Assembly (NCBI GenBank): GCA_023229365.1 | Contig: JALNZK010000002.1 | Coordinates: forward strand, 190,343 to 254,342 | Length of the DNA stretch: 64,000 nucleotides | Origin: Pseudomonadota bacterium | GTDB lineage: Bacteria > Myxococcota_A > Polyangia > JAAYKL01 | Direction of reading: 5' to 3' | Part shown: positions 1-64,000 of the stretch, one piece after another | Position numbering within the stretch: position 1 is the first letter of the stretch | Layout of the letters: each line of letters opens with the position of its first letter | Notes under the pieces: generated by a model | What the model saw: only the letters and a program-made list of their open reading frames with translations | The model's database searches: none | What the model was told of the DNA's origin: nothing | Program-made: the position numbers and the translations under genes

Positions 1-369
1 GCCGAATTCTTCAATCGTTGGCGGATAATGTGTAACCATTTGACTGGAGTCTAAATGTCCGCATGATTCAGCGAATTCAGCATTTCCTGCACGCTCTGCA
101 TCTTCGTAAATGCCAATTCCGCCTAAGCGTTGAACACCACCTAAGCAACAAAAACCCACAAGAGATTTGGCCGCTGCTTCTGGTCCGTAGACTTCAATGA
201 TTTTCCCGCCAGGAATACCACCAGTAATAAATTTGCCAGAACAAATATAATTTAATGCAAAGTTGCCTGTATCGATGTAATAATTGACTTTGCCGGAATC
301 TTTGAACACTTCGCCACCTGTTGCGGTAGCTAACATACTAAAAAAATCTTCTGCTTTCTTTTTTGCCAT
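1..369 (-). CDS. uvsX: UvsX/RecA-family recombinase, N-terminal part (gene continues past window start)
   Basis: Minus-strand translation from the ATG at 369 gives MAKKKAEDFF...GGIPGGKIIEVYGPEAAAKSLVGF. This is a RecA-fold P-loop region with the non-canonical Walker A seen in T4 UvsX. The ORF runs off the window edge. Confidence 0.55.
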   Translation of the reverse strand, partial: MAKKKAEDFFSMLATATGGEVFKDSGKVNYYIDTGNFALNYICSGKFITGGIPGGKIIEVYGPEAAAKSLVGFCCLGGVQRLGGIGIYEDAERAGNAEFAESCGHLDSSQMVTHYPPTIEEFG

Positions 370-468
370 AATTTTTACCTTTATATATATTTTCAGACTA
401 AGCTGATATGAATAATGAAAAATAGCTCAAGCATCATTCGTTGATGCTTGAGCTATAAAGATTACCGA

Positions 469-1377
469 TTAGAGGTTTTCCAAACCAGCAGCAAATTCGT
501 CGTCAGCAAGCTGTTGATCGCCGCCACCGACAGTTACAGGCATCTCAGGCTCTTCAGTCGTTACAGTTGGTTTGGCAACGGCTGTAGTTCCTACAGTAGT
601 GGTTGCGGTTGCATTAGCAAATTCTCTAACGTCGAAACCAACCGAATTGTCCTTTTCCATTCCGAAATGGACTCTCAAATTGAAAAGCAACTCTTCGTAA
701 GGCAATAGCTTACGCAAATCACAGAGATTGTGCAACGATGCAGCCCATTTTGCAACCTCTTCAGGAGTTCCTGCCACGGATGGTTCCTCGAATTTGCTCT
801 TCACATAATCCGGGTATTCTCCGTCCGGTCCCTTTTTGATGTTTTTGACCACACGGAAATCCATGCCATTTTGTGGGTCTGTAACATCGCATGATTCTGA
901 GAGTTTCTCAATGATGATCTCATGTAATGTCTTGCCACAACCAAAAATCTTGGGGCCAACATTGGTGAGCATCGCACCAGTTTCTTGATCTTGCTCTTGT
1001 CGAACGATTACGTTGTAGTAATAGCGTTCAATAGGCTTAATCGCACGGGCAACAGCTTTGTCATGCTCTTGCTCTTCGGGTGACTTGTTTTTCAAAGTCT
1101 TCCAAAGTAGTGAGTAATACTCACAAATTGGGCAAGGACCACGCCAATAACCATCATCACCCAATTCTCTCGGGCAATGAATGTTTTTGCCGTTTATCAT
1201 GTGAATGCGTGTGCGAACGAAAACGCCACCGCTGACTGCATTGAATTTGGGGTTAGACAACAGTCTCAAGACTAGAACCCCTTTACCATCGGGCATTTTT
1301 ACCAGATTTTGCCCAAATCCACCACCACTCGCAAGCCTCCCTGCCTCTTTCTTGATTCCTGAAAAATCCATAGCCAT
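469..1377 (-). CDS. gp32-like single-stranded DNA-binding protein
   Basis: 302 aa. Has a Zn-binding H/C cluster (HCPRELGDDGYWRGPCPIC) and an acidic C-terminal tail, with overall T4 gp32 architecture. Sits next to uvsX. Confidence 0.55.
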   Translation of the reverse strand: MAMDFSGIKKEAGRLASGGGFGQNLVKMPDGKGVLVLRLLSNPKFNAVSGGVFVRTRIHMINGKNIHCPRELGDDGYWRGPCPICEYYSLLWKTLKNKSPEEQEHDKAVARAIKPIERYYYNVIVRQEQDQETGAMLTNVGPKIFGCGKTLHEIIIEKLSESCDVTDPQNGMDFRVVKNIKKGPDGEYPDYVKSKFEEPSVAGTPEEVAKWAASLHNLCDLRKLLPYEELLFNLRVHFGMEKDNSVGFDVREFANATATTTVGTTAVAKPTVTTEEPEMPVTVGGGDQQLADDEFAAGLENL

Positions 1378-1387
1378 AGTTACACCT

Positions 1388-1432
1388 CGTTAAAAAAGTT
1401 AAAAAAGTTAAAAAAGTTAGAAAGTAAAAAGT
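1388..1432 (-). promoter_or_regulatory. (AACTTTTTT)n tandem repeat in the 5' leader of the gp32-like gene; candidate translational operator or promoter region
   Basis: gttaaaaaa repeated 3 times, then degenerate copies, immediately upstream of the start at 1377. Unstructured and AT-rich, like the T4 gene 32 autoregulatory operator. Confidence 0.35.
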
Positions 1433-1510
1433 TACAACGTAGTAAAGTTTTAATCGTTCTTCCTTATATATGAGTTATACGATAAATAATTCATAAAGTC
1501 AATACAATTT

Positions 1511-1987
1511 TTACAAATTATTTTCATCTTTTTTTGGGGCTATATTTATGTCCACCTGATTATATTCATCTTCTATTTGAATCCCATTCATAGCCTCAAG
1601 TGTTTGTTTTGTTTTCTCAATTAATGACATGCCCCCCGCTGCTTTTGTGGCTTTCTCTCCCATCGCTTGAATTTTATCCACCAATGTTAAATGTCCATCT
1701 GCCTCTAGGTCGGCATTGGTTTTCGATCTCCTCTCTTGCTCTTTTTTGTATTCTTCTTCTAGCTTGTGAAGAATTTCCATATTATGGGCCAAAGCCTTTT
1801 GTTTCCTTAATTGTTCTTTATATGGATTTATGATAGGCATAATTTTTTCGACAGACCCTGCTACATCTTTATCCAAGCTTTCATCATATTTCTTCTGTTT
1901 GCGTATTGCTTCTCGCCTACGCACAATCTTACCTTTGGCTTCTTTTTCTCGACGCTTCTTTTTTCGCTCTTGCAATTTTTTATTCAT
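1511..1987 (-). CDS. hypothetical Lys/Glu-rich coiled-coil protein
   Basis: 158 aa ORF, highly charged KKKRREKEAKGK N-terminus. Confidence 0.4.
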   Translation of the reverse strand: MNKKLQERKKKRREKEAKGKIVRRREAIRKQKKYDESLDKDVAGSVEKIMPIINPYKEQLRKQKALAHNMEILHKLEEEYKKEQERRSKTNADLEADGHLTLVDKIQAMGEKATKAAGGMSLIEKTKQTLEAMNGIQIEDEYNQVDINIAPKKDENNL

Positions 1988-2787
1988 TATTTTCTCCGCA
2001 AAGTTGATAAATCTGGCATATCTGTTTTAACTTGATCTCCAAACGATAATGTTGGCTCAGGTCCATCACCACCCACATAAGCCGCACGGTCCTCTATAAA
2101 TGCTCCATCCAAACGAGGCGGCACCACAAAGAATCTGTCACTTAATTCTCTTTGCACACCAGCATCGTCTGTTGTCATATACAACAACCCAAGCCTTGGG
2201 TCTATTCCTACTGGTTTTTCTTGAAGAATTGGATATCTTCTGCCCTTTGTAAACTTAAACCCTTTACTAAGCCCACCTAAAGTTCCTGGGGGTGGAACGC
2301 CGCCCTCTACAGGATCAAAAATCTCAAATCGTATTGGTCCTATTGGGGCGGGTTTGGAACCACCATTTTTACCTAATATTTGTTGTAATTTTGTTTTGTC
2401 CTTAGTGGTGATATTTTCTATTAAATCTAAAATATTAGGATTAGTATTCAGCAATCCCAACAACTTATCCTCAACATCTGATTCATCTGTGTCTTCTGTG
2501 CTGAATTTAACCGTGCCATCAAAACTAAACTTCCGTCCCTTAATCTTTATGCCATCCTCTGCCTCGATGTAATTGACTTTCTTTTTATAATATTCATAAA
2601 CTTCAACGTCAGTCACTAAAATATTGCGGCGAGCTAATTGAGCAATAATCTTTCCGGCAACGTCTTCAAGTGGCGTATCTTCAAATGGCTTGCCACACTT
2701 GATTATCTTCTCTTTAGTTTCTTCCCGATTATATTCTCCCTTTACTTCAGTTTCTTCATGATACTTTAACAAAATTTCATAACTCAT
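1987..2787 (-). CDS. hypothetical protein
   Basis: 266 aa ORF, start/stop-coupled to neighbours, no recognisable motif. Confidence 0.4.
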   Translation of the reverse strand: MSYEILLKYHEETEVKGEYNREETKEKIIKCGKPFEDTPLEDVAGKIIAQLARRNILVTDVEVYEYYKKKVNYIEAEDGIKIKGRKFSFDGTVKFSTEDTDESDVEDKLLGLLNTNPNILDLIENITTKDKTKLQQILGKNGGSKPAPIGPIRFEIFDPVEGGVPPPGTLGGLSKGFKFTKGRRYPILQEKPVGIDPRLGLLYMTTDDAGVQRELSDRFFVVPPRLDGAFIEDRAAYVGGDGPEPTLSFGDQVKTDMPDLSTLRRK

Positions 2788-2788
2788 A

Positions 2789-3385
2789 TTATTTCCTCAA
2801 CAATGCCACTCCATATCGAGTGTCCACAAATACAGGTTTTCGATTAGCTATTTTGAAGAAGTCAGGCAACACCTGCTTACAATCTCCACCATACTTAGCA
2901 TGATCTATTAGCAAAAGACCATCATATGCCAAATGATTCCAAGCTGTATCGAGAACGCTACGGTAATCATCTAAAGCATAATCATCATCATTTATTATAA
3001 CGAAATCAAATTCACCTGCCAAGTCCAAAATGTCATTTATAAAAGTAAATTTATTTTTATATACAGAAAAAATATTTCTACGACCTATTAAAAAACTATA
3101 AAACTCATCCTTGATGTGTTGATAAGCAGTGAACTCCTCGACAGTCTTACAACCCTGAAGAAAACAGCCACTAACAAACCCTAATCCAAACCCTATTTCT
3201 AAAAACCTTTTGGGCTGAATTCGTTTTCCCAAATAATAGAAAAAGGGAAAATACTTGGGATCAGACATAATTTGAGCAAATTTAGAACCTTCAGAGAGAA
3301 AGCAAAATCTGCTCATCAAAATTTTGGTAGGCAGAGTAATTGCTTTATTAATGTCTGCTTCTAATTCTTTGGCCAAATTCTCCAT
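2789..3385 (-). CDS. class I SAM-dependent methyltransferase-like protein
   Basis: LEIGFGLGFVSGCF resembles SAM-binding motif I, and an acidic motif DFVIINDDD follows. Confidence 0.4.
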   Translation of the reverse strand: MENLAKELEADINKAITLPTKILMSRFCFLSEGSKFAQIMSDPKYFPFFYYLGKRIQPKRFLEIGFGLGFVSGCFLQGCKTVEEFTAYQHIKDEFYSFLIGRRNIFSVYKNKFTFINDILDLAGEFDFVIINDDDYALDDYRSVLDTAWNHLAYDGLLLIDHAKYGGDCKQVLPDFFKIANRKPVFVDTRYGVALLRK

Positions 3386-3901
3386 ATAATCATTAGAGTT
3401 AGCTTATAAAAAAAGGCGTCCCCTAAAGTCAATAGTTAAAAACAAAGAGCCGACCCCTATCGCTCCAGTTGAAAAAATAGAACTTGGGATCGGCTCTCTT
3501 GCACGACACGCACTAACTATCAAATTAAAGGAGATATAAAAATGAACGACATAATTATCTCTCCTGCCTTGCTGAGACTTTTTTAGTCTCCCCATCCAGT
3601 CTTTAAGACCCATGTAGAATGGTTTTAGTGTTGCGATACGACATTTAACATGGTTAGCCGAAACCGCCACTTTTGAAACTGCATTTTCAAGGCACTTATA
3701 TTTATGCTTTGTCTGATAAATTTTCTGCTCGATCCTTCTTGGACTCAGCTACCAGATACTCCATAAACACATAATTTTCCATTTCATCCAATGGTAATAA
3801 ATACCAATCATCAGGCAAATAATTTTTCGTCTCTCCTGGCGTTATCTCTATTCCCTGATTATTGAGACTTTGTGTAATTACTATTGCTATATTTTCAGTA
3901 T

Positions 3902-4396
3902 TCATAAACTAGATTGTTCGTCATTGCTCCAATTCTCATCCTTCTCTGCCTTCTCATCTTTGTGGGTGGCTCGCAATATATCCATTATTCTCTCATCAAC
4001 CCCAGGATCAGCCTTAAACCGGATATCACTATTCAATTTTTCCATTTCACGTCTGATGTTGTGTCCAAAAGATATAGCATTTGCATGATTCATGTCCCAT
4101 GCTCTCAAATGACCCTTTATCTTTTTAATAGCTAATGCAAGGTCTACAACATCGGGGTTAGACCTGCATCTGGCTTCTACATATTTCTCCGTGCCGCCCT
4201 CATCCTTGTATTCAATAAATAACAAGTGATACTTTTTGTCATGCAAAGATTCCAACTCAGCTAGCTTAGCCTGCAAATAAGCACATTGCGGACCTGCTTT
4301 TTGTAGGTAGATGTTGAGATTGGATTCATTAAATGCAAACAACTTGTCATCTAAAAAAACCTCAATACCACACACACTAATTTTTTCTTCTGCCAT
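3902..4396 (-). CDS. hypothetical protein
   Basis: 164 aa ORF, coupled to the downstream gene. Confidence 0.35.
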   Translation of the reverse strand: MAEEKISVCGIEVFLDDKLFAFNESNLNIYLQKAGPQCAYLQAKLAELESLHDKKYHLLFIEYKDEGGTEKYVEARCRSNPDVVDLALAIKKIKGHLRAWDMNHANAISFGHNIRREMEKLNSDIRFKADPGVDERIMDILRATHKDEKAEKDENWSNDEQSSL

Positions 4397-4398
4397 AA

Positions 4399-5280
4399 TT
4401 ATTCCTTCTTATTGTATTTTAAATAGTAATCTAATAGAAATTCGCCACAACTTGCTCCCACCCCTTTTCCAGGCGGTTCATAATATTCTACCCTTTGACC
4501 AAACCGCTCAATAATTTCCATAAATGCCTGCACATGGGGGCTGGCTTTATTATCAATAGTAGGACGCTCATTGTATTGCAACAACTTTATGGGAATATCT
4601 CGGCCAAACAACAACTCACATAATCTACGGGCATCTTGGGGCGAATCATTCACCCCTTCAATCAAAGTGTAATGAACCTCTACTTTGCTGCCCCTAGTCA
4701 ATTTCGACATCATCTTCTGATAAAATTCCAAGGCGGCAATGGATGATTCTATTTCTAATGCCGCTGGCATCCATTCTTTACGTAATTTATTGTCCGTAAA
4801 GTGCAAAGATAGATGGATTTTTACATCTAAATGATAAAGTATGATTCCTTCAACCAAATTGAAAAACTTAAACCAATTACGTTTTGGAATAAGAGTGGCA
4901 ACAGCAAATCGACAAGGGGCATACTTCTTTTTGGCAGAAAGCATCACACTCACAACACTATCATTTTCTAATGGTTCGCCACAACCCATAAAAGAAATCA
5001 ACAACATCCGTCCACCAAGTTTTAAGTCTTGGTGAATAAATTCTATTTGCTCATTCATTTCACCCATATCCAAATAATTAACATGCACCTTGCCTTGACA
5101 ATCCGTTGTATGACAGAATTTACATCCCAGATCACAAGACGTGTGCGTAGATACACAAATGATATCTTTGCCAGTATTGTTATCAATATAAGCAACCTCA
5201 CTTATCAAACCACTTTCCAATTGAAAAACATATTTAATTGTCTTGTCAATTTTGGAATGTATTTTGTCAAGTAATTTCAT
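4399..5280 (-). CDS. radical SAM enzyme, RlmN/Cfr-like RNA methyltransferase family (short form)
   Basis: CVSTHTSCDLGCKFCHTTD (CxxxCxxC) and FMGCGEPLEN match the RlmN/Cfr motifs (GCxxxCxFCAT and FMGMGEPLxN). At 293 aa it lacks the N-terminal accessory domain. Confidence 0.55.
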   Translation of the reverse strand: MKLLDKIHSKIDKTIKYVFQLESGLISEVAYIDNNTGKDIICVSTHTSCDLGCKFCHTTDCQGKVHVNYLDMGEMNEQIEFIHQDLKLGGRMLLISFMGCGEPLENDSVVSVMLSAKKKYAPCRFAVATLIPKRNWFKFFNLVEGIILYHLDVKIHLSLHFTDNKLRKEWMPAALEIESSIAALEFYQKMMSKLTRGSKVEVHYTLIEGVNDSPQDARRLCELLFGRDIPIKLLQYNERPTIDNKASPHVQAFMEIIERFGQRVEYYEPPGKGVGASCGEFLLDYYLKYNKKE

Positions 5281-6857
5281 TCTATGGGTTCCCCAGGATC
5301 ACTTTTGAATTTTTTTTCGGCTTTTAATCTTTTCTTTTCATCAGTAATTTGTTGGAGTTGACTTCTCTTGTCTGTTGCTTTCTTTTGCAATTCTTCCAAA
5401 TGCCGAGCAGTCACTTCCTTATTAGCCGACACTTCATTAATTCTCTTATCAAATTCTGCCTTGCTGATCTCTTGCATTCCTAAAGTACGATCTCTATCCA
5501 TTTCTATCCAAAACTCAAAACGACATTCTCCAAAACGAGTTTTTACAACTGATACTCTTGCGACCTTGGCCTCATATTCTACCTTTCGCTGATTCAAACT
5601 CCACAAAGCATCTAGGGGACGTGTCTGGCCTTTAGCATCAGCCAAATTATCATCATCGATCAATTCTCCCATGTTTACCTTGCTGCGAGAATCTCCCGTA
5701 GCCTGCATGGCGGTTAACAAACATACTTTCTCTCGACTGGCAAACCCTTTTAATGCACGAATAATTAAAAATCGACTTTCATAGGTTTTCATACCGGCAA
5801 AATCTTTCATTTCGCCAATATAATCCACTATCACTAAATCAGGCACAAAACCACGCATTTGCAGTTGTTTGTAATAAGCCTGCATCGTGGCCACGTCCAT
5901 CTCACCGCTGGGAAAGTGTTTGATAACCAGTCGGCGTGGGTCTTCATAATCCTTTGTATAATTCTGTAAAGATTGGAATACGATATCCTTGTTGGGAATC
6001 AAATTCTTGATACCGATTCCGTATCGATTGCCAGGATCAGCTAATTGGGCGTCAAATCGTTCAGCAACACGACTTTCATCCAATTCGGTAGAAATATACA
6101 AAACCTTCTTGCCACGATGAATGTTGGCAACCGCCGCCTTGATTAAGCAAAGGGATTTGCCAGAACCAGAGAGCCCAATCCATGACGCTATTTCGCCTCT
6201 CTGCATTCCGCCGCCTTGCATGGCGTTATCAATGGACTCAAAGCCGGAAGTGAAAATATCACCCTCGGCAATGCTTTTAATCATCTTGTCATAACGCTGT
6301 TCATATGTTTGAAAATATTCCTCTCCAATGTCAAAATCCCGATCTACCGACAAAGCATCCTGTAGCTTGGTTTGAATGATGCTCCACTTATCCTGGTGAT
6401 TGTATTTCAATTCATCCATACAACTAAAGAACGCCGCCTTGATTGCTTGTTCTTTAGCAAAGTCTAATATTCTATCCCTTAAATAATCTCTATCTTCTAC
6501 ACCTGGAACGTAGTGTTCGTAGACATTGTTAATTTCGGCTCGCCAATGCATTTTTACATCGGCTGGCTTTTCCTTAATTCTGTCGGCTATGAATTGTTCT
6601 ATAAACAATCGCTTGGGCAGAACTTTATATTGGTCAAAATACTTAAACAACCAATTGGCGACTTCTTTGTGAACTTCATTGGTAAAATAAAAAGGCTTTA
6701 TTAAACCAAAGCTTTGGGTGAGAAACACCGCATCATTTAAAAGAAGAGAAAGAATTGTGCGTTGAAAATTCTCTTCCCACTGATATTGTACTTCAGCTTG
6801 AACATCGGGGTCATCAAACGCCCCCTCCTCATATTTGGAAACATCAATTTCAGGCAT
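5277..6857 (-). CDS. DnaB/T7-gp4-like replicative DNA helicase
   Basis: Walker A GLSGSGKSLCL (compare T7 gp4 SGSGMGKS), a RecA-like core YISTELDE, and a C-terminal coiled coil. Confidence 0.55.
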   Translation of the reverse strand: MPEIDVSKYEEGAFDDPDVQAEVQYQWEENFQRTILSLLLNDAVFLTQSFGLIKPFYFTNEVHKEVANWLFKYFDQYKVLPKRLFIEQFIADRIKEKPADVKMHWRAEINNVYEHYVPGVEDRDYLRDRILDFAKEQAIKAAFFSCMDELKYNHQDKWSIIQTKLQDALSVDRDFDIGEEYFQTYEQRYDKMIKSIAEGDIFTSGFESIDNAMQGGGMQRGEIASWIGLSGSGKSLCLIKAAVANIHRGKKVLYISTELDESRVAERFDAQLADPGNRYGIGIKNLIPNKDIVFQSLQNYTKDYEDPRRLVIKHFPSGEMDVATMQAYYKQLQMRGFVPDLVIVDYIGEMKDFAGMKTYESRFLIIRALKGFASREKVCLLTAMQATGDSRSKVNMGELIDDDNLADAKGQTRPLDALWSLNQRKVEYEAKVARVSVVKTRFGECRFEFWIEMDRDRTLGMQEISKAEFDKRINEVSANKEVTARHLEELQKKATDKRSQLQQITDEKKRLKAEKKFKSDPGEPIE

Positions 6858-7031
6858 TCTATTCTTTCAAAGCTGGTTTGAGCGTTACTAAACGATCTAT
6901 CATATGCTCATAAGTGGCTTGCGTAATTTCGCCTTCCTCAAACTCATGCTCAAAATAATTCATCAAAGCAAGCCAATCATTCCATCTCATATCATCATCA
7001 AGGATGCTGCTCTTGCATTCACTGCACCTTA

Positions 7032-7442
7032 TCATATCACACTACTCCATTTCTTTACCAGCCATTTATATGCCCCGACAATCCTTGCCCATAATATACC
7101 ACCCCGTTTACAACCTTCGGGCTGGTCATCTACCCAAAATAGCACAACATATCCAGCCTTCTCACACACGTCAATCTTCCAATGACGACCACACCAAATA
7201 ACATCGTCTACCCAAGCATTGTCCCCAATCAATCCTGCTTGTTCAAATACTTTAATATCATCGGCTGTGCCTGTTCTGCTAGTTGCTACGATAAGTTTTA
7301 AACTCAAGTCTTTAGCTAACTTAGGCAAATGGGCCGCAAATATAGATGGGGAGAGGGAAATGGTATTGTCATAATCAACCGCTATTGCGAATTTCGTGAG
7401 TAAATTCAATTCCAAATAAGGAGCATAAACATATTCAGACAT
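7032..7442 (-). CDS. HAD-superfamily phosphatase-like small protein
   Basis: AVDYDNTIS (DxDxT motif I) and VATSRTG (motif II-like). Confidence 0.3.
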   Translation of the reverse strand: MSEYVYAPYLELNLLTKFAIAVDYDNTISLSPSIFAAHLPKLAKDLSLKLIVATSRTGTADDIKVFEQAGLIGDNAWVDDVIWCGRHWKIDVCEKAGYVVLFWVDDQPEGCKRGGILWARIVGAYKWLVKKWSSVI

Positions 7443-7999
7443 TATTTTCCCCCAAGATAGTCAAACTCACTTAATGAAACCGATGCTGCTCTAATTGATT
7501 TTTCCTTTGTAATCTTTTTCCCCATCGCCTTTAAACGATTCCAAGAAATGGATTTACAATATGTTTTAAATTTGGCATCGATCTTTAAAGGGGCTTGTTT
7601 TGATGGCTGCTTCTCATCAGGCACATAAGTAGACACCAAGAGCGTCAACATTTGTTCTTGATGTGGCCCAAACTTTTGCCGACTGGCACCATGCCGAGTT
7701 TTATTATTCCATAAATTCTGAAGTTCGTCAAGAACACTCATAAGAAATCTGTCTGTAATATGCAATTTACATATTTTTAAACATTTTTCAATATATGTTT
7801 GCCTCTTAAAATATGTTCCCGCTGTTAGCAAGGAAATTTTTAAATCTTGAACAATATCTTCTTGTTCATCAGTATGATTGTTTTTGGTATTCTTAAAATA
7901 CAATTGCCAAGCCTGATAATGGCTTAATTTGCCGAAGTTATCTTCTAGCTCTTCATACTCCTGATTTGTGACCGGAAAATTTTCAAAAATATAATTCAT
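7442..7999 (-). CDS. hypothetical protein
   Basis: 185 aa ORF. Confidence 0.35.
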   Translation of the reverse strand: MNYIFENFPVTNQEYEELEDNFGKLSHYQAWQLYFKNTKNNHTDEQEDIVQDLKISLLTAGTYFKRQTYIEKCLKICKLHITDRFLMSVLDELQNLWNNKTRHGASRQKFGPHQEQMLTLLVSTYVPDEKQPSKQAPLKIDAKFKTYCKSISWNRLKAMGKKITKEKSIRAASVSLSEFDYLGGK

Positions 8000-8011
8000 A
8001 TAACCTTTCTG

Positions 8012-8233
8012 TTAAATATCATCACATATATCTTTATAGCATTCCTTGCATAACCAAACCTTACGCTTCGCCTCTGGACTGTCTGGATATATCTCGGCAG
8101 CAAATGGGTTTGGTCCATATATCATCCTATCTGCAACGTGTATTTTGTTACAAGAACCACAACAATGTGTATTCTTGCCTTTGGCAAGTTGTACTGCCTC
8201 TTTACGCTTTCTCTTCGATAATATCTTGGTCAT
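8012..8233 (-). CDS. small zinc-ribbon protein
   Basis: CCGSCNKIH...WLCKECYKDICD. Confidence 0.3.
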   Translation of the reverse strand: MTKILSKRKRKEAVQLAKGKNTHCCGSCNKIHVADRMIYGPNPFAAEIYPDSPEAKRKVWLCKECYKDICDDI

Positions 8234-8633
8234 TGCTAAGAATTTCCTTCATAGAAATGGGACAACAATACGATGAAGATTCATATGAAAACGACCAGGG
8301 AATATACTCAAAACCGTAATCTGAATCTGGTTCGTGCATCGGCGGGGGCATCTTTACATCATTAAATTTCCAATATTCCATAAGCTCATTATTACCGCCA
8401 TAGAGCCTTATTTCGGCTGACGTTACGAACGACACAACATCTTGATTAAATTCTTCGAAAACACAAAATTGCATAGTTCCACTAATGGGAACAATCTTGC
8501 CGCCATTTTCATCCCCAACTGCCATATAGGGAAACGCCGGTCGTTCTTCCGGCCTAATAATAATTTCTGGAATTATTATTTTTCCATCAGCATTCTTTCC
8601 CTCAAACATCCATCGCCATTTTCTTTTTAACAT
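8202..8633 (-). CDS. hypothetical protein
   Basis: 143 aa ORF. Confidence 0.3.
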   Translation of the reverse strand: MLKRKWRWMFEGKNADGKIIIPEIIIRPEERPAFPYMAVGDENGGKIVPISGTMQFCVFEEFNQDVVSFVTSAEIRLYGGNNELMEYWKFNDVKMPPPMHEPDSDYGFEYIPWSFSYESSSYCCPISMKEILSNDQDIIEEKA

Positions 8634-8640
8634 TTTTTCC

Positions 8641-8952
8641 TCATATCCCTGCTAGACCAACCTTGTGATCGAATCCAAGTATCACTTCAACCCTGGTTTG
8701 GATTTCTCGGATGGAATGGCCAAGTAAGTGATAACCCTTGTGTTCTAATTCGTCCTGAGTTTTCTCCCAATCCAACCTGCGTTTTTTCTCATGTGGCAGC
8801 GGCTCCACAGGAAGATCATTGTCAGCACAAATCTGTCGAACCATTTCTTCATGAAACCGTTCCCAAAAAAGATTATATTTTGCTCTCCAAACAGAATAAC
8901 GCACCTTTTGGCCACGATAAGCACAACGCTCTTTGTTCTTGACTTTCCTCAT
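8641..8952 (-). CDS. hypothetical protein
   Basis: 103 aa ORF coupled to the pol gene. Confidence 0.3.
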   Translation of the reverse strand: MRKVKNKERCAYRGQKVRYSVWRAKYNLFWERFHEEMVRQICADNDLPVEPLPHEKKRRLDWEKTQDELEHKGYHLLGHSIREIQTRVEVILGFDHKVGLAGI

Positions 8953-10247
8953 TTCACTACTTTCAACTGATTGAGATTTCTACCTCTATAGGCTTTAACC
9001 CGCAATCTTAAACCAGGATACAACCCATCCTCTTCCTCTAAAATGTCTTTACACAAATTTAAAACATTTATTTCTTGCCCCACATTTGGAATTATATAAT
9101 ATCCATCGTGAACATGAAAGCTAATTCTTGCAATTCCCTGAATAATTTTATGTAATTTCACCAATTTGTGTAAACAAATAACAGATGCTGGGGCCTGGAT
9201 GTGGAAGTTTCTTAGTTGTGTGCGATAATATTCTTCTTCAAATAAACGATTTCGCCCATAGTAATCAATTGCCCTATTATCTTTTACGTCCTTGTTGTTC
9301 AACCAGCCCATAGCTATGGGAAACTTTTTATAAATTCGACTAATAATGGTTTTTGCCGTTTCCTCAGCTACATCATTTTTCTTGGCTAAAGTAGCCGCAC
9401 CCATGCCAAATGCCACAGGCAAAAAGAACCCTTTGCACACCTTTCGCCGTGATGGAGAACATTCGAGCCCGGTTATGGTTTCCCAAATAGACTCATACAC
9501 ATCTCGACTACGATTTAAGATATTGCCTAACAAAGTGTCTTTGGATAGCCATTGCAACACGGAAACTTCCATATTTTTGAAGTCGAAATACAAAAAATCC
9601 TTGCTATCGAAATCAGGAGTGGTTAAAAATTGCTTCTCAGATTCTTCAAGGGTATGTGGATTGAAGGACTTATTAAAAGCATCCCTGCACTTCATTCGAC
9701 CATTCTTCTGCCCCTCAATCTCATAATAGGGATGTAAAATAGCCTTTTGATCGGTATGTGCCAATCCCAAGGTTTCAATCCGAGGAAGAACCTCTCGAAT
9801 CAATGGAGTATATATGGTTTTATATATGGTTTTTGTCTGCTCCCAACTAGAATTACCAACAACCCTTGCCAATCGCCCTTTGGCTTGATTAAAACTACCA
9901 GGACAGGGCTCAGAATGCCCCAGGAATGCCTCAATTAGCTTTAAATCAACGATTGATGCCGATATGCTCAATTCCTTGCCCGTAATTGCTAAAATAAAAC
10001 TAAACAAATTCTTGGCATTCCAGGCAATCAACACCTTGGACTGATCTAAATAATACTTTAGCTCGCCAATAATATTAATAAGTTCCGCTGGCTTATGGCT
10101 TAAAGGAATATCCATCCTTTTATTCGGAGCCATAATTACAAGGGTAGCGGGTGCCTTTGGATTGGTAAAATCCAATACTTCGGGAGAAGTGGCAACAAAA
10201 AGGGTTTGACCAACAAGAGACTCTAGAGTTTCTGCCAATTCCGACAT
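8949..10247 (-). CDS. family A (PolA-like) DNA polymerase, polymerase domain only
   Basis: Motif A DFKNMEVSVLQWLS (compare DYSQIELR), motif B RRKVCKGFFLPVAFGMGAATLA (compare RRxAKxxNFGxxYG), motif C ISFHVHDGYYI (compare VHDE), in the correct order. At 432 aa it has no convincing 3'-5' exonuclease motifs. Confidence 0.65.
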   Translation of the reverse strand: MSELAETLESLVGQTLFVATSPEVLDFTNPKAPATLVIMAPNKRMDIPLSHKPAELINIIGELKYYLDQSKVLIAWNAKNLFSFILAITGKELSISASIVDLKLIEAFLGHSEPCPGSFNQAKGRLARVVGNSSWEQTKTIYKTIYTPLIREVLPRIETLGLAHTDQKAILHPYYEIEGQKNGRMKCRDAFNKSFNPHTLEESEKQFLTTPDFDSKDFLYFDFKNMEVSVLQWLSKDTLLGNILNRSRDVYESIWETITGLECSPSRRKVCKGFFLPVAFGMGAATLAKKNDVAEETAKTIISRIYKKFPIAMGWLNNKDVKDNRAIDYYGRNRLFEEEYYRTQLRNFHIQAPASVICLHKLVKLHKIIQGIARISFHVHDGYYIIPNVGQEINVLNLCKDILEEEDGLYPGLRLRVKAYRGRNLNQLKVVK

Positions 10248-10280
10248 AAGATAAAGTATACCAAAAGGAAGGTAAAAAAG

Positions 10281-11936
10281 CTAATCCTCAAAATCACCAA
10301 ACTTTGTGCCAAACTTCTCGCCATGTTTTTTGAAAAACTCTTCCCTTTGTTTGATATTATCGAGAACCCTCTTTAATTCTTCCCCATAATACTTTTGATT
10401 TAATAAATCCAACCAATCCTTTTCCTCTATGAATTTTAAGGTCTCTTGGGGTTTGGCCTTATAACATCTACTCAGAAAGTGATGTAAATTCTCGGCGGCG
10501 GGCTCTTTATACATCATTTCCAACATTTTTTCTGGCTGTTTTTCTGTTTTCCCGTAATTACCATCATAACAATCAAAGACTTTGCGACGATTGTCGTTGT
10601 CGGGAGCATCCTCATATAATTTAAGTACGTCGTTCCAACCCTTCTGTCCAGCCAAATAAATAAATTTTTCTTTTACCAAGTAATAAGGATCAAAACTTCC
10701 TTTGGCTGTGGGGTGGAAAATTTTGGACAACTTCTCCGCAATCATTTTTACAGTTGGCTCTAATTCCTTATTGGTATAGCCACCTGCCTTCCATTTCGCT
10801 TCCGCTTCTTCATAACCTGGATCGTTGTATCTGGTTTTGCGAAATTCCCTATATCGAGTGTAGAATCTATCGAACAAAACTTCAGTATTGCGAAGTTTTA
10901 AAATAGGCTCCTTGGCGGTCAACACCATGTTGATTGTGGCATGTAAATCATTGAAATCCTCTCCCTCCACCTCAGTTCCATCTTTTTCCCAATCCTGTAG
11001 CCCACCATTCACAAATGAATTAAACAACTTTGGATCAAGTTCTCCTGTAAGTGCTTTTTTCGGAACCTTGAAATGAAAGGTGTTTTTTAGGGTGTTAGCG
11101 TCAGCCACCATCATTTCTTCTGGGGTCATGCTCTTATGCCCGCCACGGTTCGACATTGTATCAGAGATATTATACCAACCACCTTGTGGACCATTGGGAC
11201 CAAAATTAGTGGGGACTGTTCCTAAAAGCAAATAAGCAACGTCAGAGGGATTGTAGATATGCCCCTTCTTCCAATTATCCATCACATAATCAACCCGCTC
11301 TTTTTCGTGCTCCCCAGTCAAAACTTTTAGATCACTTTGACGAATTGGGGCTCCTCCAGCACCGATACTAATAACAGGGTCTTCATCATCTTGACCTCCT
11401 TGCTGTGCCCCATAGGAAGAGAGAGGATTGGGTTTAATGGGGTCTACATAAATTCTGGATTTATCGTGGTCAACGTAGGTAACTTTCCAATAGGGTGTCA
11501 TATTTAAAGCATGATCGCCTACCTTGTCGCCTATTTGGACATCTTCTAAATTGTTGATAGAACCAGGGTCATCTGCCCAATCATAATAATAACCCTCGAT
11601 GTTGTCTTGCTTCACATTCCCAAACTTAAGTTGCCAAATACCATAGTGGGCTTTAATTTGTTGTCCTAATACCATTTTCCCAATATAAACCCGGCCTCTT
11701 TGTTGATCTATTCTTTCCACCTGAAATCGACCATCTGGACGTTCGATAGGGGTTTTTATTTTAATTTTGGCCAGTTCATCAATCGCACCACCAGCTTGTT
11801 GAAAATCGATGTAGTAATCCCCATTCTCATCGTTTTGGATTTGTCCCCATTTCAACAAGAGGAAAGAAGGCCAAGGTCTTTTTCTTTGAGCCTCATTCAA
11901 CAACAATAAATTAAAATCAAAAAAGTTCACAAACAT
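10281..11936 (-). CDS. hypothetical large protein (not the pol exonuclease domain)
   Basis: 551 aa. No Exo I/II/III motifs found, Gly/Asp-rich central region. Confidence 0.4.
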   Translation of the reverse strand: MFVNFFDFNLLLLNEAQRKRPWPSFLLLKWGQIQNDENGDYYIDFQQAGGAIDELAKIKIKTPIERPDGRFQVERIDQQRGRVYIGKMVLGQQIKAHYGIWQLKFGNVKQDNIEGYYYDWADDPGSINNLEDVQIGDKVGDHALNMTPYWKVTYVDHDKSRIYVDPIKPNPLSSYGAQQGGQDDEDPVISIGAGGAPIRQSDLKVLTGEHEKERVDYVMDNWKKGHIYNPSDVAYLLLGTVPTNFGPNGPQGGWYNISDTMSNRGGHKSMTPEEMMVADANTLKNTFHFKVPKKALTGELDPKLFNSFVNGGLQDWEKDGTEVEGEDFNDLHATINMVLTAKEPILKLRNTEVLFDRFYTRYREFRKTRYNDPGYEEAEAKWKAGGYTNKELEPTVKMIAEKLSKIFHPTAKGSFDPYYLVKEKFIYLAGQKGWNDVLKLYEDAPDNDNRRKVFDCYDGNYGKTEKQPEKMLEMMYKEPAAENLHHFLSRCYKAKPQETLKFIEEKDWLDLLNQKYYGEELKRVLDNIKQREEFFKKHGEKFGTKFGDFED

Positions 11937-11939
11937 ATG

Positions 11940-12460
11940 TAGCCAAAAAGCCTTTCATTTTTATTGTTGTTTATTTGTTTTATTATATATTATGGCTTTC
12001 CCTTTAGGGGGAAATAAGTACTTAAGTAACTTACTAGACCCTAAAAGTTTTTATACTTGTGGCTAAACGTAACAGAGTCACCTTTGGCACCCCTTTTCAG
12101 GGGTAAAGCCTTATGGGTTCAGGCTGCCTTTAACGGTTCTCTCGCTTTTCACGTTTTCCCCGCCCCTATTCATAAGCTTAGGGGCAAGCGTGACCGGCAA
12201 TAGGCAGACTTTTGACCTGCCTATCGTATACCACTTCTGGTATAGACGTAAATACCCAGCCATTTAACATGCATCCCAATTTCTGTAGGAATGCAAGGAC
12301 GGATCAATACCGCCCCGTTGCCCGGTAGAGATTTACGTTTAGGTCCACAAATATTTTTCTGTTTAAATTGTAGTTCTTTCACGGGGTGACCGTGAATTGG
12401 TTATAATATAGTTTATCGCTTTTCAGGAGTCAACTAGATTTTTCTATTTCATGTTTTTTA
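11940..12460. other. 520-bp non-coding, relatively GC-rich, hairpin-dense region between divergent genes; candidate structured RNA or divergent promoter region
   Basis: No ORF over 60 aa on either strand. Hairpins: ataggcag...ctgcctat, tcacgg-ggtga-ccgtga, acccc-ttttca-ggggt. Confidence 0.3.
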
Positions 12461-12463
12461 TGA

Positions 12464-13156
12464 ATGGTATATAATACTGCCATGAACAACTCCCGTCTAG
12501 AAGCTGTGTTAAAATACAAGATGACAAAACTCGAAGCATTGGCATTTCGGGTAGCATTGTTATGGGAGGAAGTTTCCCAAAAGGAATTTCCCAATGAACA
12601 TTTTGTAAAATTGCGAATAAAAGGTGATCCTCGTAAGTCACTATTGTTTAAATATTGTTACACACTGGTCCGACAAACGCAAGGTCTTTTACAGCCCAAG
12701 GAGTATCGATTTTACATCCTGGCACAACTTCAATTAATGGCAAAAATGGGGAATGGCGAAGTTCACGCTCTGCTGGAGCCCTGTATTTTGGTTGGACCAA
12801 AAGCATGGATACGTTGGACTTGGTGGAAAAGTAAATATGAAAAAAATATGAGGCTATTAACCACCAATACAGAGGATTTGAAACTAACTCCGCAAATAGA
12901 AAATATTCAAAGGGATTTATTAAAAACCAAGAAATTTTTGGGCGATCCTTCAAAAGAGCAAGTACAACAATGGTTGGAAGAAAAAAAATTGCAAGAATGG
13001 ATAACCACCAGTAAAATATCGCCTTATTACATATTGCTACACCCTTTGGTGATTGAGTGCTTATCTGGACAGTCGATCAATCAAGTGTTTGAAAGAGATT
13101 TGAGCATTTATAAAATTTCTGATGAAATAAAATCATTATTCTACACTATATTTTAG
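12464..13156 (+). CDS. hypothetical protein (plus-strand)
   Basis: 230 aa ORF diverging from the pol operon. Confidence 0.4.
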   Translation: MVYNTAMNNSRLEAVLKYKMTKLEALAFRVALLWEEVSQKEFPNEHFVKLRIKGDPRKSLLFKYCYTLVRQTQGLLQPKEYRFYILAQLQLMAKMGNGEVHALLEPCILVGPKAWIRWTWWKSKYEKNMRLLTTNTEDLKLTPQIENIQRDLLKTKKFLGDPSKEQVQQWLEEKKLQEWITTSKISPYYILLHPLVIECLSGQSINQVFERDLSIYKISDEIKSLFYTIF

Positions 13157-13331
13157 ACATATGATAAACATAATCCTCCCAGAAACCGTGGCGGGTTTTG
13201 CCCGCCCTATATGCCCACATTGTGATAAAGAATATGATTTAGAGATTGTTGATAAAGGCCCCACTAAATGCATTGAATGTAGTAGATGGTTTAAGGTGTC
13301 GTCTAAAACCATTTACCAGTCCAGAGAAATT

Positions 13332-13895
13332 TTAGAATAATTTTCTTTGAGGCGGTTCGTCTGGCCATAAAGCAAACTTTTTTTGCCAAGGCTTGAATCT
13401 TAATGTTCCAATTGGCTCGGGTGCTGGTATTTCTATTGGTTTTGGTGGTATTTCTATTGGTTTTGGTGGTATTTCTATTGGTTTTGGTGGTATTTCTATT
13501 GGTTTTGGTGGCACAACGATTGGTGCTGGTTTTTCTATTGGCTTTGGTACTTCGACTGGTTCTTCCGGCTTTTCTGGCTTAAAGCCCTCTTCATCACTCA
13601 GTCTAATTCCCCCTCTTATTCTGCTTCTTTCTAATTGAGCACCAATAAGAGACAATACTTCTTCTATACTGTCATCTTCCGCTTTTTTAAGTCTTTTTAA
13701 TACTTTAGATTTAAATTCATCATAATCAAAACTATATTGATGTTTTTCATACCATCTTTCTATTGCTCTGACTGCAACTGGACCTAATTTAGAAAACTCT
13801 ATATCGCCATCGATAAAATTTAAGTATAGTTCTTCTGCTCGGGACAGAGCACTTTCAGAAATTATCCATTCTTTGAAATTCATTTTTAATACCAA
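13332..13895 (-). CDS. hypothetical protein with PKPIEIP tandem repeats
   Basis: C-terminal (PKPIEIP)x4 is encoded by a 21-bp DNA repeat. Confidence 0.45.
   Translation of the reverse strand: MVLKMNFKEWIISESALSRAEELYLNFIDGDIEFSKLGPVAVRAIERWYEKHQYSFDYDEFKSKVLKRLKKAEDDSIEEVLSLIGAQLERSRIRGGIRLSDEEGFKPEKPEEPVEVPKPIEKPAPIVVPPKPIEIPPKPIEIPPKPIEIPPKPIEIPAPEPIGTLRFKPWQKKFALWPDEPPQRKLF
13426..13509. repeat. 21-bp tandem repeat x4 (ggtatttctattggttttggt)
   Basis: Perfect copies read directly from the sequence, in-frame within CDS 13332..13895. Confidence 0.85.
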
Positions 13896-14662
13896 TACAT
13901 CCAGTTAGAAATGCATTCAACAACTTCCTCCATCGGCTGGCTTGGGAAGAAATATAACTCTAAATCCTGTTGTGATTGTTGCCATTCACGCCCTTTTTGC
14001 GGAGAATAAATATTAAAATTACTTAATTTAATGACGCCGTGATCTTTGTTATAATTTAGCCTTGTATGATTTTCTTCTATGCGTCTTTGTTGTCTCCACC
14101 CTTGTCCCATTCCTCGAACTGAAAAACGGATGATATATTCATCTTCATCATTTTTTCTAGTTCCTTCGAAAATAAACAATGAATTGGATGTCTTTTTTAA
14201 CATATTACTCATAGAGGCTGCTAATTCTTCTAAATCTTTATAGTCATGATTGGCTGAATCAAGTGGTTCCATATCAACTTGTTTGATAACTTCCATAATT
14301 TCTTGAGATACTGATTCTTCTTGACCGCCTGAGCCATCTTGAGGAATTTGATAAAACCTTTTACAACCCCATCGTTTCATGCCTTGTAAGTCTATATTGA
14401 GCCTTTCGACCATAACACAAAGCTTGTTTCCAATTCTTACCCTTATGGCTCCTGGGTCTTGTCCCCATTGAATTTCATTGATAAATCTGATATTGGGTTC
14501 TTTGACTCCCAAAGGATATTGTCCAAGACTGGTCATCAATCGAGTAAGACTAAATTCTTTGACTGGTTTTTCAAGTTTTTCTGGCTTAGGATCAGCATAG
14601 AGTTCTCTTTCAAACCCAAAAATATCTTTTGATTCAATCCAGCATTTAAAGGTATTTTTCAT
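13886..14662 (-). CDS. hypothetical protein
   Basis: 258 aa ORF. Confidence 0.4.
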   Translation of the reverse strand: MKNTFKCWIESKDIFGFERELYADPKPEKLEKPVKEFSLTRLMTSLGQYPLGVKEPNIRFINEIQWGQDPGAIRVRIGNKLCVMVERLNIDLQGMKRWGCKRFYQIPQDGSGGQEESVSQEIMEVIKQVDMEPLDSANHDYKDLEELAASMSNMLKKTSNSLFIFEGTRKNDEDEYIIRFSVRGMGQGWRQQRRIEENHTRLNYNKDHGVIKLSNFNIYSPQKGREWQQSQQDLELYFFPSQPMEEVVECISNWMYWY

Positions 14663-14898
14663 TCGGCGGCTCTCACAACTTTCTCTTTTACCATATTGTC
14701 AAAATCATCAACATAAACTTGATAAATTCTATCTGTGCGTTTGTTTTTCAAATTGTAAGAATCTCTATCTTCTGAAGGCATTACAAGATATGTTCCTTTG
14801 GGCAAGGAAATAGCTCCCCTGGCACCCGCAGGTATATTTTGAAGCACAAACACCCAATTACCCGGTTCTGGGTAAGTAAGCCATTCACGAAATGTCAT
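14659..14898 (-). CDS. hypothetical small protein
   Basis: 79 aa ORF, start/stop coupled. Confidence 0.3.
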   Translation of the reverse strand: MTFREWLTYPEPGNWVFVLQNIPAGARGAISLPKGTYLVMPSEDRDSYNLKNKRTDRIYQVYVDDFDNMVKEKVVRAAE

Positions 14899-14910
14899 AA
14901 GAATATATAG

Positions 14911-15237
14911 CTATGCAGGACCACTTTCTTCTTCCCGATAACTATCAGAATCTTCGTGATGTGTGGATATTTCTAATATTTTAGAATCTTCCAAGCCTGT
15001 AAAACGATGTTTTTGGTGCGGCTCGATTGTCTGTATGTCCATAGGCCCCATCGTTCTTATCTGTCCATCTACCTCCATTAGGACTTTGCCATCCATAATT
15101 ATAAAAGTTTCATCCTTGATATGATGACAATGTAGAGAACATTTAAACCCCTTTTTAAGATTGAGAAATTTACCACAATATTCTCTGTTTACCAACCACA
15201 CTTCGTTTCCCCATACTTTTTCTACTAATTTAATCAT
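14911..15237 (-). CDS. cupin-fold small protein
   Basis: SLHCHHIKDETFIIMDGKV resembles cupin motif 1 (HxH...E). Confidence 0.35.
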   Translation of the reverse strand: MIKLVEKVWGNEVWLVNREYCGKFLNLKKGFKCSLHCHHIKDETFIIMDGKVLMEVDGQIRTMGPMDIQTIEPHQKHRFTGLEDSKILEISTHHEDSDSYREEESGPA

Positions 15238-15260
15238 AATTTACCTCTATATAATAAAGT

Positions 15261-15566
15261 ATGAAATTCTCTATTTGGTTAGAATCGCAGTTTAACGACG
15301 ATATAGAAAAAGCTTTACTTAATTTAAAGTATACTGCACCTGATCTAGATATGAGCAGATTTGATGATTTAATTTCTGATCTAAATGACAGGGGTTTAAT
15401 TCCTGCTGGTGTCAATCCTGCACGCTTTGCAGCGGCTTTGAAATCACGCATAAAAAACCCACCTCTGGACAAAATAGATAAAACTGGGGAACGTATCCCG
15501 CCAGAACATCGAGATGCTGTAGAGCTATCACTAAGAAAATATTGGGGAGCATATAAAAAAAGATGA
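15261..15566 (+). CDS. hypothetical protein, paralog 1 of tandem pair (MKFSIWLE...)
   Basis: Shares the N-terminus MKFSIWLE with the next ORF. Confidence 0.35.
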   Translation: MKFSIWLESQFNDDIEKALLNLKYTAPDLDMSRFDDLISDLNDRGLIPAGVNPARFAAALKSRIKNPPLDKIDKTGERIPPEHRDAVELSLRKYWGAYKKR

Positions 15567-15844
15567 AATTTTCCATTTGGCTTGAAACACGTAGTATAGA
15601 AAATCTCAAAAAAACCATATTGGTTTCTTTATTTCCCACCCTCGATAGCCATCAGCAGGAAGATAATTTGGTACTAACTATGGATACTTTAGACCAAGAC
15701 CTGATTGATAGCATGTTGGATAATGGAAATGTCAAAGAGTATCTTGGCGAACGTAATCCACACCAATTCTTACAATCTAAAAAAGGGATCACTGTTCAGC
15801 AATTTGTTGATTGGTTGGCAAGTGGTCAAGCTGCTACTGTTTAA
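15563..15844 (+). CDS. hypothetical protein, paralog 2 of tandem pair (MKFSIWLE...)
   Basis: Overlaps the previous stop, same N-terminal octapeptide. Confidence 0.35.
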   Translation: MKFSIWLETRSIENLKKTILVSLFPTLDSHQQEDNLVLTMDTLDQDLIDSMLDNGNVKEYLGERNPHQFLQSKKGITVQQFVDWLASGQAATV

Positions 15845-16027
15845 TTTTATCAATAAGCCGCATGATTTGTGCCGCAATCCAAATAGGGATTATAATAATA
15901 AACGCAAATATAAGCCCAACAAGACCGCAGGCCAAGTATAACCAAGTGTGCCAGTCAAACCAATTCATTTTAGGGTCTGCCATGTAAATATATATTGCAT
16001 TGCTTGTCATAATAAGCTACAATAAAA

Positions 16028-17482
16028 TTGATGAATCAATTAGTTTTAGAAAATCATTATTCCCGTTTAATAACACAAGACGACCACCTAAATCTACTTC
16101 TTTGGTCAAAACTAAGATTTAGGGATCGTGACTATTTTCATAGTCGTTTGTATAAACAAAAGAAGTGGGATGGTTTTCATAATTTTTATTCTAAAGAGAC
16201 CGGCAAATTCCTGACAGGCATTCTGCCAGAGATACTGTTGGTTATGAATAAATTGAAAGTCAAATATGAAATCATTGATAATCGTAAGATGATTCAATGG
16301 CGAGTGCCCACAATCAATGACCAGTTTCTTAACTATTGGCTCACCGAATACAACGCCAGTGTCACCACAGAGGAACAACAAAAAGATTATACTTTGCGGG
16401 ACTTTCAACCAGATGTAGTAAATGGAGTGTTGAAGCATTTTAGGGGATTAGTGGTTGCTCCTACTGGCACCGGCAAAACAGCCATCTTGATCTCATTAGT
16501 TAAATGTCTACCCAAACATTGTCCAACTTTAATTTTGTCAAATCGACGGGGCTTATCTGACCAACACTATTCGGACTTAAAGAACTGGGGTGTGCCTGAT
16601 ATTGGTAGACTATATGACAAATATAAAGACCCTAATTTTATTACCTGTGCTACTTGGCAATCAGCGGGCAAATTAGGCAAGTTGTTACCCCAAATTAAAG
16701 TTTTGCTTGTTGATGAAATTCACGAAATGATGACGGCAGGCACCCGTAAAATCTACAATAAATTAACAGGATGTAGTGTCCGGGTTGGTATATCTGGAAC
16801 GCCTTTTAAATACGATGGTAAAGACTCCAAACAGAAATGGCTTACCAAAGGATACTTTGGGCCTCCCATTCAAATAGCTTCTGCCAAAGACGGAAAACTT
16901 ACGGTCAAAGAAGCTCAACAAAAGGGTATGCTTGTATCATGCAAAGCGGTTTTTTGGCCCATTCGAGAGCCGATGTTGCCTTATGATATTTACCTCGATG
17001 CCGTCACCAGAGGCATTGCTGAAAATTATGATTTTCATCATATTATTGAGAGATTGGTAAAAACTCTCAAAGGCAGGACGTTGATCCTGGTAGAAAGATT
17101 GGCTCATGGAGATATATTAAACAACATAATTCCAGGCTCTTTGTGGGTGCAAGGCAAAGACAATCTAGAAACTCGTAAACACGTAATTCGTGAATTGATG
17201 TTTGCAAAGGAATGTGTGGCGATTGCCACAAGTGGTATATTTTCAGCCGGTATCAATGTTTTTTGTCACAATTTTTTGAATGCCCAAGGAGGACAAGCAG
17301 ATCATCAAATTATTCAGAGAATAGGAAGAGGATTGCGTCCTGCTGACGATAAGGATGTATTATATTACCATGACTTCTATTTTCACATAAATGAATATCT
17401 TGAAGATCATTCTAAAAAAAGAATTAAAATTCTAAAAAAACAAGGGCACGAAGTAATTATAAAAGATTCTATAGATTTTTGA
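16028..17482 (+). CDS. SF2 (DEAH-like) helicase, UvsW-like candidate
   Basis: Walker A APTGTGKT, motif II LLVDEIHE, motif V ATSGIFSAGINV, motif VI QRIGRGLRP. Confidence 0.6.
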   Translation: MMNQLVLENHYSRLITQDDHLNLLLWSKLRFRDRDYFHSRLYKQKKWDGFHNFYSKETGKFLTGILPEILLVMNKLKVKYEIIDNRKMIQWRVPTINDQFLNYWLTEYNASVTTEEQQKDYTLRDFQPDVVNGVLKHFRGLVVAPTGTGKTAILISLVKCLPKHCPTLILSNRRGLSDQHYSDLKNWGVPDIGRLYDKYKDPNFITCATWQSAGKLGKLLPQIKVLLVDEIHEMMTAGTRKIYNKLTGCSVRVGISGTPFKYDGKDSKQKWLTKGYFGPPIQIASAKDGKLTVKEAQQKGMLVSCKAVFWPIREPMLPYDIYLDAVTRGIAENYDFHHIIERLVKTLKGRTLILVERLAHGDILNNIIPGSLWVQGKDNLETRKHVIRELMFAKECVAIATSGIFSAGINVFCHNFLNAQGGQADHQIIQRIGRGLRPADDKDVLYYHDFYFHINEYLEDHSKKRIKILKKQGHEVIIKDSIDF

Positions 17483-17504
17483 TAACACAAGCATAAATAT
17501 ATGT

Positions 17505-18203
17505 ATGAACTCAACAGAAATACATAATCAAAAAATTACAAAGATTTGTCCCCAGTGTGGAAAGACATACAAGGTCCGCAGACCAAGTGAAATGTCTATC
17601 CGAATTTTTTGCTCAAAGCAATGTGCCCATGATTCTACTAAAAAAGAAAAAACAATTGTTAGATGTGAAATTTGCGACAAAGAAATTGAGGTTTTGCCAT
17701 GTTTGTTAGAACAAACAAAATATTGTTCAAAAAAATGTAAATGGATTGGAACCAGAAAAATAAGAGACGGTCTTAGTCGTCAATGCAATCAATGTAAAGA
17801 AACGAAACCTTTAGATTGTTTCGGCAGCACAGAATATAGCAGAAAGCATGAATATATTTGTAAAATTTGCAGAGCAAAATTGAGCCACGCCAGAATGCGA
17901 ACAACAAAAGGACAATTTGCTGCCTGTAAACATATTGCTAAACGAAGAAAATTAGAATGGAACATAAGCGAAGAAGAATACACAGAATTACGCAAGATGA
18001 AGTGCCACTATTGTTATGAGTCGTTAAATGAAACAGGAACTGGTCTCGACCGCAAGGACAACAGCAAAGGCTATATATTAGACAATGTGGTGCCTTGCTG
18101 TTGTCATTGCAACAGAACCAGAAGCGACCATTTTACATATGAAGAAATGCTTCGATTAGCAGTGTTGATAAGAGAAATAAAAAGAGATAGGTTAAATGCG
18201 TAA
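17505..18203 (+). CDS. HNH homing-type endonuclease with N-terminal zinc-ribbon repeats
   Basis: C-terminal LDRKDNSKGYILDNVVPCCCHCNRTRSD (HNH). Three CxxC...YCSKKC modules at the N-terminus. Confidence 0.55.
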   Translation: MNSTEIHNQKITKICPQCGKTYKVRRPSEMSIRIFCSKQCAHDSTKKEKTIVRCEICDKEIEVLPCLLEQTKYCSKKCKWIGTRKIRDGLSRQCNQCKETKPLDCFGSTEYSRKHEYICKICRAKLSHARMRTTKGQFAACKHIAKRRKLEWNISEEEYTELRKMKCHYCYESLNETGTGLDRKDNSKGYILDNVVPCCCHCNRTRSDHFTYEEMLRLAVLIREIKRDRLNA

Positions 18204-18232
18204 ACTTCACAGGCCAACCGGGGATGGCTCGA

Positions 18233-18469
18233 TCACTCAGAATCAAGTGAAATTTGACCCAAGCCATATGTGGGAGGGTCTTTTAACGAAATCATCTCCA
18301 CTCTTGTTTCTGAATTAGGTCGAGTAGGCAATACCATCACCTCATAACCATCATCTTGCAATTTTTTAAACAAATCGCCATGATCTTTTTTTGTTTTATC
18401 AACAAAAGCTTCAGCTTGAGTGGGTGCCAAGGTTCCGATATCCAGATAAATAACAAATAAACCGTTCAT
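18233..18469 (-). CDS. hypothetical small protein
   Basis: 78 aa ORF. Confidence 0.3.
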   Translation of the reverse strand: MNGLFVIYLDIGTLAPTQAEAFVDKTKKDHGDLFKKLQDDGYEVMVLPTRPNSETRVEMISLKDPPTYGLGQISLDSE

Positions 18470-18493
18470 ATAATCTCCTTTTTAATAAAGGAG

Positions 18494-19588
18494 TTATATT
18501 TCTGGATATTCCATAATCTTTCCTTCGAAATTTCTTAAAATAACCTTCTCTGGGGTTTGAGAGATCAAATAAGTTGGCAATATTGGAATTTTACCACCAG
18601 GAGTGTCTATCACATATTGAGGGATGGCCAAACCAGATAATCTGCCTCTTAGATGCTCCATAATCTCAATGCCCTTGGCGACCTTTGTTCGAAAGTGATT
18701 GGCACCATTCACTATATCACATTGAAATAAGTAATAAGGTCTTACCCGCATTCTGACAAGTTTGCGGCACAATTCTTCCTGAATAAACTTATCGTCATTC
18801 ACGCCTTTCAATAAAACGGATTGATTATTGACAGGGATACCATTGTCGATGAGTTTTGCACAAGCTGCTTGGGACTGGGCCGTGATTTCCCGAGGATGAT
18901 TGAAATGAGTGTTCACAAAAACTGGTTGGAAATCCTTGAGCGTTTCCACCAATTCGTCATCAATTCTCATTGGTAAAACTACTGGAACTTTGGTGCCGAT
19001 CCTGATGATTTGAACCGATTCAACAGCCCTGACTTGACTGAGAATAAATCGTATGTCATATCTGTCTAATAGCAATGGATCGCCACCAGAAAGAATCACA
19101 TCAGTTATCTCAGGGTGATTTTTAAGATACTCTTTAATATCAGCCACTTCACCATCGGTTAGATTGCAATAGAAAGGACTACCAACTGTTCTTTTTCTGG
19201 TGCAATAACGACAGTAAACACTGCATTGGGCTGTGCAAATAATGAGTGCCCTATCTCTATAACGATGCACAAGATGAGGCACCGGCATTTGTTGGTCTTC
19301 TTGGAGAGGATCATCTACGCAGCAATCTCCCGATAACTCAGCTATATCAGGAACACACATCCTATAGATAGGATCAGATGAGTTGTATTGCTCGATGAGA
19401 GAGAGATAATAAGGCGTAATAGAGAAAGGAAATGTTTGACTGGCCTCTTGAGAAATTGGCAATCCTTTTTTTGCAGCATCTCCTACTGATTGTATCCTGT
19501 TCCTAAGCTGCCACTTCCAATCATTCCATTTACCAGGAGGCTCTTCGGCAACTTCCATGTTACCGAATAAATTCGATTCATTATCCAT
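18494..19588 (-). CDS. radical SAM aminomutase, KamA/EpmB (lysine 2,3-aminomutase) family
   Basis: TAQCSVYCRYCTRKR (the KamA-type CxxxCxxC context) and ILSGGDPLLL. 364 aa, close to EpmB size. Confidence 0.6.
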   Translation of the reverse strand: MDNESNLFGNMEVAEEPPGKWNDWKWQLRNRIQSVGDAAKKGLPISQEASQTFPFSITPYYLSLIEQYNSSDPIYRMCVPDIAELSGDCCVDDPLQEDQQMPVPHLVHRYRDRALIICTAQCSVYCRYCTRKRTVGSPFYCNLTDGEVADIKEYLKNHPEITDVILSGGDPLLLDRYDIRFILSQVRAVESVQIIRIGTKVPVVLPMRIDDELVETLKDFQPVFVNTHFNHPREITAQSQAACAKLIDNGIPVNNQSVLLKGVNDDKFIQEELCRKLVRMRVRPYYLFQCDIVNGANHFRTKVAKGIEIMEHLRGRLSGLAIPQYVIDTPGGKIPILPTYLISQTPEKVILRNFEGKIMEYPEI

Positions 19589-19707
19589 TTTTGTCTTGTG
19601 TGTTTCCTTGTAAAAACAATATTTATAAATAATAAAGTAGTTTGTGTCAAGTGAAAAATTTTTGGTTGAGAAAAATAGATAAGTTGTCCAACCAATAAAG
19701 GAAAATC

Positions 19708-19893
19708 ATGGTCAGCAAAAGAAAAATGAAACCAGCACCAAAGCCGATGCCAGTGCCAACGCCAGCACCAAAACCAGCACCAAAGCCTGCACCAGTGCCA
19801 GCACCAAAGCCTGCACCAAAGCCTGCACCAGTGCCAGCACCAGTGCCAGCAAAACCTGCACCAGCACCAGTGACAACGCCAACTAAGGAATAG
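19708..19893 (+). CDS. small Pro/Ala/Lys-rich repeat peptide (PAPKPAPV)n
   Basis: 61 aa, encoded by a degenerate DNA tandem repeat. Divergent from the KamA-like gene. Confidence 0.3.
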   Translation: MVSKRKMKPAPKPMPVPTPAPKPAPKPAPVPAPKPAPKPAPVPAPVPAKPAPAPVTTPTKE

Positions 19894-19899
19894 CCAGAC

Positions 19900-20316
19900 T
19901 CAACTTGTTTGAAATTCTGGATAAGGACTTATAATATTTACCGCTTTTGGAGAAATGGTTTCTTCTAAATAAACGAAGCCATTCTCCAAAGCGGTTTTTA
20001 AAGAGATCATCCCGAAATTATCCAAAAGCATCTGTACGGCGGCAAAATTTGGCATATGTTCTGGATTAGAACTCTCGACAGAAATCGACATGTGTTTGCA
20101 CCAACCAAATGGCTGCTGCTCAATAGTGAAAACAACTCGAAAGCCCATTGGAATTTCAATGTCGAAACCAACATTTCCGGGGGCATCCATTGTGCCTTCC
20201 AGTATTTTCACTAATGCCTCTAAAGGCATGGGATGTGCTTCCGCAAACTCTATCAGAGTTTTGATTTTGGCTTCTATACTTTCGTCAATGATGAGTGCCG
20301 TCATGATGCTCTCCAA
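19900..20316 (-). CDS. hypothetical protein
   Basis: 138 aa ORF. Confidence 0.35.
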   Translation of the reverse strand: MESIMTALIIDESIEAKIKTLIEFAEAHPMPLEALVKILEGTMDAPGNVGFDIEIPMGFRVVFTIEQQPFGWCKHMSISVESSNPEHMPNFAAVQMLLDNFGMISLKTALENGFVYLEETISPKAVNIISPYPEFQTS

Positions 20317-20509
20317 ACTTTGAGTGTAAATTGCTTTATTTCATCGCCATAACTGACAATTATTTCAATCTTATCAATATCAAGTTTAAATGATTCAACA
20401 ACAATCTGGTCGCCTTGTTCCAACTCACCAAATTCGGTAAGTGGACCTGATTGCAAAAGTATTATTTCAGCAATCTGTGCCATTTGTGGACTAATAGACA
20501 ATAGATCAA

Positions 20510-21715
20510 TCATAGCTTTTTCTCTGGATTGTCCCAAACTAATCGTTCTTTGGGAGCATTGATAGATTCGCACAAAAAGGGCGTGGGGTCGGCAATATAA
20601 TCATGCTTCGGTTGTCCTAGCTTCCAAGACTTAGAGGCAGATTTTGTGCCGTGTTTGTAAAGCTCAATATGCAGCATTGCTCTACTATGACCTGGGATGT
20701 CAGGTCGTTCTTTGCCTTCTTTTAGCACCGGAATCACTTCGCCAAGGGGTTGTCCTCTTACAATGATGTCCCCAACCGAAAACGTATATGGCTTAATTTC
20801 ACCATAACAAACCACTCCTGATCGGCCTTCAACCAAAAGGCAATCAGTGTTATTCCACCAGGGAGATTCATCCTGCTCGCCAGTAAAATGCTCAGTGGCT
20901 ACCACTCTGCCAGATTCTACCGCATGGGCAATAGTGCAATTTTCTCTTGACCGAATATGATGATGAACCTCTGATACATAAAATCGGGGTGTATACAAAT
21001 CGACTCCAGTATGATTGGATTGGCGGCGAGGGAATGCAAAAGCCCCAGGATGGTAATTGATGGGAATACCAGGACAATGTTCAATGGGGAATTGCCACTT
21101 CATAAGCCATTTTAGTTTTTCCACAATGAGTGAAATATCAGCCATTGCCCCTTTGCCCTCATCCCCACATGCCAACATCTTTTTCTGAGGAGGAATAACT
21201 TGGAATTGATCCCCAAATAATTTGACAAGTTTGAATAAATGATCTTCGGTAAATGGACTCTCCCACATACGAGTATTCATAGCGGGAGCAACAATCACTG
21301 GTTTCGCCCAATCCCAAGCTCGAAAAACGCTGGTCAAAAGATTGTCGCAAAGACCATTCGCCATTTTGGCCAAAGTATTAGCCGACAAGGGGGCGATTAC
21401 AAAAACATCAGCCCAGTCACGTAGATTGATGTGAACAACTGGGTCATCTTTCTTCCATACATCGGATATTGCCGCAGCCTGCGACGGTGGCGGCTGTGGA
21501 GCAGGTCGGCTCCATTGCCATTCATCGATGTCTCTCCACAATCTGCAATTTAACAGATCGAACCCAGTAATATCTTCTTTGTCGATAAAATGCATTGCCG
21601 ATTCAGTGGAAACAATTTCGACATTGCCAATTTCCGAAAGTTGTTGGCACATTTTCTTTACCAAAACTGTAGCAACCGAACCAGTGATCCCTAAGAGAAT
21701 GTTTGGTTTATTCAT
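20510..21715 (-). CDS. coaC: phosphopantothenoylcysteine decarboxylase (CoaC, HFCD flavoprotein) fused to a C-terminal M23-peptidase-like domain
   Basis: N-terminal half has ILLGITGSVA, DWADVFVIAPLSANTLAKMANGLCDNLLTSV, PVIVAPAMNTRMW and MLACGDEGKGAMA (the CoaC/Dfp signature). C-terminal half has HTGVDL, FSVGDIIVRGQPLGEV and HSRAMLHIELY (M23/LytM-like HxxxD and HxH motifs). Confidence 0.55.
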   Translation of the reverse strand: MNKPNILLGITGSVATVLVKKMCQQLSEIGNVEIVSTESAMHFIDKEDITGFDLLNCRLWRDIDEWQWSRPAPQPPPSQAAAISDVWKKDDPVVHINLRDWADVFVIAPLSANTLAKMANGLCDNLLTSVFRAWDWAKPVIVAPAMNTRMWESPFTEDHLFKLVKLFGDQFQVIPPQKKMLACGDEGKGAMADISLIVEKLKWLMKWQFPIEHCPGIPINYHPGAFAFPRRQSNHTGVDLYTPRFYVSEVHHHIRSRENCTIAHAVESGRVVATEHFTGEQDESPWWNNTDCLLVEGRSGVVCYGEIKPYTFSVGDIIVRGQPLGEVIPVLKEGKERPDIPGHSRAMLHIELYKHGTKSASKSWKLGQPKHDYIADPTPFLCESINAPKERLVWDNPEKKL

Positions 21716-21972
21716 TATTCATCTCCTCTGCCTGGAAGGCCATATCCACCACCTAAATCAAAAGGAATTTCTGGATAATCTTCTATGGGAGTTGGCATTG
21801 GTAGCTTACTCCATTTTTTTAGTTCCGCAGTTAGAAGCTTGATGGTTTCAACATCGTCATCACAGATTTTTTTGTATTCTTTGCACAACCGTGACCAAAA
21901 AATAGTTTGCAGAAAATTGCCGATCACGGCAGCAACGAACAATATTGCAAACAAAATAGCAAGAAATGTCAT
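21715..21972 (-). CDS. small membrane protein
   Basis: 85 aa with a hydrophobic N-terminus. Confidence 0.3.
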   Translation of the reverse strand: MTFLAILFAILFVAAVIGNFLQTIFWSRLCKEYKKICDDDVETIKLLTAELKKWSKLPMPTPIEDYPEIPFDLGGGYGLPGRGDE

Positions 21973-22325
21973 TTTTGTATCCCCACAATTTCAAATGTTG
22001 CTAGTAAACAACAAAAATGGGCGAATTGATCGAAGCCAATGATATTGAAAAAAAGCCTACAAGGACCATGCTTTCTCCATGCCCAGGATGTCAGACGACT
22101 TGAAGAAAAATCCAGTAAAAAATGCAATAGAAAAGTTATGCAAAAATAGAATGCAATCGATGCGGACCAAAAGAAACTGGCCCAAAATGTCATGCCCACA
22201 CTATAAATGAAACAATGAACTCCCAAAGGGATGTATAAATGGTGTTTGTTCGTCGCCATCCAATTGGATTGTGCTAGGAAATCAAACAAATAATGGCACC
22301 ACATCATACTAATTAATAACCACAT
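21969..22325 (-). CDS. membrane protein
   Basis: 118 aa with multiple hydrophobic segments. Confidence 0.3.
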   Translation of the reverse strand: MWLLISMMWCHYLFDFLAQSNWMATNKHHLYIPLGVHCFIYSVGMTFWASFFWSASIAFYFCITFLLHFLLDFSSSRLTSWAWRKHGPCRLFFNIIGFDQFAHFCCLLATFEIVGIQK

Positions 22326-23101
22326 TTTTCCGCCTTGAGTAACGCCAATGACTCGGCAACAACTACACTGGGCAAATAATGCAAAGACCCAGAATGATAT
22401 TCAGAGGTAATGAAACTCTTGTCACTTTTATTCCAGCGGACAAGTCGCAACGTGTGATCGTTGTTTTTGATGTCACGCAAATCATTGGCCACCACCAAAT
22501 CACAACCATTGGTTTCAATGCTTCTACAAGCGGCTTGAAACAACTCATTACTGGTGCTGTTGACCAACAGTTTGAATCCTACCAGTTTACAGCCTGGATG
22601 CCATCGCTTGATTTTACTAATCAGTTTCTCGGCAGGAGCAAGCTGAATGGATAAAGCATCGCTTGACCGTACTTTGCCTTCTGTGGGATTGGATACCAAG
22701 TAATCACTAACAGCCGCTGCCAGAACCACAATGTCGGGCTTTTGGTCCCTGATAATCATTTCCAATTTCAGGGAATATTCATCATAGTTGCGATAATACA
22801 CTTGATGGCAGCGATGACGAACTTTTTGACACCAAAAATAAAAGTCCCAAAACCTATTGATTGATCTTTGATCGTCAGGATGCATATGAAACTGTTCTGC
22901 ATCCGAGGTAAAATCCACATCTATTTTGAATGGACGACAACCATCCTGGGAGCCTAAATACCACACTTCGATATCGTGATCGGTTCTATCGAGAAATGCC
23001 CGACAAATTTTTGCCCCAAAAGTCCCTTTGGACATATTGGTAATATCCCGTACAGCATCAATGGGAACCTTGGTTCCACCACTAGTGACAAGTATTTTCA
23101 T
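22313..23101 (-). CDS. coaB: phosphopantothenate-cysteine ligase (CoaB)
   Basis: ILVTSGGTKVPIDAVRDITNMSKGTFG (compare ITAGPTxEPIDPVRxISNxSSGKMG), IVVLAAAVSDY, LVGFKLL, DLVVANDL. Confidence 0.6.
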   Translation of the reverse strand: MKILVTSGGTKVPIDAVRDITNMSKGTFGAKICRAFLDRTDHDIEVWYLGSQDGCRPFKIDVDFTSDAEQFHMHPDDQRSINRFWDFYFWCQKVRHRCHQVYYRNYDEYSLKLEMIIRDQKPDIVVLAAAVSDYLVSNPTEGKVRSSDALSIQLAPAEKLISKIKRWHPGCKLVGFKLLVNSTSNELFQAACRSIETNGCDLVVANDLRDIKNNDHTLRLVRWNKSDKSFITSEYHSGSLHYLPSVVVAESLALLKAEKCGY

Positions 23102-23894
23102 CGCAAGCCCTTTCCAGGTTTACATGCAACTCTGCCAATCTGAACAATAACTTGTTCATTTCATCTGCCAAATCTTCTCGCCGCCACTTTTCTATCAAAT
23201 CTTTACCACGCTGTGCCAATGCCTTTTCTCTTTCTAATTCTTTCTCTAGCTCATTGATTTTCAATTGAGAATATTCAGCACCACCGCCAGCTATAGCGAT
23301 GAAAGGCACAATTACAGCCATCATATACCAACCAACATAAACAGCAAATAAACTAAAGAGAGCAGAAGTCACACAACTGCCAATAAAAGAAATTTTCGTG
23401 GCTTTTTCCAGCGGTAGCCAACGAGCTAAGCTCGATCTTATGACTCTACCACCATCAAGCGGAAACACAGGAACGAAAAGATTAAAAGCGGCCCACATCA
23501 AATTGAGCTTTCCTAAACCAAAATCAGAATCATCAAAATATAGTAAAATTAGACCCAGCACCAACGAAATAAAAGGCCCAGTAATGGCAATTAACAATTC
23601 TTGATTTGGGTTTTTGCCCCAATCGCCGTCGATATAAGCGGCGGCACCAAATGGATACCACACAATTTTGGTGGTGCGGAAGCCAAAATGCTGTGCCACT
23701 AGGGAGTGTCCGAGTTCGTGAGCGGTAATACAAATGAACACAAGGAGCAACATACACAAGACGGCAAATGATTCAAGAAAACTCCCGCAAAAAAGAGGAA
23801 TAAGCAGCATTGGCCCGAAAAAGCACCACCAAAAAATGCTGGTTTTAATTGGGATGTTACATAATTTTGCCAAATATAGATTTTTCAATTTCAT
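23082..23894 (-). CDS. membrane zinc metalloprotease, M50/site-2-protease-like
   Basis: HELGHSLVAQHFG (HExxH) within a polytopic membrane protein. C-terminal coiled coil. Confidence 0.45.
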   Translation of the reverse strand: MKLKNLYLAKLCNIPIKTSIFWWCFFGPMLLIPLFCGSFLESFAVLCMLLLVFICITAHELGHSLVAQHFGFRTTKIVWYPFGAAAYIDGDWGKNPNQELLIAITGPFISLVLGLILLYFDDSDFGLGKLNLMWAAFNLFVPVFPLDGGRVIRSSLARWLPLEKATKISFIGSCVTSALFSLFAVYVGWYMMAVIVPFIAIAGGGAEYSQLKINELEKELEREKALAQRGKDLIEKWRREDLADEMNKLLFRLAELHVNLERACDENTCH

Positions 23895-24166
23895 GTTTTG
23901 AAAGTTCCTTTAGGCACATCAGAAGCTTTGCGATGATCCCTGTGTACCCGATGGTGTTCTACTAAATCACTATCTTCGCAAGAAGTTCCCACTCCGGTTA
24001 CAAGCCAACCATCCTCCCAATCCCCGGCCCCATCCCTGATTTTCAGAATCATGCCTTTGATAGCAAATTTTGAGGGAATCCAAGCAATTTGATGCCGGGA
24101 GGAAGTTTCATCTATTTTCTTTTCTAACGAACATTGATTATACATTGTTTTATGATAAAAAAACAC
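23891..24166 (-). CDS. hypothetical protein
   Basis: 91 aa ORF. Confidence 0.3.
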   Translation of the reverse strand: MFFYHKTMYNQCSLEKKIDETSSRHQIAWIPSKFAIKGMILKIRDGAGDWEDGWLVTGVGTSCEDSDLVEHHRVHRDHRKASDVPKGTFKT

Positions 24167-24209
24167 CCTCCACGAAGCATGGCAACGTGGAGGGTTGGTG
24201 AGCCAAATA

Positions 24210-24500
24210 CTAAGCTGCCAAGAGTTTCAGTTGCCGTTTCTTGGGAGTAATGTGGGATTGAGCATAGTTTTCAGCCTGTGCTGTCAAACCGGAACGCCAA
24301 TCCATTACTTTGATGCCGTTTCGTTGCAAACATGAGGAAATACACCTTGTGTCATTTGGTGTAACCCTTTTCAAAGGCTTGTCGAATACAAGCGAAGCAA
24401 TGAATCGGTGTGCAAATCCCCCGAATCGACCTAGTTGACAAACCTTCCAAATTTGGAGCTTGTCGAGACGATTCTTGCGTCTGGCTTTCTTTTTCTCCAC
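24210..24500 (-). CDS. hypothetical basic protein
   Basis: 96 aa ORF. Confidence 0.3.
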   Translation of the reverse strand: MEKKKARRKNRLDKLQIWKVCQLGRFGGFAHRFIASLVFDKPLKRVTPNDTRCISSCLQRNGIKVMDWRSGLTAQAENYAQSHITPKKRQLKLLAA

Positions 24501-24510
24501 AGGAGTCTCC

Positions 24511-24828
24511 TTAGAGTAGGGTTGCGATTACTGCACGTAATTTTTGAATTTCCCGTCGTGCCAATTCCAACTCCACAGATTCAGAAATGGTCGATTCGGG
24601 CTTGGAAATCTTGCGACATGAACGCTTGACCTTCCTTTTGGATTTCTTGACACCAGGAACTAGACCCTGTTCCGTCATGCGGCTTTTAGTGTCATAGAAA
24701 TTAGCGGCATTGATTTCAACACCACTTTTCGCCAATGCAGCCACTGCTTGCTTGGCGTTAAAATCCGGGTGTTTTGTAAGAACAGCCCGAATCGCCTCAG
24801 CCTTAGTAGGCTCGTTCTTCTTTGGCAT
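24511..24828 (-). CDS. small basic protein, putative DNA-binding
   Basis: 105 aa, Lys-rich, helical N-terminus. Confidence 0.3.
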   Translation of the reverse strand: MPKKNEPTKAEAIRAVLTKHPDFNAKQAVAALAKSGVEINAANFYDTKSRMTEQGLVPGVKKSKRKVKRSCRKISKPESTISESVELELARREIQKLRAVIATLL

Positions 24829-25030
24829 ATATGCCCTTTCAAAAAAGAGTTACATCTTCACACAGTTGTCGTTCAAAAAGTTTACCAGCCATTCTTCAAC
24901 AGCGATTTGTCTTGCGGTCGAATAAACATGTCCTTCTGTCACAAGAACTTGTGTCCTTTGAAGAATTAATTGTCGATCTTCAAAACTTTCTTGCCCCTCA
25001 TCCGTCAAAGCCTCTACATGTGAGAGGAAA

Positions 25031-25354
25031 TCATTTCTCAACAGCCTTTCTATTCGTTGAGCTATTTGTCGCATCTTCGCACTCCTTTTGGCGGTAGATT
25101 TCTACGTCATCGGGTCCATTGTAAATGATTGTATACTTCATTCCGTGAATAGTTATGGGAATTGCTTCCCCACTCTTCGGACTATCTATAACAGATCGAG
25201 ACACAGGAGCAACAGGCATATGTGTAATGGATGGCTCTTTTGATTTTCCATTGATGACAGCAAAAATGACCGGCACCAACAACGCAAGCAAAATGCCAGC
25301 AATAGTAATTACTACCAACAATTCAACTAACGTAAATGCTTTTCTACTCTTCAT
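25031..25354 (-). CDS. prepilin-type N-terminal domain protein (type IV pilin/pseudopilin-like)
   Basis: MKSRKAFTLVELLVVITIAGILLALLVP is a class III signal. Start moved to an internal Met because the ORF-track start overlaps the next gene. Confidence 0.4.
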   Translation of the reverse strand: MKSRKAFTLVELLVVITIAGILLALLVPVIFAVINGKSKEPSITHMPVAPVSRSVIDSPKSGEAIPITIHGMKYTIIYNGPDDVEIYRQKECEDATNSSTNRKAVEK

Positions 25355-25871
25355 TGGTAAACTCGTAGGTTCGGTTCCATACTGAGCCTTTGACGATCCA
25401 AACGTCATCGGGGTTATCTCGGTTACGCACAATGTAATCGCCACTGTGCCCTGTTTGACGGAATGAGCCATCAGCTTGGCGGTCGCCCCACAATGCCTTG
25501 ATGTAGAATTCGCCCGTCTCATTCAACTCAATATAACAGGCGTCTCGAATAGCCTCAGGCTTGGGCTCAAAGGTCGTCCACCCCTCTTCGTCAACATGGG
25601 TCGGAACATAAGACTTGTGGAGAGTGGCATTATCTTGCTGCCACACATCATTACAGGGTCCAAGGCAGACCATAGAATTAGCCTTGAGCATCTGAGTGCC
25701 TTCCAGAGTATCCAAGAGAAACTTGGTGATTACCCTGGGATCAGTGAGCAATGCCCTCATGGGCTTTGCCTGCAACGATTTGGTTTTCTTAGCCGTTTTG
25801 AAAGACAGACTGGATGGGTCTATTGTTTCACCCACATCTGCCGAATAGGCAGCAGCTTCAAGCTCAAGCAT
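25344..25871 (-). CDS. hypothetical protein
   Basis: 175 aa ORF. Confidence 0.35.
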   Translation of the reverse strand: MLELEAAAYSADVGETIDPSSLSFKTAKKTKSLQAKPMRALLTDPRVITKFLLDTLEGTQMLKANSMVCLGPCNDVWQQDNATLHKSYVPTHVDEEGWTTFEPKPEAIRDACYIELNETGEFYIKALWGDRQADGSFRQTGHSGDYIVRNRDNPDDVWIVKGSVWNRTYEFTNEE

Positions 25872-25979
25872 GATTTTTCTCCGTAAAAGGCTTCTTTAAC
25901 CACCCCCATTATACTTCAGAAAACGGGGTTGTAAACTACCCATAGCGGAAAAATTGCCGTATGAAAGGGGGGTGTGATC

Positions 25980-26474
25980 CTATGGAAACGGAATGACTTC
26001 ATGCCGATCATGCCTATACCAGTATTGCCCCAAAGCTTCTTCAAAACCTCCACAGACTCGCCATTTTTCATTAGCCCACGTTAATGATACGCTATCAACT
26101 GGCGGTTTTTTTCTGGCCTTGTCGGCAAATGGCAAAAGATACTTGGGCAGTTTTTTATTTCTTCTGGCAAGTACGTCGTTTACATAACCAGGAAGCCTGC
26201 CTTCAAAGTCACGCACAAAATCAGTTTCTCCTGGTCTTGGTTCATATACGCTGTATATTCCAATGATTTTGTTATATCGCTTTACCAAATATATTTTCGC
26301 CCCATCTTTGGGATCGATTCCCTCCACAGAAATAGTGAAGCCATACTTTTGTTCCAAGTATTTAGAAAAATTTTCTGCACCGGGCAATTCTATTTTATTG
26401 GTCTTTGGACCAATCGCACCAGATGCTTTCCATATTTTTTTAAATCTGTTGTCGTTTGCTTTGCTTGTGTTCAT
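25980..26474 (-). CDS. hypothetical protein
   Basis: 164 aa ORF. Confidence 0.35.
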   Translation of the reverse strand: MNTSKANDNRFKKIWKASGAIGPKTNKIELPGAENFSKYLEQKYGFTISVEGIDPKDGAKIYLVKRYNKIIGIYSVYEPRPGETDFVRDFEGRLPGYVNDVLARRNKKLPKYLLPFADKARKKPPVDSVSLTWANEKWRVCGGFEEALGQYWYRHDRHEVIPFP

Positions 26475-26670
26475 TGAGCTTCCTACATACGTTGATAAGC
26501 GTATTTAAAGAGGCAGAGCGGTGATACCCTCCGCAGTATTTACACTTGTAAACTGTCTGATTTTTGCAAATAGCCGCTTCTTCAGTGGTGTATCTTTTTT
26601 TGCGGCCACAAGCCCGAAGACGACGATTATTTTGTTTGGCTATTTCTGCAAAATGAGCATATTTATTCAT
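26440..26670 (-). CDS. small zinc-ribbon protein
   Basis: CKNQTVYKCKYCGGYH. Confidence 0.3.
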   Translation of the reverse strand: MNKYAHFAEIAKQNNRRLRACGRKKRYTTEEAAICKNQTVYKCKYCGGYHRSASLNTLINVCRKLNEHKQSKRQQI

Positions 26671-27575
26671 AAATCTACCATTACATCTACTCGTTGGCCG
26701 GGAAGTAAATTACAATTTTTTAAAGAGAGCCAAAATTCTCTGGTCTTTGTATCTGTTTTTTCAGAGGGCATATCAGAAAATAATACCTTTCTTCCTAAAA
26801 AAGGTGCTGCCTGAGTTACAATTGCTTTTATTGGTTGGAAATTATCAAATGTAATTTTAGCAGATTGTCCTACTTTTATTAAAGAGGCATCAAGTTCATC
26901 AACATAAGCCCTGACTCGTAATTCTGAAATATCTGCCATTATAATTAATGGCATTTGAGAGGTGGCAATTTCTCCAATTCTGGCATCTATTTTTAGAATT
27001 TTGCCATCTATTGGTGCTTCTATTTTTGTGTGGTCTAATTTTATTTGTGCCAATTGTATTTGGGATTTTGATATTTCTATTTGTGACTTGGCAACATCAA
27101 TCTCTGCCCTCAAAGAATCGTAGGAACATTTTAATATGTCCATACCCTCTTCAGACAATACTTTCTTCTTGTTTAATATAATCCCTCTTTCCAAATTCAA
27201 CTTTGCCAACTTTAGTTGTGCCTCTTTAGCCTGTAACAATCCTTTGTTTGCTAATTCCTGAACTATAGCCAACTCTTTCTCGAAAAAATATTGTCTGGCA
27301 TCTATTTCTAGTAAAACATCTCCTTTTTTTACTAATTGATTTTCCCGAACAGGAATGCTTTTTATCTGCCCGGAGATTAGGACACACAAATATGTGTTCT
27401 CCGTTTTTCCTTCGATTCTGCCTGAAGCAAAAACACATTGTTTTTGTGGTAGCGGCGGTCTCACAATAGCAGGGCTGCTATTGTGATCTATTAAAAATGC
27501 TATACCTAATATGACGCCAATACATAAAACAAAAAAAGCAATTATTTTACCACGCATGGTCAATAATTCATCCAA
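26667..27575 (-). CDS. HlyD-family membrane-fusion (periplasmic adaptor) protein
   Basis: N-terminal TM segment, long coiled coil, and beta-barrel region IEAPIDGKILKIDARIGE. Confidence 0.5.
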   Translation of the reverse strand: MDELLTMRGKIIAFFVLCIGVILGIAFLIDHNSSPAIVRPPLPQKQCVFASGRIEGKTENTYLCVLISGQIKSIPVRENQLVKKGDVLLEIDARQYFFEKELAIVQELANKGLLQAKEAQLKLAKLNLERGIILNKKKVLSEEGMDILKCSYDSLRAEIDVAKSQIEISKSQIQLAQIKLDHTKIEAPIDGKILKIDARIGEIATSQMPLIIMADISELRVRAYVDELDASLIKVGQSAKITFDNFQPIKAIVTQAAPFLGRKVLFSDMPSEKTDTKTREFWLSLKNCNLLPGQRVDVMVDL

Positions 27576-28351
27576 AGATTTTCAGTTACTACTGTTTTTT
27601 TACGAGTAGCAGCACCCTTTAGTTCCGCACCCCTGCCAATTGACAATTTTTTGTAGCCTTTTAGCTCTTTGGCATAAAGGTCCGTTTCATAACCACTAAG
27701 AGCCCATCTGAAAGACACACTCTTTAACATCAATAATAACACAGAATGATCGATTTGTCCATAATACTCATCCGATGTTTCGTGATAGGGCGGATCAAGA
27801 TAAACAAAATCTTTGGGACCATAGGTAGTCCAGGGAAGATTTTGCCAATGAAGAGAGGTAATTTTCACGCCCTGAGCAGACAGCAATTCCTTTGCCATTG
27901 CAGCACGGGGAATATATTTGTCTCTAGTAAAAGGTGGATGTGACCCCATTTTGCCTTCTGGAGCTTCATACCCCAAATTAGCACCAGCCGACCAACCTTT
28001 TCCACCCCATGTAATTTCAGGCTCCAAAACAACACCAAGAGGGTTTTCTTTCTCTGCTTGTTTTTGCCAATGCTGAAAACTTTTTTTAGACGTAATAGAT
28101 TTAGGGAGTTTTTCCAAGTCAGCGGCTAAAAGAGAGTTGAAAAAGTTTCCCCGCAAGTCATTGATATGCCATTCTTGGAAATCTAATTCCTGCTTGGCTT
28201 TGAAAAACACATTACCCCGCCCAGCAAAAGGCTCTACATAAATTCTTCCTTCTTTAGGGAAATGGGCAAGCAACCAATTGCGTAATCGACTTTTGCCCCC
28301 TACTGTGCGAAATGACGGTGTTTTCATTCCCATCCATTGTTTAAAATCCAT
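27560..28351 (-). CDS. Dam-like N6-adenine DNA methyltransferase
   Basis: YVEPFAGRGNVFF (motif I) and FVYLDPPY (DPPY motif IV). Confidence 0.65.
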   Translation of the reverse strand: MDFKQWMGMKTPSFRTVGGKSRLRNWLLAHFPKEGRIYVEPFAGRGNVFFKAKQELDFQEWHINDLRGNFFNSLLAADLEKLPKSITSKKSFQHWQKQAEKENPLGVVLEPEITWGGKGWSAGANLGYEAPEGKMGSHPPFTRDKYIPRAAMAKELLSAQGVKITSLHWQNLPWTTYGPKDFVYLDPPYHETSDEYYGQIDHSVLLLMLKSVSFRWALSGYETDLYAKELKGYKKLSIGRGAELKGAATRKKTVVTENLWMNY

Positions 28352-28366
28352 ATTTTATATAGTAAA

Positions 28367-29350
28367 TTATCGCAATTTACTGGATCGGAAACTCTCCTTT
28401 GCTATATCATGGTTATAGATTATTGTTATTTGGGGGTTTTGTGGCGTATATCGGGAATGATACTGACACCAAGCCCCATGATAGGCATTGGGAATAAACC
28501 CCCACCCAGAGGATGATGAGTAAATAGCAATTGGATGTGTGAATACTACCTGATAACCGCCACCATTACGAGTGTATACTTTTTCATTTGGAAACATTTC
28601 GTGAACGGCAGCATAACAATATGACCAGAACTCATTGTGAGATTGGCAGCAATATACTGTGCAATCACAAGAATGAGATCGATGTTTCTGAACGTAGTTT
28701 TTCCACCACTCTGCCCAAACGTCTCTTTGCTGAACCACCGCCTTTATAGGCTTTGGCTTGATAGGCTGAAGTTTTGGCAACTCCACACGGGGAGTTTCCT
28801 TGGCTCGCTGTTTTATTTCGCCATCAATTTTTTTGTGCCATTTTTCAATATCCTTGACAGCAATCTCGGCAGCCTCTTGCTGGCTCAACGATCTGGCAAT
28901 GCCTTCTTCGGGCAAAGTAGGTGCGTCGATAAACTTCTTTACCTCATCCTCTCTCGCCTTGCGATGTGCTTCAAAAACATCTTGATTTACCACATGTCGC
29001 AAATATTCTGCCTCTTTCTTGGCCTTCTTAATACAAACATCTACTTGATGTAACTCGCTGGCCAAGTATCTGGCTACTTCGTCTTTGCCAAGGTCTTCAA
29101 TGGATTTAAAACCTTTGGCTTCAAAAGTACGTATGAGTGTTTCTCGATCAATTTCCAATTTTTTAATCAATTGGACCACATCCTCCAACTTTTGATTGGA
29201 AGATTTTTCCACCGGAGCAACACATTTGGTTGCAGGGGGCGGATCATGCGTCGTCTGCATTTTCTGGCAAGGAAGTCTCCAATCCTGGTCGCAACCCACC
29301 GCAAATACACAAAGCACAATCAAGCAAAAACGTTTCATGGTTTTCTCCAA
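28367..29350 (-). CDS. putative lipoprotein
   Basis: MKRFCLIVLCVFAVGC lipobox-like signal. 327 aa. Confidence 0.4.
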   Translation of the reverse strand: MEKTMKRFCLIVLCVFAVGCDQDWRLPCQKMQTTHDPPPATKCVAPVEKSSNQKLEDVVQLIKKLEIDRETLIRTFEAKGFKSIEDLGKDEVARYLASELHQVDVCIKKAKKEAEYLRHVVNQDVFEAHRKAREDEVKKFIDAPTLPEEGIARSLSQQEAAEIAVKDIEKWHKKIDGEIKQRAKETPRVELPKLQPIKPKPIKAVVQQRDVWAEWWKNYVQKHRSHSCDCTVYCCQSHNEFWSYCYAAVHEMFPNEKVYTRNGGGYQVVFTHPIAIYSSSSGWGFIPNAYHGAWCQYHSRYTPQNPQITIIYNHDIAKESFRSSKLR

Positions 29351-29477
29351 AAAAATATCCGCAACTCTGGGGTAGAGCAGCGGAACCTATTTCACCCAAT
29401 ATTCAATGTAATACATTCCGCCCAATTGTCAATAGTTGCTCGGAAAACACTTCCGCAACATATTGACACAAAAGGAC

Positions 29478-30002
29478 TTACTTCCAAACCCCCCTGTGGT
29501 TTTTCTGAGCTTCTTTTTGAGCAGCGGCAAAATCTTTTCGATTTACCGTGGTTTTTGCCAATCCTGCTCGCAATTGTTCTATGCAGCAATTGTTACCGTT
29601 TTCAGCATAGACAATACCAGCATACCTTCCCCAGCTTTCAAGGACTTCGACTCGCACATCATCATTGGGAGAAACAATTTTAGAAAGATTTTCTTGAGCC
29701 TGTTTGCCAACTGTAGGAGGTATTTCGAGACCATAGAGATACAAATCACTTTCTCTACGGCCAAACAATCCAGCCCTCACAGTTAGATGATTGCCTCCCT
29801 CTACACTCACAACTGCTTCTGTGCCAATAAGTGTTTCTTCTTTGTGTCTGCTAAAAATGCGATTAGAACAAGCGGCCCACCCCAAGATGAAGCAGAAAAT
29901 GTATGGAAAGGATTTTCTGGCATAAGGATAAACGAATTTTACAAATGACCAGCACCAGCCAGCGATTGTAAGAACTAGATTGACAATAGATACCCAACCC
30001 AT
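29478..30002 (-). CDS. membrane-anchored SNase (thermonuclease)-like protein, paralog 1
   Basis: N-terminal TM. C-terminal WGRYAGIVYAENG...CIEQLRAGLAKT...AAQKEAQKNHRGVWK is the SNase C-terminal signature. Confidence 0.45.
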   Translation of the reverse strand: MGWVSIVNLVLTIAGWCWSFVKFVYPYARKSFPYIFCFILGWAACSNRIFSRHKEETLIGTEAVVSVEGGNHLTVRAGLFGRRESDLYLYGLEIPPTVGKQAQENLSKIVSPNDDVRVEVLESWGRYAGIVYAENGNNCCIEQLRAGLAKTTVNRKDFAAAQKEAQKNHRGVWK

Positions 30003-30013
30003 AATTCACCTCA

Positions 30014-30050
30014 TAAAAAAAAAGCCATCCCAAGGAATGGCTTTGTATTT
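30014..30050. terminator. hairpin flanked by A-run and T-run (Rho-independent terminator, minus-strand sense strongest)
   Basis: A9-agccat-cccaagga-atggct-ttg. On the minus strand the stem is followed by T9. Confidence 0.45.
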
Positions 30051-30195
30051 TCAAAAAATAAGGGCCAGTGTTTAATTCCCTTGTTCGACACAGTGCTTTT
30101 CCCTCCTGGCCCTTGCCCATTGCTAAATAGCAAATCTGGGCTCTTTATTAGTTCGGGATTGCATACCATGTCAGGTTATACACTATATATGCGGC

Positions 30196-30414
30196 TCAGC
30201 CCCCTTTCGCTTGCCAATAAAAAGCAATCAGCGTACAAACACCAGTTGCAACAGCTATAACAGGCAACAGAAGGACAGCACAACCCGATAATACTGTTAG
30301 GGTTACAATAAAATCCTTGTCCTGCTTTTGTTTTTGTTTAAAATACCACCAAAGATAGGTAGTAACCAAACAAATAACCAATGATACGATTCCTACGCCT
30401 TGGAGCATCGTCAT
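30196..30414 (-). CDS. small membrane protein
   Basis: 72 aa with two hydrophobic helices. Confidence 0.3.
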   Translation of the reverse strand: MTMLQGVGIVSLVICLVTTYLWWYFKQKQKQDKDFIVTLTVLSGCAVLLLPVIAVATGVCTLIAFYWQAKGG

Positions 30415-31046
30415 TTAGCACCCCCTTCTTCTGTTTCCTTAGTTTTCTTTTTTGCCCAAATACCTCTGTGTGCTTTTTGGGCTTCTTTTTGGGCTGCTAA
30501 GAGTGCGTTATTATCTTTCTCCACAGAGACTTTGGCCAATCCAGCTTTCAATTGTTCCAAACAACAATTCTCGCCACTCTTAGAATATGGCAATCCTGAA
30601 ATATCTCCAAATTTATCCTCTACCCACCCTTCAGCACCTTCTTTAATTTCCACACGAATTTCATCATCAGCAGAAATTAATTGTTCCAAATTAACTTTTG
30701 CTTCTTTTTCCACCTCTGCCGGTATGGATATTCCCCAAAGCGTACAATTTTTGGTTCGCCGTGAACGATCACGTATTCCAGCTTTTAACTTGATAACATT
30801 ACCACTATCTACAGTGACAACAACCTCAGTTTTTGTCACTGTTTTTCCAAAAAACTTATCAATAGTGTTCCTGATTTTATGGCAACCCCACATCCCAAAA
30901 AGCAAACTGGCCAGGGAGATTAGAATTGGTGCCAACACCAACAGGGATATAAATTGTTTTTGAGCCCTTCTTCGCTTATAATCCCAAACTGCCCAACCAA
31001 CTAGAAAGGCAATAAACAAAAGAACTAAAACGTCATAAATACTCAT
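30411..31046 (-). CDS. membrane-anchored SNase-like protein, paralog 2
   Basis: GISIPAEVEKEAK...CLEQLKAGLAKV...AAQKEAQKAHRGIWAK, paralogous to 29478..30002. Confidence 0.45.
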   Translation of the reverse strand: MSIYDVLVLLFIAFLVGWAVWDYKRRRAQKQFISLLVLAPILISLASLLFGMWGCHKIRNTIDKFFGKTVTKTEVVVTVDSGNVIKLKAGIRDRSRRTKNCTLWGISIPAEVEKEAKVNLEQLISADDEIRVEIKEGAEGWVEDKFGDISGLPYSKSGENCCLEQLKAGLAKVSVEKDNNALLAAQKEAQKAHRGIWAKKKTKETEEGGAK

Positions 31047-31393
31047 TACCAGCCTCCTTCCGACCTTATTTGTGATTTCAAAATCACTGTTTCTGGGCTA
31101 CAGCGATCTGTTAAATTTCGACCATACAAACTGAACAACAAAGCGGCGGCGTCTTCGCCAAAATCACGAAAATCATTGAACATAATGGTGTAAAATTCAG
31201 TTTCAAAAGTGTTTTTAGCATCCAATAACTTGGTGTTCTTTTGAATTTCTTTCACCATTTCGTCTCTGCCATCCCACTCAAACAGCGATTTTACAGCCTC
31301 ATCTGGCAGATATTCCTTATCGGATAATATCTGCCAGATGATCGTAAAACTTGCTGAGCTTGAATTAGACACAAAGCCTGTTCTAATTTTCAT
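31046..31393 (-). CDS. MKxRxGFVSNSS-leader family protein, member 1
   Basis: N-terminus MKIRTGFVSNSSSASFTI. Variable acidic C-terminal part. Confidence 0.5.
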   Translation of the reverse strand: MKIRTGFVSNSSSASFTIIWQILSDKEYLPDEAVKSLFEWDGRDEMVKEIQKNTKLLDAKNTFETEFYTIMFNDFRDFGEDAAALLFSLYGRNLTDRCSPETVILKSQIRSEGGW

Positions 31394-31767
31394 TAATAAT
31401 CTTCTTCCTGATAGTATGTATCCTTTTGTTTGCGAACTTTACTGATATACTCCCCGATTAGCTCGCCAGCAAAATATGTGATATCTTCAGCGAATTCAAG
31501 CTTTTCAGATGCATCAAATGCTGCCTGTAAAGCTTTTGCTTTAAACATATCAGCTATCCACTCATCGCCACCCTCGCCAGAAATGTAATTGAGTACAATG
31601 GCATCTTGTCCCAATACTTTTCTTTTTTTCAAGCCACTATAGCCTGACATTGCCTTGGCTTTTAATTCGCCAAGTTTTTCAAGTGCCGCTGCGTGGCTAG
31701 TTGGGGTAGTAATAACCAAAAAACTTGTCGTACTGCTGTTGGACACAAATCCTGTTCTAAATTTCAT
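31393..31767 (-). CDS. MKxRxGFVSNSS-leader family protein, member 2
   Basis: N-terminus MKFRTGFVSNSSTTSFLV. Confidence 0.5.
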   Translation of the reverse strand: MKFRTGFVSNSSTTSFLVITTPTSHAAALEKLGELKAKAMSGYSGLKKRKVLGQDAIVLNYISGEGGDEWIADMFKAKALQAAFDASEKLEFAEDITYFAGELIGEYISKVRKQKDTYYQEEDY

Positions 31768-31776
31768 GATATTCTC

Positions 31777-32136
31777 CTAATCGTGATAGGCTTCTTGATG
31801 AGTTTCACATTCAACTTTCTTGCCGCACATTTTTTCCACAAGGGCTTCTACACGATCTTTGAATTGTCTACCTGTTTCATTATCGTCCACGTCGCTCCAA
31901 GACTTTCCAATATAACAAGGCCAGTCACTATCAGGATGGTGATATTCTAGTCCTAATTCTTGAGTTTTCTTTTCCAAAATTTCATAAAGCTCATCACCAT
32001 AATCATCTTCGTCGTAATTTTCTTCCTGATCCTTGTTCAGAAACATAGCCTCCAAAACATCGCAATCTATGGCTGCACCATAAATACAAAAACTGCTGGT
32101 TGAACTGTTAGACACAAATCCCATTCGTAATTTCAT
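31777..32136 (-). CDS. MKxRxGFVSNSS-leader family protein, member 3
   Basis: N-terminus MKLRMGFVSNSSTSSFCIYG. C-terminus CGKKVECETH is paralogous to member 4. Confidence 0.5.
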   Translation of the reverse strand: MKLRMGFVSNSSTSSFCIYGAAIDCDVLEAMFLNKDQEENYDEDDYGDELYEILEKKTQELGLEYHHPDSDWPCYIGKSWSDVDDNETGRQFKDRVEALVEKMCGKKVECETHQEAYHD

Positions 32137-32151
32137 TTTAATTATCCTTGT

Positions 32152-32448
32152 TTAACCATTATACCAAGCGTCTATATGAGTTGCACATGCAACTTTTTTA
32201 CCGCATAAGTTTTCTATAAGGGCTTCGACACGGGCTTTAAATTGATTTCCTGTTTCATCGCCACCAATATCTGCCCAACATAATCCGACATAATAATTAT
32301 CATATGGTCGATAACATTCAAGCCCAGCTTCTTCCGCTGCTGCGTAGACATCATCATCCTCGGGCAAATCTTTTTTGTCTACCCTGGCACCATAAATGCA
32401 AAAACTGCTCGTAGAGCTATTGGATACAAACCCCATTCGTAATTTCAT
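32152..32448 (-). CDS. MKxRxGFVSNSS-leader family protein, member 4
   Basis: N-terminus MKLRMGFVSNSSTSSFCIYG. C-terminus CGKKVACATH. Confidence 0.5.
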   Translation of the reverse strand: MKLRMGFVSNSSTSSFCIYGARVDKKDLPEDDDVYAAAEEAGLECYRPYDNYYVGLCWADIGGDETGNQFKARVEALIENLCGKKVACATHIDAWYNG

Positions 32449-32768
32449 TTTTGTTTCTCCACTTTCATTTTTGTTTCCACCCCATCTCCTATCGAAGTAT
32501 GGGTGATGGTTAAATATTTTGGATGATAGTAAATTTTGTTTACAACCCCTAATTTTAAATTAATGGGAATATTGTAATAACAACGTAGTTTGGTAATGCG
32601 GCCATCATCAAAATAAAAAAACACTGCTGTGACTGAGTTATCCTCAGGCACACACTGTATTTTTTCTAATTTGCCTTCGCACATCGAGTCTTCGGTTATT
32701 GATGGCGAAACGCTACCCGATTTGCAACCAACTAATAGCACAAGAGCCAAAAGACTAAATCTCCACAT
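32445..32768 (-). CDS. putative lipoprotein
   Basis: MWRFSLLALVLLVGC lipobox. Confidence 0.4.
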   Translation of the reverse strand: MWRFSLLALVLLVGCKSGSVSPSITEDSMCEGKLEKIQCVPEDNSVTAVFFYFDDGRITKLRCYYNIPINLKLGVVNKIYYHPKYLTITHTSIGDGVETKMKVEKQK

Positions 32769-33870
32769 TTTGACTATCCTTACATGCTGTTACATTAAAT
32801 ACCGGACATGATCTGCATTGTTTAACAAATTTACAATTACAACCACAAGAGGATGTTGTAATTGTTGCTCGCCATTGAATGGCCTTTTTGGCAAACCACA
32901 CATCTTTGAGAAAGTCTTGACAATTTAATACATCAAGACCTTCTTCCCATCCTTTTTCGCCTTCGCAGAAAGAGCAAGCAAAATATTTCCCTTCACAATT
33001 GATATATGAGGAAAAGAGCCCCGATTCACACGGCTCAGCCAGGATAAGCATTTGTTCTTCATCAGCTTGTCCTTCTACAGTTTTGAAAAACAAAGGGGCG
33101 GAACAGGAATCGAACCCCGCACCAACACCCTTGTCTTTGGAGTAAGCAATTAACTTTTTGTATTTTTTGACTGTTGAAATAGGATGAAATGCGTCAGTAT
33201 TATGACCCTTGGGCTTATATTGCAGATAAACTATGGCATTGACTTTTTTAAGCCGAGGATCAGAAGCAACATCATCAATAATATTAAATGCTTTTTCCCA
33301 TGTTTCTTCTGACAACATGAAGTGAATGTTTACTGCATTAAGTGTGTTTCCAGGTTTGCCAATTTCATCAGTGAATAATTTTATAGCATCATAGCTTTTT
33401 TCTTTATTCACAATGCTAACAGCTAAGGCTCCACAAAGTCTACCGGCAAGCTCAGCAACCACAGGCGTTACATCTTGTCCTGATGTGGTAAAATTGGGAA
33501 TTATTCCTTTGCTTCTAGCATACATTGCCATTTTAAAGAAGTCAGGATTGCTATGCATATCGCATAACCCAAAAGCAATTTGCGTGAGGACTTTCGGCAT
33601 TTTGTCCAAAATAATTTTGAACTGCTCGAAAGTCATATTGACTTCTTCTTCATTGGGGCCGTTTCGCTTATAACAGAATTTGCAGCCGCTTTTGCACTTG
33701 CCAGAAGAAATCTCCAAATCTAAAATTTCTGGACCATAGGGCGAAAAAGCAGGATCATCATCTAAGTTAGTGCCCCATCTTACAAACAATCCATTTTCTT
33801 TATGGAAGGTATAGTTATACCCTGAAGAACGCACCATTTTCATCTTAACCGTGTCTTTAATCTGCATCAT
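32755..33870 (-). CDS. radical SAM enzyme with C-terminal Cys-rich (SPASM/twitch-like) domain
   Basis: CKSGCKFCY (CxxxCxxC) near the N-terminus. C-terminus has CEGKYFACSFCEG...CGCNCKFVKQCRSCPVFNVTAC. Confidence 0.55.
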   Translation of the reverse strand: MMQIKDTVKMKMVRSSGYNYTFHKENGLFVRWGTNLDDDPAFSPYGPEILDLEISSGKCKSGCKFCYKRNGPNEEEVNMTFEQFKIILDKMPKVLTQIAFGLCDMHSNPDFFKMAMYARSKGIIPNFTTSGQDVTPVVAELAGRLCGALAVSIVNKEKSYDAIKLFTDEIGKPGNTLNAVNIHFMLSEETWEKAFNIIDDVASDPRLKKVNAIVYLQYKPKGHNTDAFHPISTVKKYKKLIAYSKDKGVGAGFDSCSAPLFFKTVEGQADEEQMLILAEPCESGLFSSYINCEGKYFACSFCEGEKGWEEGLDVLNCQDFLKDVWFAKKAIQWRATITTSSCGCNCKFVKQCRSCPVFNVTACKDSQNVEI

Positions 33871-33875
33871 GCTTC

Positions 33876-34103
33876 CTACAGAACTGATCTAATTGCCAAA
33901 ACAAAACAACAAATCGTCCCAGCCGCAGATGAGAATGTCAAAAACCAAAGAAGGATGATGACTGCCCATTCTTTTGCGGTAATATATCCTTTATCGCTTG
34001 CCATAAAAGATAAGCAAGAAACGACGAAAAGACAATAGGTAAAAAATCCCATTGCCACCATACACACCAAATAATACAAGAGCCAAAGAAACCACATTGT
34101 CAA
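33876..34103 (-). CDS. small membrane protein
   Basis: 75 aa, hydrophobic. Confidence 0.3.
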   Translation of the reverse strand: MTMWFLWLLYYLVCMVAMGFFTYCLFVVSCLSFMASDKGYITAKEWAVIILLWFLTFSSAAGTICCFVLAIRSVL

Positions 34104-34396
34104 TAAGTGGGGTTAATATCCATTACTTGTCTCAAATCCGCATTGGATACGCATACGTTGTGCCCTAGTTTCAAATCGGGAGCAGAAAGCCTAACCGTTG
34201 ATTTGTTGTTTTCTAAATCTTCTCCCAACACTGTTACTAACAACCATCCTGCCTGGATAGGGCTATCCTTCACAGCCACAACGTCCCAATAGGGCACATT
34301 TATGCTAAAGGATGTGCCATCCATTAGTTTGCCCATTACAACTCGCATGCTGCTGGTTTCTTTGATGATTTGACACGCCAAATATTTTTCACTCAT
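34100..34396 (-). CDS. hypothetical protein
   Basis: 98 aa ORF. Confidence 0.3.
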   Translation of the reverse strand: MSEKYLACQIIKETSSMRVVMGKLMDGTSFSINVPYWDVVAVKDSPIQAGWLLVTVLGEDLENNKSTVRLSAPDLKLGHNVCVSNADLRQVMDINPTY

Positions 34397-34409
34397 TATT
34401 TTCTACCTT

Positions 34410-35024
34410 TCATGCCGATAGTTTACCACATTTACTTTTTAAATAAAAGACCAATTTTTTCTTCAAATGCGTGTGCTGCGAATAAACTCTCCAGATTAAC
34501 AAATCGAGTTTTGCCGGGGGTTTGTCAACCAGTTTGCACAATCTGAGGAAACTTGCCTCTATTTCCTTGTACTTTTTTTTACTTCCTGGTGTAGCATTGG
34601 GCACATTCATTCCCAAATCCTGTAAAAATTTTAAGATATGCACATCCAAACCAGCACAATCAGCATCTTTCCTGCTGTGCATAATAAAGCATCGAGAAGT
34701 TTTTCTTCCCAATCCCCAAACACTCTCTAAATCATCTACGGTACAAGTACGGAGATTGAGATTGCTACGAGCCAATAAATACAAAGTCTTGGCTTTTTGA
34801 TTAAAACAACCAATGCCACATTTTTTTAACTTGTTGGCAATTCTTTTTTGCCCAAGTTTTCGCAATACCTCGAAAGGATTGCCAAGAGTGCCCGTCCAGA
34901 ATTTTTCGAGAGCAACAGAAATTGTAGAGGCTTTTTTGCCCGCTACACATATCCAAAAAACAAGATGTTCCTCTAATTGTTTGTTGGATAAATTGTATTT
35001 TGTAATATCATTAGGATCAACCAT
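34410..35024 (-). CDS. HhH-GPD DNA glycosylase (endonuclease III-like)
   Basis: LESVWGLGRKTSRCFIMHS...LDVHI (compare Nth LxxLPGVGRKTAxVVL...VDTHI). Confidence 0.5.
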   Translation of the reverse strand: MVDPNDITKYNLSNKQLEEHLVFWICVAGKKASTISVALEKFWTGTLGNPFEVLRKLGQKRIANKLKKCGIGCFNQKAKTLYLLARSNLNLRTCTVDDLESVWGLGRKTSRCFIMHSRKDADCAGLDVHILKFLQDLGMNVPNATPGSKKKYKEIEASFLRLCKLVDKPPAKLDLLIWRVYSQHTHLKKKLVFYLKSKCGKLSA

Positions 35025-35044
35025 GTAGGGATTTTATCATAAAT

Positions 35045-35674
35045 TTAAAATTTACGCAAGTAAATTGCTTCTTCATTGCTCATTGGAACGTTTGTGTATA
35101 TGGGCAATGTTCTAAAAGTCTCTTCATTTATAAAATCTGTTACTGTTGGTCCTTTTTTCATTACAACACTACAAAGAAAACTTCCTAAGTAATGAATTTC
35201 AAGTCTTAAAGTATTAACTAATAATTCATATCCATTCAATCTAGATAATTCTGCAAAGAAAGCAGGTCTGTAATAATAACACTCTTTGTGTCCATCGAAA
35301 TACGGCTGGCCAGGAAGTTCATGCAGAAATAACCCTCCTGGCTTCACTAAATCATGTGCATTTTTAAAAAGATGATATTGATTAGACACATGCTCTCCAA
35401 ACCCAATATCAGTCAATACGTCAAAATTTAATTTTAAATACGAGTGCGAGTCTGGAATTGGCTGAGACATATCTAACGGTAATGCACCTCCCTTTCCATT
35501 GATATCAATAGAAGTATGATCTATACCAGCTAGTTCAAAAAAGCTCTTTATCCAATGATAGGATAATTCATGTCCTACATAAATTTCTTGATCTCCAAGT
35601 TCAATCATTTTTAAACCTGGATACAACACCAAGTTGCGATTAAAAAACTCTAATACACCAGCAGTAATTCCCAT
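35045..35674 (-). CDS. class I SAM-dependent methyltransferase-like
   Basis: KMIELGDQE and VKPGGLFLHELPG are motif I-like and post-I-like. Confidence 0.4.
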   Translation of the reverse strand: MGITAGVLEFFNRNLVLYPGLKMIELGDQEIYVGHELSYHWIKSFFELAGIDHTSIDINGKGGALPLDMSQPIPDSHSYLKLNFDVLTDIGFGEHVSNQYHLFKNAHDLVKPGGLFLHELPGQPYFDGHKECYYYRPAFFAELSRLNGYELLVNTLRLEIHYLGSFLCSVVMKKGPTVTDFINEETFRTLPIYTNVPMSNEEAIYLRKF

Positions 35675-36331
35675 TTATATCTCCATAATTTCTGAAACTT
35701 CTGGATATACTTGTCCTAATTCAAAATCTAAATATTTTGTAAATACATAAGCTATTTTTTCTCTCTTTTTACCATACTGATCCCATCCTATGACGTTTTT
35801 ATTTCTTAACTCAGCCTCCTTTATACCGGGCAAAGGAGCTTTAAGACGAAATCTTAAATTCAAATAAGGCTCTTTGTGATGTTTGGCTATTTCTCCCTTC
35901 CAAGGTGAATCACCAGTTGCAACTAAAGGTTCGGTTGTTACTAAATCTTTGCCAGCCCCTTCTATAAATTGTTGCCAAACTCTTTTGGCATCTGCGTTTA
36001 TTTCTCTGGCAACTCGATTGGGAATTAAACCATTGGGGGATCGATGCATTAGCAACAAATAAAGCAATGGTCCATAACCATGCTGACTAGCTATTCCTGT
36101 GCTTTCATTGGCATTATGGATACTATTTTTGCGGAAAGAAGCCGCTCCCACAATAGTCTTCATCATTTCTTGCCAATCGCCTTTTTCTAAAGCAATTTTC
36201 ATAGCATCGGCGTTGTAGAGTCCCACTAAACGGGCATCATTAAATAGTGCCACATTAGAAAGGCCCTGCATAGCCATTTCCAAATATTGTTCTTCTCGGT
36301 ATTCTTGAAATGTTTTAATCATTTTCCACAA
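35675..36331 (-). CDS. hypothetical protein
   Basis: 218 aa ORF. Confidence 0.35.
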   Translation of the reverse strand: MWKMIKTFQEYREEQYLEMAMQGLSNVALFNDARLVGLYNADAMKIALEKGDWQEMMKTIVGAASFRKNSIHNANESTGIASQHGYGPLLYLLLMHRSPNGLIPNRVAREINADAKRVWQQFIEGAGKDLVTTEPLVATGDSPWKGEIAKHHKEPYLNLRFRLKAPLPGIKEAELRNKNVIGWDQYGKKREKIAYVFTKYLDFELGQVYPEVSEIMEI

Positions 36332-36609
36332 CTAAAAGCTAAAATAAATCCAGCCAAACAAGCCGCTGGGAGTATCAACCCCCACAGCCAACGTAAACTG
36401 CCTCTATATGCACCAATAAGGCTCAATATCCACGCTATGATCCAAGCTGGTATCCATAATAAAATGCAATCAACAGCTAAATACGCTGTCCAGTCCGCAT
36501 ATGGACTATCCAATAGCATGGCAGAAAACAATGCTGGCAATATATCAAGCCCAATAGCCAAAACAGCTATTACACCTACAGCTTCACAGGCTTTTTTTGA
36601 TTTTTCCAT
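36319..36609 (-). CDS. small membrane protein
   Basis: 96 aa, three hydrophobic helices. Confidence 0.3.
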   Translation of the reverse strand: MEKSKKACEAVGVIAVLAIGLDILPALFSAMLLDSPYADWTAYLAVDCILLWIPAWIIAWILSLIGAYRGSLRWLWGLILPAACLAGFILAFSCGK

Positions 36610-36623
36610 AACTCTATATATCT

Positions 36624-37238
36624 TTGATGAATCGACTTATCTTTATTATAATTATACTGAATCAGATATTAATGGCAACTCTTGTTCATTGCAAAAGATA
36701 TCCTGTGCCGGAAAGTTTTATGATACAAAACTTCCCCACCATTACACAACCAGATGATATTTCTTGTGGACCCACAAGTTGTGTAATGGTTGCTGAATAT
36801 TATGGCAAAAAACTAACGGTTGTAGAAGCAAAAAAACTCGGGAAAACTATCTGGGGAACATATAAAGGAAAAGAAATAGGCATGACATCTCCAGATTATG
36901 TTCCTGTTATTTTGCAAAAAGTGGGTTTATCTATCACGTTAGAAAAAGGTAATCTAAATAAATTGCAGCATTATGTCTCCCTCAATAAGCCAATTATGGT
37001 GCTTGTGCGTACTGGGGATAAATTTTGGCATTATGTAGTAGTTATTGGCTATAATCAAGATAAAATCTTTATTTCTGACCCTGGTTTTGGCGAAATTTAC
37101 AGCATATCGAATAAAGATTTCTTGTCCGCATGGAGTTTTTCTGGTACTTTGCGTGGCGAAAAAATACCAACAAATTTGTATGGAATGATAGTAGAATGGG
37201 CAGATGTTAAAGGAAATTTAATGTTTGTCCCTAAATAA
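36624..37238 (+). CDS. papain-like C39-family cysteine peptidase with signal/TM N-terminus
   Basis: QPDDISCGPTSCVMVAEYYG (compare C39 Qx5CGxAxLxM), WHYVVVIGYN (His) and IFISDPGFG (Asp). Confidence 0.45.
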   Translation: MMNRLIFIIIILNQILMATLVHCKRYPVPESFMIQNFPTITQPDDISCGPTSCVMVAEYYGKKLTVVEAKKLGKTIWGTYKGKEIGMTSPDYVPVILQKVGLSITLEKGNLNKLQHYVSLNKPIMVLVRTGDKFWHYVVVIGYNQDKIFISDPGFGEIYSISNKDFLSAWSFSGTLRGEKIPTNLYGMIVEWADVKGNLMFVPK

Positions 37239-37986
37239 TAATATGAATTTCAAACAATGGCTAGAATCAGTAGGAATTATAGGCTCTGTACCCGAAGCTT
37301 TAAGCACTTTGGGGCTAAAACCAGGGGCATCTAAAGAAGAAATTGCAAAAGCATTTAGAGCAATGTCTATGCGACACCATTCTGATGTAGGCGGCTCTGA
37401 TACTATACAAAAACGACTTAATGCTGCATTTGACCTGTTAAAGAGTCGTGATTTTCAGACGGCTGGCGGTAGAGGACCAGAGTGGAATCCACCTGAACCT
37501 CCTAGATGGGATGGAAGCAATGGGCCGGGAGCACGTTGGGCTGCTTATCAACAAAGAAGAAATAATGATTTGCCACCTTGGCAAACAGACGAAAGATCAT
37601 CTAATAACTCAGTTGGCGGCAGTCGCAAAAACATTAATTATTGCTTGAAGGAAATATATGAAAAAGCAATGGAAAATGGCGGCAATGTTAAAAAATATAC
37701 TTTTGACGCTTTTGATGGAAGATTTTTCAGAGGAATATTCACTGCTTATTGCAACCCACAAACATTAGGCTTTGCTGGCGAAGTAATGGATGATTGGAAT
37801 AGTAAGGGAGCTAATTCATACGAAACTTATGCGGTACTAGCATCAAGAGACAATTCTGCACTTCTTGTTCGGTTACGAGGAAAAGATGTGTCAAATATGC
37901 ATATGGGCTGGGAATTTTCCAATGAAGATAGAAATAGTGAGCATTGGAGAAGAGAATTTAAAAAAGAATTAGATGAAATTCAATAG
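37225..37986 (+). CDS. J-domain-like protein with degenerate HSD tripeptide
   Basis: KEEIAKAFRAMSMRHHSDVGGS resembles a DnaJ J-domain but HPD is replaced by HSD. Confidence 0.35.
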   Translation: MSLNNNMNFKQWLESVGIIGSVPEALSTLGLKPGASKEEIAKAFRAMSMRHHSDVGGSDTIQKRLNAAFDLLKSRDFQTAGGRGPEWNPPEPPRWDGSNGPGARWAAYQQRRNNDLPPWQTDERSSNNSVGGSRKNINYCLKEIYEKAMENGGNVKKYTFDAFDGRFFRGIFTAYCNPQTLGFAGEVMDDWNSKGANSYETYAVLASRDNSALLVRLRGKDVSNMHMGWEFSNEDRNSEHWRREFKKELDEIQ

Positions 37987-38066
37987 TTCATACTACATTA
38001 AATTTACATTCCGGTGAAATATTCAATTTCACCACTTATCACACCTTTTTATAAATCGGAGGTTCT

Positions 38067-38651
38067 ATGTCTCAGAGTATGGGCATTGGTGCTCTTGGCG
38101 GCGGCGACGTAACATTCGCCAGAAAGTTTCGTTGGATACTTTCAAGTAAAGAAATTCCTTTAGAGATTATAACACAAACCGTTCATGTAGATTTTATTAA
38201 TAAGTTTTTAAAACTTGATATAATGATGGTTTATTGCGAAAACAAGGATGTAATGGTCGATGAATGGCTAGGAAAAATAATTGACAAAACGATTAGAGAA
38301 AAACTTTGTCTCACCACATATGACGGATGTGGCAATGCTTTAGATCAATATACATTTGATATTGACGACGTGAAAGAACAAGCAATGGATTTCGATTACG
38401 CCAGCAACGATGTTCTTAATATGAATGTAGTCTTGTCATTTAGACAATATGGGCGTCAGTTTTGCCTTAGGAAAAAACTTGGCGACAAACTTGAAGCAAC
38501 GAAATGCTCGACAACACTGCCGCCACCGGGCGAGCTTAAAAGACTTAAAGATTTAAATGGGACTTTTGAAGAAACAACAGTCCATCACTTAAATGGCTCA
38601 GTCGTATTGCCAGGAAGGTTTATAAACAAAAATGAACTATCAAGACAATAA
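38067..38651 (+). CDS. hypothetical protein
   Basis: 194 aa ORF. Confidence 0.35.
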   Translation: MSQSMGIGALGGGDVTFARKFRWILSSKEIPLEIITQTVHVDFINKFLKLDIMMVYCENKDVMVDEWLGKIIDKTIREKLCLTTYDGCGNALDQYTFDIDDVKEQAMDFDYASNDVLNMNVVLSFRQYGRQFCLRKKLGDKLEATKCSTTLPPPGELKRLKDLNGTFEETTVHHLNGSVVLPGRFINKNELSRQ

Positions 38652-38819
38652 TTTGGGGAATAGCAAACCCCAGAGTTGCAAAACCCAGATTGCGTAGTGA
38701 TTTTTTCCAATACTTGTCCCAGGAAGAACCATCAGCCCGTTTGAAAATTAAGCCTGTGCCGAATATTAGCACAACTATAAATACATATAGGGCTGCTACC
38801 ACCCAATAATTTGGAAGAC

Positions 38820-39161
38820 TCATAAGGACTCAACGGTAATGGTGATGCGATAAGATTTATTACGTCCCACTTTTAATTTCTTCATGATGTCATCGGGGTA
38901 AAGACGGGCAAGAGTTGCCTTGGCCATTCTAATGGAGGTTTTGTGATATTCCTCTAGCCCGTCTTCTACCTCTTCATTCTCGCAAGTTTGCACTGCACGT
39001 AAAAAATCTACATCCATAGCATGTGATTTTTTACCAACGATAGCCTTTCGTTGGTCCACGGGAACATCATCCCAACAGAAACATTCTGAATCGCCACTTT
39101 GACGACCTATAAATGATATACTACGGCTCATCCCGTTCGCTCCCTTCCGCATTTTGCACAA
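38820..39161 (-). CDS. hypothetical protein
   Basis: 113 aa ORF. Confidence 0.3.
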   Translation of the reverse strand: MCKMRKGANGMSRSISFIGRQSGDSECFCWDDVPVDQRKAIVGKKSHAMDVDFLRAVQTCENEEVEDGLEEYHKTSIRMAKATLARLYPDDIMKKLKVGRNKSYRITITVESL

Positions 39162-39421
39162 CGAAAAGGCCCTGTGTAAAGAAACCCTTCAAGTCTTGTG
39201 AGATTTGGTGGAGGAACTGGTTTCATTCCTTTTGGGAATGGAATCCTCTCACGAAGAACATCTTCATAATAGTCGCAATCACAAATGACTGGACGATTTG
39301 CAGAACGATCTTCAGGCATATTATTCCTGCGGAGCGGGCTCTCTATGGATAGCGTCGAACACTTCACGGCGATGGACGGGCACCTCCTTGGGGGCCTCGA
39401 CACCCAATCGTACCTTGTCAC
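39128..39421 (-). CDS. hypothetical small protein with C-terminal CxxC
   Basis: 97 aa, ends ...[10 protein letters not shown]. Confidence 0.3.
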
Positions 39422-39564
39422 CTCTAATCTCCACTACAGTGATTGTAATATCGTCGTTGATTACAATCGATTCGTTTTTCTTGCGGCTAAGTACCAGCAT
39501 GATACACTCCTTTGTTGAAGAAAGTAACTAAACTAAGTATAGCAACTTGAAGGTCAACTGTCAA

Positions 39565-39885
39565 TTACACTTTAAAGGATAGCTCGCTGCCTGGACTCGC
39601 TTCATCGATCTCTATAACCCTATAATTACATATGCCCGAGACCAAATAGCCTATTACAGCTTGTTGTCGGCTATCAAGTTGTCTTTTCAAATCAGCAATG
39701 TCATCCAACATTTGGTCAGGACAGTCTCCAAAATCAGCAAACTCTTCCGCCATTTGAACCACTAAATCAATGCATTTCTTATATGGTTTTGGACCTTTTT
39801 TACAAGGTGTTTTGATTGCTGTTTTTTTCTTTGGTGTTTTTTTCACTGATGTTTTTTTATTCATAATTTTCCTTATTTTTAACAT
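39565..39885 (-). CDS. hypothetical basic/acidic bipartite protein
   Basis: 106 aa. Lys-rich N-terminus. Confidence 0.3.
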   Translation of the reverse strand: MLKIRKIMNKKTSVKKTPKKKTAIKTPCKKGPKPYKKCIDLVVQMAEEFADFGDCPDQMLDDIADLKRQLDSRQQAVIGYLVSGICNYRVIEIDEASPGSELSFKV

Positions 39886-40325
39886 GCATATTCTCCTGTG
39901 AAAAAATCTGCCTCCCTTCCAAAGAGAGCCATCATTTTTTCATTCACTTCTTTAAGCTCATCTAATCGATTCACAGCAGCCCTTTTGCCGCCTCGTCCTT
40001 TTAGATTATTACCTATATAGACACCATCACCCAAATCCGTTTCAGAATACAACACCCAACCAAGCTCATTGAGTTTTTCTTCTCTTTCTTCATAGTCGGG
40101 GGCTTTGTGTCCACGTACTGTGCGATACGACTTTACGCCACACTCAGGACAGAATTTCATATTGCCCCGATTAAATTCATGTTTGCAATTGGGCACCTGT
40201 GTGTCGGGTTCTGGTTTGAAATCGGGAAACAAAACTTTGGTTAACTCATCCCAAGTAGTTTGCACCCCAAAAATAGAAAAAGAACTGCTACTGCTGTTAG
40301 ACACAAATCCCAAACGAACTTTCAT
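39879..40325 (-). CDS. MKxRxGFVSNSS-leader family protein, member 5 (with zinc ribbon)
   Basis: N-terminus MKVRLGFVSNSSSSSFSIFG, then CKHEFNRGNMKFCPECG. Confidence 0.5.
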   Translation of the reverse strand: MKVRLGFVSNSSSSSFSIFGVQTTWDELTKVLFPDFKPEPDTQVPNCKHEFNRGNMKFCPECGVKSYRTVRGHKAPDYEEREEKLNELGWVLYSETDLGDGVYIGNNLKGRGGKRAAVNRLDELKEVNEKMMALFGREADFFTGEYAC

Positions 40326-40334
40326 GGTTTTCTC

Positions 40335-40541
40335 CTAATGGTCAGATAATTCGTGCCAAGGCACCCAATTGTCGGGTACTTCTACTGGTTCTCTAAACTG
40401 ATAATTGTGTTGCTCACCATCTTCCTGAGCAGATTCCTTTGTGTCGAAAGGCCCTCTGGGAATCCAATTATGGTCACATCTAAAATACCAGTAAACCCAT
40501 TTCATAGAGCCTCTTATACCATAAAGTTTATGATTGTGCAA
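40335..40541 (-). CDS. hypothetical small protein
   Basis: 68 aa. Confidence 0.3.
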   Translation of the reverse strand: MHNHKLYGIRGSMKWVYWYFRCDHNWIPRGPFDTKESAQEDGEQHNYQFREPVEVPDNWVPWHELSDH

Positions 40542-40727
40542 GGTATATAGAAATAGGAGGACAAAACAATGTTAGCATTACTTTGTGTTATTGTGGGGGC
40601 TTTTCTTTTAGGCAAAGCATTTGCCAAGAAGAATAATCAAGAAAAGGGTATTGTCGTTATTTTGGGCGGAACTCTTTTACTAATCTACTTTTTCCCTGGG
40701 ATTGCACTATTGATTCTGGGATTAGTA

Positions 40728-41099
40728 TTATTGTCGTTCTTTGGGGTGAGTTTTGGATTTTAAAGTTACAATAATAGCTCCTAAATTCCAATCATTTTCC
40801 ACCGCATAAGAAAAATTATGTCGATCTAGCACATCTTTGACTAATTGCTGCATTATTGGGCTGTTGCCCGTTATTATCCGAGCAGGCAGATTTTTGAGAA
40901 AAACAAAATTCTCAACCAATCTGTCTACTTGATGATGCCTAACACTATGTAGGTCTAATTCATCCATAGCGGAGACTAAAGGAATCGAACCTTCACCGGG
41001 GTTTAAGCCGGGCTTGTTTTCGAAACAAGTGCGACAAAGCCAATATTCGCCTAATCTCCATTTTTTGTCAATTCGTTCCAAGAACCAATTCTTTTCCAA
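40728..41099 (-). CDS. hypothetical protein
   Basis: 123 aa. Confidence 0.3.
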   Translation of the reverse strand: MEKNWFLERIDKKWRLGEYWLCRTCFENKPGLNPGEGSIPLVSAMDELDLHSVRHHQVDRLVENFVFLKNLPARIITGNSPIMQQLVKDVLDRHNFSYAVENDWNLGAIIVTLKSKTHPKERQ

Positions 41100-41497
41100 T
41101 GAACACTGCCTTTGGAAAGTTTATTGAAAAACGCCTGTGTTATACAAACCTCACAATTTTGTATAAACATCTCTCCTTCTTCTGCTTTTAAAGGATCGTT
41201 CCATCTATTTCCATCAAACAGAGCTATTAGAACAAAAGTCTCACTGGCCACCTGTGCCAGTATCCAATAGCCATGTTCATTATGAAATATATCACCACTT
41301 TTATACATCATTGGTGGTAATCTACAGAGCGTTGGTTTGCCCAAGGGAATTTCAGCACAGGGATTTTGCACTTTGGATCGAACCTTTGGTTCCAATGGAA
41401 TTTCACTGTAATAGTCCCAATTACGATTCTGTCCATATTGTTCTTCCAACCACTTATTATAGCATTCTTCGTCTTCAATGTATGGATTGGAATACAT
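41051..41497 (-). CDS. hypothetical protein
   Basis: 148 aa. Confidence 0.3.
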   Translation of the reverse strand: MYSNPYIEDEECYNKWLEEQYGQNRNWDYYSEIPLEPKVRSKVQNPCAEIPLGKPTLCRLPPMMYKSGDIFHNEHGYWILAQVASETFVLIALFDGNRWNDPLKAEEGEMFIQNCEVCITQAFFNKLSKGSVHWKRIGSWNELTKNGD

Positions 41498-41499
41498 GC

Positions 41500-42117
41500 T
41501 TATTTTTTCACAAATGAGAAACCAGCAAGGTCTTCATTTTGGCTTTCTCTGTCTTGGTCGAAACCATGAAAAAGATGATCCAATATTGCTTTGCTGTCTA
41601 CCAATCCACAATGCTTGTAATGTACCACTTTCTCTCCACCATGTCGCACCACAACAATTATTGCTTTGATTCTAATGAGCCAATCTACCACATGCTTATA
41701 AAGCAATGCATCCATTCCCTTATCTGTCATTTCTTCTATTGTTAGTAATTCGTATTCCTTATAATAACCACGAGGGGTTATGATAAAACCACAACGATCA
41801 GGACGGAGGTTGGCTGCTAATTTCTTGTTTCGTAGCCATGTGCATTTATAATCTCTGCACAACTGGGGACGGGTTTCATAACAATCACAACCCCCACCCT
41901 CTCTTATGTATGCACACATTGCTTTTGCAGGTTTGTCCCCTTGTTCAAAAAGAAAACAACAGGCATAACAATCACCACAACTATGTGGACGATCTCGAAA
42001 TAATTGCTGCTTTTTATTCCGCTCAGCAGCTTTCTTTTTCTTTTTTTCTAGCTTTTTATTCATAGTGCCCAGGACAGGAGTCGAACCTGCACGGGATTGC
42101 TCCCGCCAGCCCCTCAA
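41500..42117 (-). CDS. Cys-rich hypothetical protein
   Basis: CGDCYACCF...CDCY...CTW. Confidence 0.35.
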   Translation of the reverse strand: MRGWREQSRAGSTPVLGTMNKKLEKKKKKAAERNKKQQLFRDRPHSCGDCYACCFLFEQGDKPAKAMCAYIREGGGCDCYETRPQLCRDYKCTWLRNKKLAANLRPDRCGFIITPRGYYKEYELLTIEEMTDKGMDALLYKHVVDWLIRIKAIIVVVRHGGEKVVHYKHCGLVDSKAILDHLFHGFDQDRESQNEDLAGFSFVKK

Positions 42118-42148
42118 GCTGGTGCGGCTGCCATTTCGCCACCTGGGC
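42066..42148 (-). tRNA. tRNA-Leu (anticodon GAG), class II
   Basis: Hand fold: acceptor gcccagg/cctgggc, anticodon loop ttGAGgg, long variable arm, T-loop GGTTCGACTCC, discriminator A. Confidence 0.6.
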
Positions 42149-42769
42149 TTACAAATGTTGCTTATCTATCCAACCCCTGCTTTTTCTTCCTTTGCCACGA
42201 TTTCTTCCAGCGAAGGTAGGCAATTGCATATCGCAGTTACCACAAACCAACCTTACATTTTCTAATCTATGGTCTTCGGGATCGCCGTTGATGTGATCCA
42301 AAATAAGCGGGATAGGTTTTCCCATCCATTCGCTATTATTGCAGATTTCACATTGCCTTCCTCTAGTTTCAGCTAAATACTTTTTCGCCATGCTCGGATT
42401 ATATCCGTAACCACAATTGGTTGGCAACAAAGCATTACTACTCTCGATCAATTCCTTCTTTTTCTTCCATTTCGATTCATTATTGCAGGCGTAGGAACAG
42501 TATTTTTTGTTCGTGGTTAAAGAGCCACAATTTAAACACTTGCAAAGTACCGGGCTTTGGGTGTTCCTCGCCACTCCTTTGTTGTTGAAGCTTGCCGAAC
42601 AGCCACTACTACAGAAGTCATTCCTTCTTTTCTCATACGCTATTGTGAGTCCACAATTTTTACATAATTTAGGCTTCAGCAAGTACCGATCAAGGCATCT
42701 TTTGTGCTTTTCTCGCTGATAATGTCTGTTTTTTAATCCGCCTAATCTTCCACATTCGCTTTTATTCAT
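42149..42769 (-). CDS. HNH endonuclease with N-terminal zinc-ribbon repeats
   Basis: ILDHINGDPEDHRLENVRLVCGNCDMQ (HNH). CKNCGLTIAYEKRRNDFCSSGC and CLNCGS...YCSYAC modules. Confidence 0.55.
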   Translation of the reverse strand: MNKSECGRLGGLKNRHYQREKHKRCLDRYLLKPKLCKNCGLTIAYEKRRNDFCSSGCSASFNNKGVARNTQSPVLCKCLNCGSLTTNKKYCSYACNNESKWKKKKELIESSNALLPTNCGYGYNPSMAKKYLAETRGRQCEICNNSEWMGKPIPLILDHINGDPEDHRLENVRLVCGNCDMQLPTFAGRNRGKGRKSRGWIDKQHL

Positions 42770-42927
42770 TGCTACCTCTGTTTCTTGAAAATAATTATAA
42801 GATTATATAGTAATCCTACATTCATTTTTCGAGAAACAAATTTGGCAAGAGCTACTTATTGGAATTACACCAATGCCTTCGCATTACGAGTGCGATATAC
42901 TGCTGACTATACGAAAGTAGCATAAGC

Positions 42928-43013
42928 GGAAGGTGTGGGAGTCGAACCCACAAGGCTTTTTACACTCGTCCGCTTTCCAAGCGGGTGCCGTCGCCAATCG
43001 GCTAGACCTTCCT
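42928..43013 (-). tRNA. tRNA-Ser (GGA), class II
   Basis: Acceptor ggaaggt/accttcc, anticodon loop ttGGAaa, long variable arm, T-loop GGTTCGACTCC. Confidence 0.55.
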
Positions 43014-43319
43014 TTTAAACAACTCTGGATTTTCTGCTACAATGCGTTTTGTTTCTTCGTGACGCAACCGCCAATCCTCTTCTTCCTGGGCCATATCACG
43101 AATCAACTGCCCAGTAGCCAGAAATTTGTCCACACAATCATCACAGATGCCGAAAATAAATCGTTCTAAATCATGTCTCGACCCATAGCCAGCCATGAAA
43201 CCATCCACGTTAGCATCATCCCAGCAACTGCTTTGCGGCGTGCCATCCGACGTTTCGGGGTAGGGTTGCAATTGCTTGCAACAGCCTATACAGAGGATTT
43301 TAACATCTTTTGCCTTCAT
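43002..43319 (-). CDS. Cys-rich small protein (start trimmed to an internal Met to clear the tRNA)
   Basis: MKAKDVKILCIGCCKQ...CDDCVDKF. The ORF-track N-terminus overlaps tRNA-Ser(UGA). Confidence 0.35.
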   Translation of the reverse strand: MKAKDVKILCIGCCKQLQPYPETSDGTPQSSCWDDANVDGFMAGYGSRHDLERFIFGICDDCVDKFLATGQLIRDMAQEEEDWRLRHEETKRIVAENPELFKRKV

Positions 43320-43331
43320 TACAATCTCCAG

Positions 43332-43414
43332 CGGAAGCGACAGGATTCGAACCTGCAACCCGTCTTAGGGGCAACGGTTTTCAAGACCGCCCGCTAACCA
43401 TTCGCCTCGCTTCC
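43332..43414 (-). tRNA. tRNA-Ser (UGA), class II
   Basis: Acceptor ggaagcg/cgcttcc, anticodon loop ctTGAaa, long variable arm, T-loop GGTTCGAATCC. Confidence 0.55.
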
Positions 43415-43680
43415 TAATGAGCCTCAAATCCCTTCTTCTCAATATCCTGTTTAATTTGTTCTATTACCTTAGTTCTGTTCACATAAGATTGGATCACGTA
43501 TTGTCTGCCACTTGATGTAGTCAATTCGTTTGTTTCCTCATCAAAAACTTTAGGTGTAGAAACAAACACCGATTTTCCATCTTCAAAATTAGGATGCCCA
43601 TAGACTTGCCCAGATAGCCTCCAAACATCCATCCCACAACCTAATTCCATTTCGTATTTTGCATTTTCTAATATAACCAT
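43414..43680 (-). CDS. hypothetical small protein
   Basis: 88 aa. Confidence 0.3.
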   Translation of the reverse strand: MVILENAKYEMELGCGMDVWRLSGQVYGHPNFEDGKSVFVSTPKVFDEETNELTTSSGRQYVIQSYVNRTKVIEQIKQDIEKKGFEAH

Positions 43681-44105
43681 TAAAAATTTCCTTCTGTCAT
43701 GGCTTTGACAAATGCTTTTGCCATCACCATCCCGCCAGTTGTGGGAACAAATCTCGCAATTGGTGAATAAAAATCAGGATTGTTGGAAAAATGTGGATCA
43801 ATACTACCTTGTGCCAATAAATCCGCCACTGTTCCCTCAGCATAGACCAAGATTTTTACACCCTCAAAGTTTGTGCAATCAGGATATTTAATCCTGACAA
43901 TCAAAAATTCTCCAATTTGTTCCGAATATAAAATCTCAAAATTCTTTGGATTAGGATTCGGAAATTTCTTTTTTGCCTTCCTCCTCCCCTGTGTTTGCAC
44001 CTGACAAGTCTCTGGTGATTGCTGCTGGTTACAATTGCAATATACAACCGTTGGCTTATCGTATGAAGAAGAACTGCCACCAAAACCAAGTCCCATGATT
44101 AGCAT
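43680..44105 (-). CDS. hypothetical protein
   Basis: 141 aa. Confidence 0.3.
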   Translation of the reverse strand: MLIMGLGFGGSSSSYDKPTVVYCNCNQQQSPETCQVQTQGRRKAKKKFPNPNPKNFEILYSEQIGEFLIVRIKYPDCTNFEGVKILVYAEGTVADLLAQGSIDPHFSNNPDFYSPIARFVPTTGGMVMAKAFVKAMTEGNF

Positions 44106-45523
44106 GCCTCCTTTTGTAATTTAGCATCCCTGCGAGCTTTCTTTAATCTATTCGAACAACTTACAGAGCAGGTTTCGTGAGTTGCTTTGCGTTTGGTGTA
44201 CACTTTTTTACACACCAAACAACGAGCCGTTTTTTTTGCCACTGAAGCTTTGAAACATTCTTGGCTGCAAAATCTTGATTGGGCTTTTGTTCTTGCATGA
44301 AACTTTTGACGACAAAATTCACAACAGTAAATTGGCCACGATTGTTTTCGACATTCTTCACTGCAATACTTGGCACCATTTGATTGTTTGGAAAGAATCT
44401 TAAATATATTGCCACAAATTTTGCATTTCTTTTTTGTCAAAAGTCCTTTTGCCGATGCCTCTACATTCTCTTTCTTTAACTGTTGGATTTTATAATAATC
44501 AGTGTTCCAACACTTTTTACTGCAATACATTTGTGTGGCATAATTTACGCCAAATTCTTTTTTGCAACAAATGCAAATTCTTTTGTTTTTTCCACGTTTT
44601 CTGTGTTTTTCTGCCCACCAAGCATTACAACATTTTTTTGAGCAAAATAATGAAATATAGGATTTTGGCTTAAATATATTCCCACAATTCTTGCAGGGAC
44701 GTGGATTCAGCAGTTCTGGGAACTTTCGCCTCACCAAGCTTTTGCATTTTACACTACAATATATCTTTCTAGAGGTTGGTACATCAAACACGTTTCCACA
44801 AATACATATCCTGCGTTGCTCTAGCCACCGCAACACTTTTTTCAAACGTATGCGAATTGCTTCTTTGGTTAGTCCTAATTCATCGCCTATCTCTTTAAGG
44901 GTCATTCTGCGACCCTTCAAACCGTAATATCGAAAAAGGACATCTCTGTATTTTTTAGGTATTTGTTTACGACGCACTAAAGACAACACTTCGTCAACCT
45001 GTTTTGCAACTTCGCTTTGTTGTCCTCTGTTAATATTATCAATTGGCTCTAAGGTTTTGTCTTCTTCAATACAACAACTAAAAGACCCAACAGTTTTTAC
45101 TTTATTTATTTGTTGAAGAAGGGCTTCGTCTTTTGAAGATATTTCTTCTTTATCTTGAGATAGCCGAAATGCTCTTTTGTTTGCCCATTGCGGGATATAA
45201 ATAATTTTTTTCTGAGCACGGGCATCATTTATAGCATGTTCAACCGCTGTGCTGACATAAGTTGACAGCTTTGCTGTGATTCCATCCCAATGATCTACAG
45301 CACGACATATGGCTATGCTGGCTTCTGTTAAAAACTCATCATCTATTTCTTTGCCCTTACAGGCGTCTCTTACTTTGCTAAACGCTAGACGCAAACAAGA
45401 TTCGATGAGCTTGTGTCTTGCTTCTTGGTTGCCTGCCTTTGCTTTTGGAAGCAATTCCAAACACTCTTGATGACTTAGTATTTTGACATGTTTTAAATCA
45501 TTTAAATAAGCATCAATATCCAC
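44099..45523 (-). CDS. sigma-70-family sigma factor with C-terminal zinc-ribbon repeat extension; start uncertain
   Basis: VLFRYYGLKGRRMTLKEIGDELGLTKEAIRIRLKKVLRWL (region 4 HTH), region 2-like KLIESCLRLAFSKVRD, then about 200 aa of CxxCGNxF...YCSxKC repeats. The ORF-track start at 45619 overlaps a tRNA, and no ATG lies downstream of it. The first in-frame alternative is a GTG at 45523 (V of FIVDID), used here as the proposed start. Confidence 0.55.
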   Translation of the reverse strand: MDIDAYLNDLKHVKILSHQECLELLPKAKAGNQEARHKLIESCLRLAFSKVRDACKGKEIDDEFLTEASIAICRAVDHWDGITAKLSTYVSTAVEHAINDARAQKKIIYIPQWANKRAFRLSQDKEEISSKDEALLQQINKVKTVGSFSCCIEEDKTLEPIDNINRGQQSEVAKQVDEVLSLVRRKQIPKKYRDVLFRYYGLKGRRMTLKEIGDELGLTKEAIRIRLKKVLRWLEQRRICICGNVFDVPTSRKIYCSVKCKSLVRRKFPELLNPRPCKNCGNIFKPKSYISLFCSKKCCNAWWAEKHRKRGKNKRICICCKKEFGVNYATQMYCSKKCWNTDYYKIQQLKKENVEASAKGLLTKKKCKICGNIFKILSKQSNGAKYCSEECRKQSWPIYCCEFCRQKFHARTKAQSRFCSQECFKASVAKKTARCLVCKKVYTKRKATHETCSVSCSNRLKKARRDAKLQKEAC

Positions 45524-45558
45524 AATAAACTTCCTTGTGTTTGTATCATCTTGCAGAG

Positions 45559-45634
45559 TAGCACCAGGGGGATTCGAACCCACCACTACCCAGTGTTTAA
45601 AACTGGTGACTTCTGCCAATTGGTCTATGGTGCC
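45559..45634 (-). tRNA. class I tRNA-like gene, anticodon UAA (Leu-type anticodon, short variable arm)
   Basis: Hand fold: acceptor ggcacca/tggtgct with G1-U72, D-loop aattggcag, anticodon arm ccagt-ttTAAac-actgg, T-loop GGTTCGAATCC, discriminator A. Confidence 0.45.
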
Positions 45635-45639
45635 ATGAG

Positions 45640-45713
45640 TAGCGAGGAGGGGATTCGAACCCCTACTGTCTGGTTCCTAAGACCAGTGCCGCTGCCAATT
45701 GGGCTACCTCGCC
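45640..45713 (-). tRNA. class I tRNA-like gene, anticodon UAG (Leu-type anticodon, short variable arm)
   Basis: Anticodon arm ctggt-ctTAGga-accag. Backbone identical to the gene at 47763..47836 except the anticodon arm. Confidence 0.45.
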
Positions 45714-45715
45714 AT

Positions 45716-46033
45716 TTATGATTGTTCTATATCCTGAACATCAACTCTTTTCCTAAGTTCTTTGAAAATTTCGTGTGCAGCTTCTTTTCCAGTTGTTGCA
45801 GCATCAAGCTTCTTTATCAATTCTGTTGTGCCTAATTTCCACACAGCATATTCTTCATCGGTTTCACAGAGTATTAAATTCAGTTTACCAAACCGAACTA
45901 CAGTCGAATGAGGATTGTCAGACAACCTTCGTAACGATTGTGCTGTTCCTGTGTTGACTCGGATAACAAGGTCTACATCTGAGTTTGCGTTTGGCTTGCC
46001 GTAAGCTCTACTGCCCGTAATAAATGCGTTCAT
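45716..46033 (-). CDS. minimal nucleotidyltransferase (MNT/MntA-like)
   Basis: GSRAYGKPNANSDVDLVI (GSxxxGxxxxxSDxDL Pol-beta NTase motif). Confidence 0.5.
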   Translation of the reverse strand: MNAFITGSRAYGKPNANSDVDLVIRVNTGTAQSLRRLSDNPHSTVVRFGKLNLILCETDEEYAVWKLGTTELIKKLDAATTGKEAAHEIFKELRKRVDVQDIEQS

Positions 46034-46311
46034 TTTTTTACCTTGTCATCGTTCACTGGCCAATGCTTTCTGCCTTCTGAAACATGCTCTAATGCTTCTC
46101 GGATTATTTCAGGTGATTCCTCAATCTCAACAAAAGCCCACCCTGGCGGGCAATTGCCTACATTTTTCTTGGGAGATACCATCACCCCCAAGTGTTCGCC
46201 ACAAGTTGCTAGCCCGCCACCAATCGATTTGAGAAATTCCGCATAACTGAGATTATCTGGAACTTCCAAATCATTCCCATGTTCATCCTTGCGACCAATG
46301 ACTTTCATTTT
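46030..46311 (-). CDS. small protein overlapping the MNT gene by 4 nt; possible HEPN-like partner
   Basis: Contains REALEH (an Rx4H motif). Start trimmed to internal MKVIGRK to avoid the tRNA overlap. Weak call. Confidence 0.25.
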   Translation of the reverse strand, partial: KMKVIGRKDEHGNDLEVPDNLSYAEFLKSIGGGLATCGEHLGVMVSPKKNVGNCPPGWAFVEIEESPEIIREALEHVSEGRKHWPVNDDKVKK

Positions 46312-46320
46312 TTCTCCAAG

Positions 46321-46406
46321 CGGAAACGGAGGGAGTCGAACCCCCAAGGCTTTTTACACTCATCTGTTTTCAGAACAGGTTTCGTCACCAATCGATTTGC
46401 GTTTCC
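46321..46406 (-). tRNA. class II Ser-like tRNA, anticodon UGA with atypical loop (C at position 33)
   Basis: Variable arm gagtgtaaaaagccttggg is nearly identical to tRNA-Ser(GGA). Anticodon loop tcTGAaa. Confidence 0.4.
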
Positions 46407-46411
46407 GAAAG

Positions 46412-46485
46412 TAGCACCAGAAGGATTCGAACCTTCACTGAACAGTGTTTGAAACTGTTGCCGCTGCCAATTGGGCTATGGTGCC
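46412..46485 (-). tRNA. class I tRNA-like gene, anticodon CAA
   Basis: Anticodon arm acagt-ttCAAac-actgt. Same acceptor/D backbone as the gene at 45559..45634. Confidence 0.45.
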
Positions 46486-46490
46486 ATAAG

Positions 46491-46564
46491 TAGCATCGGT
46501 GGGATTCGAACCCACAACCTCTACATTTTGAGTGTAGCGACTCTGCCAGTTGGTCTACGATGCC
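46491..46564 (-). tRNA. class I tRNA-like gene, anticodon CAA
   Basis: Acceptor ggcatcg/cgatgct, anticodon arm ctaca-ctCAAaa-tgtag, T-loop GGTTCGAATCC. Confidence 0.45.
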
Positions 46565-46570
46565 AAAATA

Positions 46571-47266
46571 TCAAACAACCCCTAGTTGTGTCAGGATTGT
46601 CGCATGTTGCTCAGTCATGGTTGTCAGTTGTGTATTGAGGGATGCAAGTGATGCTTCCAAATCCGACTTCTCTGCCAGTATTACAGCATGCTGTTCTGTC
46701 AAGACTGCTAATTGTGCATTTAAAGATTCAAGAGATGCTTCCAAATCTGCTTTTTCTATCAACAGTTCTTCCGCTGGTGTTTCTCCACTTGCATCAATGC
46801 CCGCATTTACAACCACCAGTCTTTCAGTCTTTGTTAGTATGTCAGCATTTATCAGGTCAATAGATGCTCCACTTGCATCAACGCTCGCACTTACAACTGC
46901 CAGTCTTTCAGTATTTGTTTGTATGCCAGGATTTATCGCATTTATTGCGGCAACAAGTTGTCGCAATTGATATTCTAATGAAAACAGTAATGCCATGCCC
47001 CCAACAACTTGAGCAGCTAAAGGGTGAGTATAAACCAATTCCCAAATATTATCAAAAAATTCAACTTTGTCCTGATCTGCACCCGGATATAGTTGTTTTG
47101 TGGTGTAATTGTAGGGTCTAAAAACAATTGTCAATGGTTGTTTTGTAGCATCAACGTTTATCGTTTGCACGTTAAATGCCACAATATAAAGCTCGTTATA
47201 CACAGCCTCAACAGTGGCAGGAACTATTAGTGGGCTTGGATTAGGAATCAGAGGTAAATCAGCCAT
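46571..47266 (-). CDS. coiled-coil protein with internal ~66-bp tandem repeats
   Basis: Repeated ...TERLAVVSASVDASGASIDLINADIL... units and DLEASLESLNAQL heptads. Confidence 0.4.
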   Translation of the reverse strand: MADLPLIPNPSPLIVPATVEAVYNELYIVAFNVQTINVDATKQPLTIVFRPYNYTTKQLYPGADQDKVEFFDNIWELVYTHPLAAQVVGGMALLFSLEYQLRQLVAAINAINPGIQTNTERLAVVSASVDASGASIDLINADILTKTERLVVVNAGIDASGETPAEELLIEKADLEASLESLNAQLAVLTEQHAVILAEKSDLEASLASLNTQLTTMTEQHATILTQLGVV

Positions 47267-47280
47267 ATTTTTTCCTTTGT

Positions 47281-47502
47281 TTAATTCAAATGTACTGTAC
47301 CACGACCTTTGGTGGTTCTTACGATTTTTGTTATACCATCTTTTTCAACTTTTACAATACGAAGTGGATCACTTGGATACAAAGAGTCAAATGCGTCTAC
47401 ATAACCATCGCAATAAGCTCTTGTTTTATGCTCTATAAAAGATACTTTACGCCATCCAAGATCGCCACTGTTTCTCTCTACGTAATACATTTTTTTCTCC
47501 AA
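47281..47502 (-). CDS. hypothetical small protein
   Basis: 73 aa. Confidence 0.3.
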   Translation of the reverse strand: MEKKMYYVERNSGDLGWRKVSFIEHKTRAYCDGYVDAFDSLYPSDPLRIVKVEKDGITKIVRTTKGRGTVHLN

Positions 47503-47503
47503 G

Positions 47504-47578
47504 TGCCACGAGCGAGATTCGAACTCGCACTGTCTAGTATCTCGGACTAGCGACTCCTACCAATTGGTCTACCGTGGC
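47504..47578 (-). tRNA. class I tRNA-like gene, anticodon GAG (C at position 33)
   Basis: Acceptor gccacgg/tcgtggc, anticodon arm ctagt-ccGAGat-actag, T-loop GAGTTCGAATCTC. Confidence 0.35.
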
Positions 47579-47584
47579 GTACAT

Positions 47585-47740
47585 CACATATAATGATCTT
47601 GATCTTTTTCTCGCCAATATTCATCCTCTTTTTGCCGATACTCAGCATACTCTGCGTTTGTATAGTATTGATACGATCCACAGGCACACGGATTACAATT
47701 ACATATTCTGCATACTGCTGCATTATCTATATCATTCATT
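47585..47740 (-). CDS. small Cys-rich ORF between tRNA genes (below the 60-aa cutoff of the ORF track)
   Basis: Hand-translated as MNDIDNAAVCRICNCNPCACGSYQYYTNAEYAEYRQKEDEYW... Confidence 0.2.
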
Positions 47741-47762
47741 ATTATTTCTCGGGTGTGTAAAG

Positions 47763-47836
47763 TAGCGAGGAGGGGATTCGAACCCCTACTGGATAGTTCC
47801 TGAAACTATTGCCGCTGCCAATTGGGCTACCTCGCC
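47763..47836 (-). tRNA. class I tRNA-like gene, anticodon CAG
   Basis: Anticodon arm atagt-ttCAGga-actat. Rest identical to the gene at 45640..45713. Confidence 0.45.
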
Positions 47837-47842
47837 ATAAAG

Positions 47843-47920
47843 TGGCTGTGGCGGGTCTCGAAGCCGCAAAACATCACAAAGTTCTGGACTTTGCCGCTTT
47901 TCCGATTTGCGTACACAGCC
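47843..47920 (-). tRNA. atypical tRNA-like gene (degenerate T-arm; anticodon loop tcCAGaa)
   Basis: Acceptor ggctgtg/cacagcc pairs well, but T-loop is cttcgagac and position 33 is C. Possible pseudo-tRNA. Confidence 0.25.
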
Positions 47921-47925
47921 ATAAG

Positions 47926-48008
47926 TGCCCAAGGAGGGACTTGAACCCTCAAGAGATTTCTCTCGCCAGATTTTGAGTCTGGTGCGGTTGCCATTTCGCC
48001 ACCTGGGC
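47926..48008 (-). tRNA. tRNA-Leu (CAA), class II
   Basis: Acceptor gcccagg/cttgggc, anticodon loop ctCAAaa, long variable arm, T-loop GGTTCAAGTCC. Confidence 0.55.
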
Positions 48009-48013
48009 ATAAG

Positions 48014-48085
48014 TGGAGCAGGTGGGTATCGCACCCACGTCTACAGCTTTTCAGACTGTCACTAATCTACCTCAGTTACTGCTCC
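48014..48085 (-). tRNA. tRNA-Phe (GAA) candidate, atypical T-loop (tgcgata)
   Basis: Anticodon arm acagt-ctGAAaa-gctgt, 72 nt. Confidence 0.4.
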
Positions 48086-48090
48086 ATAAG

Positions 48091-48163
48091 TGGTAGGGGT
48101 CGGAGTCGAACCGACACTTCCACGTTTTCAGCGTGGCACTCAGACCAGCTAAGTTACCCTACC
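48091..48163 (-). tRNA. tRNA-Phe (GAA)
   Basis: Anticodon arm ccacg-ctGAAaa-cgtgg, T-arm gtcgg-ttcgact-ccgac. Confidence 0.5.
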
Positions 48164-48614
48164 TCATTCCATCATGTATTTCTCTATGACAATTACTACA
48201 AACAAGCACACATTTTTTTACTTCTTCGATAAGTTTGTCCCAACGTGCTAACATTCCTTTGCTGGAAAATCCAAAACTTTTTTCTTGTTTTTCATCCATG
48301 TTTTTGTGATGAAACTCAAGAGCCTTCATACAACGATTATACCCACATTCTGAACAAGCACCGCCACACATTTTGACTAATTCAATCTTTCTGTTCTTTC
48401 TGGCTTTTCTTTGCCATTTTTTATATTTTTCATTATCACGCTTTCTTTTTTCTTCAGTTGTTAGCGGGATATGTTGAATTTCTAGTTTTTTTGTGTTGCC
48501 ACAACCAAAAGGCGAACATTCAAGGCAATATTTGCGATTGTGCAGGTTTCTTATTTTTCCATCTATTTTAAGTTTTGATGGGAACTTTTTTTTACATAAT
48601 TTACATAATGGCAT
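48159..48614 (-). CDS. HNH endonuclease with zinc-ribbon N-terminus
   Basis: EFHHKN...CVLVCSNCHREIHDG (HNH). CKLCKKKF...YCLECSPFGC. Confidence 0.55.
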   Translation of the reverse strand: MPLCKLCKKKFPSKLKIDGKIRNLHNRKYCLECSPFGCGNTKKLEIQHIPLTTEEKRKRDNEKYKKWQRKARKNRKIELVKMCGGACSECGYNRCMKALEFHHKNMDEKQEKSFGFSSKGMLARWDKLIEEVKKCVLVCSNCHREIHDGMR

Positions 48615-48688
48615 AGTTTTTCTCCTATGCTATTATGTAGTAAAGTAGTATCAAAAAATCCAACTTTTTTAGGCTACTTTTTCCTCAG

Positions 48689-48781
48689 TGGGAAGTGACG
48701 GAATCGAACCGCTCAAAGTCATACCACCCCAAATTCTTTAACGACTAACAGATTTACAGTCTGCCTTGGGGAACACCTCCC
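48689..48781 (-). tRNA. 93-nt tRNA-like element with canonical acceptor and T-arm but no clean D/anticodon arms
   Basis: Acceptor gggaggt/acttccc, T-loop GGTTCGATTCC. Internal ccccaa...ttgggg long-range helix. Confidence 0.25.
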
Positions 48782-48944
48782 ATTTTGGTTCTCAGTGTGT
48801 TATTACACCAAAGGCAAGAGCGACAATACACACTCTTTGCGACACCCAGTATTGTTCTTTCCAGGTGATTGCTTTTCGCCACGCAGCTAACGCTACCACT
48901 CTTTAAATGCTGGACACTCCTAATCCCACATCCTGAGAACCAAG

Positions 48945-49026
48945 TGTGCCGAGCCGGAATTGAACCGACAAGTCCCGAAGGAGTCTCGTTTACAGCGAGG
49001 TGGGCCTGCCAATGCCCAATCGACAC
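48945..49026 (-). tRNA. tRNA-Tyr (GUA), class II
   Basis: Acceptor gtgtcga/tcggcac, D-stem gggc/gccc, anticodon loop ctGTAaa, variable arm with tcc-ttcg-gga hairpin, T-loop GGTTCAATTCC. Confidence 0.5.
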
Positions 49027-49028
49027 AT

Positions 49029-49391
49029 TTATTTTTCTTTCAAGTAACCTTTTTCCTGTGCGTGTTTGTCACATAGGGTTTTAACCCAACCATTTTTGTT
49101 CGTGTGCCTACATCCTTGTTCACCACAAACTTCGCAAATATGATATGAATCTCTTTCTGCCTGTTCAATTAAATTTAGAACAGAATGAACATCCCCGCCA
49201 CCAGTGTCAATTGAGTAGTAGAACCTAAGTCCTCCAAATTTTTCTTTTATTTGCAGAACTTTTAAATCCACCTTATTGGCACGAATCGCCGTAAACAATC
49301 GATCTACAAGATCATTCCAACCTTCCGCTATGGCAATTTCCACATAGCCTGTTGCTGGGAAAAACTCAGGATATTTTTCCTTGAAATTCAT
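49029..49391 (-). CDS. hypothetical protein with C-terminal Cys/His cluster
   Basis: 120 aa, ...YHICEVCGEQGCRHTNKNGWVKTLCDKHAQE. Confidence 0.35.
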   Translation of the reverse strand: MNFKEKYPEFFPATGYVEIAIAEGWNDLVDRLFTAIRANKVDLKVLQIKEKFGGLRFYYSIDTGGGDVHSVLNLIEQAERDSYHICEVCGEQGCRHTNKNGWVKTLCDKHAQEKGYLKEK

Positions 49392-49702
49392 TTCTTTTTA
49401 CCAAAAATTTTCTTGTGGGCTTGCATGTATTTGTTTGTTCTCTCTGCCCAATCTTTTATGATTGCTTCAATTTTATTTTGTGAAACCCTTGTTCCAATCA
49501 ACGCATCCGTTCCCTTGTATTGGCCAGCATAACGATGGTGTTTCGTAAGCATATTTGCTAGTTCATCTGCCAAAAGTGTAGCATCATCCAAATCCTCTCT
49601 ACAACCAGCCGCCTCTATTTTACCATTAGTATGAACCGCATAAGCATAATAAAGTGGCGGGCATTGTTTATCAACATACACTTGTGGGTTCCAACGGGGC
49701 AT
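49388..49702 (-). CDS. hypothetical protein
   Basis: 104 aa, coupled. Confidence 0.3.
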   Translation of the reverse strand: MPRWNPQVYVDKQCPPLYYAYAVHTNGKIEAAGCREDLDDATLLADELANMLTKHHRYAGQYKGTDALIGTRVSQNKIEAIIKDWAERTNKYMQAHKKIFGKKK

Positions 49703-49705
49703 TTT

Positions 49706-50023
49706 CTATTCCTGTATTTGCTTGATAACCATGAAATGTTGTTTTTTGCCGATTCGAATTATTCCCCATCCTGGCCAAATGAATTTAACCAGCGATTCAG
49801 GATCGGTTACTTTTTCGCCATTCCAAGACAAAGAACCTTCTTTAACTTTGCGTCTAACTTCACTGATGCTTGGTAAGGCACCGCCATCAACACAAATCTG
49901 TGCTATTTTTCCATCCTGCACTGTTTTAGGACGCATCCACCACCACATGCTGGCAAATGTTTCTTGACAAACAGCCTTGGGCTTGTTTAGTATTTCCCAT
50001 AATTCATCAAATGTCAACATCAT
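49706..50023 (-). CDS. hypothetical protein (start trimmed to internal MM to clear the tRNA)
   Basis: The ORF-track N-terminal 33 codons are the reverse complement of tRNA-Ser(GCU). Confidence 0.3.
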   Translation of the reverse strand: MMLTFDELWEILNKPKAVCQETFASMWWWMRPKTVQDGKIAQICVDGGALPSISEVRRKVKEGSLSWNGEKVTDPESLVKFIWPGWGIIRIGKKQHFMVIKQIQE

Positions 50024-50037
50024 AATTTCTCCAAAAG

Positions 50038-50126
50038 CGGAAGTGACTAGAATCGAACTAGCACTGGCTTTGACACCAGAACGGTTTAGCAAACCGCCGC
50101 AACAAACCAATATTTGCCTCACTTCC
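50038..50126 (-). tRNA. tRNA-Ser (GCU), class II
   Basis: Acceptor ggaagtg/cacttcc, D-stem gcaa/ttgc, anticodon arm gcggt-ttGCTaa-accgt, long variable arm, T-loop AGTTCGATTCT. Confidence 0.5.
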
Positions 50127-50161
50127 GAAGGCGTTTTTCAATTGTCAAAGAACTCTCACAG

Positions 50162-50245
50162 TGGTCTCGGCGGGAGTCGAACCCGCACGGGCATTACACC
50201 CAGGAGATTTTAAGTCTCCATTGTCTACCATTCCAACACGAGACC
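50162..50245 (-). tRNA. tRNA-Leu (UAA), class II
   Basis: Acceptor ggtctcg/cgagacc, anticodon loop ctTAAaa, long variable arm, T-loop GGTTCGACTCC. Confidence 0.5.
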
Positions 50246-50271
50246 GTTCATAATATTCCTGCGGCCAAACA

Positions 50272-50742
50272 TTATCCATTTTTTATTTTTGCCCAGTTTA
50301 CAAACTGTTCAAAGACCCATTGCATGGTGCCTTTGCTCACAAGTTCTGTTTGTTTACCCTCATCAGTTTGCCTAAATTCCTCCACATCTTTTTCCAACCT
50401 TTCAAGATAATCTTTTTTCATTCCTTCCAACATCATTGGCAGCACAATTTCATCCATCATCAAGCCACCAGGGCTTTCATCCCATTCGACTTTATCCATT
50501 GGAACGCCGATTTTTTCCAAAAAGGCTTCCATATCAAAGTTATCCATCCATGTTTCGCCGCCAATCATTTCATCATTACTGCGAATCGTCCAGGCATCTT
50601 CCTCAGCCCAAGACATACCCATTTCTTTTCCAATAATTGCGTGGTCTGCAATCTTGCCTATTTGATCTTCGGACAAATATTTTTTTAGGATAGCGAAGCT
50701 TGAGCTTGAGCTATTGGACACAAATGTAGTTCTTATTTTCAT
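50272..50742 (-). CDS. MKxRxGFVSNSS-leader family protein, member 6
   Basis: N-terminus MKIRTTFVSNSSSSSFAIL. Acidic C-terminal part. Confidence 0.5.
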   Translation of the reverse strand: MKIRTTFVSNSSSSSFAILKKYLSEDQIGKIADHAIIGKEMGMSWAEEDAWTIRSNDEMIGGETWMDNFDMEAFLEKIGVPMDKVEWDESPGGLMMDEIVLPMMLEGMKKDYLERLEKDVEEFRQTDEGKQTELVSKGTMQWVFEQFVNWAKIKNG

Positions 50743-50781
50743 ATTTCACCTCATGCACACATTATATCATATTTCAGGCAA

Positions 50782-50823
50782 TAAAAAAAGCCCGCTGACG
50801 GTTGACCGCCAGCGGGCTTTTTG
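50782..50823. terminator. bidirectional Rho-independent terminator hairpin
   Basis: aaaaaaa-gcccgctg-acggttgaccgc-cagcgggc-ttttt. 9-bp GC stem flanked by A7 and T5. Confidence 0.6.
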
Positions 50824-51060
50824 AAATGATCCTAGATCAGCCCAGGGCGGTCCATACGCTCGTAAATAAATACGAGAGTGACAAGAGACTGCTCAGACTG
50901 GAATAGGACTTTTTCATTTGTTCTCAACCTTATATACGCTTCTCGCAACAATTCTGTTCAACATCCCTATTATACTTCAGTTTTTTTGAATTGTAAAGAG
51001 GGAAAACAGAAAAATTTCACCCGCCCCCATTTATAGGGGGCAGATGAAATCAGATCGGTA

Positions 51061-51642
51061 TTATTTACCGCAACCGCACCCGCCATCGCAATTGGCTTTA
51101 CGGTATGGAGGCAAAACAGCCTTTACGGCCTTGCCTGCGACTTTTACAGATTTACGCACTGGTTGAGCCGCAACAACGGCTTTCACCGGACCAGCAACGG
51201 CTGCACAAGCTGCCGGGGCACAAGCCTTGACAGGGGCACAAGCTGCTGGAGTATTTTCGCAACAACGTCTTCCCAAAAGCGGTCGCTCCACTCTTACTCG
51301 AACGACTCGGACTTTTTGGGTGGCAACAGGAGCACACGCTGCTACTGGGGCACACGCTGCTGGAGCACACGCCTTTGGTGTACAAGTCTTCGGGGTACGT
51401 ACTTTTTTCACCCGAACAACTTCCTTCACTACCACTCTCTGACAAACCGCTGGGGCACACGCCTTGACGGCTTCACAAGCCTTAGGGGTAACCACCACCG
51501 GAGCGACTGGCGTACAAGCTGCTGGGGCACATGCCTTGACAGGCTCACAAGCCCCGCCAGTCCTGACTCTTGATGCCTGTGCAACCGAGCACATAGCAAC
51601 CAAAGCCACAACACAAACTAAAGCGATAAAACGCTTCATCAC
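51061..51642 (-). CDS. secreted GC-rich low-complexity protein with (CAPAAC/ACAPV)n repeats
   Basis: Signal peptide MMKRFIALVCVVALVAMCSVAQA. Cys/Ala/Pro/Val repeats. The local GC is well above the window average. The overlapping ORFs on other frames are artefacts of the repeat. Confidence 0.4.
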   Translation of the reverse strand: MMKRFIALVCVVALVAMCSVAQASRVRTGGACEPVKACAPAACTPVAPVVVTPKACEAVKACAPAVCQRVVVKEVVRVKKVRTPKTCTPKACAPAACAPVAACAPVATQKVRVVRVRVERPLLGRRCCENTPAACAPVKACAPAACAAVAGPVKAVVAAQPVRKSVKVAGKAVKAVLPPYRKANCDGGCGCGK

Positions 51643-51679
51643 ACACCTCCTTGGTTAAAGGGTTTCTCAAACAGAAAAT

Positions 51680-51982
51680 CTATTCTAACATACTCTTCTT
51701 CTTTTGTCTACCCCGCTTTTCAGATTTTTGACCGACTTTTTGGAATCTTGCGGCATAATCTCTTAGCCCAATTTCCTTAAAAACTGTCAATTTCCACCTT
51801 TGTTTACATTCGGGGCACCTACGACGCAACACACAAGCTATCTTATCGAGAGGAATTTGTTTCAATCCCGCTCCACAGCCACAATAAAGTGTGAGACCTT
51901 TTCCCTCTTTGAAGGCTTCGGCCAACGTTTCGTTTTGATGTGTGAATGCGTGTTGTAACATAATATATGCTTCCTGAATCAA
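51680..51982 (-). CDS. small zinc-ribbon protein
   Basis: CGCGAG...CPECKQRW. Confidence 0.3.
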   Translation of the reverse strand: MIQEAYIMLQHAFTHQNETLAEAFKEGKGLTLYCGCGAGLKQIPLDKIACVLRRRCPECKQRWKLTVFKEIGLRDYAARFQKVGQKSEKRGRQKKKSMLE

Positions 51983-51985
51983 TTT

Positions 51986-52732
51986 TTAGCGAACGTATGG
52001 CGGGTCTTCTGCCACTATCTGAGACTGCGGTTTAGTCTTTTTTTCCGGCTTTGGCGGCACTTGCAGATTTATTTCAATGCCGTGGAAAATCCAATCGGAA
52101 ATCCAGTTGTAGAAACCAGCAGTCCAACGTTGCAACCTTGCATAGAAGCCCATAATGAAGCCACTGCAAAGCCACCAGAACATGCTGGGAATCCACCAGA
52201 ACATATCACGGGTAATATCGACTTTGAAATCCCGTGCTCGCAATTTAATGCGTGGAGTATATGTGCGGTCGGATCGATCACCATAGGTGCCATCACAATC
52301 ACACCATCGATATTTACCACGCATATCGGAGCGATTGCATAAGTATTCCAACCAGTCCCTCATTTTTTCAGGTGGTGGAACCTTCAAATTCGTGTCAAGA
52401 TGATTCATTTCTAGCCAATTGGCCAACAAATCTTGATATGCATGTTTGCGACTAAAACAACGGATGATCCAGTGAATCGTTGCCCATACTACACCGCAAG
52501 CAACAAATTCAAGCACATGCCAGAGCACGTTGTAGGGATGCTCTATGGACCAAGACACCACATCCTTGCCGTTTCCGAAAAAATAAACCAAGGCACAGAA
52601 ACCGGCCAACAGAATGGTGGCTACAAAGCCTTTTTCCCAATCGACTGCCCACACAATAAAACCAAACACGACGGCAGTCAAAATCCAAAAGATTGGATTA
52701 GTGACTATCAATAAAGTCCACACAGCTTCCAT
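51986..52732 (-). CDS. polytopic membrane protein
   Basis: 248 aa with several hydrophobic helices. Confidence 0.35.
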   Translation of the reverse strand: MEAVWTLLIVTNPIFWILTAVVFGFIVWAVDWEKGFVATILLAGFCALVYFFGNGKDVVSWSIEHPYNVLWHVLEFVACGVVWATIHWIIRCFSRKHAYQDLLANWLEMNHLDTNLKVPPPEKMRDWLEYLCNRSDMRGKYRWCDCDGTYGDRSDRTYTPRIKLRARDFKVDITRDMFWWIPSMFWWLCSGFIMGFYARLQRWTAGFYNWISDWIFHGIEINLQVPPKPEKKTKPQSQIVAEDPPYVR

Positions 52733-52888
52733 TTTCTTACCCTTTCATATTAGACTTCAAGAACCACACAGGTTTCCAACTCAGTATCGACTTCGAGGGT
52801 GCAACATTCACCCCATTGAAACCATCTTTTAAGAAGCTCCATTATTTTTTCTTCCTGATCTTCTGGCAATTCCACATGAGCGAGAGCA

Positions 52889-53443
52889 TCAGGGGTTTTC
52901 ATGTGAATTCTTAGCTTCATTTTTTCTTTCCTTTTCTTTGGCGGCTGCTACTGAAGCATATGCAAATGCTTGATGTACTTCCGCATCCATTGTATTCTCT
53001 GGTAGTGCTTCCATTTCGGCATCCCAAGCACCATCAATTTTCATATCTCTTTCCACTGGTTTTTGTGGCTTTTGATTTCTCTTTTTACAACACCACTTCA
53101 CAATTCCCCATTTTTCATTTTTTATTTTGTAAATGGCGGCAAGATCATCAAACATCAATGGTTCGGAATCTGCACAAGCCCAGGCAAATACATCACTGCA
53201 ATTTATGTGTATATTAACTAATCCTTCTTTGTTGCCAAACACCAAAAACTGATCTGTGTCCAGAAGCTCCTTTAATGCCACTACTTCATCGCAACACTCT
53301 TCTCCACCCACATCAAAAATCGCACTTTCCTCTTTTTCTGACGGATGTTGCGACTCCCAATCATCAAGCATATCCGAGATATTGTGAACAGATTCTCCCG
53401 CCGATGTAAGTAGTTCCCGCCATTCTTGCGGTGTGCGGCTCAT
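52889..53443 (-). CDS. hypothetical acidic protein
   Basis: 184 aa. Confidence 0.3.
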   Translation of the reverse strand: MSRTPQEWRELLTSAGESVHNISDMLDDWESQHPSEKEESAIFDVGGEECCDEVVALKELLDTDQFLVFGNKEGLVNIHINCSDVFAWACADSEPLMFDDLAAIYKIKNEKWGIVKWCCKKRNQKPQKPVERDMKIDGAWDAEMEALPENTMDAEVHQAFAYASVAAAKEKERKNEAKNSHENP

Positions 53444-53847
53444 TTAATCGTGCCTTTTGAAAACAAAGCAGCTTCTTCGTCCATTTCTTGAAGTGCTTGC
53501 ATCAAACCAAAACATTGAAATTGGTCTTCATAAGCTACATCGGCAGAGACAACTCCTCCACCACTTTCCTGCATATATGAAATAATTTCTTTTTTGTCGT
53601 CTTCACTTAATTTAGGTGAAATCACCCCATCTACGGTCAAATCCAATACAAATGAAGCTGCCGAGAAAATTCTACTTGTCATAAGATGTGAATCTTTCTC
53701 GAAGTCCACTGTTTTCACATCAAAAAATCCGCATCTTCTATCCAGAGTTTCTGGAGAAATATTTTTTTTGGTTCTGGCATCACGCACCGCATCCACCAGA
53801 TTTTTTTGCATTTGTTCCCAGCTACCGTAATATTTTAACATTTTCAT
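53440..53847 (-). CDS. hypothetical protein
   Basis: 135 aa, coupled. Confidence 0.3.
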   Translation of the reverse strand: MKMLKYYGSWEQMQKNLVDAVRDARTKKNISPETLDRRCGFFDVKTVDFEKDSHLMTSRIFSAASFVLDLTVDGVISPKLSEDDKKEIISYMQESGGGVVSADVAYEDQFQCFGLMQALQEMDEEAALFSKGTIK

Positions 53848-54425
53848 GATTGTTCCTCGCAGGTCTTTTTGTTTTTATCAACATACCTACTGATTTTATG
53901 GAAATTTTTTGCCTCTTTTGCAAGATCGGGCAATTGTTGTTTCTCCATATGTTCTAACACTCGTCGTAGTTCTATTGTTGTTGCATCACTCTTGATGGTG
54001 TTCGCACGATGGGATATTACCTGAACATTTCCCTTCACATAACCATATTGTGGATTGATTCTATCTAACGATGGTGAATTTGGCGATGGATGACCTGTGC
54101 CTATTATAAGAGGAATTCCTAAGATAGGACATTTCTCTGGGATCACTATGTCTTTGTGAGTTAAATTAAAAGGAATACCTCTTTTTTTTGCCCTGCTTTT
54201 TACATTCCATAACATATATGCTATGGGATTTTTTCTGATAGATTCCCTTTTTTTTGCATTTGTCTTTACCCTATCTTTGTTGATGTTTTTTTTCGCTCTT
54301 GCGATTTCTTGCTCTCTGTGTGTTTTATAATATTCTTGACACTTCTTGTAGCACTCTCTGCATTTCAATTTTCCGTGAATGAAATCATCTGGGCTTTTGT
54401 CTACTTTACATCTGTTGCAAATCAT
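53844..54425 (-). CDS. His-Me finger (HNH_3-like) nuclease-domain protein with N-terminal CxxC pairs; catalytic His possibly replaced
   Basis: SLDRINPQYGYVKGNVQVISHRANT resembles SxDHIxxxxxNxxxNLRxxTxxxN but has R in place of H. Confidence 0.35.
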   Translation of the reverse strand: MICNRCKVDKSPDDFIHGKLKCRECYKKCQEYYKTHREQEIARAKKNINKDRVKTNAKKRESIRKNPIAYMLWNVKSRAKKRGIPFNLTHKDIVIPEKCPILGIPLIIGTGHPSPNSPSLDRINPQYGYVKGNVQVISHRANTIKSDATTIELRRVLEHMEKQQLPDLAKEAKNFHKISRYVDKNKKTCEEQS

Positions 54426-54483
54426 TTTTTCTCCATTGCCGAATACCTATCATTATATAGTATTTCGGCAATGGAAATTTTAA

Positions 54484-55422
54484 TTATTTGAAAAATTCTT
54501 CTGGTTTTGCAAATTCCATACCCAATCGGGTGGCAAAAGTTCTGTCGCTGGTAGAATCTCCGACAAAAATGCATTTTTGTGGGTTGAGTTTCCAACTCTC
54601 GATTAGTTGCACCCCCATCCCACTCGCTGGCTTTCTGCAATAGCAAGTCGGCGGCACATAATGTGGGCAAATAACCGTTTCAGCAATCACCCCATCCAAC
54701 AATTTATTGGTGCGTTCAATTGCTGCCAATGCGTTCGCTGCCGTGACCGTTCCTTTTGCGATTCCCGATTGGTTACTGGCAGCCAGCACCATATAACCAT
54801 CTTTTTTGTATTTTTGCAATACCTCTTTTCGCTTTGGAAGAATCACAACCTCCTCTGGAGAGGTAGGGTATGGCTCGGGACTTCCAGAGGGAGTGGATCG
54901 CACCGTATCATCCAAATCACAAATAATCGCCTTACCAGCGTAGGCTGATGAGCGACGAACAAAAGGAATTTTTTTGACACTGGTAAATCCCTCACCAGTG
55001 GTCGGTTTTTGCAATTCTTTGCGGTATCGGAAAAACACAGCAATGGGAAACATATTAGGGTCTTTAACATCCTTCAAAGACTCAGGCGTTAAAAATAATT
55101 TTCCATAACGCTCCCACATGCGATGCAACGCATTGATAATTGCATCTTCAATACTGGTGCTCATCCATTGACAATGAATATCTGCCCCATGTTTTTTAGC
55201 AGCGACAATAAAAGGTGCCCTGCCCAATTCTGTGGCAAATAAATTGTCAATAACGATATTTTGTTTGGCTTGCAAGGCTGCCTCGAAGGCAGGCAACAGG
55301 TCTATGACCTTGCCACCGGCTTTGTCCCGATTCAAATAAGTATATCCCTTGTCGGCAAAGCCTTTGGAAACCGTGCTTTTGCCTGATGCTGGACAACCAC
55401 AAACCAAAACCACTTCTGACAT
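54484..55422 (-). CDS. polynucleotide 5'-kinase / 3'-phosphatase (T4 Pnk-like)
   Basis: N-terminal LVCGCPASGKSTVSK (T4 Pnk has GCPGSGKST). C-terminal HAD phosphatase motifs AIICDLDDTV, LAASNQSGIAKG, IFVGDSTSD. 312 aa (T4 Pnk is 301 aa). Confidence 0.65.
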   Translation of the reverse strand: MSEVVLVCGCPASGKSTVSKGFADKGYTYLNRDKAGGKVIDLLPAFEAALQAKQNIVIDNLFATELGRAPFIVAAKKHGADIHCQWMSTSIEDAIINALHRMWERYGKLFLTPESLKDVKDPNMFPIAVFFRYRKELQKPTTGEGFTSVKKIPFVRRSSAYAGKAIICDLDDTVRSTPSGSPEPYPTSPEEVVILPKRKEVLQKYKKDGYMVLAASNQSGIAKGTVTAANALAAIERTNKLLDGVIAETVICPHYVPPTCYCRKPASGMGVQLIESWKLNPQKCIFVGDSTSDRTFATRLGMEFAKPEEFFK

Positions 55423-55814
55423 TTATTATTCCTCCGAAAAAATCCAATAGATACAATAAAGCCAGCCCAGCAGGAACGCAATGATAGCCCAAATAATATC
55501 TTTATTACGTTTCCAAGACAACAGTGCAGCAATAATGTTGCCAACACCAATATACAACATCGGATTTTCAATGGTAATCGATGGCATCAGTCTACCTTTT
55601 TATATTTAACTGCGACTCTTAATTGTTTTCCAATTTCTGTGTGATCTATTGTTTTGTTTTTTGCAACCCACACAACAAATGCGTCTCTTGAATCCAAGCA
55701 TTTAAATTGAAAAATATCGTGATTTTGAAGGGGGAAAATCATTTCACCTTTCAACGAGGCGGCTTTTTCTCGTATTTTTTCTCGACGTTGTTCGTCAAAA
55801 TTATGCTTGGCCAT

Positions 55815-56492
55815 TTAGTTGACTGCCTCCAATTCTTTTTGGGCTTGTTCCCTGATGGCAGGCTCAACACAAATATCATAAACAGCGACAAAGCTGGAAA
55901 GGGTCTTCCAGTCAAAAGTCTCCTGTCGTTCGTCCGTCAATGTCTTGAAACCTTTTTCTCGACGGCAATGATCGCACACCAAAAATATTTTGTCGCCAAG
56001 CATTTGTCCCGCCATCTGAATTAGCTCATACACTCGCTTGGGAACGGTAATTTTTGTGTTTTCTTTATCCCATCTAGCATACCAGAGAACGGTTTCACCC
56101 ATCAATGACCCGGCAGATTCTTTTATTTCTTCGGGATCAAACATGTTGTGTGAACGACCATGAACAATCTCGAATTTTTTTTGTTCGATCAAAAGCCGAG
56201 AGAAAAAGTCATCTTGTTTCATTCCTTGCCGGTGACAAATCCAACAACGGGGCTTGAGAGGTTCTACAGGTGTTGGCTCTGCTGGATACCAATCTTCTCT
56301 ACGCCAAGTAGCTTTCTTCCACTTTTCTTTTTCTTTTTCTTTGGCAAATTTCTCACCAGCCCGCATATCCTCAGCAGCAGCTTGTGTTTCAGAATGTTTG
56401 CGGCATGCCCGTTTGCCATCACCCAAATGCAATGTTTGGCGATGAGTAACCGTTTCACCACAGACCGAACAGACTACGGTTTTTACGGGCAT
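55815..56492 (-). CDS. hypothetical protein with N- and C-terminal CxxC/HxxC pairs
   Basis: 225 aa. Confidence 0.35.
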   Translation of the reverse strand: MPVKTVVCSVCGETVTHRQTLHLGDGKRACRKHSETQAAAEDMRAGEKFAKEKEKEKWKKATWRREDWYPAEPTPVEPLKPRCWICHRQGMKQDDFFSRLLIEQKKFEIVHGRSHNMFDPEEIKESAGSLMGETVLWYARWDKENTKITVPKRVYELIQMAGQMLGDKIFLVCDHCRREKGFKTLTDERQETFDWKTLSSFVAVYDICVEPAIREQAQKELEAVN

Positions 56493-56787
56493 TGTACAAC
56501 TTCCTTTATTTCAAACACATAATCTTCTGGCGAAATCATTTTAAGTCGTTGAAGAGTCATTTCTAATCTTGCTCTATCTAGCCCAATCACATCCCTTCGT
56601 TCGCCACGGGGAAGAAAATACTCCAAATAATCCTTCAACAGAAGGGTTGTTGGGCCACTTTTCGCTGGATATGTGCAGACAATTTCGTAAAGCATTAGCC
56701 TCATTATACTTCAGAAATGAAGGATGTAAACTCCAAAAAATAAGGGGAATTGGGCTTTACGCACAATTCCCCTTATATCCCAAGAGT

Positions 56788-57678
56788 TTACGACTTCCAG
56801 GCAGCTTTAGCTCCTGTGCTGAAAACAGCAGCACCACCAGTAGAACACGATACAGCGGGGGTATCGACATCAATGGATTTATCCAAATCTGCGGAATCAG
56901 CACTTGCATAATCTGCAAGGCATTCATCCGAATCAGAATACATGTTTTTGCAAGATGAGCCACCGATGCCACGTACCATATTCAACGCAGCAGCATATAC
57001 TCGTTTACTGCTATTTCTGTGACCTGTTCTTGCACCCTTGACAGTTTTATTGTCCCAAAGAGCCACGTTTGCCATTGGAACATTCAAAGCGGCAGCAGCC
57101 TCAGTGAGGTAATGTCGGTCGCAACCCATAAAACTAAATGTCCAGCGACCACTGGCTTCCAATGGCTTCATGAGTTCATCCAACGGAAGTCGAGGATCAG
57201 GCTTTTGTCCAGCCTTGATTTGTGCCTCGGTCAGATGTTCCTGCACCCATTTGTAGTGCGATGATTTATTTTCTTGGCCATCGGTGACAATCACAAAAAT
57301 ATAGTTATTGTCAGGATCGTTGTAATTAGTGGTTTCACGGAGTTTTTCGATGGAGTATCCGATGCCATCGAGCATAGCCGTCCAACCATCGGCATTAAAA
57401 TCTCCTTGTTTGCATTCTTGGAGATCGGAAGCTGGCACTTCCCACAGGTGTTCAAAAACTTCTGTGGCAAAAGTAATCAGGGATACTTTGACTTCTGCGG
57501 TGCCTGCTGTTTCTTCTGCCATTTTCTTGAACAAACGAACTTGATCGTTGTAATTATTTACAGCTTCTTCGGCTGTGGACGACATCGACCCTGAGCGGTC
57601 GATTACAAAAACGACATGAGTAGTCTTCATTATATTTTTCCTTGTTGGTGAATTGTAAAAAAGCAGGCACCCCGGCAA
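56788..57678 (-). CDS. von Willebrand factor A (vWA) domain protein
   Basis: THVVFVIDRSGSMSS (MIDAS DxSxS). Confidence 0.5.
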   Translation of the reverse strand: MPGCLLFYNSPTRKNIMKTTHVVFVIDRSGSMSSTAEEAVNNYNDQVRLFKKMAEETAGTAEVKVSLITFATEVFEHLWEVPASDLQECKQGDFNADGWTAMLDGIGYSIEKLRETTNYNDPDNNYIFVIVTDGQENKSSHYKWVQEHLTEAQIKAGQKPDPRLPLDELMKPLEASGRWTFSFMGCDRHYLTEAAAALNVPMANVALWDNKTVKGARTGHRNSSKRVYAAALNMVRGIGGSSCKNMYSDSDECLADYASADSADLDKSIDVDTPAVSCSTGGAAVFSTGAKAAWKS

Positions 57679-57704
57679 TACACCGGGGGCCTGTGATTAC
57701 GGAT

Positions 57705-58748
57705 TTAGCCGTTCCAATGACGGGCTCGCACCGCATGTCCCCAAACGCCTGTACCTTGCGGAGTTGGAGAATAATAATTGGCATACGGCACAGGCTGTTG
57801 CCAAGCTACCTGTGCCCCTCCATCAAAAGGGTTTGGAGTTTTCCCCTGTGGAGCCGGTTGTCCAAGTGCAATCTGCAAATCGGGCAATTTGTTGTGGCTC
57901 TTCAATTCGTCAAACTTCACCTTGGTTGTGCCGTAGCGTTTGCACAATCTATCCCAGGCATCAGGCAACAAAGCCATATCCAAGAAAGAATGAGCATCTT
58001 CGATGCGAGTGATTTTAATTTCACCCGCCTGCAAACCGACACGGAGAAATTGACGGACTGCCAGAAGCACACCAGCCCAACTACGATTGGTTTGGTCGCA
58101 GGTTCCATCAGGACGGAGGGGACGACCCGGATAGAGCGGATTTTCTTCCGCAAAATTTTCCGGCAGATAGCCGATTGGATAAGCGGGTTTCGTGGTTCCA
58201 CGCACATCCACAATGGCCCATACTTCTCCCTTGGCTTGTGGACGTGGCGGATATTTCCGCTTGAGTTCATCCACCAAAGAATATGTGGCATCCACATCTA
58301 CTACTCGACTGCCGGGCTTGTCGAATACAATGCAGGGACTTCTCCCCACAATTCCCTGAAGTCGTTTGCCCACTTCGCTTTCGGGCTCTTCGGGGTCGAA
58401 ATGTTCTACCAATTGGCGAACAGTCATCTGACGAACTTTTTTCGGACCCACATAACTGGGCTTGTCGGATGTGTCAGCTTCATCCGATTTGTTGCGGAAA
58501 ATATCGGCAATATCTTTTGCCAATTGTTCCGGTTTCACTGGGCAATCGACAATGAGAGCATTGCCGAGACACATGGAAATTTGTTCCCACTTCAGGGAAC
58601 CAAGGGCTGCCTCGGTTGTTCCACCAAGAGCCTTAAGAAATGTGGCAAACTTACCAATGTCAACCGTTCCAGGGTTGCCAGTTCCCACAACCTCATTGTG
58701 CTTCTCAATAAGCACAACAGCAGCATCAACACGATCCTGATACGACAT
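57705..58748 (-). CDS. hypothetical protein (possible vWA partner)
   Basis: 347 aa ORF immediately upstream of the vWA gene. Confidence 0.35.
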   Translation of the reverse strand: MSYQDRVDAAVVLIEKHNEVVGTGNPGTVDIGKFATFLKALGGTTEAALGSLKWEQISMCLGNALIVDCPVKPEQLAKDIADIFRNKSDEADTSDKPSYVGPKKVRQMTVRQLVEHFDPEEPESEVGKRLQGIVGRSPCIVFDKPGSRVVDVDATYSLVDELKRKYPPRPQAKGEVWAIVDVRGTTKPAYPIGYLPENFAEENPLYPGRPLRPDGTCDQTNRSWAGVLLAVRQFLRVGLQAGEIKITRIEDAHSFLDMALLPDAWDRLCKRYGTTKVKFDELKSHNKLPDLQIALGQPAPQGKTPNPFDGGAQVAWQQPVPYANYYSPTPQGTGVWGHAVRARHWNG

Positions 58749-58898
58749 AAAACACCTCTGCTTTCTTCTATGGTGGTCTTGACAGCGGCACCACCATCTA
58801 ACCGCTACCCATATTATAGTGTCAGAACATTGATTTGTAAAGTGGATTCCAAAAAAATTTTTTTGGAGCTAAGAAGCCCCACTAATGGGGCATTATGA

Positions 58899-59915
58899 CT
58901 AAGACAATATTCTGTTCGCTTCCCTTATGTTGTTAAATATCCAATCTTCCATTTTGGGAAAATTAGTAAAACATACGCCATCCACATCGGCATATACGGA
59001 AACAGGGGCACAAATCAAGCCTTCCAACCCCAATTGTTTTGCTTTATGTGCATTTTCTATGACATGTTTTGGACCCTCGGCTCCAGTATACGTGGGGCAA
59101 ATTTTTGCTTGAGCAGCAGCTATGTTTGTCCACCAATCATTGCCAAAAGCAGAAAAAAGAATTGTTTTTAAACCATCTTTATTTTCTAATATTACATTTT
59201 CACACCCAACATTACCAAATACATTATTGTTGGGATCATTATAATAGGGCACATATTGCAACCATTTTTCTTGGTATAAATTTATTCTTTCTTTTGAAAT
59301 TCTCGAAAGTTCTCCCACAATCCATTCTTCCGATGGTTTGCCAGATTCTTGGCATTTTTGCTGAGCAAAAGAATCAAACCACCAAGGCGAATCATGTATG
59401 TTTACCTTTTCCCGGCCATCCGACGACATAAAACAAGTTGCTGGAAATAAATATTCACCACACTGTCCTATTGATGAAATGCAAACAGCATGCTTTAAAA
59501 CTTCTCGTAGTTTCTTGATATATGTTTGAACATAATTTTCTGCGACTTGGTTCCAATAGCTAAATATCCTCCCAGCCAGCACAAGAATGTGACTGAATGA
59601 AATGGAATCTTTAGCATTATACAATTTTGCATAACTGGAAAAATTATTTTTTTCTCCACAACAATTCGACAAATACCAAGATGGATCGTCAGCCCAAAAT
59701 GGCACTCCAATGGGCGTTTGAATCAATAGTTTTACCCCATGTCTGTTTAACATATCTTCATAAGCCAACCAATCACCAAAATCATAAACACCAGGGGAAG
59801 GTTCAGTTTGCCACCACCAATCAAACGCCACAATTGTTTTTGTTCCAGCATCAGCAAATTTCTTTATATCTTCTTCTTGGAAGTTTCGATTATAATCCAA
59901 AAGCATAATATCCAT
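58899..59915 (-). CDS. GH42/GH35-like TIM-barrel glycoside-hydrolase-like protein, paralog A
   Basis: FDWWWQTEPSPGVYDFGDW...GVKLLIQTP (compare WxxxEPxxGxYDF...GLKVxL). 338 aa, shorter than classical GH42. Confidence 0.35.
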   Translation of the reverse strand: MDIMLLDYNRNFQEEDIKKFADAGTKTIVAFDWWWQTEPSPGVYDFGDWLAYEDMLNRHGVKLLIQTPIGVPFWADDPSWYLSNCCGEKNNFSSYAKLYNAKDSISFSHILVLAGRIFSYWNQVAENYVQTYIKKLREVLKHAVCISSIGQCGEYLFPATCFMSSDGREKVNIHDSPWWFDSFAQQKCQESGKPSEEWIVGELSRISKERINLYQEKWLQYVPYYNDPNNNVFGNVGCENVILENKDGLKTILFSAFGNDWWTNIAAAQAKICPTYTGAEGPKHVIENAHKAKQLGLEGLICAPVSVYADVDGVCFTNFPKMEDWIFNNIREANRILS

Positions 59916-59920
59916 GATGC

Positions 59921-60658
59921 TTAACCTATGGTGGGGCGTTGTTTAATGTTATCATATTTCCAACCATCTTCCATATTGATTAAACATGATTTTGCAAGCA
60001 TTTCCACAATGTCCTGGGGGGTGTAACCATCATTTCTGCAATCAGCAATTTTGAAGTTGCCTGCTGTTTTACTTACATCTGACAAATCTGTTATGACATT
60101 GTTTTTTTGTTGCATCAATTTAGGAAGAAAATACAATGCGGGAATAGGAATGTCTAACAATGTGCAAAAATGACAATACAAACTATATTCAGACAATAAA
60201 TCCTCGCCACGAATGATTGTATTACATCCTTCCCTGCAATCTTGAACTACTTTGATTGCTGTGAGATAAGGAACATATGGATAAGGTCGATCTATGCTTT
60301 TGATATGAAGATGTTCATAGTGAGCAAAATGAGCCGAATCTGGATTCCCATCACCAATATCTGGGTCTATACCTCGCATACCCCGCAAATATGACTCATT
60401 TTCTTTTTTTTCTTTGCTTTCATAGGAATATAAATCTGGAACAATGCCCATCCATTCCAAATCTTCTTTGATAAGTTGACAATATTCTTCTATTTTTTCT
60501 ATTCCAATGTTTTTGATCCAATAGGATTGATCGTCGTCAAACCTTACAATAAATTTACCACCAGTAGATTTGGCAGTATGATAATTTACTAGTATTAAAT
60601 AAAGATGGCCTAAATGAAGGCGACCATTTGCGGTGGGATTAAACCTTGTAGTTTTCAT
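59921..60658 (-). CDS. glutamyl-Q tRNA(Asp) synthetase-like / truncated GluRS catalytic-domain paralog
   Basis: RFNPTANGRLHLGHL (HIGH motif), FIVRFDDDQ, VVQDCREGCNTIIRGEDLL (compare VVDDxxxGVTxIVRGxDL), SDVSKTAG (KMSKS-like). Confidence 0.55.
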   Translation of the reverse strand: MKTTRFNPTANGRLHLGHLYLILVNYHTAKSTGGKFIVRFDDDQSYWIKNIGIEKIEEYCQLIKEDLEWMGIVPDLYSYESKEKKENESYLRGMRGIDPDIGDGNPDSAHFAHYEHLHIKSIDRPYPYVPYLTAIKVVQDCREGCNTIIRGEDLLSEYSLYCHFCTLLDIPIPALYFLPKLMQQKNNVITDLSDVSKTAGNFKIADCRNDGYTPQDIVEMLAKSCLINMEDGWKYDNIKQRPTIG

Positions 60659-60661
60659 ATT

Positions 60662-61681
60662 CTATGATAGTAACCATATCTTGTTTGCCTTTTTTACATT
60701 ATCAAATACCCAATTTTCCAAGTGAACGGAATTGACCAAACCACAATGCATAATATTCATAGTGCCACAAATTAAACCACGAAAGCCCAGATTTTTTGCC
60801 TTGTGTGCGTTTTCTACAACATTTTCTGCCCCTTCCGCCCCTGCATATGTGGGACAAATTCTTGCCTGAGCAGTAGCCATGCTTAGCCAATTAGGCATAT
60901 CGTAGAAGGCCGAAAATAAAATTGTGGTCAAATCTTCTTTGTTTTCTAATATTACATTTTCGCACCCAACATTGCCCCAATTCATAGCTGGTCCGAAACT
61001 ACCATTGTTATAATAGGGCACATATTGCAACCATTTTTCTTGGTATAAATTTATTCTTTCTTTTGAAATTCTCGAAAGTTCTCCCACAATCCATTCTTCT
61101 GCTACTTTGCCAGATTCTTGGCATTTTTGTTGAGCAAAAGAATCAAACCACCAAGGCGTTGGATATACGCATGCCCCCATCATGCCAGCAATTGGAGGAA
61201 ATAAAAATTCTCCACACTCTCCTATAGAAGGAATACAAGTGGAATATTTTAATGTTTCTCTTATTTTCCTAATATATTTCCTAACATAATCTTCAGCTTC
61301 AGGATTCCAGTAACTGAATATCCTTCCGCACAATATAAAAAAATGGCAAAAGGGCATAGGGTCTTTAATATTGTATAATTTTGTCCATTGAGCAAAATCA
61401 TTTTTTTGGTTATAATAATTTGATAAATACCAAGCAGGATCATTAGCCCAAAATGGAGTTCCCATTGGTGTTTGAATAAGTAGTTTTACCCCATTCCTTT
61501 TTAACATATCTTCATAATGCAACCAATCATCAAAATCGTAAACGCCAGGAGAAGGTTCTGTTTTCCACCACCAATCAAAGGCTAAAATCGTATCAACCCC
61601 AGAATCAACAAATTTTTTAACATCTTCTTCTTTAAAATTTTTGTTATAATCTAAGACAATTATATTTGAAGTGGAACTCAT
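60662..61681 (-). CDS. GH42/GH35-like TIM-barrel protein, paralog B
   Basis: FDWWWKTEPSPGVYDFDDW...GVKLLIQTP. Paralogous to 58899..59915. Confidence 0.35.
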   Translation of the reverse strand: MSSTSNIIVLDYNKNFKEEDVKKFVDSGVDTILAFDWWWKTEPSPGVYDFDDWLHYEDMLKRNGVKLLIQTPMGTPFWANDPAWYLSNYYNQKNDFAQWTKLYNIKDPMPFCHFFILCGRIFSYWNPEAEDYVRKYIRKIRETLKYSTCIPSIGECGEFLFPPIAGMMGACVYPTPWWFDSFAQQKCQESGKVAEEWIVGELSRISKERINLYQEKWLQYVPYYNNGSFGPAMNWGNVGCENVILENKEDLTTILFSAFYDMPNWLSMATAQARICPTYAGAEGAENVVENAHKAKNLGFRGLICGTMNIMHCGLVNSVHLENWVFDNVKKANKIWLLS

Positions 61682-61715
61682 AAATATTATATAGTCAATT
61701 TAAAAGAAATGAATT

Positions 61716-62324
61716 ATGATAAATTTAAATGTAGTAAACGGTGCTGATGCTCTTTTGTTGAAATATGCTCAATTTTTGACAGAAAAAATAAAGGATATTC
61801 CTTTAATTGGTGCTGAGCTAGGAATCGCCTATGGAGGTGGAGTAGAAGCAATTGGGAAGATGTGGAAAGATTGCGGCGGCACCATTTATGGTTTAGATAC
61901 TTTTTCTGGACATCCGAAACAATTATCAAGCTCACCAGACAATTTTGAAGCAACGTGTATGGACGGATGGTATCAAAATTACGGGATAGAGGCCCTAGAA
62001 TATGACTATCAAAGAAAAACTTTAGATGAGCAAAATTTATCGAATGTAATCCTGATAAAAGGGCTTATCAATTCGCAGAGTTTAGCGAATGTTCCGTATT
62101 TGCACTATGCCTTGCTTGATATGGATTTAATTGCTTCTATGACCGTGGGATGGGAGATTGTGCGACCACTTATGAAAAAAGGTGGATATCTTTGCCTTCA
62201 TGATGTGGTGCCAAGAGGGCATATAACTGGTTTGTGGGAATTATATCAAGAAATATTGGCACAAGGCTACAAAGTAGTTGAAGAAGCTCCCTCTTCATAT
62301 TTGGCTGTATTAGAGAAAACTTAA
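61716..62324 (+). CDS. class I SAM-dependent O-methyltransferase-like (TylF/MycF-like)
   Basis: IGAELGIAYGGGVEAI is glycine-rich motif I. LCLHDVVPRG. Confidence 0.4.
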   Translation: MINLNVVNGADALLLKYAQFLTEKIKDIPLIGAELGIAYGGGVEAIGKMWKDCGGTIYGLDTFSGHPKQLSSSPDNFEATCMDGWYQNYGIEALEYDYQRKTLDEQNLSNVILIKGLINSQSLANVPYLHYALLDMDLIASMTVGWEIVRPLMKKGGYLCLHDVVPRGHITGLWELYQEILAQGYKVVEEAPSSYLAVLEKT

Positions 62325-63283
62325 AATCCCAATGTCGAAAGTGTCCACTTGTCGCCAAAATATTTTTTTATATACAACCTAAGCTCGGCAGCATCATTTG
62401 CTGTTTGCAAGGTTTTCAGTGGCTCATCATTACTGCCACTCGTGAAATCAGGGTATTTCTTGGACTCTTCGCACAACTTGACGGCTCTTGCAATTTGCCA
62501 CTGCATAAATGCTTTAAAATCAACATCCTTGGAGTCCACCTTGTAAATGAGACAGAGTGCCAAATTGTTAAATTCCATCATAAACTGCACAGTGTCTGCT
62601 CTCCGTCCCCAATTCCACTTACCAGTAGCCGCTAAATCTATTCCTGTTTCTGATCCATTAGTGTATGCTACAAATTCATCTATTAAGTAAAGTGGTTCAT
62701 TATTCCAGCCGCCACCACGCAACATTTTGCTACACAAGGTTTTGCAGACGCCAAGCTTGGGGTCTGGCTTCATCATTGCAACTTTTTTGGACTGCATGTT
62801 GATAACGTAGTTCTTGTACATCAATCCACGTAGTGATTTTGGCACTACTTTGGCTATTTCGGACAAGGTGGTACTCGGCTCAGGCAGAACTACAGCTTTG
62901 TTGTCAAAACAATAAAATGCATTTATTTTGCCCTGGCTGGAGTACTTCATTCTAACATATGAATTAATTCCGTGGGTATCTTCATGGGCATTGGTGACAC
63001 GATCAGAATCGCCGTAGGGGTGTCCTTTAGGCAAGTGGCTCTCAAGATCATTCAATTTACCCTCACGATTGGTGACTTGCCTGACTGGGGGATATTCTAC
63101 CCATTTTGGCGTTATTTCTACTATTGGTTCTGGCTTCGGCGGCACTGGCTCTACATGAATATTGGCTGGTTGCAAATAAAAATATACACCAACACCGCAC
63201 AGCAATAATACAGCCACAACGACCACAAGAATACCAATTAGTTTATTCATAATTTGCCCCTGTATCTTATTTAGATGGATCAA
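62321..63283 (-). CDS. membrane-anchored/secreted hypothetical protein
   Basis: N-terminal TM helix LIGILVVVVAVLLLCGVGVYFYL. 320 aa. Confidence 0.35.
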   Translation of the reverse strand: MIHLNKIQGQIMNKLIGILVVVVAVLLLCGVGVYFYLQPANIHVEPVPPKPEPIVEITPKWVEYPPVRQVTNREGKLNDLESHLPKGHPYGDSDRVTNAHEDTHGINSYVRMKYSSQGKINAFYCFDNKAVVLPEPSTTLSEIAKVVPKSLRGLMYKNYVINMQSKKVAMMKPDPKLGVCKTLCSKMLRGGGWNNEPLYLIDEFVAYTNGSETGIDLAATGKWNWGRRADTVQFMMEFNNLALCLIYKVDSKDVDFKAFMQWQIARAVKLCEESKKYPDFTSGSNDEPLKTLQTANDAAELRLYIKKYFGDKWTLSTLGF

Positions 63284-63309
63284 AATAAATATCAGACATC
63301 TATATATTA

Positions 63310-63714
63310 ATGATGAAAACGTTTAAAGATTATGTAATATTGCTTGAGCAAGACCCGATGGGCGGCATGGGTGGTGCCCCTGGTGGAATGCCGGGAATGC
63401 CTCCAGGTGGCGGCATGGGTGGTCCACCGGGAATGGACCCAGGAATGGGCGGCGGTATGGGTGGTCCACCACCAATGGGCGGCGGTATGGGTGGTCCACC
63501 TGGAATGGACCCAATGGGCGGCGGTATGGGTGGTCCACAACAGCAGCCTCCACCAAGTCAGCCCGCTGCATTGACTGCTAAGCCAAAAACAGTCTGGGAA
63601 GCGATGGAATCACTTTTGCAGAAAACTCCAAATCAACCCGTGGTTCAACAACAGCAACAACAGCAAAACCCAAGACCTCAATTGAGTTTCTTAAAAGGCG
63701 TGCCAGGAATGTAA
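63310..63714 (+). CDS. Gly/Met/Pro-rich low-complexity repeat protein
   Basis: (GGMGGPPGMDP)n is encoded by a DNA tandem repeat at about 63350-63545. The minus-strand ORFs over the same DNA are artefacts. Confidence 0.3.
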   Translation: MMKTFKDYVILLEQDPMGGMGGAPGGMPGMPPGGGMGGPPGMDPGMGGGMGGPPPMGGGMGGPPGMDPMGGGMGGPQQQPPPSQPAALTAKPKTVWEAMESLLQKTPNQPVVQQQQQQQNPRPQLSFLKGVPGM

Positions 63715-64000
63715 TGGATAAACCAATAGAAAAATATCCCGTCAACGGCTGTTTAACCATTATAATAACTATCTTTTTAATGTATTTGCTTTTGAGAGCT
63801 TGCAATTCATTAACATTTCCTTGGTACTAGGCTTGACTGTTTTTCGGTAATTGTGTATAAATTAGGAGACAGGGACGAACATTCATTTCCATTCATATTC
63901 ATCATATGTCCCTGTCTTTCTTTTTTATATGAGGTATTTGTGAGTAAAATATTATTGGTTGCCGACGCCCATATCCATCCACACAAAAATTCCGACGAGC

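Follow-up and report, generated by a model that had tools for sequence, protein, structure and literature searches.

A giant-phage CoaB gene paired with a CoaC–LytM-fold fusion: a probable auxiliary module for CoA or 4'-phosphopantetheine supply

In bacteria, a single protein, Dfp (CoaBC), usually catalyses both the ligation of cysteine to 4'-phosphopantothenate and the decarboxylation of the resulting 4'-phosphopantothenoylcysteine (PPC). Streptococci and enterococci have a monofunctional CoaB (TIGR02114/PRK06732; structure 2gk4), as do humans (PPCS), and the eukaryote-type PPC decarboxylases (PPCDC), AtHAL3a and the human enzyme, are HFCD flavoproteins. The HFCD fold recurs in the LanD enzymes EpiD and MrsD, which act on peptides; the cysteine of the ACGD clamp, which reduces the ene-thiol in CoaC, is lacking in EpiD and MrsD and so separates the two groups. 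M23 enzymes such as lysostaphin and LytM favour residues without side chains to either side of the bond that they cleave. LytM domains that serve as scaffolds (EnvC, NlpD, SpoIIQ, DipM) are extracytoplasmic and have usually lost their metal ligands, and LECT2 is secreted and keeps the zinc triad. In viromics surveys (e.g. PMC8940887), viral auxiliary genes for 'pantothenate/CoA' appear as no more than a category. Full-text literature searches found no description of phage CoaB or CoaC, nor of the fusion of CoaC to an M23-like domain that we analyse here, in keeping with the original prediction, whose author had seen no description of it; public databases already list this domain pair for many homologues.

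The locus lies in a 64 kb stretch of DNA, hereafter the window. Its attribution to a phage agrees with the presence of a gp32-like SSB, a DnaB-like helicase, DNA polymerase matches and 17 tRNA genes, and a protein identical to the fusion is also encoded on a 340-kb contig. Both reading frames of the predicted CoaB/CoaC pair are present on the minus strand, as separate genes, among the following features:

23082..23894, minus strand: M50 (site-2-protease-like) membrane metalloprotease (PF02163, E 3.4e-16; several hydrophobic segments)
22313..23101, minus strand: predicted monofunctional CoaB-type 4'-phosphopantothenate-cysteine ligase, 262 aa (PF04127, NCBIfam)
21969..22325, minus strand: DUF3307 membrane protein (PF11750, E 7e-7; hydrophobic segments)
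21715..21972, minus strand: 85-aa protein with one N-terminal membrane segment (ORF list; hydropathy 2.72, aa 1-27)
20510-21715, minus strand: fusion gene (CoaC plus LytM/M23 fold), 401 aa (ORF list)
21101..21715, minus strand: predicted CoaC domain, aa 1-205 of the fusion (PF02441, PPCDC matches)
20510..21100, minus strand: LytM/M23-fold C-terminal domain, aa 206-401 of the fusion
21431-21433, 21275-21277 and 21167-21169: codons for the predicted catalytic residues H95, N147 and C183 of the fusion

The five genes form a co-directional block in the order M50, CoaB, DUF3307, 85-aa protein and fusion, with overlaps of 1-20 nt. The M50 gene, which opens the block, runs 20 nt into the start of CoaB, the DUF3307 gene overlaps the CoaB gene by 13 nt and the 85-aa gene by 4 nt, and the stop of the 85-aa gene overlaps the fusion start at an ATGA-type junction. 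CoaB had been placed downstream; as the genes are transcribed, it is upstream of the fusion. When 2,251 ORFs from 72 loci were clustered all-against-all, CoaB was the sole conserved neighbour of the module, and there was no recurrence of KamA, HlyD or the 85-aa, 90-aa and 138-aa proteins. The 85-aa protein has no Pfam family match and no homologue in related loci. The only other DUF3307 homologue is in L015, 0.6 kb downstream of its fusion gene, and the remaining loci have none; DUF3307 belongs to an operon-like block here, yet is not a conserved part of the module. The one M50 homologue lies near a standalone M23-like gene (L078), and the M50 gene is likewise not conserved with the CoaB/fusion module.

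Searches of the window with E. coli sequences for PPAT, DPCK, ACP and AcpS found no PPAT, DPCK, ACP or AcpS/PPTase genes, and a Pfam survey of its 88 ORFs found no PanK. We counted this lack against a module that boosts only the middle steps of CoA synthesis. Among related loci, PPAT-like genes lie nearby in L013, L024 and L085, and CoaE in L064 (PF01121, E 1e-50). Elsewhere in the window are a radical-SAM enzyme, an HlyD-like protein (at 26.7 kb) and a probable C39-like peptidase (on the opposite strand, at 36.6 kb).

The product of 22313..23101 is a predicted CoaB-type PPC synthetase, encoded separately from CoaC. It matches the Pfam DFP family PF04127 with E 9.4e-25 (87.9 bits against a cut-off of 22), and the NCBIfam models PRK06732 (E 2.4e-36) and coaB_strep (E 1.3e-31) with 125.7 and 110.1 bits, below their respective equivalog cut-offs of 265 and 217.2. 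The closest solved structures are 2gk4 (E 9e-20) and human PPCS, and both alignments show the nucleotide loop SGGT and the motifs ITNxSxG, AAVSDY and GKVRSS. The Asn of ITNxSxG and the Lys motif presumably play the catalytic roles that they have in E. coli CoaB. The protein has no hydrophobic segment and is therefore taken to be soluble.

Residues 5-201 of the fusion match the Pfam Flavoprotein family PF02441 (E 8e-31; 107 bits against a cut-off of 22.7). The motifs quoted in the original prediction are all found, PLSANT (aa 109-114) and ACGD (182-185) in this half, and HTGVD (235-239) and HIELY (349-353) in the other. Compared with characterised enzymes, the CoaC half gave E 1.4e-49 for AtHAL3a (1e20) and 2.7e-43 for human PPCDC (1qzu), and for the paralogues 1e-11 (EpiD), 8e-6 (MrsD) and 7e-3 (UbiX); a family profile produced the same ranking, PPCDC ahead of LanD and UbiX, and across the sequence and profile searches the PPCDC matches have E 1e-49 to 1e-61. 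Foldseek aligned this half to 1mvn, AtHAL3a with a bound intermediate, at TM 0.92 and 47% identity, and to EpiD at TM ~0.83 and 21-25% identity. H95, N147 and C183 align with AtHAL3a H90, N142 and C175; H95 and C183 are invariant in alignments of 27 and 102 sequences, and N147 has no exception in the smaller set and a conservation of at least 90% in the larger. The scores for coaC_strep (125.7 bits, equivalog cut-off 261.4) and coaBC_dfp (120.5 bits, cut-off 219.7) fall short, these being bacterial-type models that cover only aa 79-202 of the fusion. Because CoaB and CoaC are both under the NCBIfam equivalog cut-offs, altered substrates are possible. Homology nevertheless suggests that the CoaC half is an FMN-dependent 4'-phosphopantothenoylcysteine decarboxylase of the eukaryote, or Hal3, type.

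The same comparisons bear on whether this half might be a RiPP-type, LanD-like peptidyl-cysteine decarboxylase, with the M23-like domain acting as a leader or Gly-Gly peptidase. The HFCD fold is common to EpiD and MrsD, and radical-SAM, M50, HlyD-like and probable C39-like genes occur in the window. However, these candidates are spread across 18 kb. None of the radical-SAM, HlyD and probable C39 genes is conserved alongside the module, from which the latter two are 3-15 kb distant. PPCDC is far closer than LanD in both sequence (E 1e-49 against 1e-11) and structure (TM 0.92 against ~0.83), the reducing Cys of the ACGD clamp is invariant, and the only conserved neighbour is CoaB, the maker of the PPC substrate. 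We consider a RiPP role extremely unlikely, and the earlier assignment to CoaC rather than LanD withstands the comparison.

The C-terminal half of the fusion adopts the M23 fold, as had been predicted. The window domain alone scores 15.4 bits with Pfam M23 PF01551, for which the gathering threshold is 28.7, and relatives exceed it (XacN1 39.6, RAS14 34.3 and P0239 47.6 bits). Conservation was assessed in 149 representatives of 50% identity clusters, of which 143-148 are aligned per position. The HxxxD/HxH zinc motif, whose integrity the original prediction proposed to check, is retained in its ligands, H235, D239 and H349, which are invariant in the 143-148 aligned representatives; the HxH part is not intact, and reads M347-L-H349. 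The M23 catalytic histidines (lysostaphin H329 and H360; LytM H260 and H291) are replaced by E306 and M347 in 148/148 aligned representatives, and H235, D239, Y304, E306, M347, L348 and H349 are each conserved in every representative aligned at that position. Because both catalytic histidines are replaced, we file the domain as LytM-fold rather than as a canonical M23 peptidase. The fusion contains no signal peptide, membrane segment or hydrophobic stretch, and standalone homologues have no hydrophobic segment at their N-termini. AlphaFold2 predicts with high confidence a rigid packing of the LytM-fold domain on CoaC, with a pTM of 0.91, from which alone the relative orientation of the two domains is taken; in Foldseek no solved structure spans both halves (best query-normalised TM 0.42). 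The C-terminal half is a soluble and cytoplasmic, phage-restricted branch of the LytM/M23 fold.

The original prediction had raised the possibility of a moonlighting lysis-associated enzyme. A peptidoglycan hydrolase of lysis or of the virion, moonlighting on a metabolic enzyme, would be in keeping with the fold and the zinc ligands, with the two membrane proteins and the M50 protease in the same block, and with the bioinformatic label 'murein hydrolase' of a standalone homologue, PA5oct gp441, the sole functional label it carries (PMC7318152). We regard this as very unlikely, because the fusion lacks a signal peptide or membrane anchor, sits rigidly on a cytosolic flavoenzyme and is without the catalytic histidines, because in this family cytosolic CoaC and NUDIX domains may precede or follow the M23-like one, and because gp441 was not detected in PA5oct virions (PMC7318152). 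Ordinary phage M23 lysins are moreover structurally distant (E ~1e-5, TM <0.55, against 1e-12 for a jumbo-phage homologue), conservation does not extend from the module to the adjoining membrane genes, and standalone copies are located among small early or accessory genes.

The fusion family is large rather than rare: giant-phage metagenomes contain hundreds of its proteins, on contigs of 100-735 kb, and the IMG/VR loci are mostly on contigs of 100-620 kb. A survey of 185,579 species genomes yielded only 25 loci, all on MAG contigs from scattered phyla and none from isolates. The LytM-fold branch is restricted to phages, and its combination with the two CoA enzymes is common among giant ones. 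In 17 of the 18 distinct IMG/VR fusion loci a same-strand CoaB gene lies 0-2.8 kb upstream of the fusion, as it does in L073, L074, L077 and LR756501. Other, independent architectures bring together the same three components: the order of domains is reversed, M23-CoaC, in P0207; CoaC, CoaB and M23 share a single 674-aa open reading frame (stop to stop) in L076; three separate adjacent genes encode CoaC, CoaB and M23 in L041, and CoaC, CoaB and M23 stand in a row in L088; and a classical bifunctional CoaBC adjoins M23 in L089. L076 and L089 are the only related loci in which CoaC and CoaB form one chain. These fusions and gene neighbourhoods suggest that CoaB/CoaC-type (DFP-family) enzymes have a dedicated partner in the LytM-like domain.

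Such a partner might be a docking or scaffold domain, non-catalytic in the manner of EnvC, NlpD, SpoIIQ, DipM and LECT2, with a structural zinc, that tethers a CoaB-type ligase or another protein to the CoaC oligomer and so replaces the covalent CoaB-CoaC link of bacterial Dfp. We hold this to be possible, though on balance doubtful. Scaffold LytM domains usually lose their ligands, whereas here the ligands and the acid at the catalytic position are invariant (148/148); the triple fusion of L076 would need no tether; and standalone copies occur in phages without any DFP-like gene.

The standalone form is found in cultured jumbo phages as proteins of 155-165 aa (PA5oct gp441, XacN1 ORF423 and the RAS14 and CM1 homologues), which are 35-40% identical and carry the YGE and MLH motifs. 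No CoaB or DFP-like gene was found in the PA5oct, RAS14, CM1 or XacN1 genomes, and among 35 standalone loci in IMG/VR only ~6 show a DFP-like gene no more than 10 kb away. The association of the M23-like domain with DFP proteins is frequent, not universal, and the presence of standalone copies in phages without CoaB or DFP implies that the function of the domain is not strictly tied to phage CoaBC. The domain also accompanies DFP-like proteins without CoaC, and is fused to generic NUDIX domains. Beside standalone copies we observed DFP-like + aldolase-II + GNAT + NUDIX proteins and ADP-ribosylglycohydrolases.

One idea, that all partners of the M23-like domain (CoaC, a CoA-pyrophosphatase NUDIX and an AcpH-type HD protein) yield 4'-phosphopantetheine as a shared product, was not supported. 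By NCBIfam the NUDIX partners are generic MutT/YtkD-like, with CoA pyrophosphatase ranking only 11th (E 6e-5); P0223, on visual inspection, carries part of a NuCoA-like motif; and the HD_4 matches are weak.

We think it probable that the locus encodes a giant-phage auxiliary module for CoA or 4'-phosphopantetheine, with a dedicated, non-lytic accessory domain that bears a zinc site. Judging by homology and the conserved catalytic residues, CoaB would use a nucleotide to activate the carboxylate of 4'-phosphopantothenate and then join cysteine to it. The N-terminal half of the fusion, as an FMN enzyme acting through His95, Asn147 and Cys183, would strip the cysteine carboxylate to give 4'-phosphopantetheine. 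Host PPAT and DPCK (or phage copies in some relatives) could then complete CoA, or the product might supply carrier proteins. For the LytM-like domain we can offer a guess, on which we are nearly evenly divided: it may be a zinc-dependent hydrolase of a small, cytoplasmic, pathway-linked amide, with Glu306 as general base. Somewhat less favoured is the alternative that zinc stabilises it as a docking or regulatory domain.

A rival reading would have the zinc domain hydrolyse the beta-alanyl-cysteamine amide of 4'-phosphopantetheine itself, in a cycle driven by nucleotide that turns cysteine into cysteamine, or makes some other small thiol, and regenerates 4'-phosphopantothenate. The target amide is unbranched and sterically similar to Gly-Gly, which suits the M23 preference for side-chain-free residues; the domain is fused rigidly, and in either order, to the enzyme that would produce this amide; the metal site and Glu306 are invariant; and the window is without the downstream CoA enzymes. 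The cycle is nonetheless something we purely infer, PPAT or CoaE near some modules suggests that the product is handed on to CoA, and the domain also occurs with CoaC-less DFP-like proteins and with NUDIX domains, where the reaction would be senseless; the related idea that the NUDIX partners are of the CoA-pyrophosphatase type was not supported. We judge product cleavage to be unlikely.

In its broadest form, the H-D-H plus Glu306 branch of the LytM fold would be a new cytoplasmic amidohydrolase for the small-molecule amides made by DFP-type ligases, and with CoaB and CoaC would give giant phages a three-step machine for cysteamine or another low-molecular-weight thiol that recycles 4'-phosphopantothenate within an undescribed phage metabolite pathway. 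That pathway might include the DFP-like + aldolase-II + GNAT + NUDIX proteins and the ADP-ribosylglycohydrolases, and might serve in counter-defence. This is speculation, and we think it unlikely.

This probable module for CoA or 4'-phosphopantetheine is both specific and tightly conserved, abounds in giant phages, and includes a third component that was unexpected. A catalytic LytM-like domain would take the M23 fold beyond cell-wall peptidases into cytoplasmic metabolism, and would do so with an active site in which Glu stands in for His; a docking domain would reveal how phages have rebuilt the CoaB-CoaC complex that bacteria obtain by gene fusion. In either case the labels 'peptidase M23 / murein hydrolase' and 'PPC decarboxylase' are misleading or incomplete on hundreds of phage proteins. 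The cultured jumbo phages PA5oct, XacN1 and RAS14 give genetic access to the standalone form.

Compared with known systems, the LytM-fold domain differs from the M23/LytM peptidases (lysostaphin, LytM, Csd3, zoocin A) in having Glu and Met, invariantly, in place of their two catalytic histidines, in lacking a secretion signal or wall-binding domain, in having cytosolic partners, and in its extra conserved insertions FTG...PWW and GKERPDIPGHS. The invariant Glu at the catalytic position sets it apart from EnvC, NlpD, SpoIIQ and DipM and from LECT2. PA5oct gp441, XacN1 ORF423 and the RAS14 and CM1 proteins belong to the same subfamily but are not fused to CoaC, and are labelled 'peptidase M23' or hypothetical. 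The phage CoaB shares its DFP domain, motifs and separate gene with the streptococcal and enterococcal CoaB and with human PPCS, but has ~60 inserted aa separating its N-terminal nucleotide loop from AAVSDY and scores far under the equivalog cut-offs. LanD enzymes share the HFCD fold and FMN site with the phage CoaC at far weaker similarity, and the module has no lanthipeptide genes alongside. AtHAL3a and human PPCDC are 47-48% identical to the phage CoaC over ~200 aa, with the DEW...DPVLHIELR segment, PAMNxxMW, the ACGD clamp and the His, Asn and Cys in common; the phage protein differs in being phage-encoded and in its extra C-terminal LytM-fold domain of ~200 aa. Bacterial Dfp would share both reactions with the phage pair, but in the window CoaB and CoaC are separate genes with two membrane-protein genes in between, and the phage CoaC, which matches M. 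smegmatis CoaBC with an E of only 1e-12, is of the eukaryotic type.

The genes for CoaB and for the fusion protein lie within a single co-directional block of five genes, all on the minus strand in the list of open reading frames. In transcription order, these are:

23082–23894, minus strand: M50-type membrane metalloprotease (site-2-protease-like), the first gene of the block, overlapping the start of the CoaB gene by 20 nt
22313–23101, minus strand: CoaB, 262 aa
21969–22325, minus strand: DUF3307 membrane protein, encoded between CoaB and the fusion; its His/Asp motifs are conserved
21715–21972, minus strand: 85-aa protein with one membrane segment, between the DUF3307 gene and the fusion
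20510–21715, minus strand: fusion, 401 aa, the last gene of the block

Neighbouring genes overlap by 1–20 nt, so the block is probably co-translated. It lies in giant-phage DNA, as judged by the replication genes of the window (a gp32-like SSB, a DnaB-like helicase and DNA-polymerase matches), its 17 tRNA genes, and the presence of an identical fusion protein on a contig of 340,072 bp from a MAG deposited as ‘Proteobacteria bacterium’.

The original prediction, of a phage-encoded CoaB separate from a CoaC that is fused to an M23-peptidase-like domain, left a LanD-type (EpiD/MrsD) decarboxylase as the alternative for the N-terminal half of the fusion; when this was checked, PPC decarboxylases matched far better. 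Residues 5–201 match Pfam Flavoprotein (E 8e-31), and the closest solved structures are AtHAL3a (E 1.4e-49), human PPCDC (2.7e-43) and a fungal Hal3, with weaker matches to the bacterial CoaBC of M. smegmatis (1e-12), EpiD (1e-11) and MrsD (8e-6), a ranking that was unchanged with a profile of 102 family members. Because AtHAL3a and PPCDC outrank EpiD and MrsD, CoaC is favoured and the LanD-type identity was rejected; AtHAL3a and human PPCDC are also nearer relatives of the phage domain than is the M. smegmatis CoaBC. The full-length model of the fusion superposes on AtHAL3a with bound reaction intermediate (1mvn) at a TM of 0.92 and 47% identity, and on EpiD at about 0.83 and 21–25% identity. 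His95, Asn147 and Cys183 of the fusion align with His90, Asn142 and Cys175 of AtHAL3a; His95 and Cys183 are invariant in sets of 27 and 102 homologues, while Asn147 is invariant in the smaller set and reaches at least 90% conservation in the larger. In the HFCD family, the cysteine of the ACGD clamp enables CoaC to reduce the ene-thiol intermediate, and no such cysteine is known in LanD enzymes. Judged by these comparisons, the N-terminal half is of genuine PPC-decarboxylase type.

CoaB matches PF04127 (E 9e-25) and the monofunctional CoaB models PRK06732 (E 2e-36) and coaB_strep (E 1e-31), both under the equivalog cut-offs. Its closest solved structures are the pneumococcal CoaB-like protein 2gk4 and human PPCS, with which its SGGT, ITNxSxG, AAVSDY and GKVRSS motifs align. 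By homology, CoaB and the CoaC domain would catalyse the two middle reactions of CoA synthesis, yielding 4'-phosphopantetheine. Further CoA-pathway genes were not found within the 64-kb window.

The M23 fold proposed for the C-terminal half was borne out by modelling and by profile alignment, even though the domain by itself scores 15.4 bits, below the Pfam M23 threshold. An AlphaFold2 model built from an alignment of 102 homologues has a pLDDT of 92.5, and residues were mapped by profile alignments to zoocin A, StM23 and lysostaphin (hhalign probability 94% for lysostaphin). H235, D239 and H349 of the fusion fall on the lysostaphin zinc ligands H279, D283 and H362. The same metal ligands are thus shared, whereas the catalytic histidines H329 and H360 of lysostaphin are replaced by E306 and M347 respectively. 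Among 149 representatives of 50%-identity clusters, H235, D239, Y304, E306, M347, L348 and H349 do not vary in any sequence aligned at those positions (143–148 sequences per position). On this alignment the domain is a distinct LytM branch, which has kept the metal site and lost both catalytic histidines, with an invariant carboxylate at one of the two positions. The full-length model (pLDDT 94.2, pTM 0.91) has no low-confidence linker, which suggests that the CoaC and LytM-like halves form one rigid unit.

A role as a lysin is unlikely: export signals are absent, and the partners indicated by fusion and neighbourhood are CoaB/CoaC enzymes. Hydropathy analysis of CoaB and the fusion revealed no hydrophobic segments in either. 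From the fusions and neighbourhoods we infer that the LytM-like domain works with the CoaB/CoaC enzymes in the cytoplasm. Since neither the metal ligands nor Glu306 vary, we tentatively favour a putative zinc hydrolase acting on a small amide. Our second choice, less probable though a serious candidate, is a docking domain of the LECT2 or EnvC kind, stabilised by zinc. An amidase that cleaves the product of the pathway would make the module a cysteamine generator, but a related test on the type of NUDIX partners was not supportive, and we consider this unlikely.

Metagenomes contain thousands of relatives of the fusion. The best 120 matches are all 345–423 aa long with query coverage of at least 90%, several relatives lie on contigs of 200–345 kb, and the published 735-kb phage LR756501 encodes the fusion with CoaB directly after it. 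CoaB lies 0–2.8 kb upstream of the fusion on the same strand in 17 of 18 distinct IMG/VR fusion loci, and the same linkage was seen in five contexts examined individually. Clustering of all neighbouring open reading frames left CoaB as the sole conserved neighbour, and the KamA-type radical-SAM gene of the window did not recur in the related loci.

DUF3307 and M50 recurred once each. The second DUF3307 gene (E 1.6e-10; L015, a 511-kb viral contig, 11678–12130) is 0.6 kb downstream of the fusion and may reflect a weak functional link or chance; the M50 homologue (PF02163, E 1e-14; L078, an unrelated MAG contig, 7734–8498) is 1.2 kb from a standalone M23-like gene. Two other loci (L011, 9660–9998; L014, 4121–4468) have, between the CoaB and fusion genes, a gene for a protein of 112–115 aa with the motif YYHELAHAVGNL (HExxH), which may be a small zincin-like protein; the L011 copy has no Pfam match.

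The same parts also occur in other arrangements. The protein P0207 (355 aa) has the M23-like domain first and CoaC second, and a ‘Bdellovibrionota’ MAG contig (L076, 4432–6453) has one open reading frame of 674 aa, measured stop to stop, for CoaC, CoaB and M23 together; these are independent rearrangements. The three parts are separate adjacent genes in L041 and lie in a row in L088, and a classical CoaBC stands beside M23 in L089. PPAT-like genes occur within 10 kb of the module in L013, L024 and L085, and a clear dephospho-CoA kinase gene within 10 kb in L064. Five viral genomes of 188–307 kb with IMG genome identifiers (L025–L027, L033 and L040) share a syntenic neighbourhood and have a CoaC of eukaryote type, with neither CoaB nor the M23-like domain within 10 kb.

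With the M23-like domain alone as query, a search of 1.84 billion representatives returned 652 clusters, 510 of them at E < 1e-10. The best 149 comprise 50 standalone proteins (about 155–230 aa), 46 CoaC–M23 and two M23–CoaC fusions, and 51 with other extensions, including NUDIX in both orders and a weak HD_4. Standalone members in cultured jumbo phages (PA5oct gp441, XacN1 ORF423, RAS14 and CM1) have small accessory genes around them and carry the annotation ‘peptidase M23’ or hypothetical; the murein hydrolase label of gp441 is from bioinformatics only, and the protein was not detected in virions (PMC7318152). A search of 185,579 species genomes located the domain at 25 loci in scattered phyla, all on MAG contigs and none in an isolate, which makes the family essentially phage-borne. 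Many of these loci have a standalone gene immediately after, or facing, a DFP-like protein with an additional aldolase-II domain and sometimes GNAT and NUDIX domains. No DFP-like gene was found in PA5oct, XacN1 or RAS14, and the tie to DFP-family enzymes is frequent, not universal.

Fusions of a DFP-like (CoaB-like) domain to class-II aldolase form a family of their own (L034, L038, L046, L052, L067, L078, L081, L084, L086, L093 and L095), with three members also fused to GNAT and NUDIX (687–752 aa). Their genes directly adjoin standalone M23-like genes, often together with ADP-ribosylglycohydrolase, and may belong to an undescribed phage metabolite pathway. Cultured Caulobacter jumbo phages (CcrSC, CcrBL9) and phiPsa374-like Pseudomonas phages also encode the DFP-like N-terminal domain, annotated there as a ‘hypothetical protein’.

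Elsewhere in the window, the KamA-type aminomutase (18494–19588, minus strand; TIGR03820 lysine 2,3-aminomutase model E 5.5e-133, below cut-off; LAM_C domain), unusual for a phage, lies 0.9 kb downstream of the fusion and is not conserved beside the module. Between them, a 61-aa open reading frame (19708–19893, plus strand) of almost nothing but Pro/Ala/Lys/Val repeats (PAPKPAPVPAPK...) runs opposite to all its neighbours, with a mirror frame on the minus strand, and may represent either a genuine repeat protein or non-coding repeat DNA. The 17-tRNA cluster (40969–50245, minus strand) is very skewed (10 Leu, four Ser, two Phe, one Tyr), with duplicates of Leu-CAA, Leu-CAG, Leu-GAG, Leu-TAA and Phe-GAA. 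In the Pfam survey, the window also yielded the catalytic domain of a class-I (Glu/Gln) tRNA synthetase and the C-terminal domain of a TyrRS. A 506-aa frame (44099–45619, minus strand), sigma-factor-like N-terminally with C-terminal HNH-endonuclease matches (PHROGs), has an annotated start overlapping a tRNA-Leu gene (45558–45634), so its true start is probably later. The window also encodes an HlyD-type membrane-fusion protein (26667–27575, minus strand), a Dam-type N6-adenine methyltransferase (27560–28351, minus strand) and a probable C39-like cysteine peptidase (36624–37238, plus strand), the last placed only by its QxxxxxCG motif, the Pfam match being unmapped to the frame. Export or bacteriocin-type parts are odd in a phage, and these genes are not adjacent to each other. 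At 29478–30002 and 30411–31046, both minus strand, a closely spaced pair of paralogues resembles staphylococcal nuclease (PF00565, E about 3e-6 and 5e-6).

In a full-text literature search, neither phage CoaB/CoaC genes nor a CoaC–M23 fusion proved to have been described; where viral ‘pantothenate/CoA’ auxiliary genes are named, it is solely as a category (PMC8940887). For many homologues, the CoaC and M23 domain pair is already on record in public databases. The enzymes and the fold are thus already known, and what is new is their widespread conserved combination and the altered active site of a LytM-like domain that ordinary phage M23 lysins resemble only distantly in structure.

Follow-up and report, generated by a model that had tools for sequence, protein, structure and literature searches.

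A sequence of 16 residues at the extreme N-terminus of many small phage proteins, here called the tag, and a radical-SAM enzyme are genomically coupled over hundreds of phages. Judging from this genomic association, from which binding, modification and chemistry are all deduced, it is probable (about 0.6) that the tag serves the enzyme as binding site and as site of modification and that the two form a phage module of two components, with diversified tagged acidic proteins. The window, i.e. the whole stretch of DNA that was analysed (64,000 nucleotides), originates from a 340-kb phage-like contig.

Tagged proteins of the window and their relatives

The six ORFs which the original prediction had grouped by a common N-terminus were all present, on the minus strand, and begin with the pattern MK[ILVF]R[TML][GT]FVSNSS[ST][STA]SF. 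A six-frame scan of the whole window revealed no in-frame FVSNSS beyond these six ORFs. Four of them are arranged in tandem behind the gene of a radical-SAM enzyme (371 aa, 32755..33870), the proposed reader and modifier of the tag, and an ORF of 107 aa with a lipobox (LLVGC; 32445..32768), both also on the minus strand. The lipobox ORF separates the enzyme gene from the four tagged genes. Neighbouring genes overlap by up to 14 nt or are separated by up to 15 nt, so that they constitute a single compact operon. The lipobox ORF, which was assigned from its sequence and matched no family in Pfam, PHROG or NCBIfam, is a member of the operon here but is not conserved with the module.

The tagged proteins 1 (98 aa, 32152..32448) and 2 (119 aa, 31777..32136) are paralogues with 58% identity. 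They belong to the canonical family (…YVGxxWxxIGGDETGNQFKxRVE…C.T…W; BLAST cluster 1), a large family of about 115 aa with conservation over the full length. Past approximately residue 18 proteins 3 to 6 resemble neither this pair nor each other, so the claim that the C-terminal parts are unrelated holds for four of the six ORFs and fails for the two paralogues. The C-terminal part of protein 3 (124 aa, 31393..31767) was a singleton in the BLAST clustering; that of protein 4 (115 aa, 31046..31393), which has metagenome relatives at 70-71% identity, fell into a small family (cluster 13). Protein 5 (148 aa, 39879..40325) is encoded about 6 kb from the operon and possesses a CxxC…CxxC zinc-ribbon-like insert with weak zinc-ribbon matches in Pfam. 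Protein 6 (156 aa, 50272..50742), about 16 kb from the operon, belongs to cluster 0, the commonest C-terminal family, which was found in 26 enzyme loci.

Neither chance nor a peculiarity of this one contig accounts for the tag. In public metagenomes it was matched by about 10,500 clusters of proteins (50% identity), always at the extreme N-terminus, and database and profile searches connected it with no described family or known domain, as the original prediction had suspected. The consensus M-K-x-R-x-G-F-V-S-N-S-S-S-S-S-F precedes two residues that are beta-branched or hydrophobic. Among 272 tagged proteins K2, R4, G6, F7, V8, S9, N10, S11, S12, S15 and F16 were conserved to 94-100%, the Met was located exactly 6 residues ahead of F7 in 95%, and no position past residue 18 was conserved. 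AGY and TCN codons are mixed at every Ser position of the tag. Because synonymous codons vary freely, selection on the tag acts at the protein level.

Behind the tag the sequences split into at least 81 BLAST clusters, and a Pfam domain was found in none of 68 representatives. All six tagged proteins of the window match phrog_7397 at positions 1-18 (up to 1-37), but this RB16p111-like family, annotated with unknown function, covers one of the at least 81 C-terminal families. The proteins are 42-300 aa long (median 130 aa), and 92% of the 272 relatives carry a net negative charge, in line with the acidic character noted in the window. Many C-terminal families share motifs at their ends (…G[TS]xx[CS], …SHH or …W.DG), which may reflect one very divergent fold with a structural N-terminal segment.

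In an AF2 model tagged protein 2 forms a beta-alpha-beta-beta-alpha-beta domain for which no significant structural neighbour was detected. Tag residues 1-3 and 5-12 have a pLDDT below 50, and strand 1, to which the F-[IV]-[IV] after the tag belongs, comprises residues 14-23. Because of this low confidence the tag reads as a flexible tail preceding the first beta strand, as predicted for each of the proteins; the model is that of a monomer, and order of the tail in an oligomer lies outside its reach. The residues with poor pLDDT are the best-conserved part of the tagged protein.

The radical-SAM enzyme

The enzyme contains the motif CX3CX2C at C59/C63/C66, and these cysteines are kept in 99-100% of 120 homologues. 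The element C281-X12-G294-X4-C299 agrees with the CX9-15GX4C criterion for an auxiliary [4Fe-4S] cluster, whose cysteines C256, C281 and C299 are conserved to 100% and C355 to 99%. A possible second auxiliary cluster (C344/C346/C352/C363) occurs in only about 50% of the homologues, with a spacing different from the CX2CX5CX3C of the full seven-Cys SPASM pattern. Similarity to curated profiles was low. Pfam Radical_SAM was matched with an E value of 1.6e-4 (22.3 bits against a curated cut-off of 29.5), Pfam SPASM was not matched, and NCBIfam gave only weak matches to SPASM maturases (at best 32 bits, where 380 are required). The assignment as a SPASM/twitch radical-SAM protein is therefore based on motifs and predicted fold. 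In PHROG the enzyme matches phrog_7293 (E 9e-91), annotated as function unknown. It has more than 1040 homologues, some of which bear the JGI label 'AslB'.

A Foldseek comparison of an AF2 model of the enzyme (pLDDT 96) with the PDB yielded TigE (8e-11), SuiB (2e-10, TMq 0.71), anSME (4k39, 5e-9), SkfB (6e-9), CteB (9e-9) and PqqE (1e-6), with PFL-AE as a distant match (rank 30). By its predicted structure the enzyme thus belongs with the radical-SAM enzymes that modify peptides or proteins. Residues 3-32 form a four-strand beta meander, and this additional N-terminal beta domain is the most conserved region of the enzyme outside the clusters. The winged-helix RRE, the usual leader-binding domain of RiPP systems, had been suggested as a feature to look for, but residues 1-55 of the model show four beta strands and no helix. 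The lack of an RRE is a point against the reading that we prefer.

Two known types of chemistry were compared with the module. Cyclopropyl synthases of the TigE/TvgB type have a Gly-Tyr-Trp motif, the Tyr of which ligates auxiliary cluster I (PMC10878394). The motif was lacking in all 120 enzyme homologues. In glycyl-radical proteins the Gly of an RVxG[FYW] finger is invariant, and an activase of the PFL-AE type serves them. Such a system does not agree with the tag, as the four tagged ORFs of locus L057 all have Ser in place of G6 and the spacing of the Arg is unlike that of the glycyl-radical motif.

Association of the enzyme with the tag

Of 78 viral enzyme loci from IMG/VR, several of them near-duplicates, 71 contained at least one tagged ORF (mean 3.8, maximum 15) if the strict pattern F[VIL]SNSS was demanded within 8 residues of the Met of an ORF; with a position-weight scan that allows variants the number rose to 75. 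Nearly all tagged ORFs were on the strand of the enzyme gene, mostly downstream and often less than 300 bp away. On contigs of 309 and 288 kb the enzyme gene is followed by eight tandem tagged genes. Over 80 enzyme loci conservation was limited to two families, the enzyme itself (80) and the tagged proteins (in 76 loci). The family next in frequency reached 12, and no third family accompanied the enzyme in surroundings that otherwise differed. GTDB genomes contained 12 matches to the enzyme, all on MAG contigs, and 10 of these had tagged ORFs. In the reverse direction, a search with the tagged family found the enzyme at a distance of up to 10 kb in 40 of 76 loci, about half being without it in flanks that do not represent whole contigs. 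The pairing spans T4-like enterobacterial phages, environmental phages of 200-550 kb and contigs binned to unrelated phyla and archaea. No description of it, or of a link between phrog_7293 and phrog_7397, was found.

Further support comes from deviating tags. In several loci all tagged paralogues share the same variant: F7H in L019, F7L in L057/L084, F7W together with S9G in L168, and S9A in L100. The paralogues that share a variant differ in their codons (codon identity 0.47 within a locus compared with 0.42 between loci). A single variant on every paralogue of a phage, encoded by different codons, points to one genome-specific reader, and to judge by its sequence the tag resembles an element made for recognition. 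Changes are tolerated at positions 6, 7 and 9, whereas N10-S11-S12 is invariant.

The complete genome of the T4-like Escherichia coli phage RB16 encodes a single enzyme, RB16p156, and just two tagged ORFs, RB16p106 and RB16p111. The enzyme and tagged genes are about 20 kb apart, which is another point against the preferred reading. The three genes occurred in 172, 175 and 174 GenBank phages with the same distribution over genera, but this co-occurrence is confined to one clade and thus phylogenetically confounded. The tagged genes of RB16 lie within a block of small ORFs. No T4 late promoter was found near them, the sole TATAAATA in 33 kb being about 10 kb away. A virion proteome of a phage with the module was not found in the literature; the Jiaodavirus proteome represents a genus absent from the enzyme matches.

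Comparative genomics hence speaks strongly for one of the two hypotheses originally offered, i.e. that the leader is tied to the SPASM-type enzyme: the high frequency of tagged ORFs at enzyme loci, their status as sole conserved companion, the co-occurrence in RB16-like phages and the genome-specific variants all agree with it. The RiPP-like details attached to that hypothesis stood up less well. Pfam upheld the annotation of the HlyD-like protein (26667-27575) and the C39-like peptidase (36624-37238), but neither these nor the lipoprotein gene were conserved with the module across the 80 enzyme loci, no RRE was present, and the partners are predicted to be folded proteins instead of short peptides.

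Possible function of the module

In the reading that we prefer the phage's own radical-SAM enzyme would bind the tail formed by the tag, perhaps as a strand added to the all-beta domain that is conserved at the N-terminus of the enzyme. The 5'-deoxyadenosyl radical would abstract a hydrogen from the tag, and a post-translational modification would result, most probably at Asn10-Ser11-Ser12, with Val8 as an alternative. The actual work of the proteins would fall to the variable C-terminal domains. They are probably early-expressed effectors for host takeover or against host defence, and modification of the tag would govern how active or stable they are or where they are located.

This arrangement resembles RiPP pathways, where a conserved leader allows one maturase to process many precursors, as with ProcM and the prochlorosins. 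Here, too, one enzyme has several partners with a conserved N-terminus and a hypervariable remainder, and it shares the radical-SAM core and the C-terminal auxiliary-cluster domain with SuiB, CteB, SkfB and TigE, its closest structural neighbours. Unlike RiPP systems, however, the module is viral, its shared part amounts to 16-18 residues, and neither an RRE nor a conserved partner gene, protease or exporter goes with it. RiPP precursors are short, whereas partners with a median length of 130 aa are apparently folded proteins, and for this reason the tag is more likely to be a site of modification than a cleavable leader. The sulfatase-maturing enzyme anSME, which converts Ser or Cys of a sulfatase motif to formylglycine, offers another comparison. 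It is a SPASM radical-SAM enzyme acting without an RRE on a short motif in whole proteins, it is among the top fold matches, and the tag is rich in Ser. Yet the sulfatase motif, (C/S)xPxR or (C/S)-x-(P/A)-x-R, is missing from the tag (xGFVSNSSSSSF), no sulfatase domain is present in the partners, and sequence similarity to the enzyme is marginal. The partners of anSME form one enzyme family, those in the module are many and unrelated. Formylglycine formation on the tag is only a guess.

The tag might instead be a docking peptide by which the variable domains bring one radical enzyme together with various host or phage targets, be they proteins, nucleic acids or metabolites, the tagged proteins themselves not being substrates. 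The coupling and co-variation would be the same as for modification of the tag, a single handle on many different domains would be expected, and the extra beta domain of the enzyme could grip it. We nevertheless regard such an adaptor role as unlikely, since the closest folds are all maturases acting on the bound peptide itself and an invariant N10-S11-S12 beside positions 6, 7 and 9 that tolerate changes is less in keeping with a docking strand than with a reaction site. To our knowledge there is no precedent for adaptors among SPASM/twitch enzymes, the known peptide or protein partners of which are substrates. The idea that the tag is an integral hairpin or Ser-rich loop of one extremely divergent superfamily, binding for instance phosphate, a nucleotide or metal, appears equally improbable. 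The enzyme would then make a bound small molecule or cofactor without touching the proteins. The contribution of F-[IV]-[IV] to strand 1 and the common end motifs, which suggest a common architecture, are consistent with this, as is the joining of most tagged proteins by single-linkage clustering (alignments of at least 40 residues). BtrN, a weak match to the enzyme (E 0.009), is a twitch enzyme for small molecules. But the tag is predicted to be disordered, its fixed distance to Met1 would be unusual for a binding loop, and no fold neighbour with such a loop was found. A universal small ligand would also not be expected to switch F7 to H, L or W in all paralogues together.

Much less credible is the other original hypothesis, that the tag directs proteins into the prohead and is removed there by the prohead protease. 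The layout does recall the internal proteins of T4, several small proteins with a short N-terminal sequence in common, and the module is present in T4-like phages that encode the gp21 protease. Their targeting sequence, however, is unrelated to the tag, and the x-x-E tripeptides proposed as cleavage sites have the frequency of background. Glu is found at residues 25-35 in 81% of the family, as composition predicts, and [LI]xE is about as frequent at residues 20-40 (34%) as at residues 60-80 (29%). With no conserved cleavage motif past the tag and no late promoter near the RB16 genes, packaging is not supported, and it would go unexplained why the tag is coupled specifically to a radical-SAM enzyme and not to head genes. 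It is just as hard to believe that nothing more than a place in the variable accessory region of large phages connects the enzyme with the tagged genes. Both are among small ORFs without assigned function, and their separation in RB16 fits such hitch-hiking. Same-strand adjacency is nevertheless typical, the pairing recurs across very different phages and contigs, and no other family is common to the 80 loci.

Modification of the tag by the enzyme remains our preferred explanation. On the widest scale, and at somewhat less than even odds, large phages may carry an unrecognised tagging system in which a viral radical-SAM enzyme modifies a 16-residue N-terminal tag on small acidic effectors that make up more than 10,000 clusters (50% identity), with up to 15 of these proteins per genome. 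If so, whole folded proteins would undergo radical-SAM maturation via a portable tag, a process distinct from that of RiPP peptides and from sulfatase maturation, and the Asn-Ser-Ser core would be the site of a new chemistry.

Tagged proteins of the window and their relatives

All six tagged ORFs of the original prediction were confirmed on the minus strand, four within 31046-32448 and the two outlying ones at 39879-40325 and 50272-50742. Each starts with MK[ILVF]R[TML][GT]FVSNSS[ST][STA]SF (the tag, numbered from Met1), and a six-frame scan of the 64-kb window found no further in-frame FVSNSS. The group of four forms a compact operon running from 32448 down to 31046, with spacing between a 14-nt overlap and a 15-nt gap. 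Upstream of it, on the same strand, lie a lipobox ORF of 107 aa (32445-32768) and a radical-SAM ORF of 371 aa (32755-33870), referred to below as the enzyme. The C-terminal parts of the tagged proteins had been described as unrelated. This holds for four of them, which diverge past about residue 18, but the products of 31777-32136 and 32152-32448 are paralogues with 58% identity and conservation over their full length.

The window is identical to part of an NCBI contig of 340,072 bp (locus tags M0R80_02525 and M0R80_02610) whose gene content is that expected of a huge phage, with a DNA polymerase, a DnaB-type and other helicases, a sigma factor and an array of 17 tRNA genes. The tRNA genes (10 Leu, 4 Ser, 2 Phe and 1 Tyr; 40969-50245, minus strand) are situated between the two outlying tagged genes. 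Such an array is typical of huge phages; to connect its four tRNA-Ser genes with the Ser-rich tags would be speculation. The tagged gene at 50272-50742 is adjoined by an ORF of 193 aa (51061-51642, minus strand) with a signal-like N-terminus, Cys/Ala/Pro/Val-rich repeats (…KACAPAAC…) and the C-terminus CGCGK. An ORF at 25031-25522 (minus strand) encodes a prepilin-type N-terminal segment (FTLVELLVVITIAGILLALLVP), which is unusual for a phage contig and may be a clue to the host group. A second, unrelated radical-SAM ORF of 364 aa (18494-19588, minus strand) showed weak PHROG matches to QueE-like proteins. A phage-encoded J-domain protein with a weak Pfam DnaJ match is located at 37225-37986 on the plus strand. 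The first phage J-domain protein was described in RB43 (PMC3486835); RB43 also has tagged proteins.

A profile built from the six window proteins matched 1109 proteins in a database of 5.8 billion sequences, none of them with a Pfam domain or a name beyond 'hypothetical protein', and, at E <= 1e-3, 10,479 cluster representatives (clustering at 50% identity). Among the matches listed, lengths were about 95-190 aa. Conservation was determined for 272 unique tagged ORFs from related loci. Met was found at -6 from F7 in 95%, and conservation was 95% for K2, 96% for R4, 96% for G6, 95% for V8, 99% for S9, 100% for S11, 88% for S13, 75% for S14, 94% for S15 and 97% for F16, while the 100% at F7, N10 and S12 is partly by construction, these residues having been preset in the collecting pattern. 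Under a relaxed scan N10-S11-S12 was still constant. F16 is followed by two beta-branched or hydrophobic residues, beyond which conservation ceases.

Both AGY and TCN codons occurred at every Ser of the tag and both AGA and CGN at Arg, and the sequences upstream of the tagged ORFs showed a generic Shine-Dalgarno signal only. Because synonymous codons vary freely and the upstream signal is merely generic, the tag is selected as a peptide and not as DNA or RNA, which rules out a recombination site or a translational element. Given the specificity of methionine aminopeptidase, Lys at position 2 should leave Met1 uncleaved. Taken with the constant distance from the terminus, retention of Met1 suggests that the free N-terminal end belongs to what the enzyme reads.

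Freed of the tag, the sequences fell into 81 BLAST clusters, of which 53 had a single member; several C-terminal families recurred, each in 18-26 loci. The tagged proteins are acidic (median net charge -8). None of 68 representatives contained a Pfam domain, no significant match was obtained against Pfam, NCBIfam or PDB sequences, and the sole match in PHROGs was phrog_7397, a family without function. These searches agree with the statement that the motif belongs to no described family. An AF2 model of the protein encoded at 31777-32136, built on an 88-sequence alignment (pLDDT 77), showed a beta-alpha-beta-beta-alpha-beta domain from residue 14, and the invariant tag residues 1-3 and 5-12 had pLDDT below 50.

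The enzyme and its coupling to the tag

The enzyme carries a SAM-cluster motif CX3CX2C at C59/C63/C66 and a hairpin C281-X12-G294-X4-C299, accompanied by C256 and C355, which are also 99-100% conserved. Roughly half of the homologues, the window enzyme among them, have an additional Cys group. No curated Pfam or NCBIfam profile matched at threshold, and a PDB sequence search yielded only the C-terminus of BtrN (E 0.009). In the AF2 model (pLDDT 96, pTM 0.93) the radical-SAM barrel lies between an N-terminal four-strand beta meander and a C-terminal cluster domain. Since the meander is without helices, the N-terminal domain is not an RRE, and none was found in the enzyme. The closest solved folds are TigE (8e-11), SuiB (2e-10, TMq 0.71), anSME (5e-9), SkfB (6e-9) and CteB (9e-9), all of them peptide- or protein-modifying SPASM/twitch enzymes. 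Membership of the TigE-type cyclopropyl synthases is ruled out, as the GYW motif that defines them (PMC10878394) is missing.

More than 1040 homologues of the enzyme were found. A locus search with a single enzyme sequence as query gave no loci; an alignment of homologues gave 78 IMG/VR loci. In 71 of these at least one tagged ORF lay within 10 kb (mean 3.8, maximum 15), nearly always on the same strand as the enzyme and mostly downstream. A position-weight scan revealed variant tags or alternative start codons in four of the seven 'empty' loci, so that the pairing recurs in 75 of 78, a count slightly inflated by near-duplicate loci. Synteny in related phages, proposed as a check in the original prediction, hence supports the pairing. 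Clustering of every ORF from 80 loci gave two conserved families only, the enzyme in all 80 and the tagged proteins in 76; the next family was present in 12. As no third family is conserved, the lipoprotein, C39 peptidase, HlyD and SNase genes and other window neighbours lie outside the module. Of the suggested RiPP-like system, the link to the radical-SAM enzyme, with which the tagged proteins are the only conserved family, is strongly supported, but the parts proposed for the C39 peptidase and HlyD are not. The SNase domains belong to two paralogous membrane-anchored proteins encoded just past the downstream end of the tagged operon (29478-30002 and 30411-31046, minus strand; Pfam SNase E ~3e-6 and ~5e-6), a pair not kept with the module elsewhere.

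Starting from the tagged family, the enzyme was found within 10 kb in 40 of 76 loci, and a comparison of contig names by eye placed it further off on the same contig in several more. On two further contigs, 309 and 288 kb long, eight tagged genes stand in tandem behind the enzyme. On the larger of these (L001) a Ro60/TROVE-vWA protein and a Thg1-like enzyme are encoded nearby (11554-13197 and 18656-19426). Three loci (L044, L047 and L053) each have two radical-SAM-family ORFs. Among 185,579 species genomes the enzyme occurred on 12 contigs only, ten of them with tagged ORFs. All are MAG contigs of scattered phyla, four of them binned as Heimdallarchaeota, and are therefore probably viral. The archaea-binned contigs (L163-L165 and L170, Heimdallarchaeota; L169, Thermoplasmatales) all contain the enzyme, and four of the five have tagged ORFs, including variants such as GFVSNSSTYSY. 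Either these are mis-binned viral contigs or the module is carried by archaeal viruses.

Genome-specific variants and interpretation

In some phages all paralogues show the same departure from the tag consensus: GHVSNSS (F7H) at L019/L020, [GS]LVSNSS (F7L, with G6S) at L057 and L084, which are on one contig, GWVGNSS (F7W and S9G) at L168 and GFVANSS (S9A) at L100/L101. Paralogues with the same variant come from different C-terminal families and are not identical at synonymous sites; the codons of shared tag residues have an overall identity of 0.47 inside a locus against 0.42 between loci. This rules out recent gene conversion as the cause. A concerted change of all copies in a genome would be expected if one genome-encoded partner reads them all. 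In a search for compensatory changes in the enzyme the sole candidate was the otherwise invariant Gln97, which only the F7H phage's enzyme replaces with Ser; this single case is a lead only and may reflect compensation or mark an enzyme-tag contact.

The variants show that G6, F7 and S9 are replaceable; no replacement was seen at K2, R4, N10, S11 or S12, nor at V8 apart from Val or Ile, which narrows the possible chemistry. A cyclophane centred on Phe7 is unlikely given F7L, and so is Ser9 as an obligate modified residue given S9G and S9A. A glycyl radical, considered for the likeness of R-x-G-F to RVxGF, is ruled out, since G6 tolerates replacement and the enzyme differs in type from the activases.

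The best-supported reading, with a probability of roughly 0.6, is a two-component module in which the enzyme would recognise the N-terminal tag of diverse small acidic phage proteins and modify it, most probably at Asn10-Ser11-Ser12. The coupling, the selection at the protein level, the co-variation and the class of the enzyme are shown; we infer the binding, the modification with its chemistry, and the role of the tagged proteins. It is rather improbable that the tagged proteins are instead adaptors docking on the enzyme, and no more probable that the tag is a structural or ligand-binding element beside an enzyme making a small molecule. Mere hitch-hiking of one gene with the other is very unlikely. 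The same low standing is given to capsid targeting, one of the two hypotheses of the original prediction, for which no support was found: the proteins share no conserved cleavage site, [LI]xE shows no enrichment, and composition alone would place a Glu at residues 25-35 in 81% of family members.

Radical-SAM/SPASM enzymes acting on ribosomal products are known chiefly from bacterial RiPP pathways and sulfatase maturation. The proposed modification module resembles RiPP systems in having one maturase for many precursors, and its logic is similar to that of anSME. It departs from these systems in having whole folded proteins as partners and a very short, terminal tag, in lacking an RRE, a protease and an exporter, in being viral and in the great size of the family. 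No function of either partner is described in Pfam, NCBIfam, PHROGs or the PDB, and full-text literature searches turned up no published description of the tag or of its link to the enzyme. A paper on KP15/KP27 and a virion-proteome paper were likewise uninformative.

Cultured phages and significance

The enzyme is present, with 44-46% identity, in 172 T4-like GenBank phages of Escherichia (RB16), Klebsiella (KP27), Enterobacter, Cronobacter (GAP161) and Citrobacter (CfP1, Margaery), where its best annotation is 'radical SAM protein'. The canonical tagged family (31777-32136, 32152-32448 and relatives) had no tblastn match in GenBank phages; a direct scan of the RB16 genome revealed that cultured phages have other C-terminal families. 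RB16 contains exactly two tagged ORFs, RB16p111, which starts MKIRSGFVSNSSSSSFIVRF…, and RB16p106, which starts MKIRSGFVSNSSSSSFIIGI…, both about 20 kb from the enzyme RB16p156 and without a T4 late promoter nearby. Their homologues occur in 175 and 174 GenBank phages respectively, including RB43, KP15 and Citrobacter phage Miller, with the same distribution over genera as the enzyme; because these phages form one clade, this co-occurrence counts as a single evolutionary observation. They make the module experimentally accessible, both in RB16 and RB43, which grow on E. coli, and in numerous phages of Klebsiella, Enterobacter, Cronobacter and Citrobacter that serve therapy research.

The logic of one enzyme serving many substrates through a common recognition sequence would now extend to viruses, applied to whole proteins via a near-invariant tag and on a scale of about 10,500 clusters at 50% identity without a Pfam, NCBIfam or PDB relative. 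Should the tag prove to be modified by the enzyme, the module would define a new post-translational modification, give a large set of phage 'dark matter' proteins a common handle and provide a compact, genetically encodable enzyme/tag pair as a tool.

Follow-up and report, generated by a model that had tools for sequence, protein, structure and literature searches.

A tRNA island of Leu, Ser, Tyr and Phe anticodons, joined by one Thr gene, is probably the class II tRNA block of an uncultivated jumbo phage

The tRNA regions of large lytic phages lie in replication and nucleotide-metabolism surroundings. In the regions of T4 (segB), T5 (HNH genes) and the Ralstonia jumbo phage RsoM2USA, co-oriented tRNA genes that do not encode CCA follow one another in tandem with gaps of a few nucleotides, and HNH homing-type endonuclease genes and small ORFs are scattered among them. 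T4 and T5 mix many isotypes in one tRNA region, as does RsoM2USA. The island described here resembles these regions in layout and setting, with gp32, RecA/UvsX, PolA and a DnaB-like helicase among the genes in its context, but unlike them it consists almost entirely of Leu, Ser, Tyr and Phe genes, ten of which have Leu anticodons. It is unusually tidy, yet an ordinary kind of phage feature.

In the window (the whole 64-kb stretch of DNA that was analysed), 18 solid tRNA genes and two degenerate tRNA-like elements lie on the minus strand between positions 40969 and 50245; 20 in 9.3 kb is a density far beyond chance expectation. ARAGORN called 17 tRNA genes, all 17 on the minus strand and within these limits, and under the Rfam tRNA model they reach 38.8-66.4 bits. 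The predicted large minus-strand island of at least 18 genes is real. The genes share the orientation of their neighbours, stand 4-5 nt apart or directly abut the ribosome-binding sites of small ORFs, and none encodes CCA. Changes in their stems are compensatory, and they are real tRNAs. No tRNA lies in the remaining 54 kb of the window or in the 10 kb on either flank.

The class II genes called by ARAGORN include all those predicted (Leu GAG, CAA and UAA; Ser GGA, UGA and GCU; Tyr GUA). Bacteria have three class II families, Leu, Ser and Tyr, and the island covers all of their anticodons. Two genes had escaped the earlier list: tRNA-Ser(CGA), just beyond the predicted start at 42066, moves that edge outward while the end at 50245 holds, and tRNA-Thr(CGU), with an Rfam score of 54 bits, breaks the strict Leu/Ser/Phe/Tyr limit that had been claimed. 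The class II, Phe and Thr genes are as follows.

40969-41059, minus strand: tRNA-Ser(CGA), class II, long variable arm (ARAGORN; Rfam tRNA 40.1 bits)
42065-42148, minus strand: tRNA-Leu(GAG), class II (ARAGORN; Rfam 48.2 bits)
42850-42921, minus strand: tRNA-Thr(CGU) (Rfam tRNA 54.1 bits; sequence and fold)
42926-43012, minus strand: tRNA-Ser(GGA), class II (ARAGORN, Rfam)
43331-43414, minus strand: tRNA-Ser(UGA), class II (ARAGORN, Rfam)
47925-48008, minus strand: tRNA-Leu(CAA), class II (ARAGORN, Rfam)
48013-48085, minus strand: tRNA-Phe(GAA), T loop UGCGAUA (ARAGORN, Rfam)
48090-48163, minus strand: tRNA-Phe(GAA) (ARAGORN; Rfam 66.4 bits)
48944-49026, minus strand: tRNA-Tyr(GUA), class II (ARAGORN, Rfam)
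50037-50126, minus strand: tRNA-Ser(GCU), class II (ARAGORN, Rfam)
50161-50245, minus strand: tRNA-Leu(UAA), class II (ARAGORN, Rfam)

The Thr gene has a non-canonical T loop (UGUAAUU) and was not called by ARAGORN; its ortholog in the relative L128 sits beside Ser(GGA)/Ser(CGA). Both aberrant elements noted earlier do exist, the second scoring under threshold. Of the two predicted tRNA-Ser(UGA) genes, the one at 43331-43414 is solid and the other is degenerate.

46322-46406, minus strand: degenerate Ser-like element with UGA anticodon, C33 and a weak D arm (Rfam, sequence)
47842-47920, minus strand: atypical tRNA-like RNA with a Leu(CAG) anticodon (ARAGORN; Rfam 39 bits)
48690-48781, minus strand: weak tRNA-like remnant (Rfam 24.6 bits, E = 0.43)

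The Ser-like element, missed by ARAGORN and matched under threshold by the Rfam tRNA-Sec model (38.1 bits), is 76% identical to Ser(GGA) of L128 and is probably a decaying duplicate, a Ser(GGA) paralog. The Leu(CAG)-anticodon RNA carries C33 and a C53-C61 mismatch that closes the T loop. It is conserved in a relative: the T arm of its ortholog (L128 256-366) is identical over 22 nt, two acceptor pairs show compensation, and the variable region is 33 nt longer. The remnant has a GUA anticodon arm and an 8-bp acceptor stem with no D arm, its fold z-score is -0.83, and we found no ortholog of it in L128; it is probably a pseudogene.

Six further Leu-anticodon tRNAs of 75-77 nt (UAA, UAG, CAA twice, GAG and CAG) have no long variable arm.

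45558-45634, minus strand: type I tRNA-Leu(UAA) (ARAGORN, Rfam)
45639-45713, minus strand: type I tRNA-Leu(UAG), 91% identical to Leu(CAG) at 47762-47836 (ARAGORN, Rfam)
46411-46485, minus strand: type I tRNA-Leu(CAA) (ARAGORN, Rfam)
46490-46564, minus strand: type I tRNA-Leu(CAA), second, diverged copy (ARAGORN, Rfam)
47503-47578, minus strand: type I tRNA-Leu(GAG) (ARAGORN, Rfam); its anticodon loop, as read from the sequence, has C33 and A37
47762-47836, minus strand: type I tRNA-Leu(CAG) (ARAGORN, Rfam)

These belong to a widespread and already documented family of arm-less (type I) tRNA-Leu. Cultured phages of Streptomyces, Mycobacterium, Vibrio, Enterococcus and Bacillus carry such genes, annotated as tRNA-Leu, and many bacteria have them as single chromosomal genes. 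Among 14 type I Leu genes taken from five sources, double compensatory changes were seen at 15 of 17 pairs, and 11 of the 14 retain G1-U72. When tRNAs were matched by a D-loop-plus-spacing pattern, the anticodon was Leu in about 100 of 125 from viral contigs and in 85 of 118 from bacterial genomes. E. coli tRNA-Trp has a similar D loop, and 18-24 of the pattern matches carry CCA, so a Leu-type core is not exclusive evidence. Like the island's genes, S. coelicolor type I tRNALeu(CAA) is about 75 nt long, has a 4-5-nt variable loop and coexists with class II tRNA-Leu (PMC6614811), and in mycobacterial tRNA arrays a type I tRNA-Leu lies beside an HNH gene (PMC6582537). The phage set differs from these Streptomyces and mycobacterial examples in its conserved G1-U72 and in its 6-7 copies, predicted leucine acceptors, that span all Leu anticodons in one phage. 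S. coelicolor LeuRS leucylates its own type I tRNA, while E. coli LeuRS does not (PMC6614811), so charging of arm-less Leu tRNAs depends on the host. In E. coli, leucylation is possible without the long arm, through A73, A15-U48, G18G19 and A20a (PMC9976931). The island's arm-less tRNAs keep A73, A14, A15-U48, G18G19 and A20a, and they are probably still leucine acceptors; that the family has almost only Leu anticodons points the same way.

Several protein genes lie among the tRNAs.

42149-42769, minus strand: HNH endonuclease (PHROG 10822, 1.9e-21; Pfam HNH_3 weak)
44099-45523, minus strand: sigma-70-like factor, regions 2 and 4 (Pfam, translation)
45716-46033, minus strand: minimal nucleotidyltransferase, MNT-like, weak match (Pfam NTP_transf_2, 7e-5)
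46030-46308, minus strand: 92-aa ORF upstream of the nucleotidyltransferase
48159-48614, minus strand: HNH homing-type endonuclease (PHROG 2255, 4.6e-30)
49706-50023, minus strand: S4-like stand-alone protein, 105 aa (Pfam PF22421, 1.9e-6)

HNH genes among tRNAs, as in T4-like regions, had been foreseen, and two of the three proposed stand; the candidate at 46571-47266 has no HNH match and is a coiled-coil repeat protein. The HNH protein at 42149-42769 has two N-terminal CxxC...[YF]CSxxC zinc ribbons in its sequence. Homologs of the HNH protein at 48159-48614 lie between or beside tRNA-Phe genes in four other loci (L262, L263, L265 and L266), and it travels with such genes. The predicted sigma-factor gene is likewise present; the C-terminal half of its product carries six FCS-like zinc ribbons, and its true start is a GTG (GVG-type) at 45523, giving a protein identical to the 474-aa JGI gene call P0001. 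As predicted, the four listed ORF starts that overlapped tRNAs are wrong: just downstream of the tRNA, each ORF has another start codon in frame, served by a ribosome-binding site of the GGAG or AAGGAAG type. Half of a suggested MNT/HEPN-like pair remains: the nucleotidyltransferase also matches NCBIfam MntA (7.8e-4, well under cut-off), whereas its neighbour of 92 aa shows no HEPN or other domain in Pfam, NCBIfam, PADLOC, PDB or PHROG. The S4-like protein resembles the C-terminal tRNA-binding domain of bacterial TyrRS (TIGR00234 residues 333-403; PDB 1jh3), and its ORF lies directly downstream of tRNA-Ser(GCU) in every relative compared (L128, L129 and L130).

The source is an uncultivated jumbo phage. 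The same sequence is present on a 228,182-bp ENA contig (ERZ27247350, k141_1691469), and a 340,072-bp JGI contig is also recorded, which puts the genome at 228 kb or more (228-340 kb). The phage is a distant relative of the 595-kb huge phage LR756511.1, with which it has about 25 proteins in common at 22-58% identity (most at 30-58%) and a syntenic replication module. On the whole-genome map of LR756511.1, 50 class I-sized tRNA calls lie at 176-291 kb, while the interval 427.7-437.5 kb holds 12 Leu/Tyr/Ser tRNAs and nothing else. Like the island, this is a discrete block on the strand of its flanking genes; it lies 25-35 kb from the syntenic replication module, in a syntenic position, with some 140 kb separating it from the class I tRNAs. 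Unlike in the window, all of its Leu genes are long-armed, and it lacks Phe, Thr and type I Leu genes and a detectable S4-like ORF. The analogy has its limits: the relationship is distant, the tRNAs of the two blocks have no recognisable orthology, and the Phe genes of LR756511.1 sit in its class I region.

Other islands show the same restriction. In L128, a closer relative, the tRNAs are limited to Leu, Ser, Tyr, Phe and Thr(CGU); in a second jumbo-phage lineage, L262 and L263 have 9 and 13 tRNAs, all Leu/Ser/Phe/Tyr. The longest Leu/Ser/Tyr/Phe run in 119 unrelated phage tRNA loci is 7, against 17 ARAGORN calls here. In RsoM2USA and LR756501.1, a further limit to the analogy, co-clustering is looser, with class I genes interspersed. 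Because L128, the second lineage and LR756511.1 all carry comparable blocks, we take the restricted set to be a conserved local block. Our preferred reading, to which we give a probability of about 0.68, takes the locus for this phage's class II (long-variable-arm) tRNA block and its anticodon restriction for local architecture. The sequence read covers 84 kb of the genome of at least 228 kb; since most of the genome lies outside it, the restricted set is probably not the whole tRNA complement. By analogy with LR756511.1 there would be a separate class I block, and a balanced set would likely emerge in the remaining 145-255 kb, where the other tRNAs of this 228-340-kb genome are probably encoded.

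Such a block would give the phage every leucine, serine and tyrosine anticodon, with the tRNA-Phe pair and its own HNH homing endonuclease, and the single tRNA-Thr(CGU), apparently travelling along; the six arm-less tRNA-Leu genes would form a second decoding set for all six Leu codons. The genes are probably transcribed as polycistronic precursors, which host RNase P and a 3'-processing nuclease would cut before a nucleotidyltransferase added CCA. Charged by host LeuRS, SerRS, TyrRS, PheRS and ThrRS, the products would sustain phage translation. The block probably grew by local duplication and anticodon switching, with the homing endonucleases as its selfish passengers.

We consider it quite unlikely that the tRNAs instead supplement codons used more by this 40% G+C phage than by its host. 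UUG is indeed the commonest Leu codon (33%) and three tRNAs have the CAA anticodon; on a host richer in A+T than the phage, NNG gaps could be filled by the seven C34 tRNAs (Leu CAA three times, Leu CAG twice, Ser CGA and Thr CGU). But rather than selected codons, the island serves the entire codon sets of four amino acids, and the codons read include the phage's rarest: CUG (7% of Leu codons, read by both Leu CAG tRNAs), CUC (7%), UCG (10%, read by Ser CGA) and ACG (12%, read by Thr CGU). The most biased AT-rich codons (AAA 71%, GAA 73%, AAU 73%, GAU 74%, AUA 30% and AGA 34%) have no tRNA here, nor does the strongly preferred AUU, and Leu, Ser, Phe and Tyr together make up an unremarkable 22% of codons. 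The predicted compensation for AT-rich codons is thus not supported, dedicated readers of the rarest codons being present and tRNAs for preferred AT-rich codons absent. The skew is better explained by genome architecture, because in LR756511.1 a Leu/Tyr/Ser block in a syntenic position lies apart from the 50 class I tRNAs.

The island could also act in counter-defence, though this is unlikely. It would then out-supply or evade host toxins with a preference for class II tRNAs, for example Schlafen-like nucleases or DUF1814 nucleotidyltransferases of the AbiEii/MenT type. For Ser and Tyr, where the arm cannot be dropped because the synthetases use it, tRNAs would be supplied in bulk; Leu would gain an arm-less form that escapes recognition; and the S4-like, TyrRS-C-terminal protein would bind the variable arm and shield or chaperone the remaining class II tRNAs. 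Consistent with this, three of the island's four main isotypes coincide exactly with the bacterial class II families, complete in anticodons and with Leu doubled in arm-less form; the composition is kept in relatives and a second lineage; and S4/TyrRS-CTD-like ORFs lie inside such islands in two lineages. In published work, MenT3 preferentially modifies tRNA-Ser and acts weakly on one tRNA-Leu, and phage tRNAs rescue infection from tRNA-targeting defences: T5 tRNA-Lys against PARIS and T5 tRNA-Tyr against retron Ec78 PtuAB suggest that phage isoacceptors could replace inactivated host tRNAs. Unlike the island's putative role, however, the T5 cases come with a known nuclease and a variant in the anticodon loop or stem that resists it, and the single characterised bacterial Schlafen cuts anticodon arms broadly, not class II-specifically. 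The two tRNA-Phe genes and tRNA-Thr are class I and fall outside this logic, arm-less Leu is absent from the LR756511.1 block and no S4-like ORF was detected there, and bacteria that carry arm-less tRNA-Leu as a single chromosomal gene are many. The S4-like assignment comes from weak sequence matches, its AlphaFold2 model being of unusably low confidence (pLDDT 50). Very improbable, in our view, is a T4-style module in which the island, with nearby Pnkp and GluQRS-like genes, would mend or substitute for tRNAs that anticodon nucleases have cut. A Pnkp-type kinase with HAD phosphatase does lie 4 kb away (54484-55422; TIGR01663, 3.8e-28), and in jumbo phages enzymes of this kind are a recognised part of RNA repair (PMC7824862). 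But no RNA ligase appeared among about 50 window ORFs scanned or in the flanks' precomputed Pfam hits, and the proximity is not conserved, since the LR756511.1 Pnkp homolog is more than 300 kb from its class II block. The GluQRS-like protein amounts to a truncated catalytic domain of 245 aa and scores far under family cut-offs; the tRNA-Asp/Glu-type substrates it suggests are missing from the island, to whose tRNAs the gene has no evident link.

Two more small ORFs accompany the block.

40728-40967, minus strand: Smr-domain-like ORF, 79 aa (Pfam Smr, 9e-4, under cut-off)
43680-44105, minus strand: 141-aa PHROG 13501 protein (PHROG match)

The Smr-like ORF begins right behind tRNA-Ser(CGA). The PHROG 13501 protein is common to huge and jumbo phages, and its LR756511.1 homolog likewise lies among tRNA genes.

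The tRNA genes of the window are confined to a single island. ARAGORN called 17 of them in the 64 kb, all on the minus strand and all within 40969-50245, with scores of 38.8-66.4 bits against the Rfam tRNA model; there are none in the other 54 kb or in the flanking 10 kb on either side, which we took from public assemblies. In total, the island holds 18 solid tRNA genes and two tRNA-like remnants, co-oriented in 9.3 kb. The original prediction described an island restricted to Leu, Ser, Phe, and Tyr anticodons; the anticodons it listed are correct by ARAGORN and Rfam, but it missed a tRNA-Thr(CGU) and, beyond its coordinates, a tRNA-Ser(CGA).

Additional and atypical tRNA features of the island (L128 is a 7-kb locus of a closer relative).
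40969-41059: tRNA-Ser(CGA), outside the range first predicted
42850-42921, minus strand: tRNA-Thr(CGU), Rfam 54 bits, missed by ARAGORN
46322-46406: degenerate paralog of tRNA-Ser(GGA) whose anticodon is UGA, with C33 and decay of the D arm, 38 bits with the tRNA-Sec model only
47842-47920, minus strand: atypical Leu(CAG) tRNA-like RNA with C33 and a C53-C61 mismatch, ortholog at L128 256-366
48690-48781, minus strand: remnant that lacks a D arm but has a GUA anticodon arm and an acceptor stem of 8 bp, 24.6 bits, E = 0.43

In the tRNA-Thr gene, the acceptor stem is 7 bp long and includes G1-C72 and C2-G71, the anticodon loop is CUCGUAA, and the T loop, UGUAAUU, is unusual; ARAGORN probably missed the gene because of G55 in the T loop. 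G55 replaces the near-universal U55 in both the tRNA-Phe and the tRNA-Thr of this lineage, with the T loops UGCGAUA (window 48013-48085), UGUAAUU (window 42850-42921, minus strand), and UGCGAUU (L128 2909-2981). The remnant at 48690-48781 has a fold z-score of -0.8. Tandem tRNA genes are spaced 4-5 nt apart, and each gene ends in the discriminator base followed by C, from which the spacer reads on UUAU in most tandem copies; CCA is not encoded. The tRNA genes lie on the same strand as the flanking genes, and several ORFs have their ribosome-binding site no more than about 15 nt from the 3' end of a tRNA. Scanning the island for sigma-70 promoters and terminators yielded 34 sites where 24 ± 6 were expected and 17 where 9 ± 3 were expected, respectively, an excess too weak to define transcription units.

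The source of the window is an uncultivated jumbo or huge phage, 84 kb of whose genome we read. The island is 100% identical to part of an ENA contig of 228,182 bp (k141_1691469; ERZ27247350), two further runs have Logan contigs with the identical sequence, and the JGI copy lies on a contig of 340,072 bp. Among the products of the window are gp32, UvsX/RecA, a polymerase of family A, a helicase resembling DnaB, and Pnkp, and about 25 of its proteins match those of LR756511.1, a distantly related 595-kb uncultured huge phage, at 22-58% identity (most at 30-58%). The replication modules of the two are collinear (window 0.5-17.5 kb, LR756511.1 378.6-403.1 kb). A megablast search with the island as query gave no match in 50,697 phage records, and neither the sigma factor, nor an alignment of the S4-like protein, nor a 20-mer from class II tRNA-Leu led to a close relative in IMG/VR; the 20-mer search returned two unrelated phages. 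A 48% identical homolog of the sigma factor (P0002) sits among densely packed ORFs that, judged from the ORFs alone, leave no space for a tRNA island.

The composition of the island is conserved in relatives. L128, whose S4-like protein is 64% identical to that of the window, carries a compact syntenic island in 7 kb, in the order partial tRNA, type I Leu(UAG), Ser(GCU), tRNA-like element, S4-like gene, Tyr, Phe, Ser(UGA), Leu(CAA), Ser(GGA), Ser(CGA), Thr(CGU), and Leu(GAG), followed by the same CsrA-containing flank. Homologs of the HNH gene associated with tRNA-Phe led us to a second jumbo-phage lineage, represented by a 213-kb tubulin-encoding contig and two shorter contigs with the same HNH protein. 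Its islands have 9 and 13 tRNAs, every one of them Leu, Ser, Phe, or Tyr, and include three type I Leu genes as well as an unrelated 70-aa ORF resembling the TyrRS C-terminal domain or S4. Leu, Ser, Tyr, and Phe genes run to at most seven in a row in 119 unrelated phage tRNA loci.

The whole-genome tRNA map of LR756511.1 probably explains this restricted anticodon pattern. There, 50 class I-sized tRNA calls, two Phe among them, lie at 176-291 kb, and a separate block at 427.7-437.5 kb holds 12 Leu, Tyr, and Ser tRNAs and no other isotype. In strand and in distance from the replication module, this block matches the window island. The two blocks differ in that the window island has arm-less tRNA-Leu genes and an S4-like ORF, whereas the LR756511.1 block has neither (no S4-like ORF by tblastn). 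The simplest reading of this comparison is that the window island would be the class II tRNA block of this clade, the remaining tRNAs of the phage probably lying in the other 145-255 kb of its genome. The island is a genuine, unusually pure class II block of a huge phage with an expanded set of arm-less tRNA-Leu genes. Segregation is less strict in Ralstonia phage RsoM2USA, where Tyr, Leu, and Ser are co-clustered with a few class I genes interspersed, and in LR756501.1, where a five-gene Leu block mixes long and short forms. A huge-phage fragment with the same Phe-HNH-Phe unit (L265) has 23 tRNA calls with zero Leu, Ser, or Tyr isotypes or anticodons; beside that array, at 4065-6800, is a full-length isoleucyl-tRNA synthetase gene (TIGR00392, 2.8e-210). 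Taken with its relatives, the locus shows that huge phages can group the three families of long-armed tRNAs in a conserved block of their own, away from the rest of their tRNAs, and our literature search found no mention of such segregation in huge phages. It also calls for caution in annotation: seen through a window of 64 kb, a segregated sub-array can pass for a strangely restricted tRNA complement. LR756511.1 and further huge-phage arrays (L259 6446-6519, L265 10660-10732, and several further viral loci) contain CUA-anticodon tRNAs (amber suppressor; 'Pyl' in the ARAGORN output), and none is found in the window.

Six genes of 75-77 nt with the anticodons UAA, UAG, CAA (twice), GAG, and CAG form one paralogous family of type I tRNA-Leu. 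All share A73 and a three-pair D stem, five of the six have G1-U72, the D loop is CAAUUGGCAG (A14, A15, G18, G19, A20a), and the variable loop has five bases, the last being U48. This D loop resembles that of tRNA-Trp as well and is for that reason not exclusive evidence for leucine. Using a search pattern that combines the D loop with class I spacing and the T loop, we found matches in at least 119 viral contigs, where about 100 of the 125 matching tRNAs have Leu anticodons, of all six kinds, and in at least 120 bacterial genome contigs, mostly from Actinomycetota and Vibrionaceae, with Leu accounting for 85 of 118 matches. Among the bacterial matches listed (L279-L398), half are single chromosomal genes and 24 of 118 have the Trp anticodon CCA. 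Genes of this kind carry the annotation tRNA-Leu in cultured phages of Streptomyces, Mycobacterium, Vibrio, Enterococcus, and Bacillus. When 14 type I Leu genes, taken from the window and from four further loci, are compared, compensatory double changes are seen at 15 of 17 stem pairs and G1-U72 is retained in 11 genes.

In E. coli, LeuRS recognizes A73, A14, A15-U48, G18G19, and A20a, and the long arm is dispensable for leucylation (PMC9976931); the determinants outside the arm are all present in the aligned type I sequences, although tRNA-Leu is not alone in having them. Type I tRNA-Leu is an already documented molecule: type I tRNALeu(CAA) of S. coelicolor is leucylated by its own LeuRS and not by that of E. 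coli (PMC6614811), and mycobacterial tRNA arrays contain short-variable-loop tRNA-Leu beside an HNH gene (PMC6582537). From the identity elements and the confinement of the family to Leu anticodons, we conclude that the six window genes most likely encode arm-less leucine tRNAs. With phage tRNA arrays well known and arm-less tRNA-Leu documented, the locus is not a new kind of system; it does provide a case of one phage with parallel long-armed and arm-less sets covering all six leucine codons. Among the type I copies, UAG and CAG are 91% identical, and UAA and CAA have a common acceptor stem; local duplication and anticodon change appear to have enlarged the block.

The atypical RNA at 47842-47920 has an identical 22-nt T arm to its L128 ortholog and differs from it by two compensatory acceptor pairs; on this basis, the element is conserved and presumably functional. 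The ortholog has the anticodon AAG and a variable region 33 nt longer, and the pair shows that orthologous phage Leu genes can differ in variable-arm length. As a probe for relatives, an 18-mer from the odd T arm, GCGGCTTCGAGACCCGCC, matched 8 viral and more than 119 metagenome contigs, all by chance over 18-23 nt; the window and these contigs have no proteins in common.

Several protein genes are interleaved with the tRNAs.

Protein genes of the island.
42149-42769, minus strand: HNH endonuclease, PHROG 10822, 1.9e-21
44099-45523, minus strand: sigma-70-like protein, region 4 at 6.8e-8
45716-46033: minimal (MNT-type) nucleotidyltransferase, weak match to NTP_transf_2
48159-48614, minus strand: HNH endonuclease, PHROG 2255, 4.6e-30
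49706-50023: stand-alone 105-aa S4-like homolog of the TyrRS C-terminal tRNA-binding domain, PF22421, 1.9e-6

Three HNH genes with a common zinc-ribbon module had been proposed. Two of them hold up, both with PHROG matches and the shared ribbon; the third, at 46571-47266, is a coiled-coil repeat protein without a match. The ribbon is FCS-like, CxxC-x(9-20)-[YF]CSxxC. Six copies of it also lie in the C-terminal half of the sigma-70-like protein, whose region 4 bears out the sigma-factor assignment made earlier. One of the HNH proteins has homologs adjoining tRNA-Phe genes in four other contigs; the HNH genes are probably mobile passengers, and one family of them tracks tRNA-Phe genes. Of the putative MNT/HEPN pair, only the first half survives, as a weak match: 45716-46033 reaches 7e-5 with Pfam NTP_transf_2, just over the cut-off, and 19.3 bits with NCBIfam MntA, where the cut-off is 60. 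Its 92-aa upstream neighbor at 46030-46308 matches neither HEPN nor anything else in Pfam, PHROGs, NCBIfam, PADLOC, or PDB, and we reject the HEPN identity; the string REALEH in this protein is, as a motif alone, no evidence for a HEPN RNase with its Rx4-6H motif.

The S4-like protein also matches TIGR00234 positions 333-403 and PDB 1jh3; an AlphaFold2 model from a four-sequence alignment, with a mean pLDDT of 50, is too poor to assess the fold. Small TyrRS-C-terminal-like proteins recur within such blocks. CsrA-domain genes adjoin the tRNA islands of the window (about 39350-39510, minus strand), L128 (5526-5705), and L265 (3315-3869). The CsrA, small Smr-like (40728-40967), and S4-like ORFs together suggest a translation-related neighborhood. 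As had been anticipated for ORFs overlapping tRNAs, the true starts lie downstream: six ORFs whose longest reading frame starts inside a tRNA gene have in-frame starts just beyond it, four of them following a GGAG/AAGGAAG ribosome-binding site and two beginning immediately after the tRNA. The sigma-factor start, 45523, is also that of the JGI gene call. For annotation, then, the island is a case where ARAGORN missed one functional-looking tRNA and gene callers put six ORF starts inside tRNA genes.

The locus has clustered co-oriented tRNAs, compensated cloverleaf stems, and free-standing HNH ORFs between tRNA genes, as in a phage tRNA array. From established tRNA biology, we would expect polycistronic precursors to be cut at the 5' ends by RNase P and at the 3' ends by an RNase Z/BN-type enzyme, with CCA then added by a nucleotidyltransferase before charging by host synthetases.

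What might select for such a block? Compensation for AT-rich codons, with tRNAs reading codons that the phage uses more than its host, had been proposed and does not fit the phage side of the comparison, counted over 72 window ORFs (16,268 codons). Together, Leu, Ser, Phe, and Tyr account for 22% of codons, an ordinary share. Every codon of the four amino acids has a reader in the island, including the rarest (CUG and CUC, each 7% of Leu; UCG, 10% of Ser), as does the rare ACG (12% of Thr codons), whereas the strongly preferred AAA, GAA, AAU, GAU, AUA, and AGA have no tRNA there. The link to T4-type tRNA repair that had been raised alongside is weak: a Pnkp-type kinase fused to a HAD phosphatase is indeed encoded at 54484-55422, minus strand (TIGR01663, 3.8e-28, partial and below cut-off; HAD-IIIA, 1.2e-20), 44.6% identical to its LR756511.1 homolog, but its proximity to the block is not conserved and no RNA ligase (Rnl1, Rnl2, or RtcB) was found in about 50 window ORFs or among the Pfam hits of the flanks.

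Counter-defense against class II-directed host toxins is an unlikely explanation, if a concrete one. MenT3 preferentially modifies tRNA-Ser, AbiEii appears to favor class II tRNAs, and AbiE is among the commonest defense systems; arm-less tRNA-Leu and a putative variable-arm-binding S4-like protein would suit defense against toxins of these types. The Phe and Thr tRNAs do not fit, the LR756511.1 block lacks the arm-less genes and the S4-like ORF, and arm-less tRNA-Leu is common in bacterial chromosomes. We regard as very doubtful the stronger version, in which class II blocks of huge phages would be dedicated counters to long-arm-recognizing toxins (AbiEii/MenT-type nucleotidyltransferases or Schlafen-like nucleases), S4-like proteins would be new variable-arm-binding protectors, and arm-less tRNA-Leu would be an escape by arm deletion; 47842-47920 and its ortholog differ by 33 nt in the variable region. 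Bacterial Schlafen was dropped as a class II-directed agent because the characterized enzyme cuts the anticodon arms of many tRNAs. The class II block reading is valuable mainly for the conserved segregation itself and for the testable link that the block, the parallel Leu sets, and the TyrRS-like ORFs offer to abundant defense toxins preferring class II tRNAs.

Elsewhere in the window, 59921-60658, within 58899-61681 (minus strand), encodes a truncated GluRS/GluQRS-type catalytic domain of 245 aa (NF004315, 3e-20, far below cut-off), flanked by two paralogs with 76% identical DNA and weak Glyco_hydro_42-like matches. A peptide modification/export-like gene set lies at 18494-27575 (minus strand) and 36624-37986 (plus strand), with a radical SAM/lysine-2,3-aminomutase-like enzyme, a flavoprotein, a DFP C-terminal domain, an M50 peptidase, and an HlyD-like protein; a C39 peptidase and a DnaJ-like protein are encoded further along. 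Such a set is unusual cargo for a phage.
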